This document shows positions 1-64,000 of a stretch of DNA of 64,000 nucleotides, one piece after another. The notes below the pieces were generated by a model. The model did not search any database and was not told the origin of the DNA. It saw only the letters and a list, made by a program, of their open reading frames with translations. Each line of letters starts with the position of its first letter. Positions within the stretch are counted from its first letter, which is position 1. This DNA comes from a virus (lineage: Duplodnaviria > Heunggongvirae > Uroviricota > Caudoviricetes). Both the position numbers and the translations under genes were made by a program. The stretch lies in the IMG/VR virus record IMGVR_UViG_3300038393_002131; one strand, written 5' to 3'.

Positions 1-74
1 TCCTGCGCGGTCTCGGCGGTGCGGGTGAGCGACTGTGCGGCTTCCAGAGCGGCGGTGGTGGTCGTGGTGGTCAT
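1..74 (-). CDS. hypothetical protein, N-terminal fragment (gene continues left of window)
   Basis: ATG at 74 preceded by GAGGAG RBS; reads MTTTTTTAALEAAQSLTRTAET to the window edge; lies downstream of the stop of gene 105..632. Confidence 0.4.
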   Translation of the reverse strand, partial: MTTTTTTAALEAAQSLTRTAETAQ

Positions 75-104
75 GGTGGGTGGCTCCTCGGGTGGTCGGG
101 GTGG

Positions 105-632
105 TCAGCGGGCCCACACGGGGGCGTGCTTGGTGCCGTCGGGGCAGGTCGTCGAGCCGTCGAGCGAGCCGACGAACCGGGGGTAGCCGTGGATCGGGAT
201 GCCGCACCCGGCGCACGCGTACGCGGCCTTGGCTTCCACGCTGGTCTGCGTCGAGGCGTAGACGCGGACCGGGATGACGACCGTGACGCCGTTGTGGGCC
301 ATGGCGCGCTCGTGGTGGAAGAACCACGCGGACCGCTCGGCCGTCTCGCCCGTGTCGGTCAGGGTGTCGCGCTTCACGCACGGGTCCAGCGACCCCGACA
401 TGTCGAGGTGGCCGGAGTGGTGCAGGTGGAAGGACCCCTCGATGCACGTCTGCAAGCCGAGCTCGCCGTGGTCGTGGGCGAAGCGGCGCGTCACGCCGTC
501 GGCGAAGCGGACGACGTCGCCGACGCGGGGGCCGGTCAGGCGGTCGCGGTTGGCGAGACGCTCGGCGAGGATCGCCTGGTCGCGGTCGTCGAGGTGCGCG
601 TTGGCGGTCGTGGTCGTGGCGGTGGCGTTCAT
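105..632 (-). CDS. hypothetical protein (175 aa)
   Basis: ORF-track protein without low-complexity runs; class-I leader hairpin (~655-685) and RBS upstream of the ATG at 632. Confidence 0.55.
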   Translation of the reverse strand: MNATATTTTANAHLDDRDQAILAERLANRDRLTGPRVGDVVRFADGVTRRFAHDHGELGLQTCIEGSFHLHHSGHLDMSGSLDPCVKRDTLTDTGETAERSAWFFHHERAMAHNGVTVVIPVRVYASTQTSVEAKAAYACAGCGIPIHGYPRFVGSLDGSTTCPDGTKHAPVWAR

Positions 633-696
633 GGGATGAGGCTCCTGTTCGTGTGTCGTCGGCCCCGACGCTCGGGGGCCATGGGTCGAGGATGGG

Positions 697-727
697 CCCG
701 GACCCTCGGACGTGTCGAGGGTCCGGG
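697..727 (-). terminator. hairpin terminator after gene 736..1038
   Basis: CCCGGACCCTC / GAGGGTCCGGG 11-bp stem. Confidence 0.45.
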
Positions 728-735
728 CCGGGTGG

Positions 736-1038
736 TCAGCCGCGGCCGTCGCGGAGAGCGATACGGGCGGCCTCGATGCCGTTCAGGCGGCGCTCGAACT
801 GCGACGCCTGCGCCTCCTCCTTCGCGCGGGCCTCCCCCACCAGCGTGCGGGCGTAGGCGCGGGACGCGGTCAGGGCCTCGCGGGTCGTCTGCGCGGCCCG
901 GTACAGCTCGTCCTCAGCCGAGCCGTAGGACGTGGTCGCGGACAGCCACAGGCTCATCGTGACCGGGCCGAGCACGCGCTCCGCCCGCTCCTGCATCGGG
1001 GTCTGCACGGGGGCCGGGGCCTCGGGTGCAAGGGTCAT
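736..1038 (-). CDS. hypothetical protein (100 aa)
   Basis: Protein-like ORF; RBS GGAGGA and leader hairpin ccccggacgcttgcgggg at ~1060-1080. Confidence 0.5.
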   Translation of the reverse strand: MTLAPEAPAPVQTPMQERAERVLGPVTMSLWLSATTSYGSAEDELYRAAQTTREALTASRAYARTLVGEARAKEEAQASQFERRLNGIEAARIALRDGRG

Positions 1039-1122
1039 GGTTCCTCCTGTGTGTCAGGCTCCCCGGACGCTTGCGGGGTGCTGTGCTCATCTTGCGTGAC
1101 TGTGCGCTATCGGGTCAAGGGT

Positions 1123-1323
1123 TCACGCCATGCGGCGGCTCCCGGGCTCCTCGGGGCAGGTGTGGTTGCGGGCCACGGGCCACAGGTCGAGCCGGACGCT
1201 CTGCTGCCCGTCGGGCGTCGTCTGGCGGACCGGGGTCGCGCCGACGGTGAAGCGGAGCATGGTGCCGCAGGACGGGCACGGGGCCTTGATCGTGGCGCGG
1301 ACGCGCGCGCCCTTCTCGGTCAC
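1123..1323 (-). CDS. small zinc-ribbon protein (~66 aa)
   Basis: GTG at 1323 overlaps the TGA of the upstream gene (GTGA); CPSC..CPEE cysteine pairs; the Arg-rich 5' part of track ORF 1123..1596 is rejected. Confidence 0.4.
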   Translation of the reverse strand: MTEKGARVRATIKAPCPSCGTMLRFTVGATPVRQTTPDGQQSVRLDLWPVARNHTCPEEPGSRRMA

Positions 1324-2003
1324 GCGCCGGCCTCCACGTCGCACACGTGCTCGGAGGCGATGCGGGCCAGGGTGCCGAGCGAGTCGGTGTGCTCGGCGTC
1401 GCAGAGGACGTGCCCGCACTTGATGCACGTGACCTCCAAGTCGCTCTTGAGGCCGTCGTCCGAGGCCACCAGCTCGACGCGGTCGAGTTCGAGGTAGAGG
1501 GGCTGGGCCTCGGGCTCGGGCTCGGGCCGCACACTGTTGAGCGGGATCACGAGGTAGTCGTCCACGTCGTCGAAGTCGGGCCGGTCCTCGATCCACGCCT
1601 TAGCCTCGTCCTCGGTGAAGAACGGGCCGTGCAGCGTGCGCGGGGTGTCGCCCTCGGTGGGCTCGGACCCGTCGTGCTCGGTCGTGTACGTGACCTCGAC
1701 GAGGTGCGTGTTGCCGTACGCGGCGTCCGTGCGGACGAGGCCGTACTCGTCGCGCGGCAGGGCGGGCGGCGTGGCGCTGGCGGGGACGGTCGTCCCGGCC
1801 AGGCGCTCGGCCTCGGCCAGCGCGCAGCGCAGCGCACGGACGATGGTCGCCGGGTCGCCGAACAGGATCGACCCGTCCGTCACGAGGGCGACCTCGCCGG
1901 GCCGCATGGGGTCCTCGGGGTCCAGTCGCGCGTTGACCTGCTCGGCGGACTCGACGCGAACGGCGGTGGTGCGGGCGTCAACCCACTCGACGTGGTTGGA
2001 CAT
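1320..2003 (-). CDS. hypothetical protein (227 aa)
   Basis: Coherent acidic protein; leader hairpin at ~2020-2047. Confidence 0.55.
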   Translation of the reverse strand: MSNHVEWVDARTTAVRVESAEQVNARLDPEDPMRPGEVALVTDGSILFGDPATIVRALRCALAEAERLAGTTVPASATPPALPRDEYGLVRTDAAYGNTHLVEVTYTTEHDGSEPTEGDTPRTLHGPFFTEDEAKAWIEDRPDFDDVDDYLVIPLNSVRPEPEPEAQPLYLELDRVELVASDDGLKSDLEVTCIKCGHVLCDAEHTDSLGTLARIASEHVCDVEAGA

Positions 2004-2104
2004 GGGGTGTCTCCTCGGGGTGTCGTGGCCCGCGACGCTCGGCGGGCCGTGGCTTCATGGTGGGCCCGGGCCCTCGGGCGTGTCGAGGGTCCGGGCGTTC
2101 CGGG

Positions 2105-2881
2105 TCAGGCGGGGACGATGTGCGGCAGCACGCCCGTCGTCGCGCCGTAGATCACCCAGCGGGCGTGCCCGGCGCGGACGAGGCCGTCGAGCGTCTTGCG
2201 CTCCCACGGCGTCTCATTGCCGCCCGACCACCGGCCGCGCCCGGCCGGCCACAGGTTGCCGCGTCGGCGCAGCGCGGCGAGGGCGTCGCGCTGGGTGCGG
2301 GTCAGGTCCTTCTCGGCGACGCGCTCGGCGGGCGGCTCCGGGTACCCGCACTCGCGCACGCGGGCGGCGTTGGCCTCGCGCTCGGCGGCGGCTGCCCGCT
2401 CGCGGCGGTCGGCGGTCGCCTTGGTGACGGACGCGTCGAACTCGGGGCCGAAGTGCTGCCCCAGGGCGAGCACGAGCGCCTCGAACGAGCCCTCGGCGTC
2501 GGCGATCAGGTGCGCGGCGGTCATCTCGTCGAGCTGGCACGCGCCGTCGATGTACGGGGCGCTGTGGAAGTTCTCAGCGTCGCGCTCCGGGTCGAACGTC
2601 ACGTACGAGCCGAGGTAGCCGTACGCGGACGACTCCGTGACGGTGAACGCGCGGAGCCGCGCGGCGGGCTCCTCGCGCATCCACGCCAGCAGCTCGGACG
2701 CGACCGTCTCGGCCTCGCCGCACGGGTGCTCCTCCACGGTGATCTGGATGTGGCTCTCGCCCTCGTGGTAGCGGTCCCAGCCGTCGAAGTCGAGGCGGGT
2801 CGTCAGCGCGTCGAGCGTCGCGTCGTCGAACGTGTGCTCGGCGTCCTCGAAGTCGACGGCGAAGTAGGTCCGGTCAGTCAT
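2105..2881 (-). CDS. hypothetical protein (258 aa)
   Basis: Protein-like ORF; leader hairpin ggtcccggcgacgcttggccggggg at ~2895-2920; terminator hairpin upstream at 2937-2972. Confidence 0.6.
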   Translation of the reverse strand: MTDRTYFAVDFEDAEHTFDDATLDALTTRLDFDGWDRYHEGESHIQITVEEHPCGEAETVASELLAWMREEPAARLRAFTVTESSAYGYLGSYVTFDPERDAENFHSAPYIDGACQLDEMTAAHLIADAEGSFEALVLALGQHFGPEFDASVTKATADRRERAAAAEREANAARVRECGYPEPPAERVAEKDLTRTQRDALAALRRRGNLWPAGRGRWSGGNETPWERKTLDGLVRAGHARWVIYGATTGVLPHIVPA

Positions 2882-2936
2882 GGGAAGTCTCCTCGTGTGT
2901 CGGTCCCGGCGACGCTTGGCCGGGGGTGGTGGGGTG

Positions 2937-2972
2937 AACCCTTGCCGGGCCCGGGCGGACCCGGCAAGGGTT
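2937..2972 (-). terminator. hairpin terminator after gene 2980..3966
   Basis: AACCCTTGCCGGG / CCCGGCAAGGGTT 13-bp stem. Confidence 0.5.
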
Positions 2973-2979
2973 CAGCGGT

Positions 2980-3966
2980 TCAGGCGTTGAGGTAGTCGCG
3001 GGCGGCGGCGTCGGGGTCGTCGGCGTTGTCGATGGTGACGTGGTCGGGGTCGTCGTCGGGGTCGTCGTCGCCCATGGCGTGACCGGCGAGGAAGGTCGCG
3101 GCCTCGTCGGGCTTCCCGAGGTCGATGAGCGCGTGGGCGATGTTCTCGGCCTCCGAGCAGGTGAAGTGCCCGCCGACGTGCTGGGCCGTCATCGCGTCGC
3201 CGAGCACGGCAGCGAGCAGACCGGCGGCGGCCTCGGCCGGGGTCGGGGCGGGCTTGCCGTCGCGGAGCGTGCCGTCGAACCCGGCAGCCTCGGCGGTGTC
3301 GAAGTCGACGAGGTCCTCCTCGGCGAAGATGTCACCCGGGTAGACCTGCGTGACCTCGACGCCGGAGAGGCGAGGACCGAAGTAGTGCGGCGACAGCGCA
3401 CCGTCAACAGCGGTCAGAGCGTCGGCCGTGACGCGCTCCGGGTCCTCGTCGCCGTCCTGCGACCCGTCGGGGAGGGTGAGCTCGACGAGGAGGTAGCGCA
3501 CGACATTGCTCGCCTGGTCGTCGTCGGCCCGCTTGAACGGCTGCACGGGGTCGTCGTGGTCCAACACCACGGGATAGCCGAGGTTCGTGAGGCGGGCCTC
3601 GCCGTCGAAGTGCTCGGCGTCACCGCAGACGATTCGGCCCCCGGGGCGGTCGAGGCACGGGCCCTCGTGGTCAACGTGGATGCCACAGGCGTCGGCGCAC
3701 ACGGCGTGCTCCGGGTGCTCCTCGTCGTCGGCGTGCTCGCCGTTCGGGTAGCGGGTCGGTCGGGCGTCGAACGCGGCCTCGTACGCGTCATCGTCAGCCG
3801 CGCGCTCGGGGACGGTCAGTGGCGGCGTCCACCCATCCTCGGCGACCTTGACCTTGAGGCCGTCGTCCCACGCGACGCGGACGGGCGCGCCGTGGGCGTC
3901 GGCCCGGGTCAGCAGCTCGGCGAGGGTGAGGACGTTGGACGCGGACATGGTGTGGATGGTGCTCAT
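2980..3966 (-). CDS. acidic hypothetical protein (328 aa)
   Basis: RBS GAGGAG 7 nt before the ATG; promoter-leader cassette at 3967-4058. Confidence 0.6.
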   Translation of the reverse strand: MSTIHTMSASNVLTLAELLTRADAHGAPVRVAWDDGLKVKVAEDGWTPPLTVPERAADDDAYEAAFDARPTRYPNGEHADDEEHPEHAVCADACGIHVDHEGPCLDRPGGRIVCGDAEHFDGEARLTNLGYPVVLDHDDPVQPFKRADDDQASNVVRYLLVELTLPDGSQDGDEDPERVTADALTAVDGALSPHYFGPRLSGVEVTQVYPGDIFAEEDLVDFDTAEAAGFDGTLRDGKPAPTPAEAAAGLLAAVLGDAMTAQHVGGHFTCSEAENIAHALIDLGKPDEAATFLAGHAMGDDDPDDDPDHVTIDNADDPDAAARDYLNA

Positions 3967-4058
3967 GGTGGCTCCTCAGTGTGTCTGGCCGGGACGCTCG
4001 TCCGGCTCTGCGAGTGACTTTAGCGGCTGTGCACGACAGTGGGGAAGGGTTCGACAGG
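3967..4058 (-). promoter_or_regulatory. promoter-leader cassette (TTCCCC-N18-TAAAGT; hairpin CCGGACGAGCGTCCCGG; GACACAC; GAGGAG)
   Basis: Read directly. Confidence 0.5.
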
Positions 4059-4955
4059 TCAGGCCGCGCCGAACAGGTCAAGGGCGTACTGCTTCGGGGT
4101 GCGCAGCGACGCCAGGACGTCCTCGCGCCACTGGACGGCGTACCGGAGGCAGTTGCGGCAGTCGCCACGGTGCGTGCATCCGGGCATCTTGATCTGCTCG
4201 CGGCGGGCCCCGTACGACCATGCGAGGGAGTCGGCCGAGACGAGGTTGTGGCCGTAGGAGGCGAGGCCCTGAGCCTTGACGCCGAACCCGTGGAGGCGCA
4301 GGCCGCGCGCGGCGAGCGTGCCGGTGATGAGGCCAATCTCGTCGGTGGACTGGCGGCGGCACACGGAGCCGAGGCCGACCAGCTGCTCGTCGGCGAGGTC
4401 GATGCCTGCGGCGGCGTACTGCTCGACGTGGGACAGGTAGTCGTCGAGGGTCCAGCCTTGGAGGACGGGCACCCACGGCGCGGCGGGGAAGTTCTCGCGC
4501 AGGTAGATCAGGTTCTCGATGGTCAGCTCTTGGTGGATCGCGACCGACAGGCCGGTGCCGGCGAACGTGTTGCCGTTCCACGTGCCGCCCGCGATGACGG
4601 CCGGCTCGCACATCCAGTCCTGCGGGGCGCACCACAGCGGGACCGCGCCGTCCTCCATGAACCGGTAGACCATGCCGCCGTACTCGTCCTCGCTCATCGT
4701 CCAGCGGCCGTGCTGCTGCAGCTCGGTGAAGCCACCGGAGTCGAGCGCCCACGCGCACCGGCCCTTGGGGAAGTCGTCGCCCTGGCGGCGGTACTTGGCG
4801 AGGGTGCGGGCCGACACGAACAGCGGCACCGGGCTCGTCTCCATCCAGCGCGGCATGTGGCAGCCGGTGAAGAACAGGAGGTGGCGGGCCGGGTCGTCGC
4901 TCGCACGGTCGGTCGTCCAAGCCGTCTCGACCTCGCGCCACAGCTGCTCGTACAT
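4059..4955 (-). CDS. DpdA/tRNA-guanine-transglycosylase-like protein (putative DNA 7-deazaguanine transglycosylase)
   Basis: Start re-assigned to M41 (MYEQLW) with RBS GAAGGAG; ALDSGGF resembles the TGT catalytic TDSGGFQ motif; C-terminal Cys/His cluster PGCTHRGDCRNC resembles the TGT Zn site. Confidence 0.55.
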   Translation of the reverse strand: MYEQLWREVETAWTTDRASDDPARHLLFFTGCHMPRWMETSPVPLFVSARTLAKYRRQGDDFPKGRCAWALDSGGFTELQQHGRWTMSEDEYGGMVYRFMEDGAVPLWCAPQDWMCEPAVIAGGTWNGNTFAGTGLSVAIHQELTIENLIYLRENFPAAPWVPVLQGWTLDDYLSHVEQYAAAGIDLADEQLVGLGSVCRRQSTDEIGLITGTLAARGLRLHGFGVKAQGLASYGHNLVSADSLAWSYGARREQIKMPGCTHRGDCRNCLRYAVQWREDVLASLRTPKQYALDLFGAA

Positions 4956-5043
4956 GGGGGGCTCCTTCGGTGGTGTCGGCCCCGCGACGCTCGGCGGGGC
5001 ATGGCCCAACCATGCCGGGCCGGGCCGACGGTGGCAACGGTTC

Positions 5044-5079
5044 CCGGCATGGTGCGACCCCCGCGCCGGAGCCATGGCG
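5044..5079 (-). terminator. terminator after the small Lys-rich gene
   Basis: GCGACCCCCGCGCC / GGCGCGGGGGTCGC 14-bp stem. Confidence 0.5.
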
Positions 5080-5105
5080 CGGGGGTCGCAGTCTGTGGGG
5101 GCGGG

Positions 5106-5276
5106 TCAGCCTCTCGCGGCCTTCTTCGCGAGCTTGGTCTGTTCCTTGAGCAACTTCGTTTGCTTCTTCGCGTGGCGCTTGGCCGTCCGCGCGTAGGCGG
5201 CGGCGCGCTCCTTGTCGGAACGGAAGTCGACCGCGCCGAGGGTAGAGACGCTGAGGATCTTGCGGGTGAGGCCCAT
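5106..5276 (-). CDS. small Lys-rich basic protein (56 aa), absent from the ORF track
   Basis: ATG at 5276 with RBS AGGAGCACCC; MGLTRKILSVSTLGAVDFRSDKERAAAYARTAKRHAKKQTKLLKEQTKLAKKAARG; followed by a 14-bp-stem terminator at 5044-5079. Confidence 0.35.
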   Translation of the reverse strand: MGLTRKILSVSTLGAVDFRSDKERAAAYARTAKRHAKKQTKLLKEQTKLAKKAARG

Positions 5277-5318
5277 CGCGGGTGCTCCTAGGTGAGTGTG
5301 GTTGGGATCGGTGTGCGG

Positions 5319-5597
5319 TCAGCGGGCTCGAGTCGCCTCGCGGGCGGTGACGCGGGCGGCGTAGTCCTCGACGCAGAGGGGCCACCCTGCGCGCTCCTTG
5401 GTCGCGGGCCGGGGGCATTCGTCGACGGAGCACGAGACGGCGGGGTCGTCGCCCTGGGGGTCCTCGACCGGTGCCGGGGCCGGCACGGTCGCGGCGCGGC
5501 GCTTGGCGCGCTCCTCCCACACGTAGTTCGCGAGGACGACGAGGGCCAGCAGGGCGAACGCGGCGTACTGCCAGGTCGGGGTGTCGGCGAGGTTCAT
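5319..5597 (-). CDS. small membrane protein (92 aa)
   Basis: One hydrophobic helix (AAFALLALVVLANYVW); 4-nt overlap with the upstream gene. Confidence 0.45.
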   Translation of the reverse strand: MNLADTPTWQYAAFALLALVVLANYVWEERAKRRAATVPAPAPVEDPQGDDPAVSCSVDECPRPATKERAGWPLCVEDYAARVTAREATRAR

Positions 5598-5836
5598 GCG
5601 GCCGACCCCGACACGGGCGAGTCGTTGACGTAGACGCGGAGGGCGGGGTCGTCCTCGGCGGTGTCAATGTCGACGACGAGGTACGGCGCGCCACCGTCGG
5701 ACGGGTGGTGCCAGTAGACAGCGACGCGGGCGGCGTCGTGCTCGACGGCGACAACGGCATCGCCGTGCGGGTGGTCGATGGTGTGCGTGACGCCGCCGTC
5801 CTGCGCGGTGTCACTGGTGACGGTGAGCTCGCTCAC
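5594..5836 (-). CDS. hypothetical protein (~81 aa)
   Basis: GTG start at 5836 with RBS GAGGAG and leader hairpin ccggcgacgctgtgccgg; the Pro/Arg-rich 5' part of the track ORF is rejected. Confidence 0.45.
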   Translation of the reverse strand: MSELTVTSDTAQDGGVTHTIDHPHGDAVVAVEHDAARVAVYWHHPSDGGAPYLVVDIDTAEDDPALRVYVNDSPVSGSAA

Positions 5837-6032
5837 GGGGGTGCTCCTCGGGGTGTCGGTCCGGCGACGCTGTGCCGGTGGGGGTGTGCGACCCGGCGCG
5901 GGTGGGTGGTGGTTGGGGTCACTTGCCCGCGCCGGGCCTGTCGTGGGGTGTTGCCCCGGGCCGGGGCCCTCGCGCTTGGCAGGGTGTGGGTCGTCACCTG
6001 CGTGCGCTCGGGCTCCCGGGGCCCCGGGGAGG

Positions 6033-6689
6033 TCAGGCGGTCTTGGCGAGCCGTGCGGCTCGGGCGGCGTGGTTCTCGGCGACCCACGCGAGCGGGTTGG
6101 TGTAGCCCTGCTCGATGCGGTCGGCGACGGCGTCGTAGAACAGGACGCGATCGGTCGGGCCTTCCTCGTCAAGAAGGGCGGCGGCGGCGGCGCGGTACGC
6201 GTCGAGCACGGGCTGTGCGTCCTCGATGGTCTGTAGGCGGTAGAGCGCGTCGCAGGTGCCGCAGGCGACGGTGATGACGAGCTTGCCCTCCCACTGGCGC
6301 TGCCCGACGAGGCGGAGCACGGGGCTGTTGGCGACCTCGGCGGCGTAGGGCTCGGCGGGGATGGTGCGGCCGTCGTTGGAGGCGGGGCACGGGAGACGCT
6401 TGGGCGTGCCCCACGTCTCGACGTCAGCGGCGGGCGCGCTGTAGTGGCGGGTGTCGGCGTCGGAGAGCCACAGGAGCGCGTCCAGCATGGGGACGTCGTC
6501 GCGGCGGTTCCAGTCCTCGGTCATGCCGGGCTTGTGGCCGTCCTCGTCGGGCCACGGGAACCGGTAGAGCCAGCCGGGCTCGGTGTAGGTGGGGGACACC
6601 TTCATGGCGTCCTCGGCGCGGAGGCCGTAGAGGGACTCGCAGGTGCCGACCTTGATCGACCGGCCGTTGTAGGTGGCGTACTCGCCCAT
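6033..6689 (-). CDS. hypothetical protein (218 aa)
   Basis: RBS GAGAAGGGG; best-formed cassette upstream (TTGACC-N17-TAAAGT plus hairpin) at 6690-6775. Confidence 0.6.
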   Translation of the reverse strand: MGEYATYNGRSIKVGTCESLYGLRAEDAMKVSPTYTEPGWLYRFPWPDEDGHKPGMTEDWNRRDDVPMLDALLWLSDADTRHYSAPAADVETWGTPKRLPCPASNDGRTIPAEPYAAEVANSPVLRLVGQRQWEGKLVITVACGTCDALYRLQTIEDAQPVLDAYRAAAAALLDEEGPTDRVLFYDAVADRIEQGYTNPLAWVAENHAARAARLAKTA

Positions 6690-6775
6690 GGGGATTCCCC
6701 TTCTCGGTGTGTCCTTGTCGGGGACGCTTGTCCCGACACCCCTGACTTTAGGGGCTGTGCACTACAGGGTCAATG
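6690..6775 (-). promoter_or_regulatory. promoter-leader cassette (TTGACC-N17-TAAAGT; hairpin GTCGGGACAAGCGTCCCCGAC; RBS GAGAAGGGG)
   Basis: Read directly; closest match to the sigma-70/SigA-type consensus. Confidence 0.6.
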
Positions 6776-6884
6776 GTTCGCGTGTCGGCGAGTCACGGCA
6801 CCGGCACGGGGCCGGCAGGTGAGGCGGTCAGCCACACCCACACGACCCCGGCCAGCACAGACAGGGCAACGGCCTGCCAGACCT

Positions 6885-8087
6885 TCACGCGACCAGTCCG
6901 GCGCGCTCCATGATGTTGCGTACCACGTCCTCCTCATACTCGTCCCAGCACGCGGCGAGCAGCTGGTCGAGGCGGTCCGGCTCGGCGTCCTCGACTGCCT
7001 GGGCGGCCGTCTCGGCGCGGGTCAGGTAGCGGCCCGTCTCGATCCAGCTCTGCCGCGACGCGCTCGACTCCGTGTCGAGGTCGCCCTCGACGTGCGTCCA
7101 CGTGACGCCGAACCGCTCGGCGAGCTTGCCGGCCACCTGCTCGGCCTCCTCGCTCGTGGGGAAGTCCGCGACGTGCATGGTCGGCCGGGCGGTGTAGGTG
7201 ACGTAGATGCCCCACACGTCGGGGGCCTCGCCGTCCTCGGCGGGCCGGGCCTCGTCCTCGGTGACGCGGACGGCGGTCACCTCGAAGGCGTTGAGGCCGA
7301 CGGCGCGGGCCGGGAGGTACTGGCCGTGACGCTGCCAGTGGTCGAGGGACTCGTGCGACCACAGGTCCGCGTCGACGCGCTCGACGTCGTTCTTCTCGCA
7401 GCGGTCGTCGGTGTCGTCGTCACCCTGCCCGGGGCACCGGTTGTCGTCGTTGCCTCGGTGGATGAACTCGCCGCGGGTGTTGTCGAACCACACGACCGCC
7501 GCCTCGTCGGCATAGTCGATGCAGCGGCCGCACACGGCGACGGTGCGCAGGGCGCGGTCGTGGTTGTAGGTGCCGCCGTCGCGCTTGTCGACGGAGCGCC
7601 AGTAGGCCAGGGCCTCGGCCTCGGCCTGCGGGTCGGGCGTGATGTGGTTCGGCGGGGTCGGGGCCGACTCGTCGGACGAGAAGGCGCGGTGCGGCTCGGC
7701 GTGGCCCCGGAGGGCGAACGAGGTGGCGTTGTCGATGTTGAGGCGGACGGACCGGCCCCGGGTGAGGAGGGCCCGCTCGCCGTCGATGATCGACTGCTCC
7801 AAGTAGCGGATCGCGGACGTCTTGGGCTTGAGCACGCCGCGGCCGATGACCTTCTCGGGGCGGATGCGGTTCGCGCGGACGTCGTCGAGCATCCGCCTGT
7901 CGCGGACGAGCTCGCGGAGGAAGTGCTCCTCGCCCCATCCGAGCAGCTCGCCGCGCCAGATGCCGTCGAGGTAGTCGTTGACGGTGGCCGGGCGGGCCGG
8001 GACCATGCGCACCTCCTCGCGGAGCATGTAGTCGCGCAGGGTGGTCGCGGTGAAGGTGACGGGGGCCTCGGTGGTCGTGGTGCTCAT
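6885..8087 (-). CDS. hypothetical protein (~400 aa)
   Basis: Start re-assigned to M65 (MSTTTTEAP) next to a leader hairpin at ~8105-8125; acidic protein with Cys-rich segment CGRC...C...C. Confidence 0.6.
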   Translation of the reverse strand: MSTTTTEAPVTFTATTLRDYMLREEVRMVPARPATVNDYLDGIWRGELLGWGEEHFLRELVRDRRMLDDVRANRIRPEKVIGRGVLKPKTSAIRYLEQSIIDGERALLTRGRSVRLNIDNATSFALRGHAEPHRAFSSDESAPTPPNHITPDPQAEAEALAYWRSVDKRDGGTYNHDRALRTVAVCGRCIDYADEAAVVWFDNTRGEFIHRGNDDNRCPGQGDDDTDDRCEKNDVERVDADLWSHESLDHWQRHGQYLPARAVGLNAFEVTAVRVTEDEARPAEDGEAPDVWGIYVTYTARPTMHVADFPTSEEAEQVAGKLAERFGVTWTHVEGDLDTESSASRQSWIETGRYLTRAETAAQAVEDAEPDRLDQLLAACWDEYEEDVVRNIMERAGLVA

Positions 8088-8145
8088 GGGATCGTGCTCG
8101 CTCTCTGTGTCGGCCGGGACGCTGTCCGGCGGGGTGTGGGGCCCA

Positions 8146-8175
8146 CCTTGCCCGGCCGGTGTCGACCGGGCAAGG
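8146..8175 (-). terminator. hairpin terminator after gene 8186..8719
   Basis: CCTTGCCCGG / CCGGGCAAGG 10-bp stem. Confidence 0.45.
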
Positions 8176-8185
8176 GTTGTGACGG

Positions 8186-8719
8186 TCAGAGGGACGCGGC
8201 GTCCTCGGCCTCGGCGCGGGCCCGGCCGACGGTCAGGCCACGGTCGTACTCGGCCTGCTGCCAAGGGTTCTCGTACCACGTCGGCTCGGTGCCGTAGTAG
8301 CCGACGGAGTACCCCTCGGCGAACGCGGACGTCTCCTCAACGTTGCAGAGGCAGCCCTCGCGCGCGCCCGGCACGCGCTCTGCCCGCAGACGGCGCACGG
8401 TGCCACCCTCGAGCCGGAGGTCGGCGACGTCGGAGTGCAGCTGGTCGCGCGTCTGGTGGTAGGTGACGAACGTGCCTGGGGTGCCCTTCCGCTCGCCGAC
8501 GAGCATGTAGTGGACGTGCTCGCGGCCAGCGGCCAGCGCCCACCCGACGTGGTTCTCGCCGGTGTCGGCGCACTCGATGATCGGGACGTACGTGCCAGCG
8601 TTCGGGGCGTTGGTCAGGGCCTCGACGACGCGCTTGACGACGGCGTACTCCTCGTCGGTCAGGTCGAGGGCGACACCGAGGGTGTCCTCGCCGGCGAGGT
8701 AGATGAGACGTTCGGACAT
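8186..8719 (-). CDS. hypothetical protein (~177 aa)
   Basis: Start at M71 (MSERLIY); leader hairpin ggccggggacgctggcccgggcc at ~8742-8765. Confidence 0.55.
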   Translation of the reverse strand: MSERLIYLAGEDTLGVALDLTDEEYAVVKRVVEALTNAPNAGTYVPIIECADTGENHVGWALAAGREHVHYMLVGERKGTPGTFVTYHQTRDQLHSDVADLRLEGGTVRRLRAERVPGAREGCLCNVEETSAFAEGYSVGYYGTEPTWYENPWQQAEYDRGLTVGRARAEAEDAASL

Positions 8720-8807
8720 GGGATGGCTCCTTGGGTGTCGTGGCCGGGGACGCTGGCCCGGGCCGGGTGTGTCGAGCATGGCGCCGGGCGCGCGGTCCGG
8801 CAAGGGT

Positions 8808-9020
8808 TCAGATCGGCGACCCGTCCCGCAGGACGACGCCGGGTGCGATGGGGACGACGTTGACGTCGTCCGGGTAGAACGGGAGGCCGAACACGCGGAC
8901 CTGCTCGCAGTGCCGCTCCCACGCCTCACGGAGCGCCGTGAGCGCGGCCTCCGGGGACTCGGCCAGGGCGGTGAAGTCGTAGTGCCTCGTCGAGTAGGTG
9001 GCGAGGAACAGGGCGCTCAC
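8808..9020 (-). CDS. hypothetical protein (70 aa)
   Basis: Compact ORF; 4-nt overlap with 9017..9373. Confidence 0.5.
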   Translation of the reverse strand: MSALFLATYSTRHYDFTALAESPEAALTALREAWERHCEQVRVFGLPFYPDDVNVVPIAPGVVLRDGSPI

Positions 9021-9373
9021 CGGTCGGCCTCGAACCCGGTCGCGGTGCGGGCGTGGAACCAGTCCCCCGTGGGCCCGTACGCGCCGTCGACGCGCAGCCA
9101 GACCTTCCAGTCGGGGCCGAGGACCGCGCGGTAGACGCGGCCGCGCAGGTGGGCGGTGCCGGGCTGGCCTGCGGGCTGGCCGCGGTGGTGGTCCGGGTTC
9201 GGGTAGAGGCCGTGCTCGAGGACCGTGCCGTCGGTGAGGACGACGACGGTGTCGGGCGTGTGCGGCTCATTCGCGGTCGCGGTCGGGCACTCGACGCGCG
9301 GGTGGCGCTGGGTGGCGACGTGGTCGCCCCGGTCGGCGCAGGTGGCGTGCTCGCGGGTGAGGTTGATGGTCAT
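9017..9373 (-). CDS. hypothetical protein (118 aa)
   Basis: Protein-like ORF with RBS upstream. Confidence 0.55.
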   Translation of the reverse strand: MTINLTREHATCADRGDHVATQRHPRVECPTATANEPHTPDTVVVLTDGTVLEHGLYPNPDHHRGQPAGQPGTAHLRGRVYRAVLGPDWKVWLRVDGAYGPTGDWFHARTATGFEADR

Positions 9374-9416
9374 GGGGATGCCCCGTTCTGCTCGATGGTG
9401 CGGGATGGGTGGGCCG

Positions 9417-9779
9417 TCAGGCGACGGCGGGAAGGTCGGCCAGCTCCTGCGCGATGAACCCGACCTCCCAACGGTTGAGGCCGTTAGCGGCGTGCGTCGG
9501 CTTGCCGTGCACGTCCTGCCACGCGGGCAGGTCGTAGCGGGCCACGTCGTAGCGGTCGATGCCGTAGCCGCGCACCACGAGGACGGTGTCGTCGGCCCGG
9601 TAGATCGTGACGGCGAGGTCGACGTCGCGCGGGTCGAGCTCGACGTCGTACTCGATGCGCTCGTGCCCGAGGTACTGGCCGAGGACGTCGAGGCCGGTCA
9701 GCGACAGCAGGCGGGTGCGGCGGCTGACGGTGCCGGTGTGGGCCGGGGTGACGACCGGGATGGTGGACGTGGCGTGCAT
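9417..9779 (-). CDS. hypothetical protein (~120 aa)
   Basis: Start at M22 (MHATSTI); cassette at 9780-9865 (TTCCCT-N17-TACGCT, hairpin with AGAGCGTC loop). Confidence 0.5.
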   Translation of the reverse strand: MHATSTIPVVTPAHTGTVSRRTRLLSLTGLDVLGQYLGHERIEYDVELDPRDVDLAVTIYRADDTVLVVRGYGIDRYDVARYDLPAWQDVHGKPTHAANGLNRWEVGFIAQELADLPAVA

Positions 9780-9865
9780 GGGATGCCTCCGTGGCGTGTC
9801 TCGGTCGGGACGCTCTCCGACCTGATGTGCAGTAGCGTACACCGGCGCAACGACAGAGGGAAGGG

Positions 9866-10033
9866 TCAGCGCAACGTCACGACGAGGCCGGCCAGCATCA
9901 CCACCACCGCGGCGACGACGCCGGCCAGGGCGGGCCCTCCCCCGTCCGTGCGCGGCACCGCCCGCCGCCGGGCATCCCGGGCGGCGAGCGGCACGAACAG
10001 CGCAGCGGCGGCGAGCAGGGCCAGCAGGGTCAC
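9866..10033 (-). CDS. small two-helix membrane protein (~55 aa)
   Basis: GTG at 10033 overlaps the TGA of the methyltransferase gene (GTGA); strongly hydrophobic. Confidence 0.3.
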   Translation of the reverse strand: MTLLALLAAAALFVPLAARDARRRAVPRTDGGGPALAGVVAAVVVMLAGLVVTLR

Positions 10034-11727
10034 GCGGCGTAGGCGTCGGCGACGACGCCCATGATGTCGCGGGAGCACGGCGGGCACACAGCGTTCCCGG
10101 CCATCTTCACGAGGTCACGCTTCGAGGGGGTCTTGCCCTTCTCGTCCTTGACGTCCCACCGGTAGTTGCGCGGGAACGCCATGCCCGCGGCGGCCTCGTG
10201 CGGTTGCAGCATCCGCAGGTAGCACTCTGACACGAGCTCCTCGGCGCGGCGCAGGTCGCCCGGGTCGACAGCCGGGCGGGGCTTGCGCGGGTCGGCGTGC
10301 ACGAGGGACTGGTGCGCGGCCGTGGTGATGGTCCGCAGGTACTCGGTGACGGGCGTGCTCATCTCGGACCCGCCGTGGTTGTTCCGCATGATGAGGGCGT
10401 GGCGGTCAACGGTCGTGACCGTGTCCATCGCGTCGCTGACCGGCTTCGCCGTCTTGCCGTTGCCGTAGTAGGACTGGATCAGGCTCATGTTGCCGCCCGA
10501 GCCGGTGATGGTCCGCAGGAACTCGTCGACGGGCGTGGAGTGGCGGGCCGGGTCGCCGCCCGGGACGCCGTAGTGGCGGGTGATGAGGGCGTGGTGGTTG
10601 CCGGACGCGGTGAACGTCGCCGCGGGCTCGGTCAGCGGCCGCGTCTCGGAGTGGCCGCCGCGCAGCTCGGCCATGAACGGGGCCGTGGCGAGAGCGGTCT
10701 CGGCGCGGGTCGTCTGCGTGCGCAGCGCCTCCCACATCGCCTGCGCGTCCTTGCCGGCGCGGCCCTCGACGGGCACGGCCAGGGCGTACGCCTCGCGGGT
10801 CGTCAGGGTGCGCAGGGCCTCCTCGACGGAGCGGGCGTCCTCGTTCCACGTCCCGCCCGACGGGACGACGGTCGGCGTCATCCAGTAGCGGGCGATCCCG
10901 GCCGCGATCCTCGCGCGGGTCTTGGCCGCGAGGCGGTCGCCGATCAGGTCGCCCTTGAGGGACCAGTCAATCGCGGTGTAGGCGGGCAGGTAGCCCGGCT
11001 CGACGACGGTGCCGCACGCGCCGTGCACGTAGACGTAGGACTGGCGGTAGCGGCCGACGGTCGCGCCGCCCTTCCACGACTGGTTCGCCTCGATCATCGC
11101 GTCGCACTTCGGGCAGTACGCCTTCGGCCGGAGGATCCGGTCGAGGTCGGGGACCGGGTTGCCCTTGATCCACGCCACGATGAAGATGCGGTCGCGGGAC
11201 TGCGGGGCGGGCATCCCGAACGTCTGAGCGTGCATCGCGTTGAGCGACACGACCCGGAACTCGTAGCCGAGCGCGGTCAGCTGGCGGCGCCACTCGTACC
11301 ACGCGAGCCGGTACTTCGCCTGGACGGCAATGTCGACGACGTTCTCCACGATCACGACGGAGTAGCGGTGGTGCTCGACGAACTTGAGCACGTCGAACAT
11401 CAGCAGCCGGGAGCGGTGCGTCGCCTCGTCCGAGAGCGGGTCGGCGAACAGGCCTTCCTCGATCTTCTCGCGGGCCTTGCCCGATGCCTGGGACCACTTC
11501 GTGCACTCCGGGGAGGCCCACAGGACGTCGGTGCGCTTGAAGAACGACGGGCGTTCCATGTGGAGGTCGACGGCGGCGTGGTCGGTGTCGGGGTGGTTCT
11601 GGTTGTGGACCTCGATCGCGAGCTTCCAGTGGTTCGCGGCCTGCGTCACCCGGACACCGGGGATCTGCACCATGCCGGTCGAGGACCCGCCTGCGCCTGC
11701 GAAGTGGTCAGTGACGGTGAGGGACAT
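10030..11727 (-). CDS. DNA (cytosine-5)-methyltransferase
   Basis: Motif I FAGAGG, motif IV-like SPECTKWS, motif VI VIVENV; 565 aa. Confidence 0.85.
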   Translation of the reverse strand: MSLTVTDHFAGAGGSSTGMVQIPGVRVTQAANHWKLAIEVHNQNHPDTDHAAVDLHMERPSFFKRTDVLWASPECTKWSQASGKAREKIEEGLFADPLSDEATHRSRLLMFDVLKFVEHHRYSVVIVENVVDIAVQAKYRLAWYEWRRQLTALGYEFRVVSLNAMHAQTFGMPAPQSRDRIFIVAWIKGNPVPDLDRILRPKAYCPKCDAMIEANQSWKGGATVGRYRQSYVYVHGACGTVVEPGYLPAYTAIDWSLKGDLIGDRLAAKTRARIAAGIARYWMTPTVVPSGGTWNEDARSVEEALRTLTTREAYALAVPVEGRAGKDAQAMWEALRTQTTRAETALATAPFMAELRGGHSETRPLTEPAATFTASGNHHALITRHYGVPGGDPARHSTPVDEFLRTITGSGGNMSLIQSYYGNGKTAKPVSDAMDTVTTVDRHALIMRNNHGGSEMSTPVTEYLRTITTAAHQSLVHADPRKPRPAVDPGDLRRAEELVSECYLRMLQPHEAAAGMAFPRNYRWDVKDEKGKTPSKRDLVKMAGNAVCPPCSRDIMGVVADAYAA

Positions 11728-11799
11728 GGGGTGGCTCCTTCGTTCGTGTCGGTGCCGGGGACGCTGTCCCGGCTGGTGATGCTGAGTTTGGAGCGGGTC

Positions 11800-11839
11800 G
11801 GCCCGGGGGTCAACGGTTTCGGCCGTCGGCCCCCGGGCC
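11800..11839 (-). terminator. hairpin terminator after gene 11845..12150
   Basis: GGCCCGGGGG / CCCCCGGGCC 10-bp stem with an 18-nt loop. Confidence 0.45.
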
Positions 11840-11844
11840 GGGGT

Positions 11845-12150
11845 TCACTGGTTGTAGTCGGTGAAGATGCGCCAGCTGGACCATGAGCCCTCGGGGTCGC
11901 CCTCGATGCTGAGCGCGTCGCGGACGACCTCGAACGGTGCGCCGACGGCGTCGAGGAACGCCTTCGCGAGCAGGACGGAGGCGTAGTTCTCGCCGAAGGA
12001 GTAGACGTGCTCCCACGACGTTGCCGGCGTGACGAGGTCGTTGCCCTCGTCACGGAACCGGCCGGCGGGGTCACGGGCGAGGAGACTCCCGGCCGGGGCC
12101 CATCCGTCGGCCAGCTGGTCGAACTCTCGCGGGGACATTCGGACGGTCAT
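11845..12150 (-). CDS. hypothetical protein (~101 aa)
   Basis: Start at M142 of the track ORF (MTVRMSP); the His/Arg-rich upstream frame is rejected; terminator at 11800-11839 downstream. Confidence 0.5.
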   Translation of the reverse strand: MTVRMSPREFDQLADGWAPAGSLLARDPAGRFRDEGNDLVTPATSWEHVYSFGENYASVLLAKAFLDAVGAPFEVVRDALSIEGDPEGSWSSWRIFTDYNQ

Positions 12151-12215
12151 GACGGCGCGGCTGTCGCGCGGCGGGTGCTGCACGGGTCGTTCTCCCTGTC
12201 GTGGGTGGGTGTGAG

Positions 12216-12809
12216 TCACTTCGTGGTGAAGACGGCGTCCTCGTGTTCGAGGGTCGGGCTGTACTCCATCACGAGGTCGGTGGTGGTGGTGACGCCGTAG
12301 CCGACCTTGAACTTGGCCGTGCGGCCCGGCCGGATGCTCGAGTTGGGGGTGCCCTCGAGGCCCTTGTCGGTGTCGAACACCGCGCTGGCCTCGGTCTCGC
12401 CCGACATGAGGTTCGGGGTGGCGAACAGGTCGAGCTTCTTCTTGGAGCCGTTCTTGATGGTGACGGTGAACATGACGAACTTCTTGAAGCCGTCGGTGCC
12501 CGCGGCGTACGTCGACGGGGTGAACTTCTTGGGCGTGGAGACGGTGACGCTGGTGCCGTCCTCCCACGTCCACGTCTGGCCGAACCGGATCTCGGACGGG
12601 GCCTCGGGCTCGTCCGGCGTGGTGGCGGCGTCCTCGGCCGTCGTGTCGGTGTCGGGGGTGGGGAAGTTGCCGGGGTCGCTCGTCGTCGACGAGGAGGCGG
12701 CAGCCGGGGCCTTGCCCGGCGTTGCGGCGTTGATGGTGCCGGTGCCGCAGCTGGCGAGGGCCAGGACGCTGAGGCTGGCGGCGGCGATGACGGTGGTGAG
12801 CTTCTTCAT
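12216..12809 (-). CDS. secreted lipoprotein (~197 aa)
   Basis: ATG at 12809; signal peptide MKKLTTVIAAASLSVLALASCG with a lipobox; Thr/Pro-rich linker then beta-rich domain; the track's 5' extension is rejected. Confidence 0.65.
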   Translation of the reverse strand: MKKLTTVIAAASLSVLALASCGTGTINAATPGKAPAAASSSTTSDPGNFPTPDTDTTAEDAATTPDEPEAPSEIRFGQTWTWEDGTSVTVSTPKKFTPSTYAAGTDGFKKFVMFTVTIKNGSKKKLDLFATPNLMSGETEASAVFDTDKGLEGTPNSSIRPGRTAKFKVGYGVTTTTDLVMEYSPTLEHEDAVFTTK

Positions 12810-12852
12810 GGGTTGGTGTTCCTGTTCGGTGTGAGTTCTGCTGCGCGGGTGG

Positions 12853-13389
12853 TCACTTGGAGTCGGTGATGGTGATGTTCGTGCCGTGGTCCGGGTGGAA
12901 GGTCCACCGTGCGGTGAACTGCTCCCACGAGTCGGTCTGCGTGCCGTCCATGGCGCGGGTCTGGCCGATGTGGTCCATGACGCGCGACGGGGCCTTGAGG
13001 AAGGCGAGGACGCACTCGGCGCTGCCCCACGCGTCGGGGCCAGGGTTCTCCTCGGCGGACGCGTTGCGGATCGTGAGGGTGTGGCCCTCGTCCTCGGGCT
13101 GGGCGTGCGTCTTGCACTTCGCGACCGCGTCCTCGATGGGCTGCGCCTTGGTGACGGAGGAGTAGATCCCGACGCCCGCGCCGGCGAGGAGGAGCGCGGC
13201 CACCGCGCCGCCGATGAGGACAGGCCTGCGGTGGTGCTTCTTCGGGGCCGGGGCGCGGGTCGCGCCGGGGGCGATGCCGTCGAGGTCTGCCCATCCGGCA
13301 GTCGGGGCGGCACTGTGAGGCGGCAGGTCGGATGCGGCGGGCTGGGCAGGCGGCGGGTAGGGACCGTACGGCGTGGGCTGATCGGACAT
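12853..13389 (-). CDS. membrane-anchored protein with Pro-rich N-terminus (178 aa)
   Basis: Single TM helix (VLIGGAVAALLLAGAGVGIY) followed by a Cys-containing ectodomain. Confidence 0.55.
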   Translation of the reverse strand: MSDQPTPYGPYPPPAQPAASDLPPHSAAPTAGWADLDGIAPGATRAPAPKKHHRRPVLIGGAVAALLLAGAGVGIYSSVTKAQPIEDAVAKCKTHAQPEDEGHTLTIRNASAEENPGPDAWGSAECVLAFLKAPSRVMDHIGQTRAMDGTQTDSWEQFTARWTFHPDHGTNITITDSK

Positions 13390-13458
13390 GGGTGGATCTC
13401 CCCTTCTCGGGTGTCGGTGATGAGGACGCTGACTCAGGTGGTGCTTGCGGGTCGTGCT

Positions 13459-13494
13459 CCCCTGTGCTCAGCCAGTCTCGACCGAGCACAGGGG
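13459..13494 (-). terminator. hairpin terminator after gene 13527..13919
   Basis: CCCCTGTGCTC / GAGCACAGGGG 11-bp stem. Confidence 0.45.
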
Positions 13495-13526
13495 GTTGTC
13501 ACAGGTTTGGACGAATCGGGCGACTG

Positions 13527-13919
13527 CTACGCGGGCGGGCCCGACATGTTGCGGATGAGGGCCTGCCAGTCGGTGTGCTCGAGCCACGTCTTTTCCATCA
13601 GGTGCGCTGTCACGTTGAGCAGCTTGCGGTGGGTGCGGATCCGCTCGACGGGGAAGGAGTAGTCGTTGTTGCCTGGGCGCGGGTCGCAGGCGTCGTGGTG
13701 GGCGCGCCAGTGCACCTCGTCGGGCATGGCGGCGAAGTCGGCCATGGAGTAGGAGACGAAGCCGTGCTCGTCGGTGTGCTCCTTCTCGAAGGCCCGATAC
13801 TCCTCCTCGCGGCGGTTCACCTCGGCGATGTCGATGTGCAGGTGCCCCTCGGTGTCGGCGATGGGCTCCTTGCACACGGCGCAGGGCCACGTCAGGTCGG
13901 TCGTCTCGATGTTCGTCAT
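13527..13919 (-). CDS. hypothetical Cys/His-containing protein (130 aa)
   Basis: CAVC...H..H cluster; terminator hairpin at 13459-13494 downstream. Confidence 0.55.
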   Translation of the reverse strand: MTNIETTDLTWPCAVCKEPIADTEGHLHIDIAEVNRREEEYRAFEKEHTDEHGFVSYSMADFAAMPDEVHWRAHHDACDPRPGNNDYSFPVERIRTHRKLLNVTAHLMEKTWLEHTDWQALIRNMSGPPA

Positions 13920-13932
13920 GGTCGCGATCCTG

Positions 13933-14490
13933 TCAGGCGGTGACAGCGGCGAGGAGGACCCGCGCTCGGGGCTCGCGGTCGCCGTAGATGTCCGGGTGTG
14001 AGGCCGCGTCGGCGAGGTACTTCTCGGCGACCTCGCGGACGTCGTCGAGCTCGTCAGCGGTGAGCCGGTCGAGGCTCGGGGCCTCAGCCTCCCCGTAGAT
14101 GAAGTCGGTCGCCACCTCCCAGCCGACGCGGCAGATGTTCATGAACGCGGAGCGGTCATAGAACGCGGCCTTGTAGAAGATGCTCACGCGGCGGATGCCG
14201 CGCTCGTCGACGATGTAGGACCACATGGCGTGGGAGGACCCCTCGCGCTTCCACCCGTCGGGCAGGGTCGCCGGGCGGAACATCGGGTCCTCGGGGTCCG
14301 GGTCGCCGAAGGTGAAACCGAGCGCGGCGAAGTCCTCTGGTTCGCCGTGGTTGAGGCGCGTCGGCAGGTACGTGCCACCGACGACCTCGGTCTGCCCGGC
14401 GCGCTCCTGCGCCTCGATGCCGCCCGGGGACGCGCTGATGGCGAGCTTGACGATGTTGTCGTCCTTGCTGGTGTTGCGGGGCTTGGTCAC
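13933..14490 (-). CDS. hypothetical protein (~186 aa)
   Basis: GTG at 14490 overlaps the TGA of gene 14487..14933; RBS GAAGGA; the Arg-rich 5' half of the track ORF is rejected. Confidence 0.5.
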   Translation of the reverse strand: MTKPRNTSKDDNIVKLAISASPGGIEAQERAGQTEVVGGTYLPTRLNHGEPEDFAALGFTFGDPDPEDPMFRPATLPDGWKREGSSHAMWSYIVDERGIRRVSIFYKAAFYDRSAFMNICRVGWEVATDFIYGEAEAPSLDRLTADELDDVREVAEKYLADAASHPDIYGDREPRARVLLAAVTA

Positions 14491-14933
14491 GGTCGGTCCT
14501 TCACGGTGGTCGATGGAACAGGGAGGTGCCGGTCGAGGATCGCGAGGACAGCCTCGTCCTCCATCCAGCCGTGCGTGTCGTCGTCGCCCTGGGCGGCGAG
14601 GAACACCTCCGGCTCGTCGGCCATGACGTCGTGCGGCCAGTCGGAGTAGTCCGTCGGCCAGCCGGGCTGCCCCAGCTCGAGCGTCCAGTGGCCGTGACGG
14701 GCCCGGAAGTAGAACGGGCGACCGTCGACGTTGCGGCCGGTTGCCTGCGTCGGGCACGCGCCGCCGAGCTCGGCGATCTCGTAGTCGCGGCCGGCGCGGA
14801 TGCGCTCCCAGCGTGCGGCCTCGCGGATCTTGCCGCAGTCGTCGCACGGGACGGTGTCGGCCCACAGGACGAGGGCGTCGAACGTGGTGCCGCAGTCCGG
14901 GCAGGTGCGGGCCTCGGTGTCGAAGAAGCCCAC
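14487..14933 (-). CDS. hypothetical zinc-ribbon protein (148 aa)
   Basis: CPDC...CDDC pairs at the N-terminus. Confidence 0.55.
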   Translation of the reverse strand: MGFFDTEARTCPDCGTTFDALVLWADTVPCDDCGKIREAARWERIRAGRDYEIAELGGACPTQATGRNVDGRPFYFRARHGHWTLELGQPGWPTDYSDWPHDVMADEPEVFLAAQGDDDTHGWMEDEAVLAILDRHLPVPSTTVKDRP

Positions 14934-14936
14934 GGG

Positions 14937-15449
14937 TCAGCCCTGCTTTCGGAGGTCGTTGGCGAGGGCGACGATCTTGGACTGTCGCTCGCGCGGGAGG
15001 GCGGCCAGCTGCTCGGCGAGAGCGCGCTCGGCGGCGGTGATCGGCTTGCGGAAGATGCGGTTCGACTCGGCGACCCTGGGGTTCACGGGTCGGGCCGGGG
15101 CGCGGTAGGTCTGGCGGATGCGCTCTGCCTGGGCGGCGTCCTCGGCGGCCCACGCCTCGTAGGCCGTCATGTCCGGGCCGTGGTTGTGGTCGGTCTGGCG
15201 GTCGATCACGTCGAGGTTGCCCTGCACCCACTGCTTCGCGTCGTTCACGGACCAGAACTCGGCCGTGCCGGTCAGGTCAGGGTCCACGACTGCCCGCCAC
15301 GCCCAGCCGTCCCGAATGCCATCCTCGGGGGCGAGCGGGGTCTTGACGAGGACGGGCGCGTCGCGGCCGGCGCGCTCGATCACGATGGGGTGGTCGAGGC
15401 ACATGTGGCTCCCATTCGGGAGGCGCTTCCAGCGGAGTCGCGTGGTCAT
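14937..15449 (-). CDS. hypothetical protein (170 aa)
   Basis: Protein-like ORF in the operon. Confidence 0.55.
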   Translation of the reverse strand: MTTRLRWKRLPNGSHMCLDHPIVIERAGRDAPVLVKTPLAPEDGIRDGWAWRAVVDPDLTGTAEFWSVNDAKQWVQGNLDVIDRQTDHNHGPDMTAYEAWAAEDAAQAERIRQTYRAPARPVNPRVAESNRIFRKPITAAERALAEQLAALPRERQSKIVALANDLRKQG

Positions 15450-15452
15450 GGC

Positions 15453-15692
15453 TCAGGCTCCGTAGGTGGGGAGGTCGAGGGACGGGGTGTCGTCGTGGCC
15501 ACCCCGGGCCCGACCGGCCTCGTCGTCGTCGGCGCGGGCGTCCTGCTCCCGCTCGATCGCGAGCCGCAGGTCGAGCGTGTCGTCGTCGTCGAGGTCCTCG
15601 AGGACGTCCGCGGCGGCGGCGAGCTCGTCGTCGGTGCGCCGGGCCGGTGCGCGGCCGATGGCGCGGGCCTCGTCGATGGTCATGCTGCTCAT
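15453..15692 (-). CDS. small acidic protein (79 aa)
   Basis: Type-example promoter-leader cassette immediately upstream at 15693-15782. Confidence 0.5.
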   Translation of the reverse strand: MSSMTIDEARAIGRAPARRTDDELAAAADVLEDLDDDDTLDLRLAIEREQDARADDDEAGRARGGHDDTPSLDLPTYGA

Positions 15693-15782
15693 GGGGATGC
15701 CCCTTCTGTGTGTCGCGGGCCGGGACGCTTCCGACCCCCTGTGAGGGACTTTAGCGGCTGTGCACTAGCAGGGCAAGGGTTG
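15693..15782 (-). promoter_or_regulatory. type example of the reiterated early promoter-leader cassette
   Basis: Minus sense: TGA-CAACCCTTGCCC(-35)-N17-TAAAGT(-10)-...GGTCGGAAGCGTCCCGGCC hairpin-CGCGACACACAGAAGGGGCATCCCC-ATG. Confidence 0.6.
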
Positions 15783-16829
15783 TCACGCCGACACGCTCGA
15801 CGCGGCCAAGGCGCGCTCGTCGATCACCGCGGCGAGCCGAGCCCCGACCCACTCCCCCAACTTCGCGTGGACACAGTTGCCGAGCATCGTGAACCGGGCC
15901 GACGGCGGCACCCCGGGCACATCGGTCCAGCCGTCGTCGAACCCGGACAGCCGCTCCCACTCCGTGAGGGTCAGAGTGCGGAGCCGGCCGTCGTCGACGA
16001 GCAAGTGCTTCTGCCGCAGCGGGCCGCCCGGGTCGTAGCAGGCGAGGGTGTTCGCGACCTCGGACCGGACCCACGTCTCCCAGCCGCCCTCCTCGATGGA
16101 GGCACGGGCGTTCGCGGACTTGCGCCACACGGTCACGGCGTCGCGGCGACGTCCTCCACTAGGGCGAGCAGCTCCGGGTCGACTCGCGCCATGCCCGGGG
16201 AGAGCAGCCGCGGCAGGAACTTCCGGGCCTGTGCCGGTGTCATCCAGCACTGACCAGGCGACGGTGGGATCTCCCGAACGATGTCCGACCAAGATGATTC
16301 GCGGACGGTCTTGGAGGGTGTCAAGGTGTCCCCCGTCCAGCAGGCGCCACGCGTACCCATACCCGAGGTCCCCCAAGGCACTTTGCGCGTGCCACCAATC
16401 GCGGCCGCCGTTAACGGTGAGAGACCCGTCGGGATTCTCGATGACGACCCACTCGGGTCGGGCCTCGTCGACGAGCCTGATCTGCTCGTAGAACAGGCTC
16501 GAGTCTTTGCCTCGGAGGCCGGTTCGTTTCGTGGCTCCCTTGCTGGTCTGCTTGCAGGGGAATCCCCCCACAAGGACAGTTGGGTCACCGAGGTCTGCTC
16601 CGTTGACATTGCGCACGTCCTCCAAGATCGGGATGCCTGGGAAGCGCGTGGCGAGCACGGAGCGGGCGTGGACGTCCTTCTCCACCATGACGGTGCAGCG
16701 CATGCGGGCGTGCATTCCGAGGTCGAGTCCTCCGATGCCGGAGAACAGGGACGCGAACGTCGTGGGTGTGTGCATGGGTTGGCGCTTCCTGTGTGTCGCG
16801 CGGGGTCGCTTTCCCGCGTCACAGCCCAT
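15783..16829 (-). CDS. DNA (cytosine-5)-methyltransferase, Dcm-like
   Basis: Motif I FASLFSGIGGLDLG, motif IV GFPCKQTS, motif VI-like VVIENP; 348 aa. Confidence 0.8.
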   Translation of the reverse strand: MGCDAGKRPRATHRKRQPMHTPTTFASLFSGIGGLDLGMHARMRCTVMVEKDVHARSVLATRFPGIPILEDVRNVNGADLGDPTVLVGGFPCKQTSKGATKRTGLRGKDSSLFYEQIRLVDEARPEWVVIENPDGSLTVNGGRDWWHAQSALGDLGYGYAWRLLDGGHLDTLQDRPRIILVGHRSGDPTVAWSVLDDTGTGPEVPAAAALPGHGASRPGAARPSGGRRRDAVTVWRKSANARASIEEGGWETWVRSEVANTLACYDPGGPLRQKHLLVDDGRLRTLTLTEWERLSGFDDGWTDVPGVPPSARFTMLGNCVHAKLGEWVGARLAAVIDERALAASSVSA

Positions 16830-16947
16830 TTAGCTGGTGTGCGCTATGGGGGGTCAATGGGGTGGAAGCTACGGTTCAGCTAAGACGTCGTGATCGGCAG
16901 GTTCTCGTGCCGCCATGTGCCGCCTGAGCTGCGGAAACGGGCATGCG

Positions 16948-16981
16948 AAAGGCCCGCCCCGGGCGTGCGGGGCGGGCCTTT
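16948..16981 (-). terminator. terminator after the LysM gene
   Basis: AAAGGCCCGCCCC-gggcgtg-CGGGGCGGGCCTTT then a T-rich run in minus sense. Confidence 0.55.
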
Positions 16982-16989
16982 CGTGAGGG

Positions 16990-17445
16990 TCAGCGCGCGT
17001 ACGGGTTGACCGCGACGCACTCCTTCGGGAGGGCCTTGATGATGAGCCACTGGCCCGGCTTGATCGCGGTGCCGTGGAGGCCGTTGAGCTTCTTGATCGT
17101 CTTGTAGGCCATGCCGTTGCCGTACGCCTTGACGGCGAGGTTCCAGAGCGTGTCGCCCTTGCGGACGACGCGGGCGTAGGGCCACTGGACGAACGTGTCG
17201 TCGGCGCACAGCTCGGCGACGATCGCACGAACCTTGCTGTACTTCGGGGAGGCCTTGATCTGGCCGACCGAGTAGTTCCACGGGAAGGTGTTCCCGTCGA
17301 TGGTGCAGGCCTTCTTCGTCCACGTGGACTGGAACTCGCACTCGATGGGGACGGTGTAGCCGGGGCCGGCGTTGGCGGCGGTCGCGGCCGCGCCGATGAG
17401 GATGCCGGTGGCGGCGAGGGTGGCGGCGATCTTGGTGCGGATCAT
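16990..17445 (-). CDS. secreted LysM-domain protein (151 aa)
   Basis: Signal peptide MIRTKIAATLAATGILIGAAATAANA; C-terminal LysM (VVRKGDTLWNLAVKAYGNGMAYKTIKKLNGL...IKPGQWLII); own promoter-leader at 17446-17506 and terminator at 16948-16981. Confidence 0.7.
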   Translation of the reverse strand: MIRTKIAATLAATGILIGAAATAANAGPGYTVPIECEFQSTWTKKACTIDGNTFPWNYSVGQIKASPKYSKVRAIVAELCADDTFVQWPYARVVRKGDTLWNLAVKAYGNGMAYKTIKKLNGLHGTAIKPGQWLIIKALPKECVAVNPYAR

Positions 17446-17506
17446 GGGGTGTCGGTCCTGCTTTCGTGTCGTGGCCGGGGACGCTTCCCGGCCGGTGAAA
17501 CGGACA
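17446..17506 (-). promoter_or_regulatory. promoter-leader cassette of the LysM gene (TTGTGT-N17-TAATGT; hairpin CCGGGAAGCGTCCCCGG)
   Basis: Read directly. Confidence 0.5.
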
Positions 17507-17947
17507 TTAGCGACCTAACGCTAGTGACACAAGGGAATCGTCGTCGGAGTAGACGACGCGCTCGATACCGGCGGCCGTGAGGAGCTTCTGGCAACCGGGG
17601 CATGGCGGGTCGGTGATGTACGCCGTCGCTCCTCGAGCGTCGGCCCGGTCGGCGTACAGGAGTGCGTTCGCCTCGGCGTGGACGGCGACGCAGTACCCGG
17701 GCGAGCCGGGCCGGTCGTAGTCGCCGAGGCCGGCCACCTGCTCGTAGGTGAGGAGGCCTCGCGGGCACTCCCCCGCCAGGCATGACGCTCCCCCGGACGG
17801 GCCGCCGTTGTAGCCGGTGCTGACGATCCGGTGGTCCTTGACGAGGACGCAGCCGACGGTGCGGCGGCGGCAGTCGGCTCGAGCGGCAACGGCCGTCGCG
17901 ATGCCGGCGAAGTAGTCGTCCCAGCCGGGTCGGGTCAGTTGTTCCAT
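17507..17947 (-). CDS. dCMP/cytidine deaminase-family protein
   Basis: Start at M72 (MEQLTRPG); zinc ligand motifs HAEANAL and PCPGCQ. Confidence 0.8.
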   Translation of the reverse strand: MEQLTRPGWDDYFAGIATAVAARADCRRRTVGCVLVKDHRIVSTGYNGGPSGGASCLAGECPRGLLTYEQVAGLGDYDRPGSPGYCVAVHAEANALLYADRADARGATAYITDPPCPGCQKLLTAAGIERVVYSDDDSLVSLALGR

Positions 17948-18423
17948 GCGTTCCTCGCGTCGTTGTCGGGTGGGGGCGGGCAGGGGGTGCGTGTGCCGTC
18001 GTTGGCGAACAGGGCCCAGCCGTGCGCGGTGCGCACCGGGACGCGCTCGGCGTCGACGAACTGGCCGTTGCGCGGGATCGCGTAGCCGTCGCGCTCGAAC
18101 GTCTCCCGGTCGTGGTCCTTGTCGCGGTGGCAGCCGTCGCCGGCGTTGCCGGACCCGCACAGGGTGAGCAGCCAGCCAGGGCCGTTGATCGTGGCGGCGA
18201 GTTCGCCGTGGGTGCCGCCCGCTCCGCGGCCGCGGCGGTGGTCGAGGTCCCGGGCGGGTTTGCCGCAGCGGACGCAGCGGCCGCCGTCGCGCGCGTGCAC
18301 GAGTGCGCGCGTGTCTGTGGTGGGGCCGGTGTCGCGGTGCGCGCGTGGTGCGCGCGTGGTGCGCGCGTGCGGTGCGCGCGCAGGCGCGGGGCTGGTGCGC
18401 GCGGCCGGGGCCGCGGCCTTCAT
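17935..18423 (-). CDS. HNH endonuclease-like protein (~162 aa)
   Basis: Start at M93 (MKAAAP); CVRCGKPARDLDHRRGRG...N...CHRDKDH pattern; the N-terminal region is encoded by GTGCGCGCG tandem repeats. Confidence 0.5.
   Translation of the reverse strand: MKAAAPAARTSPAPARAPHARTTRAPRAHRDTGPTTDTRALVHARDGGRCVRCGKPARDLDHRRGRGAGGTHGELAATINGPGWLLTLCGSGNAGDGCHRDKDHDRETFERDGYAIPRNGQFVDAERVPVRTAHGWALFANDGTRTPCPPPPDNDARNAWNN
18290..18420. repeat. tandem GTG(G/C)TGCGCGCG repeats inside the HNH gene 5' region
   Basis: gtggtgcgcgcgtggtgcgcgcgtgcggtgcgcgcgcagg..., encoding an HARTTRAPRAH-like reiterated peptide. Confidence 0.5.
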
Positions 18424-18509
18424 GGGTGCTGTCCTCCTGAGGGTGGACCCCGACGCTAGAGGGGTCCGGCGGGAGAGCGGCTTGTCGCCTCTCCCGAGCG
18501 GGGTCCGTT

Positions 18510-18749
18510 TCACCCGGTCGCCCCCGTCTTGTCGGCGGCCTTGCGGCGTTTGAACTCGGCGAAGGATGCCGAGCATCGCGGGCACAGCGTCTCGACGCCC
18601 TGGGTCCATCCGCGGCCGCGGAGGTCGACGTGTGCGGCCTCGCGGTCCTCCTCCTCGGAGATCTCCTCGTTGGCGCAGGCCCCGCAGGACGCCACCCATG
18701 CCGGGGTCAGGTCAAGCACGGGTCGGCTCCTTCGGGAGTGCGGCCTCAA
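18510..18749 (-). CDS. small Cys-containing protein (start uncertain)
   Basis: CGAC...CPRC pairs; likely starts at an internal GTG (VLDLTPAW). Confidence 0.4.
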   Translation of the reverse strand: MRPHSRRSRPVLDLTPAWVASCGACANEEISEEEDREAAHVDLRGRGWTQGVETLCPRCSASFAEFKRRKAADKTGATG

Positions 18750-18966
18750 CGACGGCCAGCGCGCCCATGATCGTCGCGTAGCGGGTCTTGAACGCGGCGT
18801 GGTCCTGCGCCCGGTAGGCCGCGCGCGACTTCGCGGTGTCGCAGCACTCGTCGTGCATGACGTCGCGCGCCGGCGCGGTCGATTGCAGGTTGCGCTCCGT
18901 CTCGAACTTCCGGTCGTAGAGGGCCGCGCGGATCTCGTGCAGTTCGTCGACGGTCAGGTCAGCCAC
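18712..18966 (-). CDS. hypothetical protein (84 aa)
   Basis: Protein-like ORF. Confidence 0.45.
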   Translation of the reverse strand: MADLTVDELHEIRAALYDRKFETERNLQSTAPARDVMHDECCDTAKSRAAYRAQDHAAFKTRYATIMGALAVVEAALPKEPTRA

Positions 18967-19576
18967 GGTCCCGTCCTTTCAGGGTTGGTCGCCAGCCAGG
19001 GGGCGGCGGTGAGGGACGCCCGCACGGTGTTCCGGGGGCGTGGAGGTCGTCGCACAGGCGGCAGGAGCCGTCAGGGCGGGCCGCAGCGCGGCCGCGGGGG
19101 CGCGAGGTCGTCATGGTGCGTCGCGGGGCCGGAGCGGGCCGCGCAGGCGCAGGAGGAGCGATCAGGGCGTCCAGCTCGTCGACGTCGTCGTCGAGGTCGT
19201 CCTCGTCGTCGGGGGGTGGGGTCGCGTCGTCGGGCGGCCACGACCCGTTCATCGAGTAGTCGTCCGGGTCGAGGTCCCACACCTCATCGGTGAGGGAGTC
19301 CCACACCTGATCGTGCTGGCAGTCCGGGCAGCGGAACGCGCGCAGCTGGTGGCCGCCGATCCGGTGCACGCCGGGCAGGGGTGTGACGATGCCCTTCGCG
19401 GTGACGCGCGACTCGAGCGAGCCGCAGTCCCGGCACGCGCCCATGTCCTTCGGCGGCGGGCACACGAACATCGGCGTCTCGGCCTGCCACGGCTCCCACT
19501 CGACGGGGGCACCGTCCCATCGCGGAGGCAGGTCGAACTCCCGCGCCAGGACGAGCAGGTCGGTCACGCCGGCCAC
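18959..19576 (-). CDS. hypothetical Cys-rich acidic protein (205 aa)
   Basis: CPPP..C.DC and CPDC motifs; the C-terminal Pro/Arg-rich tail is uncertain. Confidence 0.45.
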   Translation of the reverse strand: MAGVTDLLVLAREFDLPPRWDGAPVEWEPWQAETPMFVCPPPKDMGACRDCGSLESRVTAKGIVTPLPGVHRIGGHQLRAFRCPDCQHDQVWDSLTDEVWDLDPDDYSMNGSWPPDDATPPPDDEDDLDDDVDELDALIAPPAPARPAPAPRRTMTTSRPRGRAAARPDGSCRLCDDLHAPGTPCGRPSPPPPGWRPTLKGRDRG

Positions 19577-19776
19577 CGTCGGAGCGGGATCGCGATGTCG
19601 TGGTCGCAGTCGAGCACGATGACGCGCACGGGCCGTGCCTGCTCCTCGTAGCCCTCTTGGTCGTCGAACTGGTCGAACACGGGCACGCTCACCTTGCAGG
19701 TGTCGCAGTAGGCCCAGCCGTGCTCGTCGACGACGGGCTCGTCCGGCGCGGGCGGGCAGTCGAACCGGTCAGCCAC
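19564..19776 (-). CDS. hypothetical protein (~70 aa)
   Basis: GTG at 19776 overlaps the upstream stop; CDTC motif. Confidence 0.4.
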   Translation of the reverse strand: MADRFDCPPAPDEPVVDEHGWAYCDTCKVSVPVFDQFDDQEGYEEQARPVRVIVLDCDHDIAIPLRRWPA

Positions 19777-20047
19777 GGCGGGCCTCCCGGGCGTGGTGCG
19801 CGCGCAGCTGCGCCACGGCGGTGTTGCGCTCGATGAGGGCGGCGTCGCGCTCCCGCTCGGCCTTGCGGAGCCGGTCGTGCACGTCGCCAGCGAGGCCGCG
19901 GCGGCGAAGCTCGGCCTCGACCTGCCGGGCGACGTCGGCCCAGCCCCACGCGTCACGGACGCCGAGGAGGGCCTGCCAGATCGCGAACGCGACCGGCTCG
20001 TCACGCAGGTCCGGGTGCGGGCCGGGTCCGATGGTCTGCGCGCTCAT
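19769..20047 (-). CDS. hypothetical protein (~92 aa)
   Basis: ATG at 20047 overlaps the stop of the upstream gene. Confidence 0.45.
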   Translation of the reverse strand: MSAQTIGPGPHPDLRDEPVAFAIWQALLGVRDAWGWADVARQVEAELRRRGLAGDVHDRLRKAERERDAALIERNTAVAQLRAHHAREARRG

Positions 20048-20382
20048 CAGACCTCCCACCAGTAGACGCCGGGCCACACGCCTGACCCCTCGGCTGTCGC
20101 CGGCCAGAGGTGGCGGCTGTGGTCGCCGCACGTCTTGGGCGAGCACGGCGTCCACCGGAACAGTCGGCCCGGGTCGGGGGCTCGGTCGCGGAGTCGGCGC
20201 GCGTAGTAGAGCGCCGTCTCGAGGTAGTCGTCCGGGTGGTCCTGCGGGTAGGTCGGGTACAGGTCGACGAGCCAGTGCGCCATGAGGGAGCGAAGCGCCG
20301 TCGTGCGGGCCTTGGCCGGGTCGCTGGTGCCGCGCACGACGACACCGCCCTCCTCCATCCAGTGCGCGACGAGGTCAGCCAC
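20047..20382 (-). CDS. hypothetical protein (~111 aa)
   Basis: GTG at 20382 overlaps the upstream TGA; the Thr/Ser/Arg-rich 5' part is rejected. Confidence 0.45.
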   Translation of the reverse strand: MADLVAHWMEEGGVVVRGTSDPAKARTTALRSLMAHWLVDLYPTYPQDHPDDYLETALYYARRLRDRAPDPGRLFRWTPCSPKTCGDHSRHLWPATAEGSGVWPGVYWWEV

Positions 20383-20761
20383 CGAGCACCTCCTGCGCGG
20401 CCGAGCACAGCGGCTCGCGGCAGAACCGGAACGCGCCCGGGTGCAGCTGCGCGTCGTGCTCGCCCTCGACGATGCCGACGAGACGCTCGGCGGCCGAGCC
20501 GTCGACGTGCGGCTCGTTGCAGTAGTCGTCCGGGTCACAGTCGCCGTCGGCGCAGTGGGCACGGTCGCACTCGTCCTCGCCCGGGCCGGGGAACCGCATG
20601 GACAGGTGGCGCACGCCGTCACCCATGCGGGTCGGCAGGGTGTGGCCGGCGATGGTGATGGTGCCGTCGCCGATGGCGGTGATCTCGCCCTGGACGCCGA
20701 CGAGGCACACGGCGTCCTTGGCGCCGACCTTCCACTCGACGATCTTCTTCGTGTCGGTCAT
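20375..20761 (-). CDS. hypothetical Cys-rich protein (~128 aa)
   Basis: ATG at 20761 overlaps the MazG stop (ATGA); CDRAHCADGDCDPDDYC motif. Confidence 0.45.
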   Translation of the reverse strand: MTDTKKIVEWKVGAKDAVCLVGVQGEITAIGDGTITIAGHTLPTRMGDGVRHLSMRFPGPGEDECDRAHCADGDCDPDDYCNEPHVDGSAAERLVGIVEGEHDAQLHPGAFRFCREPLCSAAQEVLGG

Positions 20762-21396
20762 GAGCACGGCTCCATGGGGGCCTCGGCCGTGCGGAACCGG
20801 CGCTGGGACACCGTCCACCACTTCCGGCGCACGACGTCCTCGACGGACTCGATGCCGAGGGCGCGGGCAGCGCCGAGCGCGCTGATGATGACGTCGGCGA
20901 CCTCGAGGTGCGCCTTCTCGCGGTGCTCGGCCGCGTCCTGGCGGGGCTCGGTCGACTTGATGGTGTGCCCGAGCAGCTCGCCGGCCTCCTCGGCGACCTT
21001 GGCGACCTTGCCGATGAGGGTGCCCTCGCCGAGCTCGCGCAGGTGCCACTCCCACACGTCGTCGGTGAGGTCGTCGAGGGACAGTGCCTCCTCGGCCTTG
21101 ACCTCGGCGAGGACGGCGCGCTGGCGCTGCTCGTCGGCCTCGTCGGCGTAGACCTCCCACGCGTGACGCCCGTCGAACTTGCACCGCTCCCCGAGGGGGA
21201 ACGTCGTGTCGTGTGTCTCGCACCACGCGAAGTCCATGGGCGGCTGGTGGCGCATGTCGCACGGGGTTGGCGCGAGCAGGGCGAGCACGCGCTCGATCGC
21301 GTCCTTGTCGGCGCAGCCAGCCCACTCCTCGGTGGTGCCGTGCCACGCCTGATAGATCTGCTCGGCGGTGACGGGGATCGTGATGTTGTCAGCCAC
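20758..21396 (-). CDS. MazG-like nucleotide pyrophosphohydrolase
   Basis: C-terminal EEAGELLGH...EVADVIISALGAARALGIE resembles the MazG/NTP-PPase EExGE helix pair. Confidence 0.7.
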   Translation of the reverse strand: MADNITIPVTAEQIYQAWHGTTEEWAGCADKDAIERVLALLAPTPCDMRHQPPMDFAWCETHDTTFPLGERCKFDGRHAWEVYADEADEQRQRAVLAEVKAEEALSLDDLTDDVWEWHLRELGEGTLIGKVAKVAEEAGELLGHTIKSTEPRQDAAEHREKAHLEVADVIISALGAARALGIESVEDVVRRKWWTVSQRRFRTAEAPMEPCS

Positions 21397-21913
21397 GGGG
21401 GGCCTCCTCAGAGTTCGCGATGGAGAGCAGGACGTCCGCGTGACAGGGCTGGTCGAGCGGGCACCAGCAGGCGAGCGTCTTGCCCTCCAGTTCGGCGCGG
21501 ATCATGTGCTCAGTGACGGTGTGGTGCTCGCTCTCGAACCGCTTGCCGGTCCAGAACGTCGCGAGGTGGCCGCGGTTGGACGGGTAGGCGCCGAGCATCC
21601 CCCGGTCCGGCTCGAGGATCGTGCGCCGGTACAGCTCGACGATCTCCTCCCGGGTGGCGTAGCGGACCCGGTACTCGGTGACGGTGCCGTCGGGGTGGAA
21701 GTAGTCGTGGCGCATGCCGTCGGCGCTGACCCGGCCCTCGTACTCGTACGTCTCCGGCTTGCTCGGCTGGAAGCGGACGAGGCCGTAGGGCGTGCGGTAG
21801 GCGAAGGGGTTGCCCCACTTCGACCCGCGGCCGACGTAGACGGCCCCCTCGGGCATGCGCCAGCCCTTGACGCGGCGGCGCTGGATGCGCTGGGGCATGG
21901 TGCTCCCGTTCAT
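21389..21913 (-). CDS. DUF4326-family protein
   Basis: N-terminal RIQRRRVKGWRMPEGAVYVGRGSKWGNPF signature. Confidence 0.7.
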   Translation of the reverse strand: MNGSTMPQRIQRRRVKGWRMPEGAVYVGRGSKWGNPFAYRTPYGLVRFQPSKPETYEYEGRVSADGMRHDYFHPDGTVTEYRVRYATREEIVELYRRTILEPDRGMLGAYPSNRGHLATFWTGKRFESEHHTVTEHMIRAELEGKTLACWCPLDQPCHADVLLSIANSEEAPRG

Positions 21914-22161
21914 CCGTCCTCACCCCGCGCCGTGTCGTAGTCGTACAGGGCGATGGACAGGGCCTCGTCGGCGCGCTCCACGGTGCGGAATGCGCCGATC
22001 ACCGGGGCGATGTTCTGGCCCTGGGCGCGCTTCGTGCCGGCGCGGCGGGCCGCTGCCTTGGCCTCGTCGGAGAGCCGGTGCAGGGCGTTCTTGAGCTCCT
22101 CCGCGGCGGCCGCGACGCGCTCGGCCTGCTCGCGTGTCTCCTCGGCGACGCGGGCGCTCAC
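21910..22161 (-). CDS. hypothetical protein (83 aa)
   Basis: Helical, Ala/Glu-rich. Confidence 0.45.
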   Translation of the reverse strand: MSARVAEETREQAERVAAAAEELKNALHRLSDEAKAAARRAGTKRAQGQNIAPVIGAFRTVERADEALSIALYDYDTARGEDG

Positions 22162-22499
22162 GAGGTCACCGCCGCGGGGACGCGGCCCTGCGCGTTGATG
22201 CGCCGGGCGAGGTCGACGAGGAGGTCGGACGGGTACAGCTGGCGGGCGGCGTCAGCGAGTACGTCGGCGAGGGCGTCGGCGACGTCCGGGCCGAACGCGG
22301 CGATGAGCCTTGCCTCGTCGGCGGATGCGCACTCAGCGACGGTGTCCCACTGACCATCGAGCGACTCGACGTCGGCGCCGCTGGCGACCCACGGACCGGG
22401 GATGACGCCGTCGTGGACGTTGAGCGGGTTCGAGCCGACGACGCGCGCGTGGGCCTTGAGGCGGACGGCGGCCGCGGCGAGGTCGGCGTGCGCGCTCAT
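22158..22499 (-). CDS. hypothetical protein (~113 aa)
   Basis: ATG at 22499 overlaps the upstream stop. Confidence 0.45.
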   Translation of the reverse strand: MSAHADLAAAAVRLKAHARVVGSNPLNVHDGVIPGPWVASGADVESLDGQWDTVAECASADEARLIAAFGPDVADALADVLADAARQLYPSDLLVDLARRINAQGRVPAAVTS

Positions 22500-22807
22500 G
22501 CGAGCATCCAGCCGCGGGTGACCTCCGAGAGGCGGGGGTCGTCGTCGGACGGGCCGTTGACGACCTCGTCGATGAGGGTCGCGGCCCACTCGAGCGCGTC
22601 TTGCTCGTCGGTGACGCCGCGATAGTTCGAGGCGTGCTCGTTGATGCAGCCGTCGGTCGCGCACACGGGACGGAACGTGCCGTCGGCGGTGACCGTGACG
22701 GACGGCTCGTGGCCCTCGACCATGGCGAATCCCTTGAGCGGGATCCGCGGGAGGGCGTCGGCGCGGCCGGTGGCGAGCAGCGCGGGGGTGCGGGTTGCAC
22801 GGGTCAT
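22496..22807 (-). CDS. hypothetical protein (103 aa)
   Basis: Cassette at 22808-22899 (TTCCAC-N17-TAACGT, hairpin with AAAGCGTC loop, RBS AAGAGGGG). Confidence 0.5.
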   Translation of the reverse strand: MTRATRTPALLATGRADALPRIPLKGFAMVEGHEPSVTVTADGTFRPVCATDGCINEHASNYRGVTDEQDALEWAATLIDEVVNGPSDDDPRLSEVTRGWMLA

Positions 22808-22899
22808 GGGGATGCCCCTCTTGTGTGTCGTGGCCGGGGACGCTTTCCCAGCCGGTGACCCGACGTTAGCAGATGTGCACTACTGGTGGAAGGGTTGGG
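22808..22899 (-). promoter_or_regulatory. promoter-leader cassette (TTCCAC-N17-TAACGT; hairpin with AAAGCGTC loop)
   Basis: Read directly. Confidence 0.5.
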
Positions 22900-23316
22900 T
22901 CAGAAGTCGGGGTCGAAGTCCGGGTCGTCGCGCAGCGCAGCCAGGTTCGCGTCGACGAGCAGCTCGTCGGCCACGTCGTTCGCGACGTCGATCGCGTTGC
23001 GGTGCGAGACGGTCCACACCTCAGCCTCGTGGACGTCACGGAACGGGCCATCCGGGCACGGGCCGACGACGAGGACGTGCACGAAGTACGGGTACGCCGG
23101 GTCCGGTGGCGTCGCGTGGCGGCACACCAGCATCCGGGCCTCCCCGCGCGGGGACACCTCGTCGTCGGCGAGGCCGAGGTCGATCCGGGCGCGGACCGCC
23201 CACGCGTCGATCTCGTCCTGGGAGTACCACGTCGTCCGGTCGCGCCAGTAGAGGGCGGCGAGACCGGTCAGGATCGTCGAGATGGACAGGAGGACGGTGG
23301 CGATGCGGGTGCGCAT
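22900..23316 (-). CDS. membrane-anchored protein (~139 aa)
   Basis: Start at M22 (MRTRIATVLLSISTILTGLAALYW TM helix); class-II motif and a hairpin upstream. Confidence 0.5.
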   Translation of the reverse strand: MRTRIATVLLSISTILTGLAALYWRDRTTWYSQDEIDAWAVRARIDLGLADDEVSPRGEARMLVCRHATPPDPAYPYFVHVLVVGPCPDGPFRDVHEAEVWTVSHRNAIDVANDVADELLVDANLAALRDDPDFDPDF

Positions 23317-23366
23317 GGCCTGCACGGTGACCGGTCGGGGGGCTTGTGTCGCGTCCACGCATGGCG

Positions 23367-23400
23367 CAGCCCCCGGCACAGGGGATGGACCGGGGGCTGC
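23367..23400 (-). terminator. hairpin terminator after the DUF1643 gene
   Basis: GCAGCCCCCGG / CCGGGGGCTGC 11-bp stem. Confidence 0.45.
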
Positions 23401-23428
23401 GTGGCTCGAGGGTAACCGCTGAGGGGTG

Positions 23429-23950
23429 TCAGTCCCGAGAGGGCCACGGTGTGAGCGGCGACGCGGAGGGCATGTAGAGCGGGTGCCGGGGCGCGCCGCG
23501 GGCCGTCTCGCCGAGGGCGGTGAGGCGGTCCATGCCGGGGAAGGTCAGGACGTGCTCGACGCGGTCAGGGCGGGCGTTGACGCCCCACGCGGCGACGATC
23601 GGTGCGTCGCGGCGGGCGGCCTCCCGGACGGCGGTCTGGATGGCGAGGTCGTTGTCGGGGCCGACCGGGTCGTCCACGCGCCACAGCCCGTCCGGGTCGG
23701 TCGAGCGGTACGCGTAGAGGTTGACGACGGTGATGCCGTCGAGGCCCCACGCCTTCGCGAACCCGATGCATCGGGTGATCGTCGGGTCGTCGACGAGGGC
23801 GTCGGCGGTCGACGGGTTCAGCATCACGAACGTCGCCGGGCGCGGGTCGGGCGTGAACCGCCACTGCCGGGTCAGGGAGTAGCGGTACCGGCCGCAGTCG
23901 GACAGGAGCGCGTGGCTGGCCGGCACATCGAACGGCAGCGTGCCCGTCAT
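23429..23950 (-). CDS. DUF1643-family protein
   Basis: YRYSLTRQW...FVMLNPSTADA...NLYAYRSTDP pattern; terminator at 23367-23400 downstream. Confidence 0.65.
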   Translation of the reverse strand: MTGTLPFDVPASHALLSDCGRYRYSLTRQWRFTPDPRPATFVMLNPSTADALVDDPTITRCIGFAKAWGLDGITVVNLYAYRSTDPDGLWRVDDPVGPDNDLAIQTAVREAARRDAPIVAAWGVNARPDRVEHVLTFPGMDRLTALGETARGAPRHPLYMPSASPLTPWPSRD

Positions 23951-24375
23951 GACGCGGCCCGCAGTCGCCGGTGGCCGCCGGTGAGCTTCGGGTTCGCCTC
24001 ATTCGTGGCCTGTGCCAGGCGTCGGCGCGCCGCCGCGAGGGTGTTCTCCGCGAGGAGGTCCTCGGCGGCCTGCGCCCGGATCATGTCGTTGTCCCGCTCG
24101 GCGCGAGCCACCCGGATCTGCTCGTTGATGGCCTCGCGTTCGGCGTAGGCCGCCACGACTGCGCGGCGAGCCTCGACGGCCTCGGCCCGGATCGCGGCCA
24201 GTTCGCGCCGCTCCTCGACGATGGCGGCCGTGCGCGGGTCGGCGTTGAGGGCCCGGATCACGGCGTTGATGTTGTCGAGGAAGCGGCGTTGCGCCGCCCA
24301 CGGCATCGCCTTCCACGTCGCCTCGGTGACCGGCTGGATGAACTGCACGTCGCCCGAGGGGCGGCCGCCGCTCAT
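23947..24375 (-). CDS. hypothetical coiled-coil protein (~143 aa)
   Basis: Start at MSGGRPSGD; Ala/Glu/Arg-rich helical C-terminus. Confidence 0.45.
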   Translation of the reverse strand: MSGGRPSGDVQFIQPVTEATWKAMPWAAQRRFLDNINAVIRALNADPRTAAIVEERRELAAIRAEAVEARRAVVAAYAEREAINEQIRVARAERDNDMIRAQAAEDLLAENTLAAARRRLAQATNEANPKLTGGHRRLRAAS

Positions 24376-24683
24376 GACGCGCTCCGGCCGGGCATGGGCC
24401 GACGCAGCCGCGCGGCCAGGGCGTGCGAGCCCTTCGGGGTGCGGGTCCAGCGCGGCCGATCGCCGGAGCGGTCCATGACGACGAAGCCGTGGCGGCACAG
24501 CTGGCGAACCTTGAGGATGCGGCCGTCCTCGTCGAGGGGCACGCGGTGCCCGGTGAGGGCCTGCGCGGTGAGGTCGTCGTCGTCGATCCACACGCCGTCG
24601 GCGGGGATGAGGTGCAGGACGTGGAGCAGGTAGCCCGGGAGCGGCTGCATGCGGCGGCGCCGGTCCGGGCGGGTGTCGGTCAT
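24372..24683 (-). CDS. hypothetical protein (~103 aa)
   Basis: ATG at 24683 overlaps the upstream TGA. Confidence 0.45.
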   Translation of the reverse strand: MTDTRPDRRRRMQPLPGYLLHVLHLIPADGVWIDDDDLTAQALTGHRVPLDEDGRILKVRQLCRHGFVVMDRSGDRPRWTRTPKGSHALAARLRRPMPGRSAS

Positions 24684-25837
24684 GCGGCGGCCCTCGCGGG
24701 GGCGGCCGCCTTGGCGGCCTCGCGGGCGGCGGCGGACAGGGCGCGCTTGGCGGCGAGGCGATCCTCGCGCTGCTGGGCGCGCTCCTCGGCGACCGCCGGG
24801 TGGTCGTTCGGGATGACGGCCGCGGACGGGTCGAGCAGACCGAGGTCGATGCACACCTCGACCGGGTTGCCGTCACCGTTGCGGAACTTCCACAGCAACT
24901 CCGCGAGCTCGACGCGGCGGGCCGGGCCCTCGGCGTCGATCTGACGGATGCCGAGGCGCTTGAGCATGCGGGTGAAGTTGCGCTCCATGGTGTCCCACGC
25001 GGTGTGCTCGGGAGTGTCCTCCTGCGGCTGGGGGCCGAGGACCTGCGTGGTGAGCGCGCGGCCGCCGAGGGTCGGGTTGCGCAGCGCCAGGGCGAGCCGG
25101 TCGAGCTTGTCGTGGCACGCCTCCTCGATGATCGTCCACGGGTGCTCAGGCAGCGCCCGGTAGTCGAGGGTGCCGTCCTCGTCGTAGTAGGCGGGCGGGT
25201 AGTAGCCCGCGCGGCGGGCCATGTGCCGGGTCGTGGCGATGCTCATGGGCGTCAGGCCCGGGCCCGGTTCGGCGGGCTTGTCGCCGACCTTGCGGGCGAG
25301 GGCTGCGATGGCGTCGGCGACGCGGCGGTCGATGAGGTTCTGCTCGCCCCGGCCGACGATGGAGATCATCTGGTGCAGGCCAGCCACCGAGTGCTTCTCC
25401 TGCCACCTGAGCCCGTATCCGAGGGCCTGCATCTGCCGGACCATCAGGACGTACGGGGCCGGGTCCACGCGGTGCCGCCCGGCGAGGTCGGCGGGCTTGA
25501 CCGCCATGATGCGTGCCGCTGACCGGCCGCTGAGCCGGAGGGTCTGGCGGGCGCGGGCGATGGTGTTCTGCGACACGCCGGCGACCTTGGCGAGGTGGGC
25601 CTCGGTCACGCCGGGGATGGCGAGGCAGTTGTCGACGTGGGTGAGCACGGCGGCGACCTTCGGCTCGCCGATGGTCTTGGAGTTGATGCCGCGGTTCCGC
25701 AGGGACGTGAGCTGCTTGTTGCGGCGCTGCTTGGCGGCGCGGCAGTCGGTGCAGGCGCAGCCGCGGTGGCGGCCCTTCGGTGTGCCGTGCGGGAAGTCAG
25801 GGTGGTTGACGTCGCGGATGACGGGCGTGCGTGGCAT
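24680..25837 (-). CDS. helix-turn-helix DNA-binding protein (~385 aa)
   Basis: Start at M100 (MPRTPVIRD) with a leader hairpin at ~25855-25875; HTH-like VAGVSQNTIARARQTL; divergent from the sigma-factor operon. Confidence 0.55.
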   Translation of the reverse strand: MPRTPVIRDVNHPDFPHGTPKGRHRGCACTDCRAAKQRRNKQLTSLRNRGINSKTIGEPKVAAVLTHVDNCLAIPGVTEAHLAKVAGVSQNTIARARQTLRLSGRSAARIMAVKPADLAGRHRVDPAPYVLMVRQMQALGYGLRWQEKHSVAGLHQMISIVGRGEQNLIDRRVADAIAALARKVGDKPAEPGPGLTPMSIATTRHMARRAGYYPPAYYDEDGTLDYRALPEHPWTIIEEACHDKLDRLALALRNPTLGGRALTTQVLGPQPQEDTPEHTAWDTMERNFTRMLKRLGIRQIDAEGPARRVELAELLWKFRNGDGNPVEVCIDLGLLDPSAAVIPNDHPAVAEERAQQREDRLAAKRALSAAAREAAKAAAPARAAA

Positions 25838-26119
25838 GGGGATACCCCTCGGAGTGTCGGGGCCCGGGACGCTGTCCGGGCGGGTGGTTCGTGGGGCTGA
25901 CTGTAGTGCCGCACAGTCGCGCAACGCAAGGGTGCCGGGCCCCAGGCCCGTTTCCTGTATCGGGGCAAAATCCCCCAACCTACCCGGACAGGGTTCGCAT
26001 GTAACATTCAGGAAGGACCGGCCGATAGCGGTGCGACCCTCAAGCAGAGCGGGGTTGGTAAGGCGGGTCCTAGCAGTGGTTCCTTCACCCAAACCCCTGA
26101 CTCGGAGCAGTACCAACCC
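25838..26119. promoter_or_regulatory. 282-bp divergent control region between the HTH regulator (minus) and the sigma-factor operon (plus); lower GC and lacks the standard cassette
   Basis: No class-I hairpin before the sigma gene; the minus side has a hairpin at ~25855-25875. Confidence 0.45.
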
Positions 26120-26815
26120 ATGATCCTCGCCCAACGGCGCAAGGCCGGCATGCCCGAAGATGAGGCCCGCCGGGCCGACATCGAAGCCCTAGCACAACGA
26201 GCTGCAGCAGGCTCGGAGGACGCCCTGAGCGACCTGTTCGAGACGCTGCACGACGCGACGTACCGGTTCATCTACCGGCAGGTTCGCAACCCACATCTGG
26301 CCGAGGACCTCGACGGCAAGACGTGGATGAAAATCGTCCACAAGATCAGCACCTACACCACGTCGCCATCCGGGTTCGAGTCGTGGGTCTACACCATCGC
26401 CCGCAACACTGTGCGCGACGAGTTCCGCTCCATGCCCCGCTCCCGTGAGATCCCGACGGCCGACATGCTCTCGGTGGGCATGCCGACCAGCCTCGTCTCG
26501 CAGGACGCCACGCCGGAGGAGACCGCCCTGGACGCCGAGCGCGTCGGCGAGATGCGGGTGGCTATCGCGAAGGCGCTCGAGTCGCTCCCGCCGAACCAGC
26601 GGCGCGCGCTCGTGCTGCGGTTTTTCGACGGGCTCGACGTAGTGCAGGTGGCGTCCGTGATGCAAACGACGCCGTCGAACGTTCGTAATTTACAGAGCCG
26701 TGGTGCACGTCGGCTCGCGTCCCAACTACCCGACCTCCGACTGCTGTCCATGAGGACTGTCGGTGGGGAAAAGGTGATCGCTAATGCCCAAGGAGAACGC
26801 CATGCGACTCGATGA
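26120..26815 (+). CDS. ECF-type sigma-70 family RNA polymerase sigma factor
   Basis: Region-2-like YRFIYRQVRNPHLAEDLDGKTWMKI and region-4 HTH RRALVLRFFDGLDVVQVASVMQTTPSNVRNLQSRGARRL. Confidence 0.85.
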   Translation: MILAQRRKAGMPEDEARRADIEALAQRAAAGSEDALSDLFETLHDATYRFIYRQVRNPHLAEDLDGKTWMKIVHKISTYTTSPSGFESWVYTIARNTVRDEFRSMPRSREIPTADMLSVGMPTSLVSQDATPEETALDAERVGEMRVAIAKALESLPPNQRRALVLRFFDGLDVVQVASVMQTTPSNVRNLQSRGARRLASQLPDLRLLSMRTVGGEKVIANAQGERHATR

Positions 26816-27182
26816 TGAGACGGTTGCCGGCATCCTCGACGGGTCCATCTCCCCTGGCCGGTCCGGGCGGGGTCTGCGTGAGGTCGCCGAGGCCCTGACG
26901 CCTCGCATCGCTCCGCGGGAGGCCCACCGCGCCCAGCTCAAGCACGCCATGCTGCGCGAGTTCCGCCGCCAGAACGCGGCCGCCCTCGTCGACACCCTTG
27001 ACGTCGACGCGTCGGTCGAGACGCGCCCGCTGACGGGGCACGCCCCGGTCGCGTTCGTGTCCGAGGGTGTCCGCATCGACGTCGCTGACCTTGACCCGGT
27101 CGACGCCCGCGAGTCCCTCGACGACCTCGCACTGGTGATCTCGCTCGCTGGCGAGGCCGCGACCCACAAGCGCACCAGGTGA
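26802..27182 (+). CDS. hypothetical protein co-transcribed with the sigma factor (possible anti-sigma or adaptor, ~126 aa)
   Basis: ATG at 26802 with AAGGAG RBS 6 nt upstream; overlaps the sigma gene 3' end in another frame; high-GC3 coding. Confidence 0.45.
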   Translation: MRLDDETVAGILDGSISPGRSGRGLREVAEALTPRIAPREAHRAQLKHAMLREFRRQNAAALVDTLDVDASVETRPLTGHAPVAFVSEGVRIDVADLDPVDARESLDDLALVISLAGEAATHKRTR

Positions 27183-28327
27183 CCGTCCTCGGCCGCAAGT
27201 CGGCCCTCGATGACCTGACCGTCATCGTCAGCCCGGCGGTGAAGCGTGACGCGTACGTCGTGTCCCCGCAGGTCGGCGGCAAGACGCTGGTGCTGCGCAA
27301 GGACCAGACGTTCGAGAACGCCGTCGAGCGGCTGAGTGAGCTGTTCCCGAAGGAGCACGCGGACGACGTGCGCCGGTTCGTGCGCAAGCACATGCCGGAC
27401 GCTCCGACGTTCGACTCGATCCTTGAAGGGACCGCGCCTGCGCCCTCGTGGATGCAGAAGATGGGCGATGACGGCGAGGGCCGGCCCATGACGCGACGGG
27501 CGAAACTGACGACGGCCGCGCTGGTCACGGTGATCGCCGCGGCGTCGCTGGGTGGTGTGGCCGCGGTGCGGTCCATGACGGAGTCGATGTTCGACGACGC
27601 GGCGTTCACGTCCCTGACGAGGGCGGCGCACCTCGAGTGCCGCATCCTCGACTCTGACACCGCCGAGTGCCGCAACCCCGTCAAGGGCACGGTGTGGCGC
27701 GTCCTGGCCGACGAGGGCAACGATGACCTTCCGCCGTCGTACCGGTTCCTGTCCGGGCAGCAGATGGCGGTGATCTACATGTTCCCGTCGGCCGAGGCGC
27801 GGCTGAACTACCCGAACCGGGCCGCGTACGAGCGTGTGTGGGACTACATGACGGCGCGGGACAAGATCATGATCGGCGCGACGGACGCCCCCGTCCTGGC
27901 GGCGCTGGCTGGCGCGGTCGACGAGTCGTTCCTCGACGGTGTCCCGCAGACGCCGGCGACCACGTCGAGGGGGAAGCCGCCGACGATCACCAACCTGCTG
28001 CCAACCCCCACCAAGAGCATCCCCACCGAGAAGCCGTGGCCGACACCGACGGGCGGCTCGCCCACGATGCTGGGCCCGGCCTACGGCGGGTCCTCACCGT
28101 CGCCTGAGCCGTCGTCACCGGACACGGGCACCCCGCAGCCGCCCGGGGCCGTTGACGAGCCAGTGGGCAGCACGGACCCGGATCAGCCGGGCGCGGACCC
28201 GGCGACCCCGGCCCAGCCTGCGACACCTGCCAACCCGCAGCCGTCGGTCAGCGACACGCAGAAGCCGGGGATCGGCGTCCAGCTGCCCGGTGTGTCGATC
28301 ACGCTGCCGCTGTCGATCGGGCTCTGA
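27179..28327 (+). CDS. single-pass membrane protein with Pro/Thr-rich extracytoplasmic C-terminus (382 aa; candidate transmembrane anti-sigma factor)
   Basis: ATGA overlap with the upstream gene; TM helix LTTAALVTVIAAASLGGVAAV at ~118-140; Pro-rich tail. Confidence 0.6.
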   Translation: MTVLGRKSALDDLTVIVSPAVKRDAYVVSPQVGGKTLVLRKDQTFENAVERLSELFPKEHADDVRRFVRKHMPDAPTFDSILEGTAPAPSWMQKMGDDGEGRPMTRRAKLTTAALVTVIAAASLGGVAAVRSMTESMFDDAAFTSLTRAAHLECRILDSDTAECRNPVKGTVWRVLADEGNDDLPPSYRFLSGQQMAVIYMFPSAEARLNYPNRAAYERVWDYMTARDKIMIGATDAPVLAALAGAVDESFLDGVPQTPATTSRGKPPTITNLLPTPTKSIPTEKPWPTPTGGSPTMLGPAYGGSSPSPEPSSPDTGTPQPPGAVDEPVGSTDPDQPGADPATPAQPATPANPQPSVSDTQKPGIGVQLPGVSITLPLSIGL

Positions 28328-28333
28328 ACAGCC

Positions 28334-28365
28334 GAAGGGCCCCCACCGTCTGTGGTGGGGGCCCT
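28334..28365. terminator. bidirectional hairpin terminator between the convergent sigma operon and ssb
   Basis: GAAGGGCCCCCAC-cgtctg-GTGGGGGCCCTTC, perfect 13-bp stem. Confidence 0.6.
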
Positions 28366-28390
28366 TCGTCGTGCTACCCGGCCGGGACGA

Positions 28391-28966
28391 TCAGAACGGG
28401 GGCTCGTCGGAGTAGGCCGCGCCGCCCTGCGCCGGCTGACCCCAGCCGCCGCCCTGCTGGCCGCCCTGAGCCTGCTGGCCCCAGCCGCCGCCGTTGCCCT
28501 GCTGGCCGCCGCCCGTGGCCCACGGGTCGGCGCCGCCGCCGGACTGGCGGTAGCCGCCGGAGCCCTCGCCGTTGCCGAACCCGCCCTGGCCGGACTTGTC
28601 GCGCATGGTCCGGTTGACCTTGGCCGTGGCGCTGCGAAGCGACGGGCCGATCTCGTCCACGTCGAGCTCGACGACGGTGCGCTTCTCGCCTTCCTTCGTC
28701 TCGTACGACCGGGACTTGAGCCGGCCCTGCAGGATGACGCGCATGCCGCGCTGCAGGCTCTCGGCGACATTCTCGGCCGCCTCGCGCCAGACCGAGCAGC
28801 GCATGAACAGCGTCTCGCCGTCCTTCCACTCGTTCGCCTGCTTGTCGAACTGGCGGGGCGTCGAGGCCACCGTGAAGTTCGCGACCGCAGCACCGGAGGG
28901 AGTGAAGCGCAGCTCGGGGTCGGCAGTCAGGTTGCCGATGATCGTGATGACAGTCTCACCGCTCAT
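28391..28966 (-). CDS. ssb: single-stranded DNA-binding protein
   Basis: Start at [13 protein letters not shown]; OB-fold SSB N-terminus; Gly/Gln-rich tail ending DEPPF. Confidence 0.9.
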
Positions 28967-29053
28967 GATGGGTGTTTTCCTTCTCGTTGTGTCGTGCCCC
29001 GGGACGCTTGTCCGAGGCGGTGAGCACACCGTACCGGCGTGCTACGACAGTGG

Positions 29054-29311
29054 CTAGGGTTTCGGTTGCGTGGCGTTCATAGCGCGCTCCACGCGGCTGA
29101 GGATGCGCACGACGTCCCAGCCGAGGAGCGCGATCAAGGCCATGAACCCGGCGACGACGGCCATCGCTTCGGCCCGGTCATCGCGGCCCGCGATCATCGA
29201 CCACACCATCGCGATCAGGAACAGGCCCGTGATCGCCGTGGCTCCCCATGGAAGGAGCCTGCGGTAGAACACCAGCCGGGTCTCGCCGAGGACGCGCTGC
29301 AGTGGTGGCAT
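29054..29311 (-). CDS. small two-helix membrane protein (~86 aa)
   Basis: Start at M27 (MPPLQRV); hydrophobic segments ITGLFLIAMVWSMIAG and AVVAGFMALIALLGW. Confidence 0.45.
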   Translation of the reverse strand: MPPLQRVLGETRLVFYRRLLPWGATAITGLFLIAMVWSMIAGRDDRAEAMAVVAGFMALIALLGWDVVRILSRVERAMNATQPKP

Positions 29312-29454
29312 GGGTGGGTGAGGGTCCTTCCTGTCCGAGCCCGACGCTGCTGGGCTCCCCGAGTTGCACCCACCATCCGGCGGGGCCAACGGTATCCATG
29401 GTAGGTCGCCGCGGGCATTCGGGGTGCTGGTTCGGGCAGACTCGTGCAGCGTGG

Positions 29455-30096
29455 TTACTCGACGACCTCGGCGATGACCTCACCGATGTCGACGGTGTCT
29501 CGGTCTGCGTCAGAACCGATCTGAGCCGGCGTCGCCGCCGCGGCCAGGGCCTCGGCGAGGTTGCCGGTGATCTTGTCGGCCAGCTCGGGGACGTTGACGG
29601 TGACGTCGACCTGCCCGTTGACGTTCTGGTCGACCGTGACCTGCTTGCCGAAGTGGCTGCGCTCCTGCCGTTCGAGCCACCACGCGGCCGCGCGCCAGTC
29701 CGGGGGTGTGCGCTTCTCGGACTTCTCCTCGACGACGTTGCCCTCGGTGTCGCGGTACTTGCGGGTCGTGACCTCGGTGACCTGCCCGCCGACCGCGGAC
29801 TTGCGGATGAGCGCGGCCGAGGTGACGGTGGCGTGCGCGCGGGCCTTGAGGATCTTCTCGTACAGCTCGAGGTACTTCGTCTCGACGGGGTCGGGCTCCT
29901 CCCCCGCCGCTCGGGCGTTCTGCTCGTTGTGGCCGCGGCGCATCCAGTCCTCGAAGGTGCGCTTGGAGATCCCGACGTAGTCGGCGGCCAGGCCCATGGG
30001 AGTGCCGATCTTGGTGGCCTCGATCAGCTTCTCCTCGACGTCGCGGTCGAGGAGGGTGGGGCGGCCGGGTTCCCGGCGCGAACGGCGGCGAGACAT
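29455..30096 (-). CDS. HTH DNA-binding protein (possible terminase small-subunit-like)
   Basis: Basic N-terminus MSRRRSRREPGRP then HTH (LAADYVGISKRTFEDWMRRG); acidic C-terminus; function uncertain. Confidence 0.4.
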   Translation of the reverse strand: MSRRRSRREPGRPTLLDRDVEEKLIEATKIGTPMGLAADYVGISKRTFEDWMRRGHNEQNARAAGEEPDPVETKYLELYEKILKARAHATVTSAALIRKSAVGGQVTEVTTRKYRDTEGNVVEEKSEKRTPPDWRAAAWWLERQERSHFGKQVTVDQNVNGQVDVTVNVPELADKITGNLAEALAAAATPAQIGSDADRDTVDIGEVIAEVVE

Positions 30097-30099
30097 GGG

Positions 30100-30741
30100 T
30101 CAGTCGTCCTTTCCGGGGATGAACTCGTGGTAGCAGTTGGGGCACATGACGATCCGGTCCTTGGCCGGGGTCGGGGTGTCGTCCCCGAGGAGGTCGTCCT
30201 CGTCGTCGTCGACACGGGCTGGCTCGGTGTCGTCGTCGAGGCCGTCGCGGTCCGGGTCGTAGACGCGGAACAGGTCGTCGAGCTCGTCGGCGCCGAAGCC
30301 GATGCCGTCGAACAGGGCCGCGTCGGCGGCGTGCACGTCGTGCAGCATCTCGGCCAGGAGGCGGTCATCCCAGCCGCCGGCGACGACCAGCTGGTTGTGC
30401 AGGATGATGAACGCCTCGGCGTGGGCGTCGCTCTTGGACGACCATCCGCGCTGGATGGGGACGAGCCACTCGCCGTCCTCGTCGATCATGATGCCGTCGG
30501 GGATCTGCTCGCCGCGGGCCTTCATGTCGACGAGGGCCTTCGTGCGGCCGTGGCCGGCGACGAGCCGCTGCGTGCGCTCGTCGAGGATGGCCGCGTCGGC
30601 GAAGCCGTGCTCCTCGATCGAGGCGTTGATGTCCGGATCGGAGTGCTTCTTCGGGTTCCGGAAGGCTGGGGGCACGTCGCAGAGCCGCACGTAGTCGATG
30701 CGGCGCGGTGCCAGGGGAATGCGAGAGGGCTCGGTCACCAC
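30100..30741 (-). CDS. ParB-like nuclease-domain protein
   Basis: DYVRL...NPKKHSD...IEEHGF...LVAGHGRTKAL matches the ParB N-terminal fold; C-terminal CPNC zinc ribbon; start uncertain (GTG ~30741). Confidence 0.6.
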   Translation of the reverse strand: MVTEPSRIPLAPRRIDYVRLCDVPPAFRNPKKHSDPDINASIEEHGFADAAILDERTQRLVAGHGRTKALVDMKARGEQIPDGIMIDEDGEWLVPIQRGWSSKSDAHAEAFIILHNQLVVAGGWDDRLLAEMLHDVHAADAALFDGIGFGADELDDLFRVYDPDRDGLDDDTEPARVDDDEDDLLGDDTPTPAKDRIVMCPNCYHEFIPGKDD

Positions 30742-30936
30742 AGAAACGTGGACGACCGAGCCCTCTTGTGTCGCGTGCTCGTCAGCGGACCCGCAGCGCC
30801 TCACGGGCCGGGCCGGGGCGAGCCGTCTCGTTGCGGCGGAAGATCCACCGCTCCAAGCGGATCCACCACGGCGTCGGCAGCTCGCGCGCCGGACGTGTCG
30901 TGCCGTCGGGCAGTCGCTCGAAGTTCTGCGGCCCGG

Positions 30937-31236
30937 TCACTGCTGGGCGTCCTTGCAGGACGGGTCGGCGACCATGCTGATGGCGCGGGCCTCGCTCTGG
31001 CCGGAACCGACCGTCGAGGTGCTGTAGCGGATGCCATCGACGCAGACGGTGGCGATGTTGCCGTAGCCGTCAGGCATTTCGATGATCGTGACCGGCTTGT
31101 TGATGCGGGGCCCGATGGGGGCGTCCTTGAACGTCTCCTGCGCCTTGTCCATGAAGCCGGACGCCCCGCAGGCTCCGAGGAGCCCGACGGCGGCGGTCAC
31201 GGCGACGAGCGCGGCGGCCGCGCGGCGGCGGGTCAC
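30937..31236 (-). CDS. small lipoprotein (~99 aa)
   Basis: GTG at 31236 overlaps the TGA of the SPFH gene (GTGA); signal peptide with lipobox AAVGLLGACG. Confidence 0.5.
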   Translation of the reverse strand: MTRRRAAAALVAVTAAVGLLGACGASGFMDKAQETFKDAPIGPRINKPVTIIEMPDGYGNIATVCVDGIRYSTSTVGSGQSEARAISMVADPSCKDAQQ

Positions 31237-32138
31237 TTCGCCCCCACGAGGATGCTCGCCCCCGGACCGCCCATGCCGCAGTTGAAGGTGGCCGGGAGCG
31301 GGCCGTTCTTCTGGACGTCCCACGCGTTGACGACCTCGAGGCAGTAGCGGACCTGCGCGGCCGGGGTCAGTGCGCCCTCGCGCTCACGCAGCTTGGCCGT
31401 GTCGGCGTCGATCTTGGCGCGCTCCTGCTCGGCGAGAGCCGTCGCCACGTTGTTGTTCGCGATGACGGTCCGCTCGAGGCTCTTGGCCGTGGCGGCATCG
31501 AGCTGGACGCCCTTGATCGAGACGGAGTCGATGAGGATGCCGTCGTCGACGAGGCGGGCCCCCAGGCCCGTCTTGACCGCGTCGCTGATGGGCCTGATGT
31601 TGGCGCCGGCACGGGCAGCGTTCGGGGCGTACTGGCCGATGACCTCACGGAAGGCGTCCTGAGCCTCGGAGAGCACGAGCGAGTCGCGGACGGTGTCGAA
31701 GGTCTTGTACTTCTTCCAGAGGTCCTCGGCCTTGGCCGGGTTGATGCGCCAGCGGACGACGGCGTTGACGATGCCGTTGCCGCCCGAGCTGTTCTTGTCG
31801 GTGCCGGCGAACGCGACGCTGACGGCGTTGCCCTTGGAGTCGTCGAGGTCGGACAGGTCGAGCGGCTGCGCCAGGGTGGAGAACTCCTCGACCTCGGACC
31901 ATGGCGAGAGCATGTGGGCGCCGGACTGGATGGTGTCGCGGTACTGCCCGAAGGAGGTCTGGATCGCGACGGCGCGAGCATCGACCTTCGTGAAGGACGC
32001 GAAGCCGGTCACGAGGAGCAGGAGGACGAACGCGACGGCGGCGATGGCCGCGGCACCGCCGTTGCGGCCGACGATCGCGACGGCAGTGGTGATGAGCACC
32101 ACGAGCAGCGCGACGACAGCAAAGATCACGTAGAGCAT
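31233..32138 (-). CDS. SPFH/band-7 (stomatin/prohibitin-like) membrane protein
   Basis: Start at M124 (MLYVIFAVVALLVVL TM helix); SPFH-like core (TSFGQYRD...GAHMLSPW) and coiled-coil C-terminus; class-I leader hairpin at ~32165. Confidence 0.65.
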   Translation of the reverse strand: MLYVIFAVVALLVVLITTAVAIVGRNGGAAAIAAVAFVLLLLVTGFASFTKVDARAVAIQTSFGQYRDTIQSGAHMLSPWSEVEEFSTLAQPLDLSDLDDSKGNAVSVAFAGTDKNSSGGNGIVNAVVRWRINPAKAEDLWKKYKTFDTVRDSLVLSEAQDAFREVIGQYAPNAARAGANIRPISDAVKTGLGARLVDDGILIDSVSIKGVQLDAATAKSLERTVIANNNVATALAEQERAKIDADTAKLREREGALTPAAQVRYCLEVVNAWDVQKNGPLPATFNCGMGGPGASILVGAK

Positions 32139-32262
32139 GACGGGTTTGGGTTCCCTTCTCAGGTGTCGGGTGACCGGGACGCTTGTCCGGTCAGTCGCAG
32201 CATAGAGGAAGCCCGCGCGTTGGGGGGTTCCAACGCGCGGGCTCCGGTCGTGTGGGTGTCGT

Positions 32263-32499
32263 TCAGACGTAGGCGTTCTCGCGGCGCCAGTTGCGGGCGT
32301 GGTTCTTCGCGTGGGCCCGGGCCCGGGACACATGCCCGATGTGCCAGTGGTTGCCCCACAGGCACTTGTACGCCCGGAACTTCCCGCCGTACTGCGCGCG
32401 CATCGAGGGGATGCCAGCCGAGGCGTCAGCCTTCGTCTCGTGCTGCTGCTTGCCGAGGCACATCGACTCGAACGACTCGTCGTTGTGGTGGTGGGCCAT
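32263..32499 (-). CDS. small His/Cys-rich protein (78 aa; possible HNH-like metal-binding)
   Basis: MAHHHNDESFESMCLGKQQHE...KCLWGNHWHIGH; leader hairpin at ~32530. Confidence 0.4.
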   Translation of the reverse strand: MAHHHNDESFESMCLGKQQHETKADASAGIPSMRAQYGGKFRAYKCLWGNHWHIGHVSRARAHAKNHARNWRRENAYV

Positions 32500-32631
32500 G
32501 GGTACATCGCTCCTTCGGTGTCGAGCCCGGGACGCTTTCCGGGCTGTTGGGGATGACGGTAGAACGAGCGGGGGGCACCGTCAACGGTTCTCGTCGACGA
32601 CGCCCCCGGCTTGGTTGCGGCACAGGGCCGG

Positions 32632-33636
32632 TCAGGTGCGGGCCTTGATGTAGGCGACCATGTCGTTCCACCGCTGCACGTCGGCGGTGTTCGTCGACAG
32701 GATGCTGGAAAGGTCGTGGCCGCGGTCGGCGGCGACGACGGTCTTGTGCTCCTGGCCCGCCTTCGTCAGCCAGTAGTCGGTGGCGGTGAGCGCGGACACC
32801 GGTTCGACGCCGTCGTTCTCGCCCTTGATCGCGTAGATGGCGGGCTTGTTGGCGCCGTAGTACGTCTCGGGCTTGAAGCTCGTCCACTTGCCGCCGCACA
32901 TCGACCACGTCGGCTCGTAGGAGCAGCCGATGGTGGAGGTCATGTACCCGAAGGACTTGACCATGGTCGGCGTCGACGGGTCGCCGGTGTTGTAGCCGAG
33001 GACGATGTCGGCGGTGCGGTGCGGCTGCAGGACGGCGCCGACAGACGCGGCGACGGTGACGCTGTTGTAGAAGCCAGCGCCGAGGGTCACCAAGTGCCCG
33101 CCGGCCGAGTGGCCGAACGCTGCGACGCGGGTCGAGGATGACCCGAACTGTGCCGCGTTGGTCTTGAGCCACTGGATCGCGAGCTCGGTGTCGATGCGCT
33201 GCGCCGGCCAGCGGTCGCCGGGGTTGACAGTGCCGGAGCCGTCCGGGCGGTACTGGTCGGCGGCGAGGCGGTAGTCGATGTTGTAGACGACGAACCCGGC
33301 TGCGAAGAACTTCTGCGCGACCTGCGTGATGGTCGACTCGGTGCGGTAGGAGTTGTGCCACCAGCCGCCGTGCACGACGACGATCGCGGGGTGGGTGCCG
33401 GGTGCCCAATCGGCGTCGTAGTAGACGTCGCCGACTTGGTCCTCGGGGCTCGAGGTGCCGTACTGGTAGGTGGCGACGGTGGTGCCGTCGCTGAGGGCCT
33501 TGATGATCCGCTTCGGGGAGGTGGCTGTCGGGGTGGCCGCGCCGGTCGCGGGTGCCGTCAGCACGATCGCGGCGACGGTGGCGAGGATAGCGACGAGGGC
33601 CGCGAGGATGGACGTGCGGCGACTTCGAGAGCTCAT
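32632..33636 (-). CDS. secreted alpha/beta-hydrolase esterase/lipase (Tat-type signal)
   Basis: Start re-assigned to MSSRSRRTSILAALVAILATVAA (RR signal) with a leader hairpin at ~33660-33685; HGGG-type oxyanion motif VVHGGWW and nucleophile elbow GHSAGG. Confidence 0.7.
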   Translation of the reverse strand: MSSRSRRTSILAALVAILATVAAIVLTAPATGAATPTATSPKRIIKALSDGTTVATYQYGTSSPEDQVGDVYYDADWAPGTHPAIVVVHGGWWHNSYRTESTITQVAQKFFAAGFVVYNIDYRLAADQYRPDGSGTVNPGDRWPAQRIDTELAIQWLKTNAAQFGSSSTRVAAFGHSAGGHLVTLGAGFYNSVTVAASVGAVLQPHRTADIVLGYNTGDPSTPTMVKSFGYMTSTIGCSYEPTWSMCGGKWTSFKPETYYGANKPAIYAIKGENDGVEPVSALTATDYWLTKAGQEHKTVVAADRGHDLSSILSTNTADVQRWNDMVAYIKART

Positions 33637-33716
33637 GACGTGGGTGTTCTTTCTGCTGGGCGCCCGGGACGGTGAGTGTCCGATTCGGGCGTGGTGGATG
33701 GATTTGAGCATGAAAG

Positions 33717-33808
33717 GGCCCGCAGCTGTCCGCGACCCGCGGGATTTGAACCCGCGCGCCCCTTCGCGGAAAGAGGCATGCCTACCTGGCCGTCAGCTGC
33801 GGGCCCAA
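33717..33808 (-). other. tRNA-like structured element (T-arm-like GGTTCAAATCC hairpin inside a 13-bp stem); not a canonical tRNA
   Basis: Minus-sense CGCGGGTTCAAATCCCGCG hairpin, AGGCATGCCT palindrome and outer GGGCCCGCAGCTG/CAGCTGCGGGCCC stem; no acceptor, D or anticodon arms could be fitted. Confidence 0.3.
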
Positions 33809-33835
33809 TGACGGGGACCTTGGCCGGGTAGGAGT

Positions 33836-33853
33836 CGTTGTGTCGCGTCCTCA
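33836..33853 (+). repeat. class-II motif copy (overlaps the stop of 33851..34132)
   Basis: CGTTGTGTCGCGTCCTCA. Confidence 0.55.
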
Positions 33854-34132
33854 GCCGACGGGCTCCCACTCGCTGCGCACGACCCACGCCCGGAACTGGC
33901 CGTGCCACGCGTCCGGGCTCGGGCAGAGGTACGGGTTGCAGTGCATGAGCATCGGCGGGAATCCGAGGCTGCTCGTCTCGAGGTGGCCCCAGCCGCGGTC
34001 GAGGCGGACCTTGACGCCCGTGGCGGCGACGGCCCGCGCCCACTCGGGCGCGCCGAGCGCGGCGTGCACCTCGGCCATGGCGGCGTTGATCTCGGCCGGC
34101 GTCATGACGGTTGTGTCAGTGAGCGTCGCCAC
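33851..34132 (-). CDS. hypothetical protein (93 aa)
   Basis: Its stop is embedded in the class-II motif TGAGGACGCGACACAACG. Confidence 0.4.
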   Translation of the reverse strand: MATLTDTTVMTPAEINAAMAEVHAALGAPEWARAVAATGVKVRLDRGWGHLETSSLGFPPMLMHCNPYLCPSPDAWHGQFRAWVVRSEWEPVG

Positions 34133-34664
34133 GGGCGGCCTCCTCGTCCATGCAGGCGCCGCGCAGCGCGCCGGTGCCGTCGAGGCGCTCGGGGCAGGCG
34201 AGGCCGGGCCCGTCCTCGGGGCCGTGGTTGTGGACGGTCGGGCCCGTGACGGGCTCGTCGTAGCCGAGCGGGAACAGCTCGTGGATCTGCGCGGCGTCGA
34301 CGTCGAGGTTGTCCTGCTGGCGCTTCATCGCGAGGTCCATGAGGTCGATCGCGGCGAGGTCCTGGGCGTAGTCCTCGCCGTCGGCCGGCGCTAGGCGGCG
34401 GGCGAGGAACAGAGGCAGGGCGACCACATCGCTCGGGCGGGTGCCGTCGCGGAAGCCTCCCTCGAGGTCGAATGCGGGCAGGCCGCGATCGAGTTCGCCC
34501 TTGAGCTGGTGGCGCAGGGTGTTGGCCTGCTCGACGACGTCGCGCAGGTCGGTCAGGATCGAGCGGACCCTGTCGGCGCGGGCGCTGAGCTCGGCGGCGT
34601 GCTCGTCGAAGTCGGCGTGGATGTCGGCGTTCGTGCGGGCATCGGTGGGCATGGTGGCGGTCAT
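34116..34664 (-). CDS. hypothetical protein (~182 aa)
   Basis: Start at MTATMPTDART; cassette at 34665-34750 (TTGCCC-N17-TACGCT, hairpin with ACAAGCGTC loop, RBS GGAGGA). Confidence 0.45.
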   Translation of the reverse strand: MTATMPTDARTNADIHADFDEHAAELSARADRVRSILTDLRDVVEQANTLRHQLKGELDRGLPAFDLEGGFRDGTRPSDVVALPLFLARRLAPADGEDYAQDLAAIDLMDLAMKRQQDNLDVDAAQIHELFPLGYDEPVTGPTVHNHGPEDGPGLACPERLDGTGALRGACMDEEAARGDAH

Positions 34665-34799
34665 GGGTCCTCCGGTCGTGTCGGGGATCGGGACGCTTGT
34701 CCGATCACTCGGTAGCGTACAGGCGCTAAAGGTCCCGGGCAAGGGTCAGGGCCACCCGCGTCGCTACGACGGGTGACCCTGACCGGGATGCTCGGTGTG

Positions 34800-35696
34800 T
34801 CAGCCGGTGGCCGTGTCGCCCTTCCGCTCCTCGTCGGCCTGCGGGAGGTCGAGCTCGGGGCGGGTGGCGCCGGTCGAGGCGAGGTAGTCCTCGAACCACT
34901 CGCTCACCCAGCGGCGGGTCGTGGCCGGGTTCTTCGGCGACTCGATCGTGCGGTGGATCGCGGACGCGTCCGGCTTGGCCTGCGGGTCGGCGGCCAGCAT
35001 CCGGTCGAACTCCGCTCGGGCGGCCTCCTTGAGCGGGTCCACGAGCGGCCGCAGGTTGGCCGGAGACTCCGCGGCCGCCGGCGGCGTCGCCTGGGCGGCC
35101 TTGGCCGGAGCCGGAGCCGGAGCCGGGGCTTTCGGGGCGGCCTTGCGCGGCGCCGGCGCAGCGGCCGGGGCGTTCTCGTCGCCCAGCTGGCGAAGATCGA
35201 ACTGCACCTTGTCGGGGTCGTCGGCCAGGACGTGCGCCGAGACGCCGCCGTCGATGGCGCGGCCGAGGAGGTGGATGCCGTAGGCGACGATGATCGGGAT
35301 GGCCGACACGAACCCGATGACGAGCCAGATGGGCGGCTTGGCGCCGGTGATCGCGGACAGGGCGTGGACGATGTTGCCGGCCACCGACAGCCCGAGGGCG
35401 TAGCCGAGGCCGACCCACTCCGACGCGCGCTTGCGCAGAGGCTCGTTCATCGACTGCGACCGGACGATCCCGAACGCGCAGATGATGCCGAACCCGTCGA
35501 TGGCCAGCGGGAGCAGGAACGCGATCGGTCCCATGTTGATGTACTCGCCGACCCAGCGGAGGGCCACGAAGGAGATCGCGGCCGCGATGACGGCCACGGC
35601 GACGACGATGAGGAGGGTGACGCGCTCGAGGCGCTGGTTGCGCTTGTCAGCCAGGGTGAACCCCCGGCTGGTGGGGATCTTGAAGCGGGGGGCCAT
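34800..35696 (-). CDS. integral membrane protein (4 TM helices, Ala/Pro-rich linker; DUF2637-like)
   Basis: Four hydrophobic helices in the first ~150 aa, then an APAAAPAPRKAAPKAPAPAPAPAKAAQ linker. Confidence 0.55.
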   Translation of the reverse strand: MAPRFKIPTSRGFTLADKRNQRLERVTLLIVVAVAVIAAAISFVALRWVGEYINMGPIAFLLPLAIDGFGIICAFGIVRSQSMNEPLRKRASEWVGLGYALGLSVAGNIVHALSAITGAKPPIWLVIGFVSAIPIIVAYGIHLLGRAIDGGVSAHVLADDPDKVQFDLRQLGDENAPAAAPAPRKAAPKAPAPAPAPAKAAQATPPAAAESPANLRPLVDPLKEAARAEFDRMLAADPQAKPDASAIHRTIESPKNPATTRRWVSEWFEDYLASTGATRPELDLPQADEERKGDTATG

Positions 35697-35792
35697 GGGT
35701 TGACGCCCTTCCTGTGGAGTCTGGACACTCCACGGTATTGCGCGGCTGTGCGGTTTCGCTTGCGACGCGCCCGCACAGCCGCGCGGGCCGGG

Positions 35793-36752
35793 TCAGAAGT
35801 CGATCTGGTCGGCGAGGACGGTCCGCAGCGGCACCGGGACGGCCGACTCGGTGATCCGTCCGACGATGCGCGCGTCGAACATCGTGAGCAGCTGCTCCTT
35901 GTTGAGGTTCGTCGTGATGATGGTCGCCTTGCCGGCCTCGAGACGGGAGCCGACGAGGGCGAGGGTGTGGGTGTTGACGAACGACGTGACGGCCTTGGTG
36001 GGGTCGAGCGCGGCCCCGAAGTCGTCGACGATGAGGAGCTTGGCGTCGTTGAGGCGGCGCAGGTAGGCGTCCTGCTCGGCCTTCCGCTCCGGCTTGTTGG
36101 TGTAGTCCATCCGGTCGAGGAACTGCCGGTGGGTGACGAACATGGTGCGGATCGGCCGGTCGCGGCGGACCGCGTAGTGGCCCGCGGCGATGGCCGAGGA
36201 CGTCTTGCCGGTCCGGGTCGGGCCGACGAGCACGACGTTGAGCTTCACCGGGAACGGCTCGTCGAGCGCGTCGATGAACTGGCCGAGGACGCGCTTGGCG
36301 AACGGGTCCTGCACGTCGGCCAGCTGCCACGCGGCGAGGGCTGCCTTGTTCGCGGCCGTGACCGACTCGCGCCAGGCGCGCATGATGCCCTCGTTCTGAG
36401 CCTCGCGCGGGTCCTGCCACGACGCGGAGTGGTCGTCGCCGGGGAGTTTCTCCTTGGGCGTGAGGATGGCCGCGTTCTCCATGAGGTGCTTGGCCTTGGC
36501 GAGGAGGCTCGCGGCGCGGGCGTCGGCGCGGGCCTTCTCGTCGGCGATGCGCTCGGCCTCGATGCGCTCGGCCTCGGCGAGGGCCCGCTCGTACTGCTCG
36601 CGGGTCTGCGTGGTCGTGGGCAGGGCCGGGACCATCTGGCCCTCGGAGCCCTCGACGAGCGAGGTGGTGTCGGGGTGGGTCGTGTCCATCACGGGCGTGT
36701 CTGCCTTCCGGTCGCTTACGGAGGGGGTAATCGGGTCGGGCTGGGTGGTCAT
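35793..36752 (-). CDS. DnaC/IstB-like AAA+ helicase loader
   Basis: Start at MTTQPDP overlapping the upstream stop (ATGA); Walker A VGPTRTGKTS, Walker B LLIVDDFG; the Arg-rich 5' extension of the track ORF is rejected. Confidence 0.75.
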   Translation of the reverse strand: MTTQPDPITPSVSDRKADTPVMDTTHPDTTSLVEGSEGQMVPALPTTTQTREQYERALAEAERIEAERIADEKARADARAASLLAKAKHLMENAAILTPKEKLPGDDHSASWQDPREAQNEGIMRAWRESVTAANKAALAAWQLADVQDPFAKRVLGQFIDALDEPFPVKLNVVLVGPTRTGKTSSAIAAGHYAVRRDRPIRTMFVTHRQFLDRMDYTNKPERKAEQDAYLRRLNDAKLLIVDDFGAALDPTKAVTSFVNTHTLALVGSRLEAGKATIITTNLNKEQLLTMFDARIVGRITESAVPVPLRTVLADQIDF

Positions 36753-37855
36753 GAGGTGCGGCGCTGCTGCGGCTGGTCGAACCATGCTGCGGCGCGGGCC
36801 GCGGCCTCCTCCTCGGACTCTGAGGCTGCGGGGAGGGACGAGCCGTCCTTCCAGACCTCGTCGCTGTACGAACTGTGCCGGGGGCCGAAGCGGCTGTCCA
36901 CGGTCGCGAGGTTGGTGCCGCCCATCTCCTCGCGGAGCAGTCGGCGGAACTGCGGCATGGGTGGCTGCTCGGAGCCGCTCTTGCACAGGGCGAGCTTGAT
37001 CTGGTCCTCGGTTGCGCCGTCCGTCAGGGCGACGTCGACGTAGGACTTGCGCAGGGCCTCGACGATGCGGGCCTTGCCGACGATGGGTGCGCCGGTCTTC
37101 TTCTCGAACCAGTCGAGGTAGCCCCGGACGATCCGGTAGCCCTGCTCGCGCTGGGTCTCGACCTTCGCCTCGACGACGACGCCTTCGAGCGCGAGAGTGC
37201 CGTCCGCCTGTCCCTCGTCATTGCTGATGAGGGACGAGTCCCGGCCGCCCGACGCGTCAGCGGCGGGGGTAGTTGGTTCTTTGTTGGGTTCTATGGACGG
37301 TTTGGGTGACATGGGTGTCACCCCTAGTGCGTCACCGGTGTCACCCCTGGGCGTCACAGGTGTCACCCCTGAGGCCTCATCCGGCAGGGGTGACAGTTTG
37401 GCACCCCTGTTATCCACAGGGTCACCCGTACTGTCAAGCGGTGCCTCGGTCAGGGGTGTCAGATTGGCACCCCTGTTCGCTGCTGCCTTGGTCCCGCCAG
37501 CCTGTCCGTGACCGGCGAACTGGTCGCGGCGTCCCGGCTCCCGCTCGTCCTTCCACGCCTCCCGGTCCTCGTCCGTCAGGGCGATCTCGTAGGCGATCGG
37601 GCGGTACCGCTCGGGGATGCGCGGGTCGATGACCGACTGGTCACCCTCACGGATCCAGCCATCCTCGAGGAGGACCGCGATGTGCCGCTGCACGGTGCGC
37701 ACCGAGCAGTTGGCGTACTCGGCCAGGAGTTTGGCCCCGGCGTACGCGCAGGTGCCGTCCTTGTGGGCGTGGTTCGCCAGCCCGAGGAGCACCAGCTTGC
37801 GGGTGGAGTCGCCGACGTTCATCGAGAACACGGCCGACATGGCTTCGATGCTCAC
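36749..37855 (-). CDS. replication initiator-like protein with N-terminal winged-HTH; iteron cluster inside its coding sequence
   Basis: GTG at 37855 overlaps the upstream TGA; HTH KLLAEYANCSVRTVQRHIAVLLEDGWIRE; the central Pro/Val/Thr/Gly linker is encoded by GGTGTCACCCCT repeats. Confidence 0.6.
   Translation of the reverse strand: MSIEAMSAVFSMNVGDSTRKLVLLGLANHAHKDGTCAYAGAKLLAEYANCSVRTVQRHIAVLLEDGWIREGDQSVIDPRIPERYRPIAYEIALTDEDREAWKDEREPGRRDQFAGHGQAGGTKAAANRGANLTPLTEAPLDSTGDPVDNRGAKLSPLPDEASGVTPVTPRGDTGDALGVTPMSPKPSIEPNKEPTTPAADASGGRDSSLISNDEGQADGTLALEGVVVEAKVETQREQGYRIVRGYLDWFEKKTGAPIVGKARIVEALRKSYVDVALTDGATEDQIKLALCKSGSEQPPMPQFRRLLREEMGGTNLATVDSRFGPRHSSYSDEVWKDGSSLPAASESEEEAAARAAAWFDQPQQRRTS
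37305..37480. repeat. iteron-like cluster: direct and inverted copies of GGTGTCACCCCT (putative replication origin)
   Basis: Three direct copies of ~23-bp unit GCGTCAC(C/A)GGTGTCACCCCT, inverted AGGGGTGACA at ~37386, two copies of TTGGCACCCCTGTT, variants AGGGTCACCCG and CAGGGGTGTCAG. Confidence 0.6.
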
Positions 37856-38205
37856 GCGATCACCGCCAGCGCGTAGCGGTTGCGGGCCGTGGGCTGGCCG
37901 TTGCGGTACTCGAGGCGCTTCTGGCGGGTGATGACGCCAGCGCGGACCAGCTCGCCGAGGAACTGGCGGGCGCGGCCCTGGGTCATACCGGACGTTTCGG
38001 CGACCTCAATGAGGCCGAGCCAGCGGGCGCCATCCCGGGACAGGACGAGCATCGCGGCGGCGATCTTGAACGCCCCGTCGGTCAGCGGCCGCGCCACGAG
38101 AGCGGCGAGGGTGGCCGCTGCATCAACGGTCGGGGGGTTCTGGATGGGGAGGTGCGTGTCGGCTGCGAGTGCGTGTGCCGACGGGACCCTTGCGGGTACA
38201 GTCAT
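37852..38205 (-). CDS. winged-helix DNA-binding protein (~117 aa)
   Basis: Start at M96 (MTVPARV) with RBS GGTGAGGA; C-terminal wHTH-like GMTQGRARQFLGELVRAGVITRQ. Confidence 0.5.
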   Translation of the reverse strand: MTVPARVPSAHALAADTHLPIQNPPTVDAAATLAALVARPLTDGAFKIAAAMLVLSRDGARWLGLIEVAETSGMTQGRARQFLGELVRAGVITRQKRLEYRNGQPTARNRYALAVIA

Positions 38206-38414
38206 GAGTGTCCTCACCGGAGACGTGGTAGTTGCTTGGTGGGGCTGACGGCGGCGATCTGCTCGACACACCCGGGGCCAACCGGGGAGCGGAGAGGCCG
38301 CCGTCGTCTTTCCATGTGGAGTTCTGCCGCCGAACGTACGCCCGGGGCAGGCGGCAGCACGGGAGGCGCGCCGCGAGGTGGGGGGAAGCATGGGTGGGGT
38401 CCTTGCCTTGGTGC

Positions 38415-38777
38415 CTAGGCCGAACGCTGACGGCCAGTCCTCTTGAGGTGGTTGCGGGTCTCTGCCGACTTGAAGTCGTGACCAGCCCACACACCGTACC
38501 GCTCGTCACGCTCTAGCGCGCCCTGTAGACACGCCGCCGCCACCGAGCATCTTCCGCAGACCTGCCGGGCCTGCTCGAGCATCATCTCCGCCTCAGCCTG
38601 TTTGAGCGGGTAGCTGTGCTCGCCCTCGTCCGGGCTGGCGTAGGGGAAGAAGATCTCCGGGTCCTCGTCGCGGCACGGCTCGGGCGTCGGCGGCTCGGCC
38701 GGCATGGCGGCGAGGGTCATGACGCCCCGTTCCCGGCGGGCGGGCCGGTCGGAGCGGGCGTCGCGCTCGGCGCGCAT
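38415..38777 (-). CDS. WhiB-family transcriptional regulator
   Basis: Four Cys in WhiB spacing (C..DPEIFFP...C.RCSVAAAC); only the 3' ~100-120 codons of track ORF 38415..40262 are judged coding; start 38720 or 38777. Confidence 0.7.
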   Translation of the reverse strand: MRAERDARSDRPARRERGVMTLAAMPAEPPTPEPCRDEDPEIFFPYASPDEGEHSYPLKQAEAEMMLEQARQVCGRCSVAAACLQGALERDERYGVWAGHDFKSAETRNHLKRTGRQRSA

Positions 38778-38842
38778 CATCCGGTTGCCGCCGGCGAGGT
38801 TCGCGAGGACCTCGGACTCGGGGACGATGAACGGCGCGCGCC

Positions 38843-39499
38843 TCATGCCGCGGACTCCTCGCCCTGGTGCGCGACGACCGTGCCCTCGATAGTGGCGTGG
38901 GCCTCGAGCTGCCGGTCGGCGGCCGCGACGAGCGCGTCGATGTCGAAGTCGGCCGCGAGCTGGTCGAGGACCTCGTCGCGGGCGTCGCGCTTCTCCTGCG
39001 CGCCGGCGCCGGTGAACGGCGTGAACCGGGTGGTGGTCGCCGGGCCGGCCGCCTTGTAGGCCAGGCCGGGGATCGTCTCGCCGGTGTTCTTGTTGTAGAC
39101 CGTGCCGTCCTCGGCGACCGCGACGTTCTTCGGGTCGGTCATCGTCTTGAGGACGTTGCCGCGGACGGTGACCTTGACCTCGAGCGCGCCGGGGTTCGTC
39201 TCCTCGAGGTGCTCGATGAGGTCGCCCTCGTCGGCCACGTAGAACGAGCCCTTGGGCTCGACGACGGTGACGGTGCCGATGTGCACGCCGTCGTGCAGGA
39301 CCTCGATGGACTTCTGCCGGCCCTCGACGCCGGGGTTGTTGAAGCGGTCGAGCAGCTGCTCGTCGGCGGCGGCGCGCATCTTCGTCGTGAGGCCCTTGGC
39401 CTTGGACACGATGCGGTCGGCGACCATGTGCGCGAGGTACTGCTGCGCGGCCGTGGCGAAGCCGATGCCGCCGGTGCTGGGGTCGGTGACCTGAGTCAT
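38843..39499 (-). CDS. hypothetical protein (~219 aa)
   Basis: Start at M31 (MTQVTDPS); first minus-strand gene after the divergent switch region. Confidence 0.5.
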   Translation of the reverse strand: MTQVTDPSTGGIGFATAAQQYLAHMVADRIVSKAKGLTTKMRAAADEQLLDRFNNPGVEGRQKSIEVLHDGVHIGTVTVVEPKGSFYVADEGDLIEHLEETNPGALEVKVTVRGNVLKTMTDPKNVAVAEDGTVYNKNTGETIPGLAYKAAGPATTTRFTPFTGAGAQEKRDARDEVLDQLAADFDIDALVAAADRQLEAHATIEGTVVAHQGEESAA

Positions 39500-39764
39500 G
39501 GGGGTTCTCTCCCGTGTGTCGGCCGGGGACGCAATCCCGGCGTGTGGCTGCAGTTTCGCACACCCGCTCATCTCGGGCAAGGGTTGCAACTAGACACGCG
39601 GCGCGCCGACTGCACAAAGTGCACCGGCTGCAGTGCACTTTCGGCCGACACCCCTGACACCACCCCCAACGCGCAGGCGCGCGACAGGCGCGCACGCGCG
39701 CGTACGCGCGAGGAATGCATTCTGTCAACTCCGGCCCCACCCGCCCCTGCTCTACGATTGGCGC
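39500..39764. promoter_or_regulatory. divergent switch region with operator-like palindromes and GCGCGC repeats
   Basis: TGCACAAAGTGCA palindrome; inverted repeat AAAGTGCAC-N8-GTGCACTTT (~39608-39640); then CAGGCGCGCACGCGCGCGTACGCGCGA. Confidence 0.5.
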
Positions 39765-40241
39765 ATGGCGGACCGGGTTGTATCTCCACGGGCCCGAGCG
39801 GCGTTCGTCCTCGCGGCCCTCGCCGTCGACCTCGCCGACGCGTCCCGTGACCTCGTCGCCGACATCGCGACCCCGCACCGCCCGGGCGAGCTCACCTACC
39901 GGGTGCGGCAGCAGCTGCGTGTCGCGTCCGTCGCGGCCGTCGATCTCGCCCTCATGATCGAGGCCTACGACGGCGCGTCGTGGGATGTCCTGGCCGACCG
40001 GTCGCTGGTGCCGGCCGCCGAACTCGAGGCCCGGTACGAGCCGGTCCTCACCTCGTGGCGCGCGGGCGTGTGGGCCCTGCCGCCGAACGGTGTCGTCTAC
40101 GCGCAGTTCCTCCCGGCGTTCCAGCTCGAACCGGACCTTGACACTGCGGCCGCGCTCGACAGCTGGTGCGCGCGCGCACGGGACCCGCGCGACGAGATCA
40201 GCGGCGACGGGCCGGTGGTGCGCGCGCTCACCACGTTGTAG
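39765..40241 (+). CDS. hypothetical protein (~159 aa), plus strand
   Basis: High-GC3 coding signal with Ala/Val/Leu-rich sequence; preceded by the palindrome-rich region 39590-39764 and followed by a bidirectional terminator at 40291-40318; start uncertain. Confidence 0.45.
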   Translation: MADRVVSPRARAAFVLAALAVDLADASRDLVADIATPHRPGELTYRVRQQLRVASVAAVDLALMIEAYDGASWDVLADRSLVPAAELEARYEPVLTSWRAGVWALPPNGVVYAQFLPAFQLEPDLDTAAALDSWCARARDPRDEISGDGPVVRALTTL

Positions 40242-40290
40242 CGCGCGCGGGCGTGCGCGCACCGACGGGGAATCGCGCGCGCACGACGAA

Positions 40291-40318
40291 GGGCGGGCAG
40301 TCGAGTGACTGCCCGCCC
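40291..40318. terminator. bidirectional hairpin between the plus gene 39765..40241 and the minus ATPase gene
   Basis: GGGCGGGCAGTC-gagt-GACTGCCCGCCC, perfect 12-bp stem. Confidence 0.55.
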
Positions 40319-40353
40319 TCCCCTTGTCCGCTGCGTGCGCGTGCGCGTGCGCG

Positions 40354-41949
40354 TCAGGCGTTGACCGGCTCGCCCGCGCGGTCGGCCGCGTCGACGTCGT
40401 GCGCGCCGATCAGCTCGGCCCACATGCGGAACGTGCCCTTGCCGATGCCCGCGTACGCGTCGGCCTCAGCCGTGCGTCCCTGCGCCCGCAGGCCCTCGAT
40501 GACGCCCGGGCGCATCTTGAGGGCGTGGGCCTTGAGGACGAGCGTGTCGAGGCCCGTGACGTCCTCCGCGCCCGACTCGGCGACGATGGACGCGACGAAC
40601 TGCGCAGGGGTCGCGCCGAGCACCGACGCCTGCCCCTCCAACTCGGAGAGGATGAACGTGCGCTGCAGGTCGCGCGGCTGCTTGGCGCGCGCGGTCTGCT
40701 TCGCCTGGTACTCGTTGTTCGCGCGCTGGCCCTCCGGCTCGGTGCGCGTGTCCGGCTCGGTCGCGGGCGCGCTCTGCGCGTGCACGGGCTGGTCCTGCTG
40801 TGCGCGCGCCTCGCGCGCACCCTCACCCTGCGGCGCGCGCGCGGCCTCGTCCTGCTGCGCGGGCGCACCGGCGGTCTGCTGCGCGCGCTCCCGCTCGGCG
40901 CGCGCGGCCGCGATCTGCTGGTCGACCTGCGCGCGCCACCCGGCGACGAGCTGCACGCCGTTGACCGGGGTGCCGTCGGGAGCCTGCGTGTGGATGCCTG
41001 CGAGGGTCCGCTCGCCGTACTTGGTGTAGACGTCGCGAAGTGCCGGGAGCCGGGCCTCGACGTCGTCGAGGTTGACGGCGGCCTGCACGTCACCGAGGAA
41101 CTCGTCGACGAGGATCACGTCCTCATCCGCCCCCGGGCCGTCTGCCGTGGACATGATGTTGTGCGACCGCTGGCCGACCTCGGCCGCGTCGGCGAGACCC
41201 AGCACCCGCCAGAACGCATCCATGGAGAAGTCGGGGAATGCGGTGCTCCGGTCGTAGACGCCGGTCTTGACCGGCTCCCGCCGCACCGACCGGGTGCCGG
41301 TGACGTACCACTCCCGGTACTCCGGGGCCTCGACCACGGCACCGACGTCTGACGCAAGGCCCTTCTGAGCCTTGATCTTCCAGTGACGGTCCTTGGTCGG
41401 CTTCCCGGCCGCGTCCATGACCACCTGATTCTCGAGCAGGGCTGTCACGATGACGGGGCCGTCGTGGGCGCGGAGGACGTCGACGACGTCGTACCAGTCG
41501 TTCTTGGCCTTGTTCCACAGGTCGGGGTGGACGGTGACCTCGTCGTCAGGGCTGTAGGGCTTGTTGTACTTCTCGGCGGCCTTCTTGGCGCGACGGTGTG
41601 CGGCCTCGTTGGCCTTGTCCGAGAGGAGCTCCCACCAGCGGCCGGCGCCGTCGAGGATGAGCAGGTTCGGCTTGCTCGGGTCGACGCGCGGCTGGGTGGA
41701 GGCGTCCTTGAGGGCCTCGAGCATGCCGCGGTGGGTGCCGTCGTGCAGGGCGATGTCGAAGCGGGCGCCGGGGATCAGGCCGTACTCGTCCGGGTCGTCC
41801 TCACCGCAGGACACGACGAAGCCGTGACCGACGAGCGGCGAAGCGGTCGCCTCGATCGCGGTGTAGGTCTTGCCCTTCTTCTCGCCAGCGGCGAGGAGGG
41901 TGATGGGCCAGGACGGGAGGCCGGTGGGCTTGCGGAACGTGGTTGCCAC
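40354..41949 (-). CDS. P-loop NTPase (RecA-like/AAA-type ATPase, ~531 aa)
   Basis: GTG at 41949 with RBS GGAGAA and class-I leader hairpin; Walker A AAGEKKGKT near the N-terminus, Walker-B-like LLILDGAG; acidic/Gln-rich C-terminal half. Confidence 0.55.
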   Translation of the reverse strand: MATTFRKPTGLPSWPITLLAAGEKKGKTYTAIEATASPLVGHGFVVSCGEDDPDEYGLIPGARFDIALHDGTHRGMLEALKDASTQPRVDPSKPNLLILDGAGRWWELLSDKANEAAHRRAKKAAEKYNKPYSPDDEVTVHPDLWNKAKNDWYDVVDVLRAHDGPVIVTALLENQVVMDAAGKPTKDRHWKIKAQKGLASDVGAVVEAPEYREWYVTGTRSVRREPVKTGVYDRSTAFPDFSMDAFWRVLGLADAAEVGQRSHNIMSTADGPGADEDVILVDEFLGDVQAAVNLDDVEARLPALRDVYTKYGERTLAGIHTQAPDGTPVNGVQLVAGWRAQVDQQIAAARAERERAQQTAGAPAQQDEAARAPQGEGAREARAQQDQPVHAQSAPATEPDTRTEPEGQRANNEYQAKQTARAKQPRDLQRTFILSELEGQASVLGATPAQFVASIVAESGAEDVTGLDTLVLKAHALKMRPGVIEGLRAQGRTAEADAYAGIGKGTFRMWAELIGAHDVDAADRAGEPVNA

Positions 41950-42042
41950 GGGTGGTTCTCCATCTGCTGTCGGGCCCGGGGACGCTCTCCCGGGGTACGT
42001 CTTTAGTAACTGCACGCTATCGCACATCGGCGACAGCGCCAA

Positions 42043-42146
42043 GGGTTTGAGTATGCACGCGCCCTAAGACAGTGACGCGCGCACCCGAACCGGTCGGATG
42101 CGCGCGTCAGAGGACGTGCGATGCGCGTGCAGGACGCGCGCGGAGA
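42043..42146. repeat. GCGCGC-rich intergenic repeat block upstream of the ATPase gene
   Basis: ACGCGCGC, GACGCGCGCAC, GATGCGCGCG, GCGATGCGCGTG, GACGCGCGCGG, GTGCGCGCGCGG. Confidence 0.5.
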
Positions 42147-42740
42147 TCAGTACCGTGCGCGCGCGGCCGGCCGCGAACGGCCAGTGCTGCCACCGCCGCC
42201 TGCGCGCGCAGCGCGCGCCTGCTGCTTGCGCGCGCGCTTCTGCTCACGGACCTTCTCCTCCTCCTCGTCGAGGATCTGGCGCGCGCGCTCGGGCGTGATC
42301 GTCTCGCCGGCCAAGAGCAGCTGGTAGACGCGCTCCTTGGTGCGCGCGCGGGGGTTTGGTGAGGTGTCGAGGATGCCAGCGCGCGCCTTCTCGAGCTTGT
42401 TGATCTCCAAGAGGATCTGCCGCTCGTGGCCGACCATGTTGCGGAACATCTCAGTGTTCCTGCGCCGCTCCTTGGTCGAGATGTCCTCACCGCTGCGCGC
42501 GCGCACCTCGCTATTGGCGCTGTTCACGAGGAACGTCGCCGCGGCGACCGACCGGCGAATAAGGCGGGGGTCGCGGAACGCGGCCTGGCGTGAGGCGTCC
42601 TCGACAGTGCGCACCGGAAGCATGATGGAGTCAGCCAGGAGCTCGGCGTACTGCCGCTCATCGAGTACGTGCTCGAGCTGCGAGACGAGAATGTCGACGC
42701 GCGCCTTGTCGGGAATCGGACGGGGCGGATCGGTTGACAT
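42147..42740 (-). CDS. hypothetical protein (~197 aa) with basic Lys/Arg-rich C-terminus
   Basis: Start at M34 (MSTDPPRP); lies just downstream of the long non-coding region 42741-43251. Confidence 0.5.
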   Translation of the reverse strand: MSTDPPRPIPDKARVDILVSQLEHVLDERQYAELLADSIMLPVRTVEDASRQAAFRDPRLIRRSVAAATFLVNSANSEVRARSGEDISTKERRRNTEMFRNMVGHERQILLEINKLEKARAGILDTSPNPRARTKERVYQLLLAGETITPERARQILDEEEEKVREQKRARKQQARAARAGGGGSTGRSRPAARARY

Positions 42741-43251
42741 GTGGGGTTCTCCCGGTGGGGTGTCGGTGAGCGTGGACGCTGTTCCGCTGTAAGCGCATCG
42801 TAGCGACGACGCAAAGCGCGCGCTGCTAGACGCGCACACCCCTATTGCAATGCGCGCGCACTCACGCTTCGCGATATGAGAGATGGCCGCTCGGTCTACC
42901 GGAGGGTTCGTGTGCCGGATCGTAACCGTAGCGTTCGGCGTCCCCGTCGCTTAGTCGCGACACCACATGTCGTGGCGACCAGGCCCAACCCATGAAGGAC
43001 CTTTTGACTCGCGCGCTCAAATGGTGTTGATCCGCCGTACACGCGACAGTTTCCTGTCCCGTGGACACAACAGCGGCACCGCTTTTGAGCACCTGTGACG
43101 ATCGACCTCCGGCAGCCCGAGCGGCCACCTCTGCGGTCAGTGTAGCGAGCCGAACCTAAATATGCGTGGTGGGGCTAGCGCAAGGTTCGAGCAAGATGTA
43201 CCGCGCGCGTGCGCGCGAACCACTATGGGCGCGCACGCGCGCGGCGTGTCG

Positions 43252-43614
43252 TCAGGCCGCCTCGAGCTCGTCGAGGCCCGGGCCGTCATCCTTCGGCTTC
43301 GGCGTGGTAGCCGCCTCGATGACCTGCGCAAGGCCAGTCGCCTTGTAGAACCGCTGGTAGAAGGTCTCGCAGGAGGCGTAGATCGACAGGAGCACCGCGA
43401 CGAAGTCGCCGGGTCCCTCGATGTGGCTGTTCGACAGGGTCAGCACCGTGCCGATGACGGCGGCCGCGGCCACCGAGATCAGGGTGCGGGTGCGCGCCGA
43501 GAACGTCGGCCGCGACACGAGCGACACGATGACGGGCGTGACCGCGCCGACGACGGCGCCGATCGCGACGGCGTTCGTCGTCAGGTACGTGAGCAGGGTG
43601 TGCAGGAACTCCAT
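43252..43614 (-). CDS. holin-like membrane protein (~120 aa, 3 predicted TM helices)
   Basis: Start at MEFLHTLL with RBS GGGAGGG; three hydrophobic helices and a charged C-terminus. Confidence 0.45.
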   Translation of the reverse strand: MEFLHTLLTYLTTNAVAIGAVVGAVTPVIVSLVSRPTFSARTRTLISVAAAAVIGTVLTLSNSHIEGPGDFVAVLLSIYASCETFYQRFYKATGLAQVIEAATTPKPKDDGPGLDELEAA

Positions 43615-43684
43615 GGGCCCTCCCGGGGGATGCGGGCCCGCGGGTCGGGCCACAACGCGCCCGAGGGTGGCCGCGAGGGGGTGC

Positions 43685-44248
43685 TTACGTCGCGGCCTCG
43701 GCGGTCGCGGTGGTGACCTCGACCTTGACCTCGGCGGCCGGCGGCGTGCGGGGCGGGAACAGGGGTGGGATGGGCGGCAGGTCCTCGACGCCTACGGCCT
43801 TCATCCGAGCCAGGGCGAGGTGGTCCCACACGGAGTGCTCGACGAGCAGCATCCGCTGGGTGTGCTGGTCGGATTCGAGCTGCCCTACCCGGGAGATGAG
43901 CTCGAGGGTGCGGGTGTCCTGCTGACTGATGATCCCGGCCTGCCGGGACACCTCACGCTGCATCGGCTCGACGAGGGTGAGCGCGATCTGCGTGAGCTTC
44001 TCGGCGGCGTCCGCGTCGGTCTTGTCGGTCTCGGCCTTGACCTTGTCGGCCTCCGCGCTGAGCTTCTGCCGCTCGGCGCGGGCCTTGATGAGGGCGGAAA
44101 CACCCGCAAGGCCGCCGACCGCGCCGACAGGTCCACCGATCGCGACGGCGTAGGTCAGCCACGTTGGCAGCTCGGTCATGGGGTGGTGGCTTTCGTCTCG
44201 TCGGGGTGGTCGCGCGGGGTCGGACCCCCGGGAGGCTGACGAGCCCAT
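43685..44248 (-). CDS. membrane-anchored coiled-coil protein (187 aa; lysis-accessory or spanin-like candidate)
   Basis: RBS GGAGGA before the ATG at 44248; one TM helix then an extended helical region and a Pro-rich C-terminus. Confidence 0.45.
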   Translation of the reverse strand: MGSSASRGSDPARPPRRDESHHPMTELPTWLTYAVAIGGPVGAVGGLAGVSALIKARAERQKLSAEADKVKAETDKTDADAAEKLTQIALTLVEPMQREVSRQAGIISQQDTRTLELISRVGQLESDQHTQRMLLVEHSVWDHLALARMKAVGVEDLPPIPPLFPPRTPPAAEVKVEVTTATAEAAT

Positions 44249-44302
44249 CCCGGGGGTCCTCCGCGAACCCCACCGCGGGACGCACGATCCCTGACGGCCG
44301 AG

Positions 44303-44320
44303 GCTTGTGTCGCGTCCTCG
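44303..44320 (+). repeat. class-II motif copy between the Tal gene and the lysis-region gene
   Basis: GCTTGTGTCGCGTCCTCG. Confidence 0.55.
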
Positions 44321-44327
44321 CGCGGGG

Positions 44328-47300
44328 TCAGCGGGTGTACGTGATGCGCAGGAGCGGCTTGCCGCTGGCGGTGTGGTTGGCGAACCCGAGGTAGTTCGTG
44401 CGCGACCCGCTCACGCCGGGGCCGATGATGACGACGCGGTAGCCGTTCTTGATGACGTTCCACGACCCGACCGGCAGCGTGACCCACTTGCCCTGCCCCT
44501 CGGTGAACGAGATGTAGTTCCCGTACGAGGAGTCGGCCGAGGGTGAGACGGCCGTCGCGTTCGAGATGTTCGTGAGGTTCTGCATGCCGAACCGCTGCGA
44601 CCCGCCGCTCGAGGAGTAGGTGCTGACGCACTTCACGTAGACCTCGACCTTCTGGATGGTCGTCGAGGCGGTGATCGCGCTCGTGATCGTCTTGCCCGGC
44701 TCGGAGCCGCCCGTCGCGGGGTCGGTGAAGGCGATGTGCGCGAACTGGTTGCCGTTGGTCGACGAGTAGTAGCCGGAGAGGACCTTCCCGCTGTCGACGG
44801 CCGTGTTGATGGTGTTGTCGCCGTAGGGGCTGTTGCCGCGGCGGGTCTGGCTGCCCGATGCGGTCCAGTACGTGACGTAGGTCTTCTTCTGCGTCGTCGG
44901 GGTGACGCCACCGGTGGAGTCCGTGCCGCCGGTGTAGAGGGTGCCGCCGCCCTTGTTGCTCTGCCAGGTGTCGGGCACGTCGACCCCGAGGTCCTCGACG
45001 ATGCACTCGAGCGGGTGCGGCGCGGAGGAGCCGCCCCAGTTCTCGAGCTTGAGGTAGTCGGTGGCCCCGGCGAAGGTCGTGCCGACGGTCAGCATCATGC
45101 GGATGTTCCGGGGGGTAGACCCGGCCGCGACGAGGCTCTCCTGCATCGTGAGTGCCGGGATCGGGACGGGCACGCCGTTGGCGGGGAATGGCACGAACAC
45201 GGCCCGTGCGACCTGGCTGTTGCCGGGGATCGACGGCGTCGCGGCCGCGACGTCAGGGCCGCTCGAGATGGTGTAGCGCAGGCGGACGGTGCCGACCATT
45301 CCGGGCGCGCCGGTGTTGGCGGTGAGGGTGCCGCCGGTGAACACGAGGCGGTAGAGCCGGCCCGGCTGGTGCAGCCAGGACACCTCGTAGATGCCGTACT
45401 CGGTGCGGATCTTGTCGATGGTCAGCGCGTCGCGGCGGTAGACCTGCTGGATGGCGCCCTGCGGCAGGCGCGCCATGCGGTCGGCGTGGTCCTCACCGCC
45501 GGGCAGGATCAGCCCCGGGTAGTCGTCGAGGCCGTTCGCGGCGTCGACCGTGTTGACGACGGTCAGCCCGGTGAAGGAGCCGGCGCCCGTGTCGGACACG
45601 CCCGCGACCGCGGCCCCGTCACGGTTGACGGTGAAGTAGGCGGGCCGGTTGGACACCAGCGCGGTCGCCTCGTCGCCCTCGTTATTGAACAGGCGCAGTC
45701 CGGCCGACGTCAGCTCGGAGGCCCCGCCGGCGCCCGCCTCGACCACGGACACGTCATCGAGGTAGACGTAGGTGTCCGCGGCGACGTTGGAGACGGTGAA
45801 CCGCAGCGCGCAGAACAGGTCGGTGGCCGCCGGGTCGACGACGATGTCGCCGCTGTCGCCGCTGTAGGAGCTGCTCGTGATCGACGTGAACGCCGAGTAG
45901 GGCGGGTTCGTCACACCGTCGGACACCGCCACGGGCGCGGCCTCGTTCAGCGTCGACGAGCTCGAGCCGAAGATGGCCTCGACGGTGAGGTTGGCGACGC
46001 CGGCGCCGGACGCGCCAGCACCGTTCGACAGGGCGTACCAGTTGACCCGGTACGTCTTGCCCGCCTCCACTGCGAATGTCGACGTGTAGCCCCGGGCGAT
46101 GGTCGCCGTGCTGCCGGTGGTGTCGACGCCGATGACGAGCCGGCGCACGCCGGTGCGGGCCTTGCCGATGGACCGGTAGACGGTCGCGCCGGTGCCTGTG
46201 CGCGCCTGCCGCCACTGGTAGGTGAGGCCCTGTCCGGGGTCGGTGAAGTAGGTCAGGGCCGAGGTGTCCTCGAACCCTGGGTCGGCGACAAGGTTCGAGC
46301 GCAGCACGCCCATCTGCAGCTTGTCGAGGGTGACCGCGCCGGCCTCGATGGAGTCGGCCTTGATGCTGTTGGCCTTGATGTGCTGGGCCTCGATCGACCC
46401 GTCGACGAGGAGACGGCCAGTGCCGCGGCCGCGGACGCGGATCGCGATGGACTGCGCGGCGGTTTGCTCGGTGCCGTTGGCGTGGTTGAAGAAGATCTGC
46501 CCGACGCGCATGCGGGTGACGCCGGCGTTGGCGACCACCTTGGCGCTGTAGCGGGTCCACACCGTCGGCACGATGAGGTTCTCGACCGGGTAGAGGCCGC
46601 TGACGACACCAGTCGTCTCGGTCCCGATGGCCGTGCTGGTCGCGGCGTGGTTCCCGTCCTGATCGCGGAGCTCGACGTAGATGCGCGAGTTCGGCTTGTC
46701 GGCCTTCACCCACATCTCGAACAGGTACTCGCCACCAGATTCGGGAACGTCCCACCACAGCGACGGCGGCTGATGCGTCGACGCGCCAGCAGCGCTCTTG
46801 AACACGCCGCGGATCTCGGTCGGCCGGTCGACGGTGTCGAGGGTGAACGTGGACGTCGTCGGGAACAGGCCGCCGAGGGTGCCCCACTCCCCGGTGCCGT
46901 TCGGGACGAGGTTGGTGGCGCCGCCGATGATGAGCTGGTCGGCGCCGATGGTGTGGGCCCTGATGATGACGCCGTCGATGGTGTCGGCCTGGATCTGCCC
47001 GCCGTCGATCTTGGTCTGCCCGGAGAAGGTCCACGTGTCGACCCGGGCCTTGGTGTTGGAGGAGTCGGAGAGGGCCTGATCGATGTCGTCGAGGATCTGC
47101 TGCGGCAGGTCGCCCGTGACGAGCGGCTCGGTCGCGATCGACTGCACCGCGGACGGCATCGACCGGTTGCCGTTGACGTCGACGGCGACGAGCCGGAAGT
47201 ACCACGTCTCCCCGTACGGGAGCCCGGTCACGAGCGCGACCGCGTCGGCCTGGTAGAGCCGGTCAACGGTGATGACGCCGCCGGCGAACCCGGAGGACAG

Positions 47301-49001
47301 GCACCGCTCGACGACGACGTGGTCGAAGTCCTCGGGCATCGCCGCAGGCCCGGGCAGGCCCATGCCGTCCCAGCGGCACGACACGACCCCGGCCTTCTGC
47401 GTCAGGACCGGGTCGGTGGGCATGATCGGGGGCGTGGTGTCGACCGGCATGTAGACCGCTTCGGAGTACGTCCAGTCCGACCGGTTGCCGAAGATGTCCT
47501 TGGCGAGCACGCGCGCCCGGACGAGGTCCATGGGCTTGAGCCCGTCGACGAGCTCCTGGGTGTCCTTCGACGTCTTCGCCGCCGACCATGGCGACCCGTT
47601 GATCGCGACCTGCACCTCGTAGCCGTCGAGGTCCTCGAGGATCGTGCCGTCGGAGTCCTGATCGACGAACGGCCATGTGATCGTCGCTTTCGACCGCCAC
47701 ACCTTGCGGATGCCCTCGTCGTACAGGCTGCTGTCACCGGTGACGGTGCACGCCGCGGGCTGCACCGGCGGGATGGTGTCGCGCTGTGGTGCGCGGGGCG
47801 CGGGCAGCCGGACACCGGTGGAGCCGTTGGTGATCGCGGACACCTGTTGCGCGGTGCGCGTCGTCTGCTTGACGAACAGGTCGGCCAGCTCGATCGAGCA
47901 GGTGGGCGCCCGGAACGTGTCGCCCCAGTTCTTCGTGATCGAGCGCACGAGGAGCGGCTGGAACGTCTGCGAGTCGATCTTGGCCCGGTCGTAGTAGATC
48001 CGGTCGCCGACGAAGAAGTCGATGCCCGGCCGCGGCCAGTACTCGCCCGGCCCCGGAGGGTTCATCACCATCTCGAGGGTGAAGGCCTCCTTGAACTGCT
48101 GATGCTGCGACAGCTCACGGTTGCCGAGGTTCGTCAGCTGCGCCGTCTTGGTCAGGCGCCCGTCCGAGGCGAACCCTTCGCGCCGGCCGAACCGGGACGC
48201 GGTGCCGGTGTTGGCGACCTGCACGGTGGCCTTCTTGTCGGCGTCGCCGGCGGCGAGGACGTGGGAAAGGATGTTGCGCCGCGACCGCTTCCGCGGCGCC
48301 GACTGGACGTTCTGGCCGTACCGGAGCATGTCGCTCTTGGTGCCGAAGTACGTGTCGGGCACGAACAGGCGCAGCGTGCGGCCCTCGACGCGGGCGTCGA
48401 CCCAGCCGTCGTTAATCATGTCCGTCACCAGCGAGAGCAGGTTTGTGCCCGCGGGGTAGGTGATGTCGTACTTCTTGGGCCACGCCCGGCCGGCCGAGTC
48501 GGTCGCGGTCACGAAGTCGTACTGCAGCTCGTTGAGGCCGCCGCGGATCTTCGCCTCGTTGATGAGGACGGCCACGATGTTGCCCGGCGTCGCGTCGTCG
48601 AACTTGTACTCCGGCTTGAGGCCGTAGAGGTTCGACCCGGACGCGTTGGCGCCCTTCGGGTAGACGACAGCCTGCTCGAGCACCGACATGTAGCCGCGCG
48701 CGGAGCAGGTCACCCACCGCTTGCGGGTCAGGGCGCTGGCCGGGTCGTCCGTGTCGTCCTCGAGGATGAACAGGTCGCTCGACACGATGCCGTCCTCGTT
48801 GACCGCCAGGAACAGCTCGTCCCGGTCGAGGAAGGCGTTGTTCACCCCGTCGCGCAGGTACTTGAACGTCATCGTGCCCGGCTCGTTGTCGACCGTCTGG
48901 ATGGACAGGTCGGTGAAGTCGGGCATCAGCCCAAGAGCCGTGCCGTTTCGGTCGTACGCGCGCAGAAAGACACCCATAGTGGCCGGACAATGACCGGCCA
49001 C
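44328..49001 (-). CDS. tail-associated baseplate hub / receptor-binding minor tail protein (Tal-like, 1557 aa)
   Basis: Immediately downstream of Dit and TMP; the N-terminal ~350 aa resembles siphovirus Tal (gp27-like) domains, followed by a long beta-rich region; GTG start at 49001. Confidence 0.75.
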   Translation of the reverse strand: MAGHCPATMGVFLRAYDRNGTALGLMPDFTDLSIQTVDNEPGTMTFKYLRDGVNNAFLDRDELFLAVNEDGIVSSDLFILEDDTDDPASALTRKRWVTCSARGYMSVLEQAVVYPKGANASGSNLYGLKPEYKFDDATPGNIVAVLINEAKIRGGLNELQYDFVTATDSAGRAWPKKYDITYPAGTNLLSLVTDMINDGWVDARVEGRTLRLFVPDTYFGTKSDMLRYGQNVQSAPRKRSRRNILSHVLAAGDADKKATVQVANTGTASRFGRREGFASDGRLTKTAQLTNLGNRELSQHQQFKEAFTLEMVMNPPGPGEYWPRPGIDFFVGDRIYYDRAKIDSQTFQPLLVRSITKNWGDTFRAPTCSIELADLFVKQTTRTAQQVSAITNGSTGVRLPAPRAPQRDTIPPVQPAACTVTGDSSLYDEGIRKVWRSKATITWPFVDQDSDGTILEDLDGYEVQVAINGSPWSAAKTSKDTQELVDGLKPMDLVRARVLAKDIFGNRSDWTYSEAVYMPVDTTPPIMPTDPVLTQKAGVVSCRWDGMGLPGPAAMPEDFDHVVVERCLSSGFAGGVITVDRLYQADAVALVTGLPYGETWYFRLVAVDVNGNRSMPSAVQSIATEPLVTGDLPQQILDDIDQALSDSSNTKARVDTWTFSGQTKIDGGQIQADTIDGVIIRAHTIGADQLIIGGATNLVPNGTGEWGTLGGLFPTTSTFTLDTVDRPTEIRGVFKSAAGASTHQPPSLWWDVPESGGEYLFEMWVKADKPNSRIYVELRDQDGNHAATSTAIGTETTGVVSGLYPVENLIVPTVWTRYSAKVVANAGVTRMRVGQIFFNHANGTEQTAAQSIAIRVRGRGTGRLLVDGSIEAQHIKANSIKADSIEAGAVTLDKLQMGVLRSNLVADPGFEDTSALTYFTDPGQGLTYQWRQARTGTGATVYRSIGKARTGVRRLVIGVDTTGSTATIARGYTSTFAVEAGKTYRVNWYALSNGAGASGAGVANLTVEAIFGSSSSTLNEAAPVAVSDGVTNPPYSAFTSITSSSYSGDSGDIVVDPAATDLFCALRFTVSNVAADTYVYLDDVSVVEAGAGGASELTSAGLRLFNNEGDEATALVSNRPAYFTVNRDGAAVAGVSDTGAGSFTGLTVVNTVDAANGLDDYPGLILPGGEDHADRMARLPQGAIQQVYRRDALTIDKIRTEYGIYEVSWLHQPGRLYRLVFTGGTLTANTGAPGMVGTVRLRYTISSGPDVAAATPSIPGNSQVARAVFVPFPANGVPVPIPALTMQESLVAAGSTPRNIRMMLTVGTTFAGATDYLKLENWGGSSAPHPLECIVEDLGVDVPDTWQSNKGGGTLYTGGTDSTGGVTPTTQKKTYVTYWTASGSQTRRGNSPYGDNTINTAVDSGKVLSGYYSSTNGNQFAHIAFTDPATGGSEPGKTITSAITASTTIQKVEVYVKCVSTYSSSGGSQRFGMQNLTNISNATAVSPSADSSYGNYISFTEGQGKWVTLPVGSWNVIKNGYRVVIIGPGVSGSRTNYLGFANHTASGKPLLRITYTR

Positions 49002-49023
49002 GGGTGCTTAGGTCGCGCCCTCC

Positions 49024-49842
49024 TCAGCAGAGGTAGCAGCGTCGGCCGTACACGCCGATGTGCGTCTTGGCGTCGCTGTTGGTGCCCTGCAGCTGGACGC
49101 TGGGCCGGTCCCCCGGCCTGGCCGCGCTCAGCGTGAGGAACCGGCGCCCGGTCGGGTTGATGAGCGCCTGGTTCGCGGTCGTGCCAGAGGAGTCCACCGA
49201 CCACGACGCGGCCTTGAACCGGATCCATGCCCCCGACGGGATCGTGCCCATGTAGGTCAGCGAGTCGCCGTACCCGCCGTCGGTGTTGTCGATGAGCTTC
49301 GGGTTCGTGATCCGGCCGAAGATCGTGAACTCGAGCATCTCGAGCGGCGCCGTCGACGTGGCGAAGTCGTCGAGGTAGAGGGTGTGCGGCATCGTCGACG
49401 ACGGGATGGAGTCCATGCGGTAGGTCTGCACCGACTGCCACACCCCGATCGGCACCGTGAAGGTGATCGAGGCGCGGTACCCGTGCATGCCGAGGTGCGT
49501 CGGGGAGATCGTGCCGGACACCTCGACGTTGGCGTAGACGATCTCGCCACTGGACATCTGCCGCTTCACCTGCACGAGCCGGTGCGGCCGGTACACGGCC
49601 CGCAGCAGGGTCCGCCACGCGTCGTCGGCCTTCTGCCGGGTGTCGCCCATGAGCCACATCTGGATGGTGAACTTGCCCTCCCCGATCACCTTCGGGGTCC
49701 AGATCGAGCCCGACCGGTTCGCGACCGTCAGGTTGTCACCGACCATGGCTGCGACCTCGTCGAGGCCGTCGCGGATCTCCCAATCCCGCACCGTGCCGTC
49801 GGTGAGCTCCCACTCGTCGAACCAGATCCGCTCACGCGCCAT
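49024..49842 (-). CDS. distal tail protein (Dit-like minor tail protein)
   Basis: 272 aa directly after the TMP (ATGA overlap with the TMP stop), beta-rich; position-based call. Confidence 0.65.
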   Translation of the reverse strand: MARERIWFDEWELTDGTVRDWEIRDGLDEVAAMVGDNLTVANRSGSIWTPKVIGEGKFTIQMWLMGDTRQKADDAWRTLLRAVYRPHRLVQVKRQMSSGEIVYANVEVSGTISPTHLGMHGYRASITFTVPIGVWQSVQTYRMDSIPSSTMPHTLYLDDFATSTAPLEMLEFTIFGRITNPKLIDNTDGGYGDSLTYMGTIPSGAWIRFKAASWSVDSSGTTANQALINPTGRRFLTLSAARPGDRPSVQLQGTNSDAKTHIGVYGRRCYLC

Positions 49843-52800
49843 CAGTAGTCATCTCCTGCGAAAAGCCCGAACTGGCCGATGTCGCGAGTCACCTTCGTGA
49901 TCGTCGTGCTCGCCGTCTCCTGGGCGGGGTTGCTGATGAGGACCGAGCCGGGCTCGAACACGATCGAGGGGCCGCTGGCGACCGCGGGCGTAGCCGACGA
50001 CGCGCGGGGCGTGCTCGCCGTGGACGTCACCCGGCTCGCGCCGACCTGAGCCGCCTGCGGCATGAGTGCCGCACCGAACCGGTCCGCGACCTCCTCGAGG
50101 ATTGCCATGGACCGGGCCCGCTTCGCCGGGGACAGCGGAATGTAGGCCTCTCCCCCGGTTTCCGGCTCGGCCCACACTCGCCAGTCGCCGGCGTTGGCGA
50201 TCTCGGCGAGGTGGTTCTCGGTGCCGCGCGCGAACGCCTTGAGGCCCTCGCGGATGCCGCCGTTGCGGAAGAAGTCGACGATGCCGCCGTTCTTCTTGTC
50301 GAGGCCCCTGCGGTCGAGCTGCCGCTCGTTGTGGGCGACGAGGGCGCCCTGATGCCCGACGGTGCGGTAGATCGTCGTCAGCGAGACGGTCTTGTCGTGC
50401 ACCGAGTCGAGGAGACGCTTGGCGAGAGCGACCGCGGCCCGAATCGCCATCGTCTCGGCGGTGATCTGGACCTTCTTCTGCTTGGGGACATCACCGATCG
50501 CGTCAGACAGCCCGTCGACGGTCTCGGTGGTGTAGCCGTATTCCCGCGCCATGGCCTCGGCAGCGGCCTTGGAGCCGAGCATCTTCGTGGCAACGTTGAC
50601 GAACTCGCCCTTGGCCTTGTTCATCGCGGCGCGGGTGGCGTCGACGCCCTCGCCGTTCTTGAGCATGGCCTGCCAGTTGGCGATCGCGTCCGTGCGCAGC
50701 CCCTTGAGCACGCCCTGGTTCGACCGGCCGGCCTTGCTGCTCAGGTCGAGCTTGCCCGTCGCCTTGTCGACGGTCTTGACGTACTCCCCCATGTGGGACT
50801 TCGCCTCGGCGAGAGTGGCGTTGTAGGTCGCCTGCGCCGTGTCGGCGTCGACCTCCGCGTCGGAGATCCCGAGGAGGGTCGCCTTGAGCCGGACCTGCGC
50901 GTCGCGGGCGGCGTCGGTCGCCGTCGCGAGGGCATCCGCCGCGGCCTTGTAGCCGTTGACCTTCGGGGTGGCGCCGGCCGCCGCGTTGCCGTTCTCGTCG
51001 AACAGGACCTTGGCCCGCTGGGCGCCCTGCGAGGCGCGGTCCATCGAGGCGCCGAGGCCCTCCATGATGTCGGCGTCGTCCTTGACGAACAGCCAGTCGA
51101 TTCCGGCGATGTCGTCGAGCTTCTGCTTGGCGTTCTCGAGGTCGGGGCCGCCGTTGAGGGCGGCCTTGGCGAGGTCGTCGAAGTTGAAGCCGAGCTCCTG
51201 CACCCGCTTGATGTCCTCGGCCGACAGGTCACCGAGGAGGGCCTCCTTGACGGTGGCGACGCTCTGGCCGGTGAAGGCGCCGGTCTGCTTGTCGATCGTG
51301 CCGGTGAGGGCGTCGCCGATCTCCTTGGCCTTCGCCTCGTTCTCCATCCACACCGAGATCCCGGCGGCCGCGGCCGACAGCGCGATGCCCCACGGGCCGC
51401 CGAGCAGCCCCATGAGCCCGGACGCGGCCGACTTCGCCCCACTGAGGGCACCCTTGAGGCCCTTGCCCATCCCGGCGCCGCCGCCGTAGCCGAGGGCGCC
51501 GGTGAAGCCGGACATCTGGTCGCGGAACTTGCCGATGTTGCCGCCGGACTTCACCGCGGCCTCGCCGACCATCCTGATGCCGGTGGACAGGTTGCCCCAG
51601 CCGGTCGTCTTGGTGAACGCCTGCAGCTTGGGCCGCAGGAGCAGGAACGCGGACAGGGCGATGGTGGCCGCCTGGACGGGCTTGGGCCAGCCGGCGAGGA
51701 TGCCGGAGAACGACGCGAGCATGGCGAGCGTGGCACCCATGGACAGGGCGCCGCCGGCGCGGACGGTCGCGAAGAACTTGGCGACGATCGGGATGATGCC
51801 CGTGAAGAACCGCAGCGACCGGAACATCAGGAACGCGCCGAGCAGCACGCCGAGGTTCGACGCGAGCTGCGGGCTGGCCTCGAGCAGCGCCATGACGGCG
51901 GTCAGCCACTCGTTGAGGACGCCGAGGACGCTGGCGAGCGGAGACCCCGCGGCGGACAGCTCGGCGAGGATCGTCACGAGGTTGGACACGAACGTGATGA
52001 CCTGCGGGCCGAGGCTCTCGCCGAGCAGCCGCAGGCCCTTCTCGAGCGCCGGGATCAGCTTGGCGGCGATGAGGTCGAGCAGCGCGGCGGTGTGGCCGTC
52101 GGAGGACAGGCGCGCGAGGGCCTTGGCGAGCTCGACGATGACGCGGCCGGCGGCGCGCGCGACCGGCTCGACGGACTCGAACCAGTCGGCGATCTTCTGC
52201 TGGCCCTCGACGGAGGAGGTCCAGTCGTGGAAGGCCTGGATCTGCTCCTGCAGGGTGCGCAGCAGCGAGTCGCCCGTGGCGCGGCCGGCGCGGAACATGT
52301 CCGCCAGCGCGCCGCCGAGGTTCTTGGTCATGTCCCACAGCTGGGCGGCCTTCTGGTAGCCAGTCTCGAACCCGGCCGCGAGGCGGGCCTGCTCGTCGGC
52401 GGTGTCGCCGATGCCCTGGGCCCACTTGCCGAAGTCGCGCAGGACGTCGCCGAGTTTGCCCACGAGCGGCGCGGCCGCGGTCGCGAGGTTGACGGCGCCC
52501 TTGGCGGCGCCGAGGAGGGCGGAACCGAACCCGTCGACGAGGCCGCGCAGCGAGTAGAAGATCGTGTTCGCCTGCCCCTTGAACAGGGGCGTGCGCAGCC
52601 ACGCAGCGGTCTGCTTGGCCGTCTCCCCCATCTCGGTGGCGACACCCTTGAGGCCCTTGCGCAGGATCGGCATGAGGACCTTGCCGGTGGGCTCGATGTC
52701 GTCCTTGAGCGGCTTCCAGAACGCCCCCGAGACCTGCTTCTTGAGCTTGTCGAGCTCGGGTCGGAGCTTCTCGAACTCCTTGCGGATCGGGACGAGGTAC

Positions 52801-53567
52801 TCGGGGACCTTCTTCATCGGCCCGAACAGGTGACCGAACGCGATACGGGTGACACCCATCGCGGTGGCCCACCCCATGAATAGGGCGGGGGCGGCACCCA
52901 CGAGGTTGAAGATCGGCGCGAGGGAGGACCCCATGGCGACGAGGCCACCGAGGGAGCCGCCGATCGCGGCGATGGCAGGCTGGATCACCGACGCGATGCC
53001 GAGGTACACCGTCGGCATGAACGCCGACCGGGCGTTGCCCTCGGGCTTGAGCCAGCCGGGCAGCTTGAAGTCGGAGGACTTCTGCTTCTCGTCGGCCTTG
53101 ACCTTGACCTTGATCGGGTTGGCGTCGGCGATGGCCTGGCCCTTGACGCGGGCCGCGAAGATCGACCGGAGGAACCCCTCGCCGTCGGCGCGCAGCGGCA
53201 GCCGGAGCCACCCGCGGCGGCCCTTCTGCTGGGCCTCGACCTTGGCCTTCTCCTTCTCGACGGCCTCGCCGAGCCCGTCGACGACGACCTTGATCTTGGC
53301 TTCCGCGCCGGCGGCCTTGGCCGCGGCCGCCATCTTCGCCTTGAGGCCGTCGGTGTCGATCTCGACGGCGATCTTGGCGGTGACACCGGCCGCGGCCTCG
53401 TCCACGGCAGCCTTGAGCTTGTCCCGCAGCCCCGCCTTGTCGATCTCGACTTCGATCTTCGCGGCGAGGTTGCGCGTCTCCTTCTCGATCGCGGCCTTGA
53501 GCCGCTCGCCGAAGCCCTTGGTGTTGGACTCAACGGGGATCTCGAGGGTGCCTGCGACGTCACTCAC
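49842..53567 (-). CDS. tail tape measure protein
   Basis: 1241 aa, Ala/Gly/Lys-rich helical with central hydrophobic segments; GTG start with RBS GAGGGTGG; follows the frameshifted chaperone pair. Confidence 0.9.
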   Translation of the reverse strand: MSDVAGTLEIPVESNTKGFGERLKAAIEKETRNLAAKIEVEIDKAGLRDKLKAAVDEAAAGVTAKIAVEIDTDGLKAKMAAAAKAAGAEAKIKVVVDGLGEAVEKEKAKVEAQQKGRRGWLRLPLRADGEGFLRSIFAARVKGQAIADANPIKVKVKADEKQKSSDFKLPGWLKPEGNARSAFMPTVYLGIASVIQPAIAAIGGSLGGLVAMGSSLAPIFNLVGAAPALFMGWATAMGVTRIAFGHLFGPMKKVPEYLVPIRKEFEKLRPELDKLKKQVSGAFWKPLKDDIEPTGKVLMPILRKGLKGVATEMGETAKQTAAWLRTPLFKGQANTIFYSLRGLVDGFGSALLGAAKGAVNLATAAAPLVGKLGDVLRDFGKWAQGIGDTADEQARLAAGFETGYQKAAQLWDMTKNLGGALADMFRAGRATGDSLLRTLQEQIQAFHDWTSSVEGQQKIADWFESVEPVARAAGRVIVELAKALARLSSDGHTAALLDLIAAKLIPALEKGLRLLGESLGPQVITFVSNLVTILAELSAAGSPLASVLGVLNEWLTAVMALLEASPQLASNLGVLLGAFLMFRSLRFFTGIIPIVAKFFATVRAGGALSMGATLAMLASFSGILAGWPKPVQAATIALSAFLLLRPKLQAFTKTTGWGNLSTGIRMVGEAAVKSGGNIGKFRDQMSGFTGALGYGGGAGMGKGLKGALSGAKSAASGLMGLLGGPWGIALSAAAAGISVWMENEAKAKEIGDALTGTIDKQTGAFTGQSVATVKEALLGDLSAEDIKRVQELGFNFDDLAKAALNGGPDLENAKQKLDDIAGIDWLFVKDDADIMEGLGASMDRASQGAQRAKVLFDENGNAAAGATPKVNGYKAAADALATATDAARDAQVRLKATLLGISDAEVDADTAQATYNATLAEAKSHMGEYVKTVDKATGKLDLSSKAGRSNQGVLKGLRTDAIANWQAMLKNGEGVDATRAAMNKAKGEFVNVATKMLGSKAAAEAMAREYGYTTETVDGLSDAIGDVPKQKKVQITAETMAIRAAVALAKRLLDSVHDKTVSLTTIYRTVGHQGALVAHNERQLDRRGLDKKNGGIVDFFRNGGIREGLKAFARGTENHLAEIANAGDWRVWAEPETGGEAYIPLSPAKRARSMAILEEVADRFGAALMPQAAQVGASRVTSTASTPRASSATPAVASGPSIVFEPGSVLISNPAQETASTTITKVTRDIGQFGLFAGDDY

Positions 53568-54482
53568 TCACGCCACCACCCTCAGCGGCGACGGCGGCGT
53601 CGGCCGGCGGCGTCGGGACGTGACGGATCGCGCCCATGGCCTTCATGACGGCGACGGCACCGGTGGCCGTCACCCCACCACTGGCGTTCGTCACGGGCTC
53701 GTCCGAAGGCTCCGGCGGCGCAGCGGACCCGCCGGAACGGGCCCGCTGCAGGGCGGCGTTGATCGAGTCCCAAGGTCGCTCGATCAGCACGGGGATCTCG
53801 CGCACGCGGCGCGGCTCCGTGTTCATCAGCCCGACCTCCTCAATCAGCTGTGCCAGTAGCTCGTGTGTCATGTCCCAGCGGCCCTTGCCGGTGGGCGTGT
53901 GGATCAGGGCGTCTCCGGGGAGGCCCCGGAGGAGTGCCGTCAGGCGACGGACTCCGATGAACCCGCCTCGGGCGCCTGGGCGTCGCCAGACGGCTCGGGG
54001 GTCGAGTCCGGGGTAGCGGCCAGCGAGGTCGGCTTCGACGTCGGACCAGCGGTCGTGAACGAGCCGGCCGACGCGAAGGCTTCCCCCAGCGACGTCCCGT
54101 ACAGGCGGAACAGGCCGGACACGAGGCGGCCGAGGTCGGGCACCGACGGGCGCTTCGTCTTGAAGGTCGCCCACTGCTCCTCGCCGAACAGCAGCTCGAG
54201 GGAGGCGTAGAACGCCGCGATGACCTCGGCCGGCAGGGCCGGTCGCAGGACGAGCAGGTCGACGGCCCGCTCGCCGATGTCCTTGCCCTTGCCGTCCTCG
54301 TCCTTGAACAGGGCGACGATGAGGCCGGACAGGTCGAACTCGGGCGCGAGGAACGGGTCGAACGTGTCGGCCGGGAGCTCGGACGGGAGCGTGTACTCCG
54401 CGCCGCCGAGCTTGACGATGATGCCCTCGGGGAAGGCGGACTCTCGGCGCGCGGCGTCGAGGTCGAGAATGTTGCTGGTCAT
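53560..54482 (-). CDS. tail assembly chaperone -1 frameshift product (GT-like)
   Basis: A -1 frame is open across the G stop and continues to 53560, ending just before the TMP start; candidate slip site is the run ACCCCCGAG near the G 3' end. Confidence 0.4.
53940..54482 (-). CDS. tail assembly chaperone (G-like)
   Basis: Start re-assigned to MTSNILDLD (RBS GAAGGGA); between the major tail protein and the TMP; acidic. Confidence 0.6.
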   Translation of the reverse strand: MTSNILDLDAARRESAFPEGIIVKLGGAEYTLPSELPADTFDPFLAPEFDLSGLIVALFKDEDGKGKDIGERAVDLLVLRPALPAEVIAAFYASLELLFGEEQWATFKTKRPSVPDLGRLVSGLFRLYGTSLGEAFASAGSFTTAGPTSKPTSLAATPDSTPEPSGDAQAPEAGSSESVA

Positions 54483-54662
54483 GATGGTCGGGGTGTCCCT
54501 TCGGCTGGGAGTGGCGCGGGTGGGCCGCATGTCGTGGCCGAAGGTGCACGGGCGAGGGTGCTTGTGTCGCGCCCTCGGGGGTGGATGCGCGAACGGCCCG
54601 CCCCCGGGTGGGGAGCGGGCCGTCGCAGCGACCGGGTTTGGTGTCCTACCGGGTGGCGCCGA

Positions 54663-55241
54663 TCAGGCGGCCGGGTCGAACGCCGGGTCGTTGGTGAGGG
54701 TGTACCACGGGTCGGCGCTGTCGCTGCCGAGGACGGCGAGCTTGAGCGGCAGACGCGACTCGGCGCCCTTGTGCAGCTGCAGGGACACGCCCTCCATCTG
54801 GAACACGCGGGGCACGATCGTGCGGTAGATGAGGTCGCCCTTCTTGACCTGCACGATGGCCGCGACCTCGGTCCGCTCGCCGATCTTCGGCGGGACGAAC
54901 TTGAACTGCTTGGGCGTGGTCGCCGGCAGGATCTCGGTGATGCTGCCGCCGCCGTAGACGGCCTTGAAGTTGGCGCCGTTCCACTGCTGCAGGTCGACGG
55001 AGACGGTGGCCGACTCGCCGGTCTGGTAGCGCAGGGTCGGGAAGTTGGACTGCGCCGACTTGACCTCGCCGAAGGTGGGCTCGGTGGCGAAGGTCAGCGA
55101 GTCCTCCGGGGTGTAGCCGACGTTGAACCAACCCGTTCCGGGGTCGGCCGTGCAGTCGACGGGTGCGACGGTGCCCTTGGCAGCCAGCCACACGTCGGTC
55201 CGTGTGGGGACCTGGATTTCGTTCTCGTTGAACTCGGTCAT
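54663..55241 (-). CDS. major tail protein
   Basis: 192 aa beta-rich protein immediately upstream of the chaperones and TMP (canonical order). Confidence 0.6.
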   Translation of the reverse strand: MTEFNENEIQVPTRTDVWLAAKGTVAPVDCTADPGTGWFNVGYTPEDSLTFATEPTFGEVKSAQSNFPTLRYQTGESATVSVDLQQWNGANFKAVYGGGSITEILPATTPKQFKFVPPKIGERTEVAAIVQVKKGDLIYRTIVPRVFQMEGVSLQLHKGAESRLPLKLAVLGSDSADPWYTLTNDPAFDPAA

Positions 55242-55305
55242 GATGGTGGGCTCTCCACTCCCTCGGTAGGTGTCCGGTCAGTGGGAGAGGTTGACGAGTC
55301 GCACG

Positions 55306-55323
55306 GCTTGTGTCGCGTCCTCA
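55306..55323 (+). repeat. class-II motif GCTTGTGTCGCGTCCTCA (copy whose TCA is the TGA stop of gene 55321..55746)
   Basis: One of at least 10 same-orientation copies. Confidence 0.6.
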
Positions 55324-55746
55324 CTGCGGCGGCAGGATCGTCACGTTGAGAGTGGCGACGTAGCGCAGCTGCCCGGAGGTGAGGGGCTGGCGGGTGATGC
55401 CGCCCTGAATGTTGAGCCGGGACAGCACTGCTCGCCCCGACGGGTGTGCCCCGTCGGGGATGCGGTTGGCGAACCGGAGGACCTTGGCGAGCATGCGGAA
55501 CAGGGCCGCGGACCCGACCGAGCCGTCCATCGGGCCGTACAGCTCGAGGGTCACCTCGTGCACCATCCGGCCGCGCATCGTCGACATCTCGCCGGTCGAG
55601 CCGGGGATGACGCGCAGGTGCGGGAACGGTGCTTCGAGCAGCCCGGAGACACGGTCGGGGCCACCGAGGATCTCGGTGACCTCGGCCGCGTTGAGGAACC
55701 GCCAGATGACCTCCCCGACCGGATCGACGTCGGAGAGGTCACCCAT
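55321..55746 (-). CDS. head-tail joining / tail terminator-like protein (141 aa)
   Basis: Position directly before the major tail protein; ATGA overlap with the upstream gene. Confidence 0.45.
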   Translation of the reverse strand: MGDLSDVDPVGEVIWRFLNAAEVTEILGGPDRVSGLLEAPFPHLRVIPGSTGEMSTMRGRMVHEVTLELYGPMDGSVGSAALFRMLAKVLRFANRIPDGAHPSGRAVLSRLNIQGGITRQPLTSGQLRYVATLNVTILPPQ

Positions 55747-55991
55747 CAGTCAGCTCGCTTCGCGACGCCGGCGACGATCAGGTCGTGCGCGACCTGCGGG
55801 TGCACACTGGCCGTCTCGCCGGGGTTGTAGGCCTTGTCGCCGATGTAGCCGGCGGACAGGTGGCCGACGAACTCGACCTTGACGCCGGGGTCGGCGGCCT
55901 TGACCTCGGTCGTGTCGGTGAGGGCCTTGTTCTCGAGGCCCTCAGGCTGCGTGGACTTGTCCTGGGTGCGGGTTGCTGCGCTCATGGGCAC
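55746..55991 (-). CDS. small head-tail connector-region protein (81 aa)
   Basis: Position; GTG/ATG start after a class-II motif. Confidence 0.4.
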   Translation of the reverse strand: MPMSAATRTQDKSTQPEGLENKALTDTTEVKAADPGVKVEFVGHLSAGYIGDKAYNPGETASVHPQVAHDLIVAGVAKRAD

Positions 55992-56011
55992 GGACTGTGC
56001 GCCGCCGCCGT

Positions 56012-56029
56012 GCTTGTGTCGCGTCCTCA
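56012..56029 (+). repeat. class-II motif copy (overlaps the stop of 56027..56637)
   Basis: GCTTGTGTCGCGTCCTCA. Confidence 0.6.
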
Positions 56030-56637
56030 GATCCCGAGGCGAGCCTTCATCGTGCCGACGACGCCGTGCATCCAGTAGGTGCCCTCGGCGATGAACCCGC
56101 CCGGGTAGACGTCGCCGTACTCCGCGGGGATGACGTACTTGCCCTTGGCGTACACCTTCCCCGACACGGTCGTGCCGACGGCCTTGGCCGGGGTTGACCC
56201 GACGAACCGGGCCATCCCGTTGGGTGCCACCTCGAGTTTGCAGCGGCAGTGCACCACGTTGACGTAGTGCCCTGGCGTGGTGTCGCGCGGCGCGAGCATG
56301 TAGACCTTCGACCCGGCCAGCGGCGCGTCACGCAGGGAGTGCCCGCCACCGGCGCTGATCTTGGCGGGGATGGACCCGGGGTGCTCGACGTCCCACTGGT
56401 AGGCGTCGAGCTCGAACCGCAGGTTGGCCGGGATCTCCTCGCCGCTGATCGACCGGTGCGTCCTGCGGACGAACGCGTCGCCGACGTCGATCCACTTCTT
56501 CGTGTCCGGGGCGGTGATCTTCGCCTCGGCCTCGGTGGCCCGAACGACCTCCTGCACGTTGTTGACGATCATCCGCGCGACCAGCTGGTCGAGCCCCTTG
56601 ACGGGGGTGAACTTGCCGCCGCTCACAGCGTGTAGGG
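56027..56637 (-). CDS. head-tail connector-region structural protein (~203 aa)
   Basis: Start re-assigned to VSGGKFTPV (GTG ~56637); the Arg-rich 5' part of the track ORF is rejected. Confidence 0.45.
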
Positions 56638-56895
56638 CGGCGACGCGTCGCAGGTGACCTTGACGAAGTCGACGTAGTCGTAGCCGGGGACCTGCACGGG
56701 CTTGGCGCTGCGCACGACGAACTCGCGGTCGCGCGCGTCGACGAGTACGTCGCCGGGTTCGAGCGGCCAGAGCGCGATGTCTGCGCGCGCGGTCCATGGC
56801 ATCGTCGTCGACGACTGGCCCTCGGGCGGTTCGGTGATCGCGCCGGGGTAGGCGGCCGTGTCCGGCTCGAACCCGGCCGCGGCGACGGGCATCCC
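56623..56895 (-). CDS. hypothetical structural-module protein (~90 aa)
   Basis: Start at MPVAAAGFEPD; the upstream 56896-57055 is a GCGCGC-rich non-coding repeat. Confidence 0.4.
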   Translation of the reverse strand, partial: GMPVAAAGFEPDTAAYPGAITEPPEGQSSTTMPWTARADIALWPLEPGDVLVDARDREFVVRSAKPVQVPGYDYVDFVKVTCDASPPYTL

Positions 56896-57055
56896 GTGCG
56901 CGTCGCGGTCGAACTTCCGGGGCTTCTTGCGCGCGCGCAGTTGCGTGTTGGCGAGGAGGACGGCCACCGTCACCACCCCCCGCGTGCACGCGCACGGTGC
57001 ACGCGCGCGAGCTCGGGGCGGTGCGCGCGCATGCGCGCGGTGTCGAGCGCGCGCA
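56896..57055. repeat. GCGCGC-rich intergenic repeat block inside the structural module
   Basis: GCGTGCACGCGCACGGTGCACGCGCGCGAGC...GTGCGCGCGCATGCGCGCGG...GCGCGCGCATCAG. Confidence 0.5.
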
Positions 57056-57661
57056 TCAGTACCCCCGCACCCACGTCGTGCCGTAGTTCGGCCACAGCGG
57101 CCCGGGCCGCGACGGGCGCACGTACACCGCGCGGCGGCGGTACCGGTCGAGCGTCTTGAGCTTGGGCAGCGAACCGACCGCGCCATCCTCGGACGGGCGC
57201 GCGACCATCTGCAGCGACTGGCCCTCGGCCGAGATCGACGTGACGTCCGGGTGCTTGGGGAAGCCGTAGGACTCGTCCTCGCGCAGGGTGCGCATCGTGT
57301 GCGCGGTGACGTAGCGGACGATCGGCGCGGTGCCGGGCCCGTTGAGCCCGACGTAGAACGTGACGGTCCACGACTCGTCGTCGGCCTGCACGCGCGTCTT
57401 GACGGCGTAGTCGTCGTCGAACTGGTGACCGTCGGGCCACGCCCGCCACGAGTCGGGGTCGTAGCCGGGCATCGGGTAGATGCCCTCGAGGACCCGCTCC
57501 TCGGGGATGAGGGGCCGGTTGAGGAACCCTTCGACGTCGGCCTGGCAGTCGAAGATCGCGTCGCTGATCGAGTCGAGTTGCAGCTGCGAGGGGTTGACGA
57601 GTCGCATCCGCGAGGCGATCACCTGCGGAAGCACGACGAGGGTGTTCGGGTCAGCCGCCAC
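57056..57661 (-). CDS. hypothetical structural-module protein (201 aa)
   Basis: Protein-like ORF between the head and tail modules. Confidence 0.45.
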   Translation of the reverse strand: MAADPNTLVVLPQVIASRMRLVNPSQLQLDSISDAIFDCQADVEGFLNRPLIPEERVLEGIYPMPGYDPDSWRAWPDGHQFDDDYAVKTRVQADDESWTVTFYVGLNGPGTAPIVRYVTAHTMRTLREDESYGFPKHPDVTSISAEGQSLQMVARPSEDGAVGSLPKLKTLDRYRRRAVYVRPSRPGPLWPNYGTTWVRGY

Positions 57662-57722
57662 GGCTCCTCCTTCGCGTGGGTGTGGCGGCCCGCGCCCGCC
57701 GGTGCGGACGCGGGCCAGTGGG

Positions 57723-58310
57723 TCACTCCTGCTCGGCGTCCTGCTCGGTGGTCGACTCGGCGAGCGAGGCGTTCATGAACTGCGAGAGGCGGGCGACGGC
57801 GTCACGGCCGATGCGGGACCCGCGGGCCAGCACGAGACGCGACATCGGGTCACGCTGGCCGGGGAAGTACCGGTGCTCGATGAGGCGGGCCTTGACGACG
57901 TAGATCGACCCGTTGGGGAACTCGAGCTCGAAGGCGTCCTCGGGGCGGATCGGCTTGTTGGTGGCCTCGTCGACGATGACGGAGCGCGGGCCCTGGGGCT
58001 CGTTGCGCACCATCTCGGCCGCGAGGTTGCCCTCGGCGCCGTCGACACGACCGACCGTGCCGAGGCCGATGTTCGGCTCGGCCGGGATCGGCTTCTCGGT
58101 CGGGGGCTCGAGCTGGGCGGTGGCGGGGATCTTGACCTCGCCGCCCTCGACGGGCTCCGAGACGTCGCCAGAGCCCTCGCCCTGCTCGCCGGCGGCCGCG
58201 TCCGCGGCCTCCTGCTCGGCCTGCTCCTGGGCGGCCAGCTCGGCAGCCGCAGCCTCCGCGGCGGCCTTCTCCTCGGCGGCCTTCTGAGCCGCGGTCTTGC
58301 GTGTTGCCAT
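57723..58310 (-). CDS. Ala/Glu-rich hypothetical protein (195 aa)
   Basis: N-terminal low-complexity helical AAEEKAAAEAAAAELAAQEQAEQEAAD then a globular C-terminal part. Confidence 0.45.
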   Translation of the reverse strand: MATRKTAAQKAAEEKAAAEAAAAELAAQEQAEQEAADAAAGEQGEGSGDVSEPVEGGEVKIPATAQLEPPTEKPIPAEPNIGLGTVGRVDGAEGNLAAEMVRNEPQGPRSVIVDEATNKPIRPEDAFELEFPNGSIYVVKARLIEHRYFPGQRDPMSRLVLARGSRIGRDAVARLSQFMNASLAESTTEQDAEQE

Positions 58311-58432
58311 GTCCCCTCCAAGGGCGATGTCGGTGGTGTTCGTGCGATGAACACGCGGAGGGTGTCTGGCGTGGCGTGCTTGTGTCGCGCCGTGGGCGGC
58401 CCGTCAGGTCACGAGCCGCCCACCGCGATCGG

Positions 58433-58900
58433 TCACACGTAGGTGTAGGCCGCGACCTTCGTGACGGTGCCGCTGTCGTCGACGAGGGCGATGTCGGCCG
58501 GGCCCGCGGAACCGGCCGGGGTCGTCACCGTCAGCTGACGCTCGGACACGATGTTGAGCGTGTTGCCCGCGGCGCCGTCGAACGTCACCGACGTGACGCC
58601 GTCGAGGAACTCGCCCGTGATAGTGACGGTGGTGCCGCCCACGGCCGGACCCTGGGCCGGCTCGACGAGGGTGACCTTCGCCGGGTCGAACAGGTTGTTG
58701 ATCTGCTGCTGCGTCAGGACGGTCCCGGCCTTGAACCCGAGGGTGAGGATCGAGCCGTCGGGACGGGGGTCGTTCGCGCCGTAGGTCTGGCGGACCATCA
58801 GGTCCTCGGTGAGGACGAGCGGCTTCTGCGACGCGGGGACGTCGGCCGTGGGGACGGTGGACTTGGTGACGCGAGTGCCGTTGGTCTTGAACAGCCTCAT
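58433..58900 (-). CDS. Ig-like (IPT/TIG or BIG-type) domain protein, possible head or tail decoration
   Basis: Start at MRLFKTNGT; C-terminal VTITGEFLDGVTSVTFDGAAGNTLNIVSERQLTVTTPAG is Ig-fold-like. Confidence 0.5.
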   Translation of the reverse strand: MRLFKTNGTRVTKSTVPTADVPASQKPLVLTEDLMVRQTYGANDPRPDGSILTLGFKAGTVLTQQQINNLFDPAKVTLVEPAQGPAVGGTTVTITGEFLDGVTSVTFDGAAGNTLNIVSERQLTVTTPAGSAGPADIALVDDSGTVTKVAAYTYV

Positions 58901-58955
58901 GATGGGTCGTGCCTTCCTGTGTGGTGGATATCCGCCCGGGACGCTGCCCGACCGC

Positions 58956-59543
58956 TCACCCTTGCGTCGCCTCCTCGCGCGCCACCAGCGAGCCACCGAC
59001 CGCGAGGCAGACACGCGTGTGCAGCTGGTCGATGCTCCCGTCGTTGACGATCACGGCGTCGAAGTCGTAGCCGTCGAGGGCAACCTCGCTGATGTGCACC
59101 TCACCGTCGGGGCCGACCGCCGGCCCGACGCCTGGGCGTTCGATCCGCAGCACGATCCCGCCGCGGGACCGGATGGCCTCAGCCTCGTTCGGGAACCGGC
59201 AGTCGACGAACACCGCTCCCCCGTCGCCGAGCCGGTCGAACGCGGCCCGCACCCACACGTCCTCGTCGATGTCACGCATGGCCTTCCCGAGCCGCTGCTG
59301 GGTGCGGCGCACGCCCGGGAACAGGTCCTTGGCGCGCTCGATGCCGTACGCGTCGATGAGCGCGGCGTAGGAGTAGGTGATGCCGTTGTGCACGATCTGC
59401 GGGTCGAGGGCGTACGCGGCGTCCTTGAGCGGCTGGGAGAACTTCGCGATCTGGAAGGCGGCCCGGGCGAGGATCTTCGCGGCCTCGTCCTTGCCGACGC
59501 GGGCGTACCCCGACAGGCCAACGAACACAGGGCGGTTCACCAT
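58956..59543 (-). CDS. P-loop nucleotide kinase (dNMP kinase-like)
   Basis: Start at MVNRPVFVGLSGYARVGKDEAAKIL (Walker A with a GKD as in T4-type dNMP kinases). Confidence 0.5.
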   Translation of the reverse strand: MVNRPVFVGLSGYARVGKDEAAKILARAAFQIAKFSQPLKDAAYALDPQIVHNGITYSYAALIDAYGIERAKDLFPGVRRTQQRLGKAMRDIDEDVWVRAAFDRLGDGGAVFVDCRFPNEAEAIRSRGGIVLRIERPGVGPAVGPDGEVHISEVALDGYDFDAVIVNDGSIDQLHTRVCLAVGGSLVAREEATQG

Positions 59544-59821
59544 GGCGTGTCCTCGGCCTCGTCGTCGATGTGGGAGTCGACCCCGACCAGCGACTTCTCG
59601 AGGCAGTCGAGGCACAGCCCGTCGAACGGGCCTTCGTCGTTGCCGCACTCGTGGCAGAGCGGGATGGGCGCGTCGAGGGTGGGCGAGCAGTCGACGCACT
59701 GGCCGAACTCGTCGAGCTCGTCGACCTCGCGCTGGCAGCCGACGCACACGGCGGGGACCTCGGGGGCCTCGTCGTCGTCAGGGATGATCGCGGTCATGGC
59801 GGGAAGGGACCACGGCGACAC
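59537..59821 (-). CDS. Cys-rich zinc-finger protein (start 59821 or 59797)
   Basis: CVGC...CVDC...CHEC...CLDC four Cys pairs. Confidence 0.45.
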   Translation of the reverse strand: MSPWSLPAMTAIIPDDDEAPEVPAVCVGCQREVDELDEFGQCVDCSPTLDAPIPLCHECGNDEGPFDGLCLDCLEKSLVGVDSHIDDEAEDTPW

Positions 59822-59845
59822 GCCTACGGTCGCGTCCTCAACCCT

Positions 59846-59920
59846 TGCGTCCGTAGCGCACAGTCGCTAACGTCACGGGCAAGGGCGGAAGCGTCCCGCC
59901 CATGACACCAAGGAGAGCCA
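59846..59920 (+). promoter_or_regulatory. plus-orientation copy of the cassette driving the small gene 59921..60079
   Basis: CAACCCTTGCGT-N17-TAACGT then GGCGGAAGCGTCCCGCC hairpin, ATGACACC, AAGGAGAG; shows the element orientation follows the gene. Confidence 0.5.
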
Positions 59921-60079
59921 TGGAATCCTGGCAGGCCCCCACCCTCGTAGCGATCATCGTGCTGGTCATGGTCGTGGCGATGGTCGCGTTGGCCGTGCAC
60001 ATCACCCGGTTCCAGCGCCGAGTGCGCCGGAACCGCCGGACGGCCCGATGGGTCGAGCGTCGAGAGGGTGACGACTAGA
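59921..60079 (+). CDS. small membrane protein (52 aa), plus strand, absent from the ORF track
   Basis: ATG at 59921 preceded by RBS AAGGAGAG, a sense-orientation leader hairpin GGCGGAAGCGTCCCGCC and a promoter TTGCGT-N17-TAACGT; MESWQAPTLVAIIVLVMVVAMVALAVHITRFQRRVRRNRRTARWVERREGDD. Confidence 0.45.
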
Positions 60080-61427
60080 GCGCCTTGAGGGTCGACACCT
60101 CGGGGGCGTCCGGCCGCAGGATCCGCAGGTCGTCCCAGCCGTCCTCCGTCGTGGAGAACACGAGCAGCCCCGGCATCGACACCTCACCCGACAGGCGGGT
60201 GAACCAGTCGCTCCCGTTGTCCAGCGTCGGCGCCTGAACCCACAGTCGACCCTCGCCGCACTCCTTCGCAGCGAAGTGGTGCAGGTGCCCGGTCAGGAGG
60301 ATCTTGGCGTCGGTGACGGGCTGGTTGCCGAACACCTGCCCCTTCCACCACTCGACGGCCTTGCCGCCGGTGAACTGGTGGCCGTGGGCGAGGCCGACGG
60401 TGAGCCCGCCGAGGTCGAGCGCGAGGGTGTCGCGCCACGGGTCGGGGTAGGCGAACCGGACGTGGCCGTACGCGTCGGGGTTGCGCGAGTAGCCGTCCTG
60501 CACCTGTGACAGGACCTCGAGGCCCCAATCGTCCGACGGTGGCCCGACGGGGTCCTTGCCCTCGCGCTGCTGGGCGTGGTTGGAGCCGCAGGAGGCCGCC
60601 AGGACGCGCGGGAACGTCCGGGCAAGGTAGTCGAGCCCGTGGTACGTCAGGCGCCGGTGGACGCGGATCTGCTGCGTCATGAGCAGGTCGTTCGTGTACT
60701 TCTGGCTGGTGACGTTGTTGAAGCCCTCGACGCAGTCGCCGGCGTCGAGCCACGCGGCCTCTGTCGCGGGCCGGCCGAGGGCCTTGAGGTCGCGGACGTG
60801 GTCATCGAGCATGTCGAGGCACTCACGGAACCGGCCGACCAGCTGCTCGGTCCCGCCGAGCATGGCGACCTTGCCAGCTTGCGGGTCGGCGTAGGCCACG
60901 TTGAGGGAGCGGCGCTTGGCCTCGACCGGCTTGGGCCGCTGCCGCCGCTTGCGCATCACGTCGGCGAAGATCGCGGCGACGTCGTCGTCGTGGACGCGCT
61001 GCCGGTCCTTCTCGACGGCGAACCGGTACCGCCACACCGGCATCCGGGTGGCGGCGCTCTTGGTGTAGCGGGACTTGCCTGCGGCGGCACGCTCGTCGGC
61101 GTCGGGCCACTCGACGAACTGCTCGTCGCGGCCCCACGCGCCCGGGTCGTACTTCGCCTCGACGAGCCGCACCGTCCACCCGGGAGGCACTGTCATCCCG
61201 AGGGATTCGACGAGCCCCTTCCACGCACCCTCGTCATGCTGGACTGCAAGATCGGTGGCCGCGGTCGTCACCATCATCGACCCGTCGTCGGCGACCTTGA
61301 ACCCGGCCTCCCAGCCCTTCGGCGCGGCCGCGGGCCGGTACGTCACCGGCTGAGGCGGTTCGGTCGTGTCATGGCCGCCACCGACGGCCACGAGCGCGTC
61401 GAGGTCGTCGAGAATGCCGCCGTTCAT
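60075..61427 (-). CDS. calcineurin-like metallophosphoesterase (~450 aa)
   Basis: Start at MNGGILDD (ATGA overlap with the upstream gene); motifs GDCVEG, LAHGHQ and LTGHLHH. Confidence 0.65.
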   Translation of the reverse strand: MNGGILDDLDALVAVGGGHDTTEPPQPVTYRPAAAPKGWEAGFKVADDGSMMVTTAATDLAVQHDEGAWKGLVESLGMTVPPGWTVRLVEAKYDPGAWGRDEQFVEWPDADERAAAGKSRYTKSAATRMPVWRYRFAVEKDRQRVHDDDVAAIFADVMRKRRQRPKPVEAKRRSLNVAYADPQAGKVAMLGGTEQLVGRFRECLDMLDDHVRDLKALGRPATEAAWLDAGDCVEGFNNVTSQKYTNDLLMTQQIRVHRRLTYHGLDYLARTFPRVLAASCGSNHAQQREGKDPVGPPSDDWGLEVLSQVQDGYSRNPDAYGHVRFAYPDPWRDTLALDLGGLTVGLAHGHQFTGGKAVEWWKGQVFGNQPVTDAKILLTGHLHHFAAKECGEGRLWVQAPTLDNGSDWFTRLSGEVSMPGLLVFSTTEDGWDDLRILRPDAPEVSTLKAL

Positions 61428-61849
61428 CGCGGGCACCGGCAACCCGTGACGGTGCCCCGCTTGCGGTGCCGACGCAGCGTGTACGCCGCCACGACGGCGC
61501 CCGTGCGGTTCGTGAGCACGGTCGCGACCCCGGCCGCCGGGTAGGCGTCGTCGTCGACGCGCTTGCGCACCTCGGCCGCGACGGTCTCGTCGGTGGCCGC
61601 GATCCGGGCCAGGGCGACGGAGACGCTGCACACGGGCCCGGGCTTGGCTGGCGCGGAGACGAGCTCGGTCAGATCGTCGAGGATGCCGACGACGTCAGCG
61701 GGGGAGTCATGGGAGAGGTTGCGTGTCACGTCGCGCACGATGAGGGAGGCCCGGCCCTTGCGTCGCGCCCTCGCGTGGACGGTGGCTGTCAGGGCGGCCG
61801 CGTAGCGTCTGCTCTCGGTGGTCGACCGGCACCCATTCACATCAACCAT
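61424..61849 (-). CDS. hypothetical protein (~141 aa)
   Basis: Start at MVDVNGCRS; located after the capsid-gene terminator. Confidence 0.45.
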   Translation of the reverse strand: MVDVNGCRSTTESRRYAAALTATVHARARRKGRASLIVRDVTRNLSHDSPADVVGILDDLTELVSAPAKPGPVCSVSVALARIAATDETVAAEVRKRVDDDAYPAAGVATVLTNRTGAVVAAYTLRRHRKRGTVTGCRCPR

Positions 61850-61917
61850 GAATGCTCGTCGTGTCACGTTCACTTGCGTCACCGCCCCTGACGCACCGCG
61901 CCGGCCACCAAAGACGC

Positions 61918-61951
61918 GAGAGGCCCCCCACCCGAAGGTGGAGGGCCTCTC
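61918..61951 (-). terminator. intrinsic terminator after the major capsid gene
   Basis: 15-bp GC stem (one mismatch), loop CGAA, followed in minus sense by TCTTTGG. Confidence 0.6.
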
Positions 61952-61983
61952 GTCATGACAGGCCGTCAGGGACGACCCGTGGC

Positions 61984-63282
61984 TCACGCCGGGACGGTCC
62001 AGCTGCCCACGACGAAGCTCTCCGGGCGAGCGACCTCGAGCGCCAGGCGCTCGGTCGCGAGGAAGGTGCACGCGCCGTCCGTGAAGTTGGTCCCGTGCTC
62101 CGTGCTCGCGACGACCTTGACGCTCTCGCGGTCGTGCAGCTGGGCGCCGGTGCCGAACGCGCCGACGAGGAACTTCGCGTCGTCCATGGCGGTCGTCTCG
62201 ACGACCCGGAGGCGCCAGACGCGCTTCTCGGCGCCGATCGCGACGGAGACGGCGACACGGAACGCACCCGTGCTGTCCTCCTCGACCTCCACGGCCTCCC
62301 ACATCGTCGGCGAGAGAACGATGCCGTTCATCTCGTACTCCGCGAGGAGACCCTTGGTGATCGCGCGGCGGATCTGGACCGAGTAGCCGTCGGCGGCGAG
62401 ACCCGTGTAGGCCTGGACGCCGGGGCTGTTGAACAGACCCGTGATCTTCTCGCCCGACCCCGTGGAGTGCAGGAGGTCGTTGTCCTCGGCGTACTTGACG
62501 CCCTCGACGAGGCGGTTGTTGATGAACGACTTGAGTCGCCCGTCGTCCGCGAGGATGTTGACGTGCGCGTCGAGCGAGTGCTTGATCTCCGCGACGGGGA
62601 ACAGCACGGGCTCGAGGCGCAGCTTCGACTTCGGCGCGCGGCCGAACACGTCGTCGTCGGCGCCGGTGGCCGGGGACACGCCGTCGGCGGCGTAACGCTG
62701 CGCGACCTGCGCGGCGTTGTTCGTCCAGCCGAGCTCACGGAGCCCCGTCAGGACGGACGCCTTCGTGGTCGACTTCGGGAACAGGTCCCGAATGTGCATC
62801 TTGCGGTAGGCGCGCTCCGCGATGCCGAGGTCCTGGTTGGTGCCGAGGGCCTGGAACTCGTGGCTGCCGGCCGCGAAGTTGTAGAGGGACTTGCCCTCGA
62901 GCTGGACGGTGATGTTCGACACGTTGTCGAACCCGGCCTTCGCGGCGCGCTGGTAGGCCTCGGCGTCGGTGAACGCGTCACCGAGCGACTTGCCCTCGAG
63001 GCGGCCGGCGCCGGCGTCGAGCGCGGCCTCGGACGGACGCTCGGGGGCGTTGAGGTAGTCGTAGCCCTCGGCGACCTTCTCGACGGCGTCGATGAAGCTC
63101 TTGGCCTCGGCGGCCTCCATGACGGCGGTCTTGTACTTCGTGTACTCCTCGCGGGAGATCTCGAAGCGGCCCTTCTCGTCGGTCTTGAAACCGGAGGCGA
63201 TGCCCTCGATGTCGGCGTTCTTCTGCTCGAGGTCGGCCTTGGCCGCGGCGAGCATGCTCTTGTCGAGCGTGGCGGTGCTCAT
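61984..63282 (-). CDS. major capsid protein (HK97-like, with an N-terminal scaffold-like helical segment)
   Basis: 432 aa; N-terminal coiled-coil-like ~100 aa then a mixed alpha/beta domain; own promoter region and strong terminator. Confidence 0.75.
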   Translation of the reverse strand: MSTATLDKSMLAAAKADLEQKNADIEGIASGFKTDEKGRFEISREEYTKYKTAVMEAAEAKSFIDAVEKVAEGYDYLNAPERPSEAALDAGAGRLEGKSLGDAFTDAEAYQRAAKAGFDNVSNITVQLEGKSLYNFAAGSHEFQALGTNQDLGIAERAYRKMHIRDLFPKSTTKASVLTGLRELGWTNNAAQVAQRYAADGVSPATGADDDVFGRAPKSKLRLEPVLFPVAEIKHSLDAHVNILADDGRLKSFINNRLVEGVKYAEDNDLLHSTGSGEKITGLFNSPGVQAYTGLAADGYSVQIRRAITKGLLAEYEMNGIVLSPTMWEAVEVEEDSTGAFRVAVSVAIGAEKRVWRLRVVETTAMDDAKFLVGAFGTGAQLHDRESVKVVASTEHGTNFTDGACTFLATERLALEVARPESFVVGSWTVPA

Positions 63283-63501
63283 GATGTTTGGGGGTCCTTT
63301 CCCGTGTTCGCTGGCTGCGTGTGGCTGGTGTCAGCTCGTCCGCCCGGCCAGCGCCGGGACAGCCCGTCTAACGGAGCGGGAAGGTGTCAGGGGCGAAATG
63401 CTTGTGTCGCGTCCTCACGCGATAGCGTTGACTCGCTAAAGTCGTGCGGGTAGCGTTCGCAGGGCCGGGAAGCGTCCCCGGCAGACACACACGGAGGACC
63501 A
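63283..63501. promoter_or_regulatory. divergent promoter region between the capsid gene (minus) and a plus-strand operon
   Basis: Plus: class-II motif at 63400-63417, TTGACT-N17-TAGCGT, sense hairpin and RBS before 63502; minus: hairpin CCCGGCGCTGGCCGGG and RBS GAAAGGA before 63282. Confidence 0.5.
63400..63417 (+). repeat. class-II motif copy upstream of the capsid gene and of a plus-strand promoter
   Basis: GCTTGTGTCGCGTCCTCA. Confidence 0.6.
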
Positions 63502-63888
63502 ATGACCCTGTCGTTTGACGACTTGCTGACCGAGCCAGCACCGCCCGCCGCGCGGACCGAGAACAGGCCGCACGTGCTCGTGCTCACCTACGACGAGGAC
63601 GGCGACGCCGAGTTCGACATCGAGCACCACGACGACTGCCCGACTGTGGCCCGCTGGGACGGCGAGGTGCTCGACTACGACTGCGCCGTCGGCATGGAGG
63701 TCGCCAGCTCAGGCATCGAGTTCTCGTTCAGCGGCACCCCGGAGGAGGACCACTCCTACGCCGAGCCGCTGCGGGTGCCCGGCCGCTACCTCATCGAGTG
63801 GTGGACCGAGACCCACCGCGGGTTCGACTACACCGAGTACGACGCCGGGCTCCGGCTCGTCTACCCCGAGGAGGCCCACCGTGGCTGA
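63502..63888 (+). CDS. hypothetical acidic protein (128 aa), plus strand
   Basis: RBS GGAGGA, sense-orientation leader hairpin GCCGGGAAGCGTCCCCGGC and promoter TTGACT-N17-TAGCGT upstream. Confidence 0.5.
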   Translation: MTLSFDDLLTEPAPPAARTENRPHVLVLTYDEDGDAEFDIEHHDDCPTVARWDGEVLDYDCAVGMEVASSGIEFSFSGTPEEDHSYAEPLRVPGRYLIEWWTETHRGFDYTEYDAGLRLVYPEEAHRG

Positions 63889-64000
63889 TGACGTGGTTCG
63901 CCTCGAAACCAACATCGCACTGGATACCGCGGACGTGATCCGAGACGAGATGGCGCGCACGGACGCGAACATCACCGACACGGTCACGGCCGCCGTCGCC
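63881..64000 (+). CDS. hypothetical protein, N-terminal fragment (continues beyond window)
   Basis: GTG at 63881 overlapping the upstream stop by 8 nt; open to the window end. Confidence 0.35.
   Translation, partial: MADDVVRLETNIALDTADVIRDEMARTDANITDTVTAAVA

Follow-up and report, generated by a model that had tools for sequence, protein, structure and literature searches.

A probable replication origin within the linker-coding region of an HTH_36 phage initiator gene

Introduction

Replication origins that are embedded in the gene for their own initiator protein are already known from phages. In bacteriophage lambda, the iterons are located at nucleotides 349–433 of the 900-nt O gene, are spaced 20–24 bp apart and are followed by an AT-rich tract, and the P gene overlaps O by 4 nt (PMC7466680). 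In Bacillus phage SPP1, the replisome organizer gp38 binds to direct repeats of oriL inside gene 38, beside an AT-rich unwinding element, and works together with the loader gp39 and the DnaB-type helicase gp40 (PMC6316719). The locus described here resides within a 64-kb stretch of metagenomic DNA from a tailed phage, which we refer to as the window, and its HTH_36-type initiator gene would add a new member to this kind of origin.

Iteron plasmids, such as those of the pSC101, F, R6K, RK2 and P1 types, combine phased iterons with a winged-helix initiator, DnaA boxes and an AT-rich unwinding element. To our knowledge, origins of phages that infect high-GC Gram-positive hosts are almost never annotated. 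We conclude that the region from approximately 37265 to 37477 of the window is probably the theta-type replication origin of this phage, situated within its own initiator gene where that gene codes for the linker.

The initiator gene and its neighbours

The features of the locus are collected in Table 1. The candidate initiator is modelled by AlphaFold2 as a protein of three parts, in which an N-terminal winged-helix domain and a C-terminal four-helix domain, both predicted with confidence, are separated by a disordered linker (residues 118–230) whose coding sequence carries the repeats. Residues 19–68 match the Pfam family HTH_36 (PF13730) at 38.4 bits (gathering cut-off 25, E = 1e-9). The only other Pfam match is a weak one to HTH_11, and HTH_36 is also precomputed for nearly all homologues of the protein. 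Among PHROG families, the initiator matches ‘replication initiation protein’ (E = 1e-20) and ‘O-like’ (E = 2e-19). Foldseek searches against the PDB returned generic winged-helix DNA binders only, all with E ≥ 0.06 and including the centromere binders AspA and TubR and MarR-type repressors, and sequence searches returned no relative of solved structure at E ≤ 1. The N-terminal domain is presumed to be the iteron reader. The C-terminal domain, which has no Pfam match and is not common to the viral-contig relatives that share the same N-terminal domain and repeats, is presumed to be a partner- or loader-binding module.

The product of the next gene matches Pfam IstB_IS21 (PF01695; 39.1 bits with a cut-off of 24.1, E = 8e-10) and PHROG_50, ‘DnaC-like helicase loader’ (E = 3e-27), and its intact Walker A (GPTRTGKTS) and Walker B (LLIVDDFG) motifs place it in the DnaC/IstB-like AAA+ family. 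Together with the modelled linker and the ATGA overlap between the two genes, these family matches bear out two statements of a preliminary description of this DNA, namely that the repeats reside within the linker-coding part of a helix-turn-helix initiator gene and that a DnaC-like loader gene is located directly 3ʹ of it. No DnaB-like gene was found in the 64-kb window (tblastn, best E = 0.24). The window is part of a 134-kb contig; the phage genome extends beyond the window, and a second origin or a phage-encoded helicase may be located there.

On the other side of the initiator, the small winged-helix gene encodes an 81-aa protein with weak matches to HTH_IclR (E = 3e-4) and to the PHROG family ‘O-like’ (E = 7e-4), which is possibly a regulator of the module. 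A small ORF resides directly 5ʹ of the initiator in most related loci, and the same 81-aa ORF is present only in contigs that encode identical proteins (L003–L005). The idea that the 81-aa protein is a paralogue of the initiator N-terminus was rejected, there being no BLASTP similarity between the two.

Table 1. Coordinates of the features of the locus, as positions in the window
Feature	Coordinates	Strand	Remarks
DnaC/IstB-like AAA+ helicase-loader gene	35793-36752	-	319 aa; ATG overlaps initiator TGA (ATGA)
Candidate replication-initiator gene	36749-37855	-	368 aa; from GTG start codon to TGA stop codon
C-terminal four-helix domain, residues 235-310	36926-37153	-	pLDDT >90
Low-GC element, candidate DNA-unwinding region	37265-37303	-	gene strand AAACCGTCCATAGAACCCAACAAAGAACCAACTACCCCC; three AACC words 12 bp apart
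Terminal palindrome GGGTGACA-TGGG-TGTCACCCC	37304-37325	.	palindrome itself 37304-37324; direct copy 37314-37325 fused to inverted half-site
Direct repeat copy	37337-37348	-	same 12-mer AGGGGTGACACC as next copy, in the other open frame, R-G-D-T
Direct repeat copy	37359-37370	-	gene strand AGGGGTGACACC, frame giving G-V-T-P
Inverted copy CAGGGGTGACA	37385-37395		part of palindromic site A
Palindromic site A, CAGGGGTGACAGTTTGGCACCCCTG	37385-37409	.	
DnaA-box-type 9-mer TTATCCACA	37410-37418	+	between two palindromic sites; perfect match
Degenerate half-site GGGTCACCCG	37419-37428	.	
Palindromic site B, CAGGGGTGTCAGATTGGCACCCCTG	37451-37475	.	AGGGGTG and CACCCCT form the inverted arms
N-terminal winged-helix DNA-binding domain, residues 1-115	37511-37855	-	pLDDT >90
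Small winged-helix gene	37852-38097	-	81 aa; TGA overlaps initiator GTG start (GTGA)

Architecture of the repeat array

The core word of the array on the gene strand is GGGGTGACA. The array is composed of two upstream palindromic sites, three direct copies at a spacing of 22–23 bp, equal to two helical turns, and a terminal palindrome, which adjoins the low-GC element. The direct copies (Table 1) are exact occurrences of GGTGTCACCCCT at spacings of 23 and 22 bp, and no other exact copy exists on either strand of the 64 kb. Both 25-nt palindromic sites follow the form CAGGGGTG-N9-CACCCCTG, and each accounts for one of the two copies of TTGGCACCCCTGTT (37398–37411 and 37464–37477). The repeats occupy nucleotides 376–551 of the 1107-nt gene, corresponding to residues 126–184 within the predicted disordered linker.

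The three direct copies of a unit of about 23 bp, the inverted copy and both copies of TTGGCACCCCTGTT had been reported in the preliminary description, and all were recovered at the same positions. That description also placed the heptamer GCGTCAC before each direct copy, which holds for the second (37329–37335) and third (37351–37357) copies, whereas the first is preceded by the inverted half-site instead. The interval that it assigned to the cluster, 37305–37480, is slightly narrow, as the conserved low-GC element at 37265–37303 is part of the same feature. This element, the DnaA-box 9-mer at 37410 and the palindromic character of the 25-nt sites had not been mentioned.

The clustering of the repeats is not due to chance. 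When the window was simulated 100 times with a first-order Markov model, no 11-mer ever reached three exact copies within a span of 100 nt, and Tandem Repeats Finder reports a 22-nt array at 37314–37384 with a score of 94, the second-highest in the window. No second cluster of GGGGTGACA was seen in the 64 kb. An array with inverted repeats might also act as a structured mRNA element, such as a translational control element for the initiator or the loader, and the gene-strand RNA has a fold z of -4.9 relative to shuffled sequences. We nevertheless consider an RNA-level function to be most improbable. The strength of the fold follows directly from the palindromic sites, and folding leaves unexplained both the three copies in the same orientation and the AACC repeats. 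The arms are, moreover, conserved as one identical word without compensatory changes, and no match to an Rfam family was obtained.

A low-GC element and a DnaA box accompany the repeats

An unwinding element is expected as an AT-rich or low-GC tract that adjoins the iterons on the C-terminal side, and such a tract is present at 37265–37303. Its GC content of 43–45% ties for the lowest in the 64 kb, although in absolute terms it is only moderately low for an unwinding element. Windows of 30, 40 or 50 nt that are as low in GC make up at most 0.03% of the 64 kb. Across 79 distinct loci, the low-GC element has a mean GC content of 0.43, compared with 0.52 for the whole locus, and the word AACC is enriched 5.5 times 3ʹ of the last repeat, with a spacing peak at 11–12 bp. 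These words might conceivably constitute a sequence-specific single-strand or helicase-loading element that goes beyond mere AT-richness, with a role like that of the oriC 13-mers or DnaA-trios.

No match to TTRTCCACA other than the 9-mer TTATCCACA is present on the two strands of the 64 kb. In the family as a whole, DnaA boxes are approximately 20 times denser in the origin zones than elsewhere, while being present in just 7 of 109 loci. GC skew is uninformative in the window, given that nearly all of its genes are on one strand.

Constraint on the DNA versus the peptide

The way in which the repeats are translated varies between copies. The 12-mer AGGGGTGACACC is read as G-V-T-P, as R-G-D-T and, when inverted, as L-S-P-L. 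In 105 viral loci, the core word occurs 217 times in frame 0 and 98 times in frame 1, and is absent from frame 2, where it would introduce a TGA stop codon. Codon choice in the repeat zone can be compared with that in six long phage genes sampled: ACA accounts for three of seven Thr codons (1.9% in the sampled genes), TCA for three of five Ser codons (1.6%) and GGC for none of seven Gly codons (70%). Where the window gene and its relatives L006 and L012 encode identical residues, the same codon is used in 74–80% of cases in the repeat zone, versus 56–66% in the folded N-terminal domain and 20–43% in the flanking linker. By these measures, the repeats are constrained as DNA and not as protein.

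The opposing account would treat the repeats as the DNA shadow of a repetitive, low-complexity linker peptide (GVTP/RGDT), maintained by protein-level selection or slippage and serving no role in cis. Repeated short peptide motifs are indeed encoded in a segment that is predicted to be disordered, and the window has further low-complexity tandem arrays within coding sequence (e.g. 35093–35175 and 18336–18403). Even so, we judge this account to be very unlikely. It would have to accommodate an exact word of 9–12 nt that is kept across two frames and the inverse orientation to yield three unrelated peptides, that forces the use of codons otherwise found at frequencies of 1.6–1.9% in the sampled genes, and whose spacing is held at 21–24 bp and not at a multiple of 3. 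Synonymous sites are also better conserved in the repeat zone than in the folded domain, and related GGGGTGACA arrays occur in non-coding DNA beside AT-rich sequence in the phages L020, L081 and L084. The locus is a clear example of coding and cis-acting constraints that overlap, in which the linker peptide is set by the DNA word at the expense of codon preference.

Conservation and co-variation among relatives

The core word GGGGTGACA is present in 3–9 copies in all 11 initiator genes examined (that of the window and those of 10 relatives), at gene nucleotides ~350–610. This set includes genes for proteins down to 37% identity and that of Bifidobacterium phage PMBT6. In 10 of the 11 genes, the terminal junction TGTCACCC-AAACC is located at the GC minimum of the gene, and this junction is kept in the window's own class of relatives. 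Sites of the form GGGGTGACA-N-TGnCACCCC, equivalent to palindromic site B, reside 5ʹ of the direct copies in relatives, and the N-terminal domain is conserved in every relative examined.

A larger collection of viral loci was gathered by DNA alone, using a 27-base triple pattern that retrieved at least 120 viral contigs. In 100 of 120 loci found in this manner, the match falls in an ORF on the forward strand that shares N-terminal homology with the initiator, and in none is it on the reverse strand. Five further loci represent truncated or divergent members of the family, bringing the total to about 105 of 120. The core word is common to phages with GC contents of 47–72%, including PMBT6. Among 72 distinct loci, 32 have a gene for a DnaB helicase next downstream, and single loci have one for an IstB-like protein, for a G39P-like loader or for a primase. 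Such variation of both C-termini and downstream partners between loci fits a modular protein that joins an origin binder to a recruiter. A consensus anchored on the third matched copy was blurred because copy number varies, and a strict anchor on the terminal palindrome took in just 26 of 116 sequences; in the majority class of viral loci (~50% GC), the terminal half-site is degenerate. The occurrence of one word across divergent initiators would also be produced by a conserved site for another shared factor.

Distant initiators keep the layout, with a repeat word that changes along with the initiator. The word is GGGGTGAAC in Arthrobacter phage Renna12, GGGGTGCAA in Pseudomonas phage JBD68 and GGGGAGACA in a Nocardioides prophage, and the direct copies are phased at ~22 bp in all three. 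Equivalents of the low-GC element are formed by four copies of GAACCGTCCTT in Renna12 and two of AACCACCAAAG in JBD68, and the last Arg of the recognition-helix motif RTVQR (Arg57) is replaced by Asn in Renna12 and by Tyr in JBD68. The gene order in JBD68 is initiator, IstB-like gene and phage DnaB. More generally, the HTH_36 genes of PMBT6, Renna12, Arthrobacter phage Kuleana, JBD68 and phages of Vibrio and Acinetobacter are true homologues of the N-terminal domain that exhibit the same intragenic layout of repeats and AACC words, but they differ in their C-terminal domains, their downstream partners and, for the more distant ones, the repeat word. No close DNA relatives were found among cultured phages, except for a short match to the PMBT6 repeats. 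An origin is annotated in none of three records of cultured phages with HTH_36 homologues, and literature searches yielded no description of this HTH_36-initiator origin, the matches to motif strings being coincidental primers.

These comparisons bear on whether the array might be recognised for packaging, as a pac or cos site, or be a hotspot of recombination, its place in the initiator gene being a matter of chance. Terminase small subunits also recognise phased repeats, and genes for RecT, a PDDEXK nuclease and a Gam-like or Sak4-like ATPase are found nearby. It is scarcely credible, however, that an element of this type would be tied to the initiator N-terminal domain in more than 100 loci with differing other modules, and would change its repeat word with that domain. 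Furthermore, the array resides more than 20 kb from the head genes in the window.

Comparison with lambda, SPP1 and iteron plasmids

The preliminary description had likened the locus to the lambda O/ori arrangement. When compared with the annotated O, ori and P of lambda feature by feature, the likeness extends to the layout but not to protein homology, with the initiator carrying HTH_36 in place of the Pfam family Phage_rep_O. [quoted passage not shown] Lambda O and, by prediction, the window protein are both organised as an origin-binding domain at the N-terminus, a flexible linker and a domain for partner binding at the C-terminus. In each case, a 4-nt overlap at the stop codon joins the initiator gene to the one that follows, whose product delivers the helicase in lambda and is a putative loader in the window.

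Several differences are also apparent. The window array mixes palindromic with direct sites, contains a DnaA box, and is accompanied by a low-GC tract whose AACC words are phased at 11–12 bp. The partner in the window is an AAA+ protein of the DnaC/IstB-like type, whereas lambda P, annotated merely as ‘DNA replication protein’ in the lambda record used for comparison, is not known to be an AAA+ protein. Membership of the initiator in the lambda O family was considered and rejected, given that it has no match to PF04492 (Phage_rep_O), a profile that lambda O itself matches with E = 6e-36. Comparison of the family profile with lambda O by hhalign gave a probability of 0.1%, although this is a weak test with a single-sequence template. 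The window initiator is thus best read as a functional analogue of lambda O and not as a detected homologue.

Judged from its sequence alone, the locus resembles SPP1 oriL in its intragenic direct repeats, its adjoining low-GC element and its dedicated loader; one relative in the family carries the G39P-like gene downstream, and the DnaB gene in 32 of 72 loci is a further likeness. In contrast, SPP1 possesses its own helicase and a second origin, oriR, whereas the window contains neither a DnaB gene nor a second GGGGTGACA cluster. Origins of iteron plasmids normally reside outside the rep gene, unlike the repeats of the window, which are inside the initiator gene. Moreover, the plasmid Rep protein has two winged-helix domains, whereas the model of the window protein has one, followed by a linker and a helical domain.

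Proposed mechanism and a regulatory alternative

The best reading of the locus, drawn by analogy, is an intragenic origin of the lambda O/ori or SPP1 gp38/oriL type that would serve an HTH_36 initiator and be coupled to a DnaC/IstB-like loader. Because the initiator has no detectable homology to lambda O, its function is assigned by this analogy and by PHROG family names. The N-terminal winged-helix domain would bind GGGGTGACA, in dimeric form at the palindromes and with cooperativity along the phased direct copies, to form a nucleoprotein complex like the lambda O-some. Indirect support for this step comes from the co-occurrence and co-variation of the repeats with the N-terminal domain. This complex would stress and open the adjoining low-GC AACC element. 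The C-terminal four-helix domain would recruit the DnaC/IstB-like loader, whose gene is placed for translational coupling, and the loader would put a DnaB-type helicase, probably that of the host, on the opened DNA. The single DnaA box between the palindromic sites may allow host DnaA to assist in this subclade. We infer that host DnaB is recruited by the phage loader. Relatives often encode a DnaB of their own.

Binding of these sites, either by the initiator or by the 81-aa winged-helix protein, could instead serve mainly to create operators or roadblocks for autoregulation of the initiator and loader, or a partition or incompatibility site, with replication starting elsewhere. Winged-helix proteins that recognise phased repeats also function as centromere binders and repressors, as exemplified by the AspA, TubR and MarR-type Foldseek matches, and iterons in plasmids double as copy-control sites. 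The second small winged-helix gene, just 5ʹ of the initiator in an arrangement for translational coupling, would suit such a system as well. On balance, however, we find a regulatory or partition role unlikely. The array is always followed by the helically phased low-GC element, which would be needless for regulation alone, and it is located in the middle of a gene and not at a promoter. In addition, replication initiation is the annotated function of the family, and a helicase loader or a DnaB helicase is encoded beside it, whereas no ParA- or ParB-type gene is present among the annotated genes nearby.

Wider implications

It is possible, if doubtful, that the origin proposed here exemplifies a phage origin grammar that is very widespread but has so far escaped annotation, in which HTH_36 linker DNA carries GGGG-N5 iterons at a two-turn spacing, followed by AACC-type words at a one-turn spacing. 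If this grammar is true, an initiator could fire or titrate the origins of phages unrelated to its own, which would amount to cross-activation, exclusion or satellite hijacking. The recognition code might then be readable from natural co-variation, such as the change of the RTVQR Arg to Asn or Tyr, and the family offers a natural data set for the code that links winged-helix proteins to iterons.

Relatives in the cultured-phage records consulted mostly carry no label beyond ‘helix-turn-helix DNA-binding protein’ or ‘replication initiation protein’. We propose a signature that consists of an HTH_36 N-terminal domain, GGGG-N5 repeats at 21–24 bp and AACC words at 11–12 bp in the GC minimum of the gene, which would make automatic annotation of origins possible in the genomes of hundreds of phages and prophages. 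The combination of origin, initiator and loader in ~2.1 kb also represents a candidate compact replicon for Actinobacteria vectors. Among plasmids, those of Streptomyces, Nonomuraea and Kitasatospora exhibit weak matches that are confined to the N-terminal domain.

Organization of the repeat array and its gene

Three exact copies of GGTGTCACCCCT begin at 37314, 37337 and 37359 on the plus strand, spaced by 23 and 22 bp, and no further exact copy occurs on either strand of the entire 64 kb. Three exact 11-mers within 100 nt arose in none of 100 first-order Markov simulations, and the 22-nt array receives the second-highest Tandem Repeats Finder (TRF) score in the window (94). The direct repeats reported in the preliminary description are thus real. 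However, the GCGTCAC prefix it assigned to them precedes copies 2 and 3 only, whereas copy 1 follows an inverted half-site, with which it forms a terminal palindrome. Further along the plus strand, the formerly noted ‘inverted copy’ and both copies of TTGGCACCCCTGTT prove to be parts of two 25-nt palindromic sites.

The ORF carrying these repeats encodes the initiator, whose N-terminus matches Pfam HTH_36 (E 1e-9) and which resembles the PHROG families ‘replication initiation protein’ (E 1e-20) and ‘replication initiation O-like’ (E 2e-19). An identical protein is encoded by ten metagenome contigs, the longest of which is 134 kb. AlphaFold2, supplied with a 19-sequence alignment, confidently predicts a winged-helix domain (residues 1-115) and a four-helix domain (residues ~235-310), with a disordered linker at residues 118-230. 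Because the repeats encode residues 126-184, the array falls wholly inside the predicted linker, as had been claimed, and the neighbouring DnaC-like loader gene is also as described. The repeat finding therefore holds, and computational evidence, within its limits, supports its interpretation as an origin.

Features of the window, which is tailed-phage-like DNA with genes almost all on the minus strand
Feature	Coordinates	Strand	Details
DpdA-family protein	4059-5075	-	Pfam DpdA, E 4e-70; PHROG ‘queuine tRNA-ribosyltransferase’
C5 DNA methyltransferase	10030-11727		565 aa
Tandem GGTGCGCGCGT	18336-18403		11-nt period, ~6 copies, TRF score 74
DUF2637 membrane protein	34800-35696	-	PHROG family name ‘excisionase’
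Ala-Pro-rich repeat	35093-35175		Inside DUF2637 gene; 42-nt x2 / GCCGGA x4
DnaC/IstB-like AAA+ protein (loader)	35793-36752	-	Walker motifs intact; ATG overlaps initiator TGA
Initiator ORF	36749-37855	-	368 aa; carries repeats
Low-GC element	37265-37303		AAACCGTCCATAGAACCCAACAAAGAACCAACTACCCCC (gene strand); directly beyond terminal palindrome
Terminal palindrome	37304-37324		GGGTGACA-TGGG-TGTCACCCC; inverted half-site preceding copy 1, plus copy 1
Palindromic sites, 25 nt each	37385-37409 and 37451-37475		CAGGGGTG-N9-CACCCCTG
Perfect DnaA-box-type 9-mer	37410-37418		TTATCCACA; between the two palindromic sites
Degenerate half-site	37419-37428
Small winged-helix protein	37852-38097	-	81 aa; stop overlaps initiator GTG start (GTGA)
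Mu Gam-like protein (weak match)	38843-39589	-	248 aa
P-loop protein	40354-42042	-	562 aa; PHROG_1366
Tail protein	44328-49001
Tape measure	49842-53567
Major capsid protein	61984-63282

Constraint acts on the DNA rather than on the peptide

A purely peptide-level repeat is contradicted by reading frame, codon choice and synonymous-site conservation. The gene-strand word AGGGGTGACACC encodes G-V-T-P in two copies and R-G-D-T in the third, and its inverted form encodes L-S-P-L; spacings of 22 and 23 bp are not divisible by three, and so the direct copies are read in different frames. Among related viral loci (n = 105), the start of the 9-mer core is in codon frame 0 in 217 cases, in frame 1 in 98 and never in frame 2, which would yield a TGA stop. 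Thus, the core fills every frame that coding allows.

The repeat word also forces codons that the phage otherwise avoids. Within the repeat zone, ACA specifies three of seven threonines and TCA three of five serines, compared with 1.9% and 1.6%, respectively, in six long phage genes sampled, and none of the seven glycine codons is the favoured GGC (70%). When relatives of 59-63% identity are compared, the repeat zone keeps the same codon at 74-80% of identical residues; for the folded N-terminal domain this share is 56-66%, and for the flanking linker it is 20-43%. This is clear evidence that constraint acts on the DNA and not on the peptide.

A signature shared by related phages

Our DNA search of cultured phages gave a single informative match, Bifidobacterium phage PMBT6, in which GGGTGACATGGGTGTCACCCCGT occurs six times, at 22-23 bp, within a gene for an ‘HTH domain-containing protein’ and adjoins an AT-rich patch. 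Nine metagenomic homologues (37-79% protein identity) were likewise compared as DNA, and in all 11 genes (window, PMBT6 and homologues) three to nine copies of GGGGTGACA occur at gene nucleotides ~350-610. Typically, one to three palindromic sites are followed by three direct copies 22-24 bp apart and then by a terminal palindrome joined to AAACC(G/A)TC…GAACC; this terminal junction is the GC minimum of the gene in 10 of the 11. Gene order is also kept: WhiB, at least one small ORF, the initiator, an IstB-like ATPase and, further downstream, DUF2637.

A pattern scan of viral-contig DNA for three copies of GGGGTGACA separated by 12-16-nt gaps returned at least 120 contigs. Among the 120 matches listed, 100 fall in a forward-strand ORF with an N-terminus homologous to that of the window initiator (residues 1-100); in no listed contig does the match lie on the reverse strand, and none of these ORFs shares the C-terminal domain of the window protein. 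Five of the 20 remaining listed contigs belong to the same family but are interrupted where the contig stops or have diverged beyond the reach of the search, and three low-GC contigs among the listed matches (two labelled GVMAG) look unrelated. Most listed matches derive from phages of ~50% GC, in which the initiators are shorter, the spacing is 21-22 bp and the AACCATC…GAACCATC tail is the same. The array is linked to one DNA-binding domain, and the protein is modular. This family-wide signature, present at more than 100 loci in phages of 47-72% GC, extends the preliminary description.

Similarly phased, apparently non-coding GGGGTGACA arrays followed by AT-rich sequence were also seen in a few of the remaining listed contigs, namely in viral contigs of 42-47% GC (L020, 4999-5053; L081, 8378-8431; L084, 4085-4140), with no HTH_36 ORF around the array. 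They may represent intergenic origins relying on this word.

A low-GC element with phased AACC words

The element directly beyond the terminal palindrome was missed in the preliminary description, and its recognition is an addition of the current analysis. Despite being coding sequence, it has the joint-lowest GC content of the 64 kb (43-45%), a value reached by no more than 0.03% of 30-, 40- or 50-nt windows, and its three AACC words are spaced at exactly 12 bp. Among 79 distinct family loci, the 70 nt past the last repeat contain 1.86 AACC words versus 0.34 expected, and 52 of 80 intervals fall in a spacing peak at 11-12 bp. We read the element as a candidate unwinding element, of which the phased AACC words may be a sequence-specific part. 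In most family members, AACC-containing words one helical turn apart (11-12 bp) come after the last repeat, as in L135 (2901-2945) and L136 (2906-2927).

The repeat word varies with the initiator

At longer range, the repeat word changes along with the initiator. Arthrobacter phage Renna12 (45% N-terminal identity to the window) has four copies of GGGGTGAAC at 22 bp and then four of GAACCGTCCTT at 11-12 bp. In Pseudomonas phage JBD68 (32%), five copies of GGGGTGCAA at 22 bp are bounded on either side by palindromes, and two of AACCACCAAAG at 11 bp follow; a Nocardioides hankookensis prophage (38%) uses GGGGAGACA. The last arginine of RTVQR in the presumed recognition helix (R57, invariant in a separate comparison) is kept in every GGGGTGACA or GGGGAGACA class, whereas Renna12 has Asn at this position and JBD68 has Tyr. 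Such co-variation would be expected if the N-terminal domain reads the repeats; with two variant classes only, it is a new lead rather than proof.

A packaging site or an mRNA structure would leave unexplained the tie to the initiator domain, the same orientation of the copies and the AACC element. In addition, no Rfam family matches, and the RNA fold z-score of -4.9 is due to the palindromes alone. The most serious rival is that the initiator-bound sites serve mainly in autoregulation or copy control, a role that is compatible with an origin and does not exclude it.

A DnaA box in a subclade

The DnaA-box-type 9-mer is the window's sole TTRTCCACA, both strands considered. Close relatives (L013, L006, L012, L016 and L032) carry TGTGGATAA or TGTGGACAA at the same place and in the same orientation. 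Family DnaA boxes are ~20x denser in origin zones than elsewhere, with 10 of 11 in one orientation, but the box is present in only seven of 109 family loci and is therefore at most an accessory feature of a subclade.

Proposed mechanism and parallels with known origins

The initiator gene holds a DNA-constrained, helically phased array of sites with an adjoining GC minimum, and the loader gene is arranged for translational coupling. We propose that the winged-helix domain would bind the GGGGTGACA sites to form an O-some-like complex, that the low-GC AACC tract would melt, and that the C-terminal domain would bring in the AAA+ loader, which in turn would put a DnaB-type helicase onto the opened DNA. 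The gene that follows the initiator codes for a DnaB helicase at 32 of 72 distinct loci; an IstB-like protein, a G39P-like loader and a primase are each encoded there at single loci. In JBD68 the order is initiator, IstB-like gene, DnaB. This variation fits an origin-binding module with interchangeable recruitment modules. No DnaB-like gene was detectable in the 64-kb window (tblastn, best E 0.24), consistent with use of the host helicase, a step that we infer because the phage genome runs past the window. In the ~50% GC majority class (within L016-L134), the initiator C-terminal domain is short and unrelated and a DnaB gene directly follows, and so helicase recruitment may need no separate loader.

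The layout closely parallels that of phage lambda, whose annotated iterons lie at O-gene nucleotides 349-433, spaced 20-24 bp. Every lambda iteron is imperfectly palindromic and contains G-tracts, the iterons are followed by an AT-rich tract, and P overlaps O by 4 nt (PMC7466680). A second established precedent for an origin within an initiator gene is SPP1, in which gp38 binds the oriL direct repeats inside gene 38, beside an AT-rich unwinding element, and works with loader gp39 and helicase gp40 (PMC6316719). The lambda O/ori-type layout originally proposed stands. A test of the window protein for membership of the lambda O protein family gave no support (hhalign probability 0.1%). Because the initiator belongs to Pfam HTH_36 and not Phage_rep_O, the locus would function like the lambda and SPP1 intragenic origins but with a different initiator family. 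Systems of this type were recognized decades ago, so the novelty here is modest; our literature search found no description of this particular origin, and none of three phage records checked annotates one.

Neighbouring genes and other repeats

The 81-aa winged-helix protein shows weak matches to HTH_IclR and PHROG ‘O-like’, and it may be a regulator of, or a competitor at, the origin; in most related loci the initiator is immediately preceded by a small ORF. The P-loop and Mu Gam-like genes, which lie upstream of the replication module, look like a recombination module adjoining the origin, and relatives have AAA_24, RecT or PDDEXK genes at the position of the P-loop gene. The DUF2637 gene, which related loci also have downstream of their initiator and loader genes, contains the top-scoring tandem repeat of the window. 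Elsewhere, the DpdA-family gene suggests phage DNA modification by a 7-deazaguanine derivative. The GGTGCGCGCGT array, just within the 5ʹ end of a minus-strand ORF starting near 18423, looks like His/Ala/Arg-rich low-complexity coding sequence, and it may merit a second look because its period is not a multiple of three.

Follow-up and report, generated by a model that had tools for sequence, protein, structure and literature searches.

A probable divergent control region between a replication operon and a gene for a predicted HTH-type protein in a phage related to Streptomyces phage Gilgamesh

The lambda-type immunity region (cI-PRM/OR/PR-cro) and its actinophage analogues are a natural yardstick for a small gene that diverges from phage early genes. 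The lambda cI mRNA, which is made from PRM, is leaderless. The only cultured phage with a homologue of the gene discussed here is Streptomyces phage Gilgamesh, where gp78 (MN234216.1) is recorded as a hypothetical protein. Cluster K mycobacteriophages carry SAS/ESAS elements, in which a 13-bp repeat, GGGATAGGAGCCC, lies 3-8 bp upstream of start codons (PMC3203893). Ahead of it there is often an inverted repeat whose spacer varies, and these repeats are unexplained (PMC3203893). For RelI, an actinobacterial protein with a motif similar to one in our gene product, the HTH region binds a protein, and no DNA binding was demonstrated (PMC13284704).

Here we describe a 265-base gap (39500-39764, 69% GC) between a minus-strand gene and a divergent plus-strand gene. 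The window, by which we mean the whole stretch analysed, is 64,000 nucleotides of viral DNA from a 134-kb contig. The gene calls of a first-pass annotation stand: the minus gene starts at 39499 with an ATG and the Shine-Dalgarno sequence GGGAGAG, and the plus-strand ORF at 39765-40241 has a coding-type composition. Plus-strand genes are indeed as scarce here as had been claimed. Besides 26784-28327, this is the sole plus-strand unit from about 24 kb to 43 kb. The minus gene encodes 218 aa and opens a leftward operon in which genes for WhiB, a wHTH protein, the replication initiator and a DnaC-like loader follow. The initiator gene is ~1.7 kb from the gap, which sits within a replication/recombination cluster. 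The 218-aa protein has a weak PHROG match to Gam-like proteins (E = 5e-4), and its profile gave no meaningful match in the PDB. The genes are:

36749-37855, leftward operon: replication initiator gene.
37852-38205, leftward operon: wHTH protein gene.
38843-39499, minus strand: 218-aa gene, first of the leftward operon, starting with the ATG at 39499 (GC3 = 0.98).
39765-40241, plus strand: gene for a 158-aa acidic protein of the Gilgamesh gp78 family, predicted to be all-helical (GC1/2/3 = 0.79/0.52/0.91).

Divergent promoters very probably occupy the gap, because predicted promoter elements at its two ends are conserved across several loci. Overall we see an ordinary divergent control region, and the lysogeny-switch reading is only partly supported. 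The elements within and just beyond the gap are:

39507-39513, minus strand: Shine-Dalgarno GGGAGAG of the 218-aa gene, from its sequence and its alignment with those of other cassette copies.
39514-39541, minus strand: 5'-UTR element, hairpin GCCGGG-AUUGCGUC-CCCGGC, then CGACACAC.
39552-39586, minus strand: predicted leftward promoter, aligned with window cassettes and relatives.
39611-39641, no strand: inverted repeat AAAGTGCAC-N8-GTGCACTTT (39616-39624 and 39633-39641), with an extra TGCAC at 39611-15.
39665-39711, no strand: GC-rich conserved blocks CCCAACGCGCAGGCGCGCG and CGCGCGCGTACGCGCGA, from conservation and fold.
39713-39728, no strand: 10-bp perfect palindrome GAATGCATTC (39713-22), then the hexamer TGTCAA (39723-28).
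39752-39767, plus strand: predicted rightward promoter, -10 TACGAT (39753-58), 6 nt before the ATG at 39765.
40241-40355, no strand: convergent junction, with a terminator-type hairpin at 40290-40319 and flanking CGCGCGC(A/G)C clusters.

The DNA of the region matched none of 50,697 phage records, tblastn of the 218-aa and plus-gene proteins against phages gave no match, and an Rfam search over 38-44 kb returned nothing credible. Ten further contigs with the plus gene are identical over 38843-40400 except for one base (40336 in L003), so they hold no polymorphism information. Eight relative loci were read. The plus gene diverges from a minus-strand gene in seven of them (L016, L011, L012, L014, L063, L065 and L018); the eighth, L064, is not syntenic. 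Homologues of the 218-aa gene occupy the equivalent position in L016, L011, L012 and L014, an IstB/DnaC-type replication module is present in L011, L012, L014 and L065, and a WhiB gene stands beside the minus gene in L016, L063 and L065. Between the window and L016 the gap is 69% identical, compared with 54-60% for flanking coding DNA and 49 ± 1.7% for shuffles. L016 is the one close relative, and conservation is therefore judged from this pair only. A related-locus search with the 218-aa protein yielded no further close relatives. Scanning viral contigs with the 18-mer CCAACGCGCAGGCGCGCG matched 20 loci, none encoding the plus-protein family, and a metagenome scan with TCGCACACCCG-N6-14-GGCAAGGGT matched 20 loci, none relevant. 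A profile built from P0001 and P0002 matched just those two proteins.

The predicted leftward promoter has a -35 element TTGCCC (39580..39575) within the block CAACCCTTGCCC, a 17-nt spacer ending in TGC, and a -10 element GAAACT (39557..39552) that is a poor match to TANNNT; its predicted start is near 39545. A generic sigma-70 scan detected no promoter in the gap. The promoter is collinear with six full promoter/UTR cassettes of the window, and each of the seven relatives read (L016, L011, L012, L014, L063, L065 and L018) has TTGCnn-N17/18-(TG)n-nAnnnT upstream of its minus gene. The 5'-UTR hairpin that follows belongs to a family of at least 22 copies in the window; all 22 fold, with covarying stems and a conserved (A)AGCGUC loop. 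The UTR block GCCGGGGACGC..TCCCGGC is kept in L016, and CCGG-stem hairpins lie at the equivalent place in L011, L012, L014, L018, L063 and L065. We predict that the leftward operon uses a variant copy of this promoter and 5'-UTR hairpin cassette. Some members of the UTR hairpin family carry a fused, conserved promoter, AACCCTTGNCC-N-TAGYGCACA-N-TAAMGT.

On the other side of the gap, the plus gene has no Shine-Dalgarno sequence and a predicted -10 element only 6 nt before its ATG, so its mRNA is probably leaderless. The sequence CTACGATTGG..CATGG at the plus-gene start is kept in L016, and L011, L012, L014 and L065 have TATCAT or TATGCT 6-7 nt ahead of the start codon. The geometry of a leaderless gene (TAnnnT 6-7 nt before the start codon, no Shine-Dalgarno) is found in the window and in these five relatives, whereas the homologues in L063 and L018 have a leader and a Shine-Dalgarno sequence instead. 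The hexamer TGTCAA lies at -42 to -37 from the plus-gene start, at an equal distance in L016; the palindrome GAATGCATTC is not conserved there. A second leftward promoter based on the conserved TTGACA (39728..39723) was rejected, as neither phage has a -10 element after it.

Between the two predicted promoters lies the inverted repeat, which is real. It has perfect 9-nt arms, the sole two exact copies of the AAAGTGCAC 9-mer in the window, and an interrupted extension (GCCGA at 39605-09, TCGGC at 39641-45). The supposed perfect palindrome TGCACAAAGTGCA (39611-39623) turned out otherwise: its reverse complement is TGCACTTTGTGCA, and it consists of 5-nt arms, TGCAC and GTGCA, around AAA. Counting perfect inverted repeats whose arms reach at least 9 nt and whose spacer does not exceed 12 nt, the window has 21, against a first-order Markov expectation of 9.9 ± 3.3 per window, or 0.04 per 265 bp. 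The hairpin folds modestly better than shuffles (z = -2.2). With about ten expected by chance and so modest a fold, the repeat alone is weak, non-compelling evidence.

What raises it above chance is L016. There AAAGTGC/GCACTTT are retained as an inverted pair (chance about 1.3e-3) within a gap that is highly conserved as a whole. Of the two arms, the right one, TGCACTTTC, stays in register as a conserved block, and the left one has shifted by 9 nt. The spacer is 21 nt rather than 12 nt, a difference that a simple dimeric regulator would not easily accommodate. The L016 version forms no stable hairpin (z = -0.8), so that a site in double-stranded DNA is the more likely form. For this reason, and for the weak stem and the U residues inside it, we discarded the reading of the repeat as an intrinsic terminator. 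The core AGTGCAC has nine copies in the window, six of them in the 13% that is non-coding. Relative to the predicted starts, the repeat lies at -71 to -96 leftward and -124 to -149 rightward, overlapping neither predicted core promoter, and it is single: the gap holds no array of related operators, and none that overlap the core promoters. On this sequence evidence the repeat is probably regulatory.

The GCGCGC blocks noted by the first-pass annotation are present at 39665-39711. In L016, CCCAACGCGCAGGCGCGCG is identical at 19/19 nt. The blocks hold 8 (CG)3 hexamers where 1.3 are expected, and could form two short hairpins (39677-93 and 39695-710; -18.9 kcal/mol, z = -1.4). Constraint on the inverted repeat and GC blocks together is supported by alignment with this one close relative. 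Both are absent from more distant relatives, whose two promoters are only about 50-70 bp apart. As a separate observation, GACAC, which we take to be the WhiA motif, occurs four times in the gap against an average of 0.94, a count reached in only 1.7% of windows; we treat this as a lead, not as evidence.

The plus gene had also been described as bracketed by a bidirectional terminator. There is one strong hairpin, but it lies downstream only, so the gene is not bracketed. At 40290-40319, between the convergent plus gene and ATPase gene, a 13-bp stem with a 4-nt loop folds as DNA at -18.7 kcal/mol (z = -7.2), as a stable GC-rich 3'-end stem-loop. Neither strand has a T-run that could supply a U-tract, and a terminator scan found nothing. 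Hairpins without such a tail are common at actinobacterial gene ends. At the equivalent convergent site, L016, L011 and L014 have hairpins of differing sequence, each flanked by (CG)n clusters. Enrichment of (CG)3 hexamers is 10-20 times in L011, L014 and the window, and about 4 times in L016. Further GC-rich inverted repeats stand at other operon ends in the window (43203-43245, z = -5.9; 56981-57056).

The plus-gene product appeared to be an orphan in a k-mer-filtered protein search, a result overturned by a full HMMER scan, which gave 51 representative homologues at 30-42% identity with N-termini that align at M1. The family is represented in Streptomyces genomes and on plasmid pSSFR1 too; the three Streptomyces loci carry no other gene of the window. 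By sequence comparison, this is an uncharacterised, conserved and unannotated family linked to the replication/recombination module.

No HTH had been recognised by eye in the product. At the level of profiles this was wrong. Family profile searches gave conserved motifs with weak, sub-threshold matches to HTH_AsnC, HTH_23, Myb and sigma-r4, and a putative HTH/Myb-like motif lies internally at residues about 70-99. The best match by sequence to a solved structure is RelI (9sdc), a weak one (E = 0.0028, residues about 37-93). An alignment-based AF2 model is confident (pLDDT 90.5, seven helices), compared with pLDDT 51 for a poor single-sequence model. Fold searches turned up nothing specific. 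Profiles and model together predict an HTH-type motif. The protein is nevertheless acidic (pI 4.6, net charge -7), as is its family (median pI 4.9; pI below 6 in 52 of 54 members). Its putative recognition helix (AAELEARYEP) is acidic as well, its third helix reads AAELEARYEPVLTSWR, and we found neither a basic DNA-contacting surface nor a basic recognition helix. Comparison with Pfam, PHROGs, NCBIfam and PADLOC gave no match to a repressor, antirepressor or defence family, and PADLOC matched no defence system among the neighbours.

We lean, with confidence a little beyond even, towards a reading in which the gap compactly controls transcription in both directions, the repeat and GC blocks would tune the promoters, and the phage is large, Gilgamesh-like and infects a Streptomyces-type host. 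Rightward, a host sigma-A-type RNA polymerase would act on TACGAT (39753-58), with its start on the A of the ATG (39765) or beside it. The resulting leaderless mRNA would encode the 158-aa acidic helical HTH/Myb-like protein and end at the hairpin at 40290-40319. Leftward, polymerase would use the variant cassette TTGCCC-N17-(TGC)GAAACT (39580-39552). A leader of about 46 nt, with the standard 5' stem-loop (39522-41), the CGACACAC box and the Shine-Dalgarno sequence, would precede the operon of 218-aa, WhiB, wHTH, initiator and DnaC-like loader genes. The repeat (39616-41) and GC blocks (39665-711) would occupy the ~170-bp inter-promoter stretch, upstream of both promoters. There they would most likely bind one or more phage DNA-binding proteins, tuning one or both promoters from upstream; the wHTH protein, the initiator and the plus-gene product itself are candidates for this role.

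Other readings have to be weighed against this one. The repeat and self-complementary GC blocks could act as nucleic-acid structures (RNA hairpins, cruciform, Z-DNA) rather than as protein operators, and insulate both units, for example by stopping leftward read-through past the hairpin at 40290-40319 from running antisense through the plus gene. We consider this unlikely: in each of the four phages with the ATPase neighbour, the terminator hairpin does have (CG)n clusters on its flanks, comparable inverted repeats stand at the other operon ends listed above, and the window GC blocks can form two hairpins. However, those blocks fold no better than shuffles, the L016 repeat is unfolded, there is no U-tract, and the most conserved block (19/19 nt) is mostly outside the predicted stems. 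If our promoter assignments are right, moreover, this DNA is transcribed by read-through only. That the repeat is a functionless chance palindrome, in a gap conserved for its promoters and other sites, seems fairly improbable to us. Its expected frequency, its marginal fold, the 9-nt shift of the left arm in L016 and its absence from distant relatives are all as chance would have it, but chance explains less readily the in-register right arm with a matching inverted left arm in L016, a gap better conserved than coding DNA, and a core concentrated outside genes.

Equally, GC-rich iterons and an inverted repeat beside a replication module might mark a phage replication origin. This we hold to be highly improbable: within the replication/recombination cluster the gap does stand ~1.7 kb upstream of the gene for the initiator, and it contains repeated CGCGCR units, but their spacing is irregular, no AT-rich unwinding element interrupts its 69% GC, GC skew has no shift other than that due to the strand of transcription, and distant relatives with equivalent replication genes lack these GC blocks in the gap. 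The reading that started this work, a repressor/anti-repressor switch layout, fits the predicted divergent promoters and gains a predicted HTH-type motif and a constrained repeat; it lacks support in that the repeat is single and off the predicted core promoters and the acidic protein matches no repressor, antirepressor or defence family. A true temperate switch, with the plus gene as maintenance repressor, the repeat as operator and the leftward operon as lytic or early arm, is quite improbable in our estimation. An HTH-type gene does face early and replication genes, its leaderless-type promoter is conserved in relatives, and the family members in Streptomyces genomes and on pSSFR1 could be prophages or plasmid-prophages. 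Yet no integrase was found among the larger ORFs tested in the 64-kb window, nor any partition gene or known repressor family among the window ORFs tested. The three Streptomyces loci lack the other window genes, and in Gilgamesh gp78 runs co-directionally with replication genes.

The preferred reading, a two-way control region, has a bolder extension. The acidic Myb/SANT-like gp78 family could be a new class of early regulator acting via protein contacts, in an undescribed inter-promoter repeat/(CG)n control circuit, which we think speculative and rather unlikely. The protein would be made immediately from its leaderless transcript and would not be a classical repressor; partners might include host RNA polymerase, sigma, phage WhiB or the ATPase, with the inter-promoter repeat and the (CG)n arrays bracketing the gene as cis-elements. 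If so, the circuit and the genome-wide promoter/5'-hairpin cassette would time replication-gene expression in large Streptomyces-type phages.

What the analysis offers is a concrete map, open to test, of the two predicted promoters, the 5' leader element and the sites that may be regulatory. It overturns no current understanding, and its practical use is in annotation and the choice of experiments. The phage lineage is large and almost uncultivated, with Gilgamesh as its sole isolated relative, and a repeated promoter/5'-hairpin cassette comparable to SAS/ESAS could help to explain how expression is organised in such phages.

How, then, does the locus compare with known systems? Like the lambda-type immunity region, it has a small gene, for a predicted HTH-type protein, diverging from early and replication genes, a short gap with an inverted repeat, and a plus-gene mRNA that is probably leaderless. 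Unlike it, the window has neither promoter-overlapping operators nor a tripartite operator, the plus protein resembles neither CI, Cro nor any further repressor family, the larger window ORFs tested include no lysogeny gene that was recognised, and the orientation is not kept in Gilgamesh. Gilgamesh gp78 (30-34% identity to family members) adjoins gp77, a homologous 561-aa AAA-ATPase, and TerS and ParB-like genes are common to both phages. There, however, gp78 lies upstream of the ATPase gene and runs in the direction of the replication genes, neither divergent nor convergent, so divergent orientation is not essential to the family's role; nor does the Gilgamesh intergenic sequence resemble the gap. 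The plus protein has a motif similar to that of the RelI (Rv2664)/ClpC2-type actinobacterial HTH, in which G-x-S/T-W-x-x-I/V-A-x-x-L-G stands between a first helix and a second one that ends in R-Y/F. Only this one motif is matched, and weakly. RelI, an antitoxin of 85 aa, is paired with a toxin gene, whereas the plus gene has no toxin partner and its product has an extra N-terminal helical hairpin and a C-terminal part (LDxWxxRHxEPW). The leader cassette, finally, recalls SAS/ESAS as a short conserved sequence in one orientation just upstream of the start codons of many genes (PMC3203893). It is defined by an (A)AGCGTC loop and CGACAC(AC) rather than by GGGATAGGAGCCC, which makes this an analogy and not membership; and its stems covary freely around a fixed loop, which, unlike SAS/ESAS, points to an RNA hairpin.

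We read the 265-bp gap at 39500-39764 as a two-way control region, which is the best-supported interpretation of this DNA. Rightward, a leaderless promoter would drive a conserved HTH-motif protein; leftward, a standard cassette promoter would drive the replication operon. The constrained upstream module that would lie between these promoters, a repeat and GC blocks, is a probable binding site for regulatory proteins of the phage. Promoters and start sites are in every case inferred from conservation.

Features of the gap and its flanks
38843-39499 (-): minus gene, 218 aa, with ATG at 39499 and SD GGGAGAG upstream
39593, 39647, 39656 (+) and 39516 (-): GACAC copies
39616-24 and 39633-41: 9-nt arms of the inverted repeat AAAGTGCAC-N8-GTGCACTTT
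39665-39711: GC-rich blocks after the repeat
39753-58 (+): predicted -10, TACGAT, ending 6 nt before the plus-gene ATG
39765-40241 (+): plus gene, 158-aa product
40290-40319: hairpin with 13-bp stem (z = -7.2) between the convergent plus gene and ATPase gene

The minus-gene start, the exact inverted repeat and the GC-rich blocks of the first-pass annotation were all confirmed, and the plus ORF has clear coding composition (GC1/2/3 = 0.79/0.52/0.91). TGCACAAAGTGCA, taken there for a perfect palindrome, is TGCAC/GTGCA flanking AAA, and in place of the bidirectional terminator said there to bracket the plus gene, a hairpin lies on one side only.

The window has a GC content of ~70%, is coded almost wholly on the minus strand and contains no tRNA genes. 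A nucleotide search against 50,697 phage records gave no match. Several products have counterparts in the 129-kb Streptomyces phage Gilgamesh, among them the AAA/ASCE ATPase, a ParB-like protein and TerS. The window also contains tail-type ORFs of great length, a replication module and genes for SSB and a DNA methyltransferase, and the plus-gene product is recorded on contigs up to 134 kb. We therefore assign the sequence to a large actinophage that is uncultivated and resembles Gilgamesh.

Other features of the window
26784-28327 (+): the other plus-strand unit, with a 132-aa and a 382-aa ORF
42741-43251: 511-bp non-coding gap dividing tail/lysis-side genes from early genes
61984-63282: phage capsid gene

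The stretch 29455-30804, adjoining SSB and ~30 kb from the capsid gene, encodes homologues of two Gilgamesh proteins, gp85 (terminase small subunit) and gp84 (ParB-like). The second plus-strand unit is set apart from the leftward genes by a ~650-bp gap (26135-26783), and neither of its ORFs matches anything in Pfam, PHROGs or PADLOC; should the phage possess a special module, for lysogeny or otherwise, this unit is an alternative place for it. The 511-bp gap opens with a GC-rich inverted repeat with 17-nt arms (43203-43245, z = -5.9), contains relatively AT-rich stretches and may harbour a cis site, perhaps the principal promoter region for early genes. Three to six tandem copies of GGTGCGCGCGT at 18300-18420 explain a large share of the GTGCGCGCG excess seen across the window. 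They apparently fall within a minus-strand ORF that starts near 18423, in its N-terminal low-complexity region rich in Ala, Arg and His.

The plus gene is no orphan. A word-filtered search retrieved only its own product; when 1.84 billion representatives were scanned in full with HMMER, 51 homologues of about 150 aa and 30-42% identity emerged. Their alignment shares the motifs PGERIRxARxLR, DRAVLxELxxGAxWxxIAxALG...RY...W and, C-terminally, GTAxxLDxWxxRHxEPW, and no curated family in Pfam, PHROGs, NCBIfam or PADLOC covers the product. The first-pass annotation could recognise no HTH in it by eye; profile searches and a structure model do predict one. Family members give sub-threshold matches to HTH_AsnC-type (11/44) and HTH_23 (10/44) domains, and also to Myb-type and sigma-70 region 4 domains. 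A PDB-sequence profile search finds RelI (9sdc, E = 0.0028) over the HTH-type motif; RelI is an actinomycete-specific, ClpC2-related HTH-type antitoxin whose HTH region contacts its toxin, with no DNA binding shown for it (PMC13284704). AlphaFold2 with the alignment gives a confident model (pLDDT 90.5, pTM 0.83) of seven helices, in which a long hairpin at the N-terminus is followed by an HTH-like unit of three helices (42-68, 73-80, 84-99) and then by further helical structure at the C-terminus. The protein is thus predicted to bear an HTH-type motif, and direct DNA binding is putative. The family is acidic throughout (median pI 4.9; 4.6 for the window protein; 52/54 members below 6), as is the putative recognition helix.

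Related loci place the homologue in a recurrent setting. In L016, the closest relative (42% identity), and in L011, L012, L014, L063 and L065, it lies on the strand opposite a minus-strand cluster that encodes a 190-270-aa protein, often WhiB, joined in longer loci by a replication initiator and a DnaC-like loader. It is convergent with a 520-560-aa ATPase gene in four of these six. The L018 homologue is divergent too; L064 has no synteny with the window locus. Three weaker homologues, on the 75.8-kb Streptomyces sp. BI20 plasmid pSSFR1 (L039) and Streptomyces genome contigs L040 and L041, have no other window gene nearby.

Leftward, the minus strand reads CAACCCTTGCCC-N-TGC-GAAACT, a hairpin GCCGGG-AUUGCGUC-CCCGGC, CGACACAC, SD and ATG. 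The element TTGCnn-N17/18-nAnnnT, mostly with GTGTGC in front, lies upstream of the minus gene in 7/7 relatives read. Six full, near-identical cassettes, with the promoter-like unit AACCCTTG(A/C)CC-N3-TAG(T/C)GCACA-N5-6-TAA(A/C)GT fused upstream of the UTR hairpin, recur across the window, and the gap's predicted leftward promoter aligns collinearly with them; it thus appears to be a variant of the standard phage promoter and no special switch promoter. L016 has a cassette upstream of its ATPase gene (3735-3790). The fixed spacer motif suggests a dedicated factor or recent duplication.

Cassettes and example UTR-element gene starts
1102, 6757, 15760, 16839, 22875 (-) and 59854 (+): full cassettes
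2879, 3964, 5834, 8085, 8717, 9777, 11725, 15690 (-): UTR-element starts
16773, 17443, 22805, 25835, 28964, 32505, 39497, 41961 (-): UTR-element starts
59922, 63504 (+): UTR-element starts

The UTR element (hairpin, CGACAC(AC), SD, ATG) precedes at least 22 gene starts in the window; the plus gene is the exception, without a cassette. The element's hairpins fold in 22/22 cases (-9 to -16 kcal/mol), with covarying stems (GCCGGG, GGUCGG, GAUCGG, CGCGGG, GGGCGG and others) and a fixed loop, (A)AGCGUC. The element also occurs in L016, L011, L012, L014, L018 and L063, and its stem alone in L065.

Rightward, no SD precedes the plus gene and no -35 element is visible, and TGTCAA at -42..-37 is kept in both the window and L016, as is the block CTACGATTGG..CATGG. 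A -10-like hexamer lies 6-7 nt before the start codon in L011, L012 and L014 (TATCAT) and L065 (TATGCT), an arrangement that is usual for actinobacterial genes with leaderless mRNAs. In L063 and L018, by contrast, the gene has a leader with SD.

Between the predicted promoters, the inverted repeat is real, yet unremarkable taken alone, because the window holds 21 perfect repeats of this size against 9.9 +/- 3.3 expected (Markov-1; 0.04 per 265 bp) and its hairpin is only marginally stabler than shuffles (z = -2.2). Its 9-mer has no exact copies in the window beyond the two arms. Counted from predicted starts at ~39545 and 39765, it lies at -71..-96 (leftward) and -124..-149 (rightward), overlapping neither predicted core promoter. 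The gap is equally long in L016 (268 versus 265 bp), the one close relative in this comparison (searches for further ones found none), and is 69% identical, against 54-60% for the four flanking coding regions and 49 +/- 1.7% for shuffles. The right arm, TGCACTTTC, is among the conserved blocks, as are CACCCCT, a 19-mer (CCCAACGCGCAGGCGCGCG), CGCGCGCGT-CGCGCGA and TGTCAA. The inverted pair AAAGTGC/GCACTTT is retained with the left arm 9 nt further out (spacer 21 nt, versus 12 nt in the window), a partner with a chance probability of ~1.3e-3. The L016 version has no stable hairpin fold, which makes a site in double-stranded DNA likelier than a structural role of the folded nucleic acid. More distant relatives lack the repeat and GC blocks, and their two promoters are only ~50-70 bp apart.

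The core AGTGCAC occurs nine times in the window, six of them within the 13% non-coding DNA: three in cassette spacers and three as strand-wise matches at the repeat's two sites. One factor may recognize both, a lead to which L016 lends no clear support. Two further perfect inverted repeats, CGCGTGCAC-N7-GTGCACGCG and ATGCGCGCG-N8-CGCGCGCAT, occupy a short gap within the structural operon (56977-57055), the former sharing the layout GTGCAC-N-GTGCAC with the repeat studied here. GACAC, the WhiA recognition motif in Streptomyces, is only mildly enriched in the gap (four copies versus 0.94 on average; 1.7% of windows reach four), and lies in or beside the leftward promoter in four of the distant relatives read (L011, L012, L014, L065). 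A phage WhiB gene lies just downstream of the GACAC-containing region.

The divergent layout had been likened to a repressor/anti-repressor switch. A lysogeny switch lacks its defining features here: no operators overlap either predicted promoter, the plus protein matches none of the known repressor families, the larger ORFs searched in the window gave no lysogeny genes, and the divergent orientation is not kept in Gilgamesh. The self-complementary GC-rich blocks possibly have structural roles. Beyond the plus gene, similar CGCGCGC(A/G)C clusters lie on either side of the terminator hairpin in 4/4 phages with the ATPase neighbour.

CGCGCGC(A/G)C clusters
40241-40355: window
1841-2006: L016
8454-8552: L011
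8454-8573: L014

These units are partly tandem with a 9-nt period, and the (CG)3 hexamer is enriched about 4x there in L016, compared with 10-20x in the window, L011 and L014. That the gap instead serves as an origin of replication is unlikely, and a two-way control region remains our reading.

Among cultured phages, the family is represented by Gilgamesh gp78 only. Like the plus gene, gp78 adjoins a homologous ATPase gene (gp77); unlike it, gp78 is co-directional with the replication genes. In Cluster K mycobacteriophages the SAS/ESAS repeats offer an analogy to the UTR element, although its sequence differs from theirs.

Follow-up and report, generated by a model that had tools for sequence, protein, structure and literature searches.

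A repeated 18-mer in a relative of Streptomyces phage Gilgamesh as the probable −35 half of a late-type promoter family, with a BldN-like ECF sigma factor as its candidate reader

The 18-mer that recurs in the window, by which we mean the whole 64,000-nt stretch of viral DNA analyzed here, is very likely the antisense reading of an extended −35 element, one half of a phage-specific, two-block promoter of the sigma-70 family. This identity was concluded because a −10 block lies at a fixed distance from the box and leaderless start codons follow it. The best overall explanation is that the sites form a late-type promoter family read by the phage's own BldN-like ECF sigma factor (probability roughly 0.7). 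The element has two blocks, points with its genes, lies between them, is conserved in relatives, and shows a recurrent start-codon geometry. Among the four roles proposed for the 18-mer in an earlier, sequence-only reading of the window, the evidence favors that of a recognition site for the phage ECF sigma factor, and we infer that this factor is the reader.

Streptomyces phage Gilgamesh (129 kb) is the closest relative in culture; its capsid and tail tube proteins are 60% and 56% identical to those of the window, respectively, and its genome runs in the opposite orientation. The same virion genes were found on seven complete Streptomyces plasmids of 125–133 kb, and for this reason the lineage appears to consist of phage-plasmids. 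The relatives, which occur as circular plasmids of 125–133 kb, also carry genes for ParA/ParB, an FtsK-like translocase, and toxin-antitoxin systems. Past the window end at 64000, locus L008 (1–10000) encodes, on the opposite strand to the capsid gene and upstream of it, a conjugation-type AAA_10 ATPase, an M23 peptidase, a DUF5131 protein, and a metallophosphatase. The window had no nucleotide similarity to known phages, the exact 17-mer was not found in viral contigs, and a literature search on Gilgamesh, the motif, and phage ECF sigmas in actinophages returned nothing relevant.

Copies of the 18-mer and their two-block architecture

A search of the window with GCTTGTGTCGCGTCCTCA, allowing up to three mismatches, gave eight matches against 0.16 expected from dinucleotide shuffles (shuffle maximum, 1). 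They start at 23342, 30764, 33836, 44303, 54560, 55306, 56012, and 63400, and all eight are on the plus strand. This enrichment on one strand only indicates that the repeat is real. At least ten copies had been proposed; eight were recovered at this threshold, the copy at 58378 has four mismatches to the 18-mer and retains GCTTGTGTCGCG, and the match of the "partial" copy at 59827 spans 12 nt, GTCGCGTCCTCA. The positions listed earlier were correct except for 54561, which was measured as 54560. With a 13-nt core and up to two mismatches, 15 matches were found in the window against 4.2 expected, 14 of them on the plus strand. The sequence-only reading had let its proposal depend on orientation bias and copy enrichment, and the window scan showed both.

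The G+C content of the window is approximately 70%, and codon-position G+C places nearly all of its genes on the minus strand; the 18-mer copies are therefore all co-oriented with transcription. The common orientation had been regarded as odd relative to the neighboring genes, a view that did not hold, as the reverse complement of every copy points with its genes. Read on the sense strand, the 18-mer is 5′-(T/C)GAGGAC-GCGACACAAG-C-3′. Each copy lies in a short intergenic gap and begins 0–90 nt past the stop codon of the preceding gene. As noted earlier, the terminal TCA of three copies is the stop codon of a minus-strand gene (ORFs ending at 33851, 55321, and 56027). In the relatives, the TGA of the preceding gene falls within the extended box at 32 of 158 unique sites.

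The second block, CAnnnT (for example, CACAGT, CACCTT, and CACCCT), lies 13–14 nt downstream of the ...ACAAG end of the box. Scanning the window for the box followed by N13–14 and CAnnnT gave 12 hits where about one was expected, and every hit was on the minus strand. Addition of the copy at 44313, whose hexamer is GATCGT, brought the total to 13 sites, every one of which is intergenic and on the sense strand. A generalized pattern retrieved 11 of these 13 sites and nothing else in the window, with 0.24 matches expected. The hexamer was found at offset 13 or 14 in 10 of 12 window boxes, and the information content was high at box positions −6 to +9 and hexamer positions 1, 2, and 6 and near zero in the spacer. 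All sites lie at or beyond 23.3 kb; the gene-dense region of 1–23 kb, which is rich in early-type elements, has none. A scan of 53.8–64 kb for canonical sigma-70 promoters gave no hits.

In the proposed promoter, the extended box (T/C)GAGGAC-GCGACACAAG-C would occupy about −43 to −26, followed by a spacer of fixed length (13–14 nt) and free sequence, the −10 hexamer CAnnnT, and a G+C-rich discriminator. Transcription is predicted to start approximately 6–9 nt past the T of the hexamer.

The sense-strand placement of the box, its GAGGA, and its position just past stop codons and hairpins would also suit a signal acting in RNA on read-through transcripts, in processing, termination, antitermination, or translation. 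We regard such a signal as very improbable. RNAalifold predicted 0 pairs over 13 aligned copies, and no Rfam match was obtained; tRNA and Rfam scans of the window returned nothing. The end of the 18-mer is about 26–118 nt from the start codon, and hence the box is not a ribosome-binding signal, whereas the conserved block 13–14 nt downstream and its fixed distance to leaderless starts are properties of a promoter at the DNA level. The processing or termination role offered by the sequence-only reading was given up on the grounds that the copies share no consensus structure and that transcription is predicted to start downstream of the box.

Sites in the window, start codons, and neighboring elements

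The copy originally flagged belongs to the putative tail tube promoter (55288–55323, minus strand), in which TGAGGAC-GCGACACAAG-C at 55306–55323 is followed by a 13-nt spacer and CAACCT at 55288–55293. Its TGA (55321–55323) is the stop codon of the tail-terminator gene, and the tail tube gene (54663–55241; Pfam PF25681) starts at ATG 55241 with a Shine-Dalgarno sequence. The major capsid promoter (63381–63417, minus strand) has its box at 63401–63410 and its −10 hexamer, CACCTT, at 63381–63386; a leader of about 90 nt with a Shine-Dalgarno sequence precedes ATG 63282 of the major capsid gene (61984–63282; Pfam PF05065). A hairpin-plus-T terminator (61917–61952, minus strand; 16-bp hairpin and T-rich tail) directly follows this gene. 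The capsid gene, lying between its promoter and this terminator, would thus form its own transcription unit.

The other sites are likewise on the minus strand. Five starts in the window are of the leaderless type. In site 61737–61773, with the variant box GCGACGCAAG and the −10 hexamer CATCGT, GTG 61729 lies 7 nt past the hexamer in frame with an ORF ending at 61424, a frame in which a gene was also called on locus L008. Site 55994–56029 contains the exact 18-mer and CACAGT; its TGA at 56027–56029 is the stop codon of the upstream gene, and ATG 55985 follows the hexamer by 8 nt without a Shine-Dalgarno sequence. The variant box GCGACCTAAG and CATTGT form site 48987–49023, and ATG 48977, 9 nt past the hexamer, starts a 1549-aa tail protein. 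Site 30745–30781 (CACGTT) is followed after 6 nt by GTG 30738 and serves a ParB-like gene and then a small terminase subunit homologue. Site 23324–23359 (CACCGT) comes after a terminator-like hairpin, and ATG 23316 lies in frame 7 nt past its hexamer. All five are predicted to yield leaderless mRNAs.

The remaining window sites have leaders of 35–100 nt with clear Shine-Dalgarno sequences. Site 58941–58977, which has the box GCGACGCAAG and CAGCGT, precedes ATG 58900, with its Shine-Dalgarno sequence, of a gene for an IPT/TIG-domain protein. Site 58359–58395 (box GCGACACAAG, CACCCT; ATG 58310) is syntenic with the Gilgamesh site 53716 upstream of gene 58. Site 54541–54577 (CACCTT) follows the tail tube gene and a hairpin and precedes the tail assembly chaperone and tape-measure genes; at this junction, about 20 of 43 relatives have a site at locus position ~10,590–10,620, where the tail-tube match is at 10,001. 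Site 44284–44320 matches the 18-mer at 17 of 18 bases, has the deviant −10 hexamer GATCGT, and precedes ATG 44248 of a membrane protein gene. Site 43664–43700 combines the variant box GCGACGTAAG with CACCCT upstream of ATG 43614. Site 33817–33853 (box GCGACACAAC, CAAGGT) includes the TGA of the preceding gene within its box and is followed by a stable tRNA-like structure of about 95 nt and then by ATG 33711 of the esterase gene. Long tail proteins are also encoded in the window, and a ParB-like gene, a small terminase subunit homologue, an SSB, and an AAA ATPase were recognized by homology.

Taken as promoters, the 13 sites would serve the capsid, head-tail, tail tube, chaperone/tape-measure, tail, membrane-protein, esterase, and ParB/TerS genes. 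Their upstream end would often overlap the TGA of the preceding gene, and about a third of them would give leaderless mRNAs.

The start-codon geometry was evaluated against background. An in-frame start codon without a Shine-Dalgarno sequence was present 6–9 nt past the −10 hexamer at 5 of the 13 window sites, compared with 4% after any CAnnnT on the minus strand (P about 1e−4). Independently annotated starts in relatives lie exactly 6–7 nt past the hexamer: those of Gilgamesh genes 56 and 62 (52245 and 56138) and four of the MBT27 plasmid, a complete Streptomyces phage-plasmid (7355, 23728, 32739, and 45221). An ATG or GTG 6–8 nt past the hexamer was found at 53 of 158 unique sites in the relatives. 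Leaderless mRNAs are common in actinobacteria, and the geometry, as read from the sequences, fits promoters of such mRNAs.

Several further sites in Gilgamesh (MN234216) bear on annotated starts. The site at 129064 (129064–129136 joined to 1) has ATG 129101 7 nt past its hexamer; from this ATG, the reading frame continues over the end of the genome and joins, in frame, the large terminase gene, whose annotation begins at base 1. The sites at 28757–28794 and 46199–46235 suggest 28794 and 46235 as the starts of genes 45 and 50, 12 and 42 nt inside the annotated ones, respectively.

Other features were observed near the window sites. Directly downstream of promoter site 33846, the segment 33715–33806 (minus strand) folds into a stable structure (−59.7 kcal/mol, z = −4.0) with a 13-bp closing stem, three internal hairpins, and a tRNA T-arm-like GCGGGTTCAAATCCCGC, and it ends 4 nt ahead of the esterase ATG 33711. 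ARAGORN and Rfam found nothing in this segment; a tRNA-like leader, a small RNA, and an attP-type tRNA fragment are candidate identities. At 59821–59848 (minus strand), the "partial copy" consists of the box GCGACCGTAG, 14 nt, the hexamer TCCCTT, 6 nt, and ATG 59821, which opens a 94-aa zinc-ribbon ORF. It may be a weak or decayed fourteenth member that keeps the geometry of a leaderless promoter with a degenerate box and hexamer. The leadered late genes at 63282, 58900, 55241, and 54482 share the start context (a/c)CATC-ATG, located about 8–10 nt past a Shine-Dalgarno sequence of the GGAAGG or GGGAG type.

The copies at 59827 and 63400 adjoin plus-strand promoters, as had been reported. This adjacency is that of a divergent early-type promoter lying back to back with the element and gives the 18-mer itself no role. 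The two plus-strand promoters form a separate early class that merely neighbors the copies, and the proposed function as an UP or activator site was discarded for this reason.

The early-type promoters have features of their own. The palindrome TTAGCGA-N5-CGCTA(A) occurs 12 times in the window against 1.3 expected, at 17507–17523, 34712–34729, 59853–59870, and 63422–63439 and in weaker form at 15751, 16830, and 42003 among other places; the occurrence at 63422–63439 is back to back with the capsid promoter. Canonical promoters with the pattern (a)acccTTGACC-N3-TAGCGCACAG-N4-TAAAGT, which precede early-type genes of both strands, contain the palindrome in their spacer and −10 region; it resembles an operator at which a repressor would control host-type early promoters. 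Nearly every early-type gene also has in its 5′ leader a class-I element, which consists of a short G+C stem-loop with the conserved loop (A)AGCGTC and, downstream of it, GACAC(A) ahead of the Shine-Dalgarno sequence and start codon. It was found on the minus strand in the gaps 633–735, 1039–1319, 2004–2104, 2882–2979, 3967–4058, 5598–6032, 6690–6884, 11728–11900, 13390–13526, 15693–15782, and 17446–17934 and on the plus strand at about 63455–63500. The class-I element could be a 5′ stabilizer, a processing site, or a protein-binding site. It has GACAC in common with the late box. The proposed match between the GCGTCC core of the 18-mer and the class-I loop is a 6-mer likeness in the opposite orientation relative to transcription, and we treat it as chance.

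The separate palindromic operator in early promoters also speaks against the 18-mer copies being stoperator-like sites, at which an immunity repressor blocks elongation, as gp71 does in Cluster A mycobacteriophages such as L5. Like stoperators, the sites are numerous, asymmetric, and oriented with transcription, and they lie in short intergenic gaps, often overlapping stop codons. They differ in having a second block at a fixed distance and start codons 6–9 nt past that block, for which a stoperator offers no reason, and in being limited to a subset of genes (23–64 kb, virion genes) rather than spread over both arms. The box also has no sequence similarity to the L5 stoperator site, GGTGGMTGTCAAG. 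We therefore consider a stoperator function highly unlikely.

Relatives of the window phage and the candidate reader of the box

To examine conservation, 43 related viral loci were gathered via tail-tube homologues with 51–60% identity. The box alone occurred 140 times in the sense orientation and once in antisense in these loci, and 115 of the 140 boxes had CAnnnT at offset 13 or 14, while every other offset from 0 to 30 gave at most two. The full two-block pattern was found 167 times in sense and once in antisense. Positions outside the search pattern were conserved as well, namely A at −5, G at −4, C at −1, and C at +10. All 11 sites on the MBT27 plasmid were on the sense strand.

In an eight-genome footprint of the 55994–56029 junction, the box, the hexamer, the gap of 7–8 nt, and the ATG are conserved, while divergence is seen in the sequence of the spacer, in the flank upstream, and in the proteins encoded. 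At the tail-tube junction, the relatives have variant boxes (GCGACGTTAA, GGGACGGTAA, GCGACGCTAG, and others) followed by N14 and CAAGGT or CATCGT. These variants define G1, G3, A4, C5, and A9 as the invariant box positions, and the exact 18-mer is the window phage's own strong consensus.

Three relatives have a giant gene of 3,800–5,400 codons between the portal and capsid genes, outside the window: Gilgamesh gene 48 (31978–45852), 7355–23422 on the MBT27 plasmid, and 16839–28367 on a Thermobispora plasmid. It is annotated as "helicase-related" in one of them, and the MBT27 copy is served by a leaderless promoter of the late-box family.

The contiguous 17–18 bp of conserved sequence repeated ahead of late genes recalls promoters of a phage single-subunit (T7-like) RNA polymerase, and GACAC is also present in the SP6 promoter. 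Promoters of single-subunit polymerases are conserved through +1, whereas the sites described here have two blocks with a free spacer between them, which rules out a T7-type promoter. In addition, the annotations of Gilgamesh and the MBT27 plasmid list no such polymerase gene, and none was found among the large window ORFs scanned. We find this reading hardly conceivable.

The candidate reader is encoded by an ECF-type sigma factor gene at 26120–26815 (plus strand; Pfam Sigma70_r2 and r4_2). Its product is 34.5% identical to Gilgamesh gp92. No box was found in the region upstream of the gene. Homologues were present in Gilgamesh and in each of the seven complete Streptomyces plasmids of this lineage; at E ≤ 1e−15, the remainder of the 72,556 plasmids had none. 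A single-protein search for relatives of the sigma factor in viral contigs found nothing, and an alignment-based search recovered it in only 5 of 43 related contigs; since 7 of 7 complete plasmids carry the gene, this low recovery is a limit of the peptide-pattern search. The co-occurrence of sigma factor and box is confined to one clade and is therefore not independent evidence, and the sigma factors of the window and Gilgamesh are only about 35% identical with the same box, which counts against a link between them. We judge the assignment of this sigma factor as the reader of the box to be slightly better supported than an even chance.

Housekeeping sigmas prefer T at −12. The corresponding hexamer position 1 was C in 130 of 146 sites (89%) and T in three (2%), which suggests discrimination against the housekeeping consensus. 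Typical ECF promoters have AAC in the −35 element and CGT in the −10 element, about 16–17 nt apart. The late box has AA at positions 8–9 and the hexamer GT at positions 5–6 with a BldN-like spacing, yet the consensus is CAAG plus CAnnnT, and only about half of the sites have G at hexamer position 5, so that the typical AAC/CGT motifs are only loosely matched. The likeness to sigma-BldN lies in the protein, for which BldN is both the best NCBIfam family and the best solved structure (6dxo), and in the distance from AA (−35) to GT (−10), which is within 1 nt of that in the Streptomyces sigma-BldN promoter bldMp1, CGTAAC-N16-CGTTGA (PMC2375139). The differences are CACAAG instead of CGTAAC, CAnnGT instead of CGTTGA, and a family score of 121 bits, below the cut-off of 206.

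In the Thermobispora bispora plasmid NZ_CP039125, a distant relative, the tail tube and capsid proteins are 40% and 47% identical to those of the window, respectively. It carries at least 15 similar boxes, GGGACGTTAA followed by 12–13 nt and (C/T)AnnnT, co-oriented with the genes and including one with a leaderless GTG at 86663. No homologue of the sigma factor was detected in NZ_CP039125 (best HMM E-value 3.9, against 3.6e−44 for the positive control). The motif is thus not restricted to elements that have the sigma factor; the exception is a single distant plasmid whose box differs slightly and whose −12 position is T or C. This relative argues that the ECF sigma factor may not be needed to read the box.

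The boxes of the sigma-less Thermobispora relative would be expected if the promoters were read by a host sigma factor, either HrdB helped by a phage activator or sigma-remodeling factor bound to the box or an alternative host sigma, the phage ECF sigma serving another purpose. Further points are in keeping with a host sigma. The GAC core lies 17–18 bp from the xAnnnT hexamer, whose A and T are invariant; this is the canonical sigma-A geometry (TTGACA-N17-TAnnnT), and the 16–18 bp conserved here exceed the usual −35 element. A WhiB domain is encoded in the window. The GACA in the box corresponds to the part of TTGACA contacted by sigma region 4, which WhiA also contacts on a GACAC motif (PMC10243135). 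Against a host sigma stand the C at −12, the retention of the ECF sigma by every related Streptomyces element, and the clearly different canonical promoter class used by the early genes, and no activator candidate was identified. On balance, we consider reading by a host sigma unlikely.

A related idea, which we hold to be more doubtful still, is that a phage factor yet to be discovered, of the sigma-appropriation or WhiB type, redirects the host housekeeping holoenzyme to GCGACA-N17/18-CAnnnT in actinobacterial phage-plasmids; if true, it would explain the use of the box by the sigma-less Thermobispora relative. WhiA itself was rejected as the protein that binds the box. GACAC is absent from variant boxes (GCGACGTTAA), so WhiA is no general reader, and the motif sits at the −35 position itself. 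The phage-encoded ECF sigma factor remains our preferred reader of these promoters.

Known systems and biological meaning

In the proposed scheme, the early genes would be transcribed by host RNA polymerase with its housekeeping sigma factor from canonical TTGACC-N17-TAAAGT promoters. The BldN-like ECF sigma factor (26120–26815) would then be made and would direct core polymerase to the boxes, switching on the virion, packaging, and lysis-region genes, presumably late in infection.

Late or middle promoters read by phage-encoded sigma factors are known in SPO1 (gp28 and gp33/34), T4 (gp55), and phiEco32 (gp36). As in these systems, the consensus described here is phage-specific, unlike that of the host, and repeated ahead of late genes, the sigma gene lies in the early/middle region, and the early genes have host-type promoters. 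The present case differs in its setting, a Streptomyces phage-plasmid lineage with a sigma factor that is BldN-like by sequence, and in its promoters, which have an unusually long −35 box (~16–18 bp) and a −10 hexamer CAnnnT, about a third of them being predicted to give leaderless mRNAs. T4 middle promoters combine a MotA box at −30 with a host −10 element through sigma appropriation. They resemble the sites described here in having a conserved box in place of the canonical −35 element, about 13 bp from an xAnnnT −10 hexamer, but here no MotA/AsiA homologue is known, −12 is C and not T, and a sigma gene is present. The start-associated sequences of Cluster K mycobacteriophages are also repeated intergenic motifs upstream of genes with a GGAG-like core. 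They lie a few bases from the start codon, whereas the distance from the box to the start codon varies from about 26 to 118 nt and the fixed partner of the box is the −10 block; on this ground, they were rejected as an explanation.

The element is probably of a known kind, namely phage late promoters read by a phage-encoded sigma factor, not previously described in Gilgamesh-like phages, and nothing known about phage transcription is overturned. It would improve the annotation of gene starts, several of which become leaderless; for Gilgamesh, the annotated starts of genes 45 and 50 and the large terminase subunit should probably be revised. The two-block pattern gives a testable consensus for the late transcription program of the little-studied Gilgamesh-like Streptomyces phage-plasmids of about 125–135 kb and assigns a likely job to the conserved ECF sigma factor of this lineage. 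The sigma factor and its promoters are also a candidate orthogonal pair for Streptomyces engineering.
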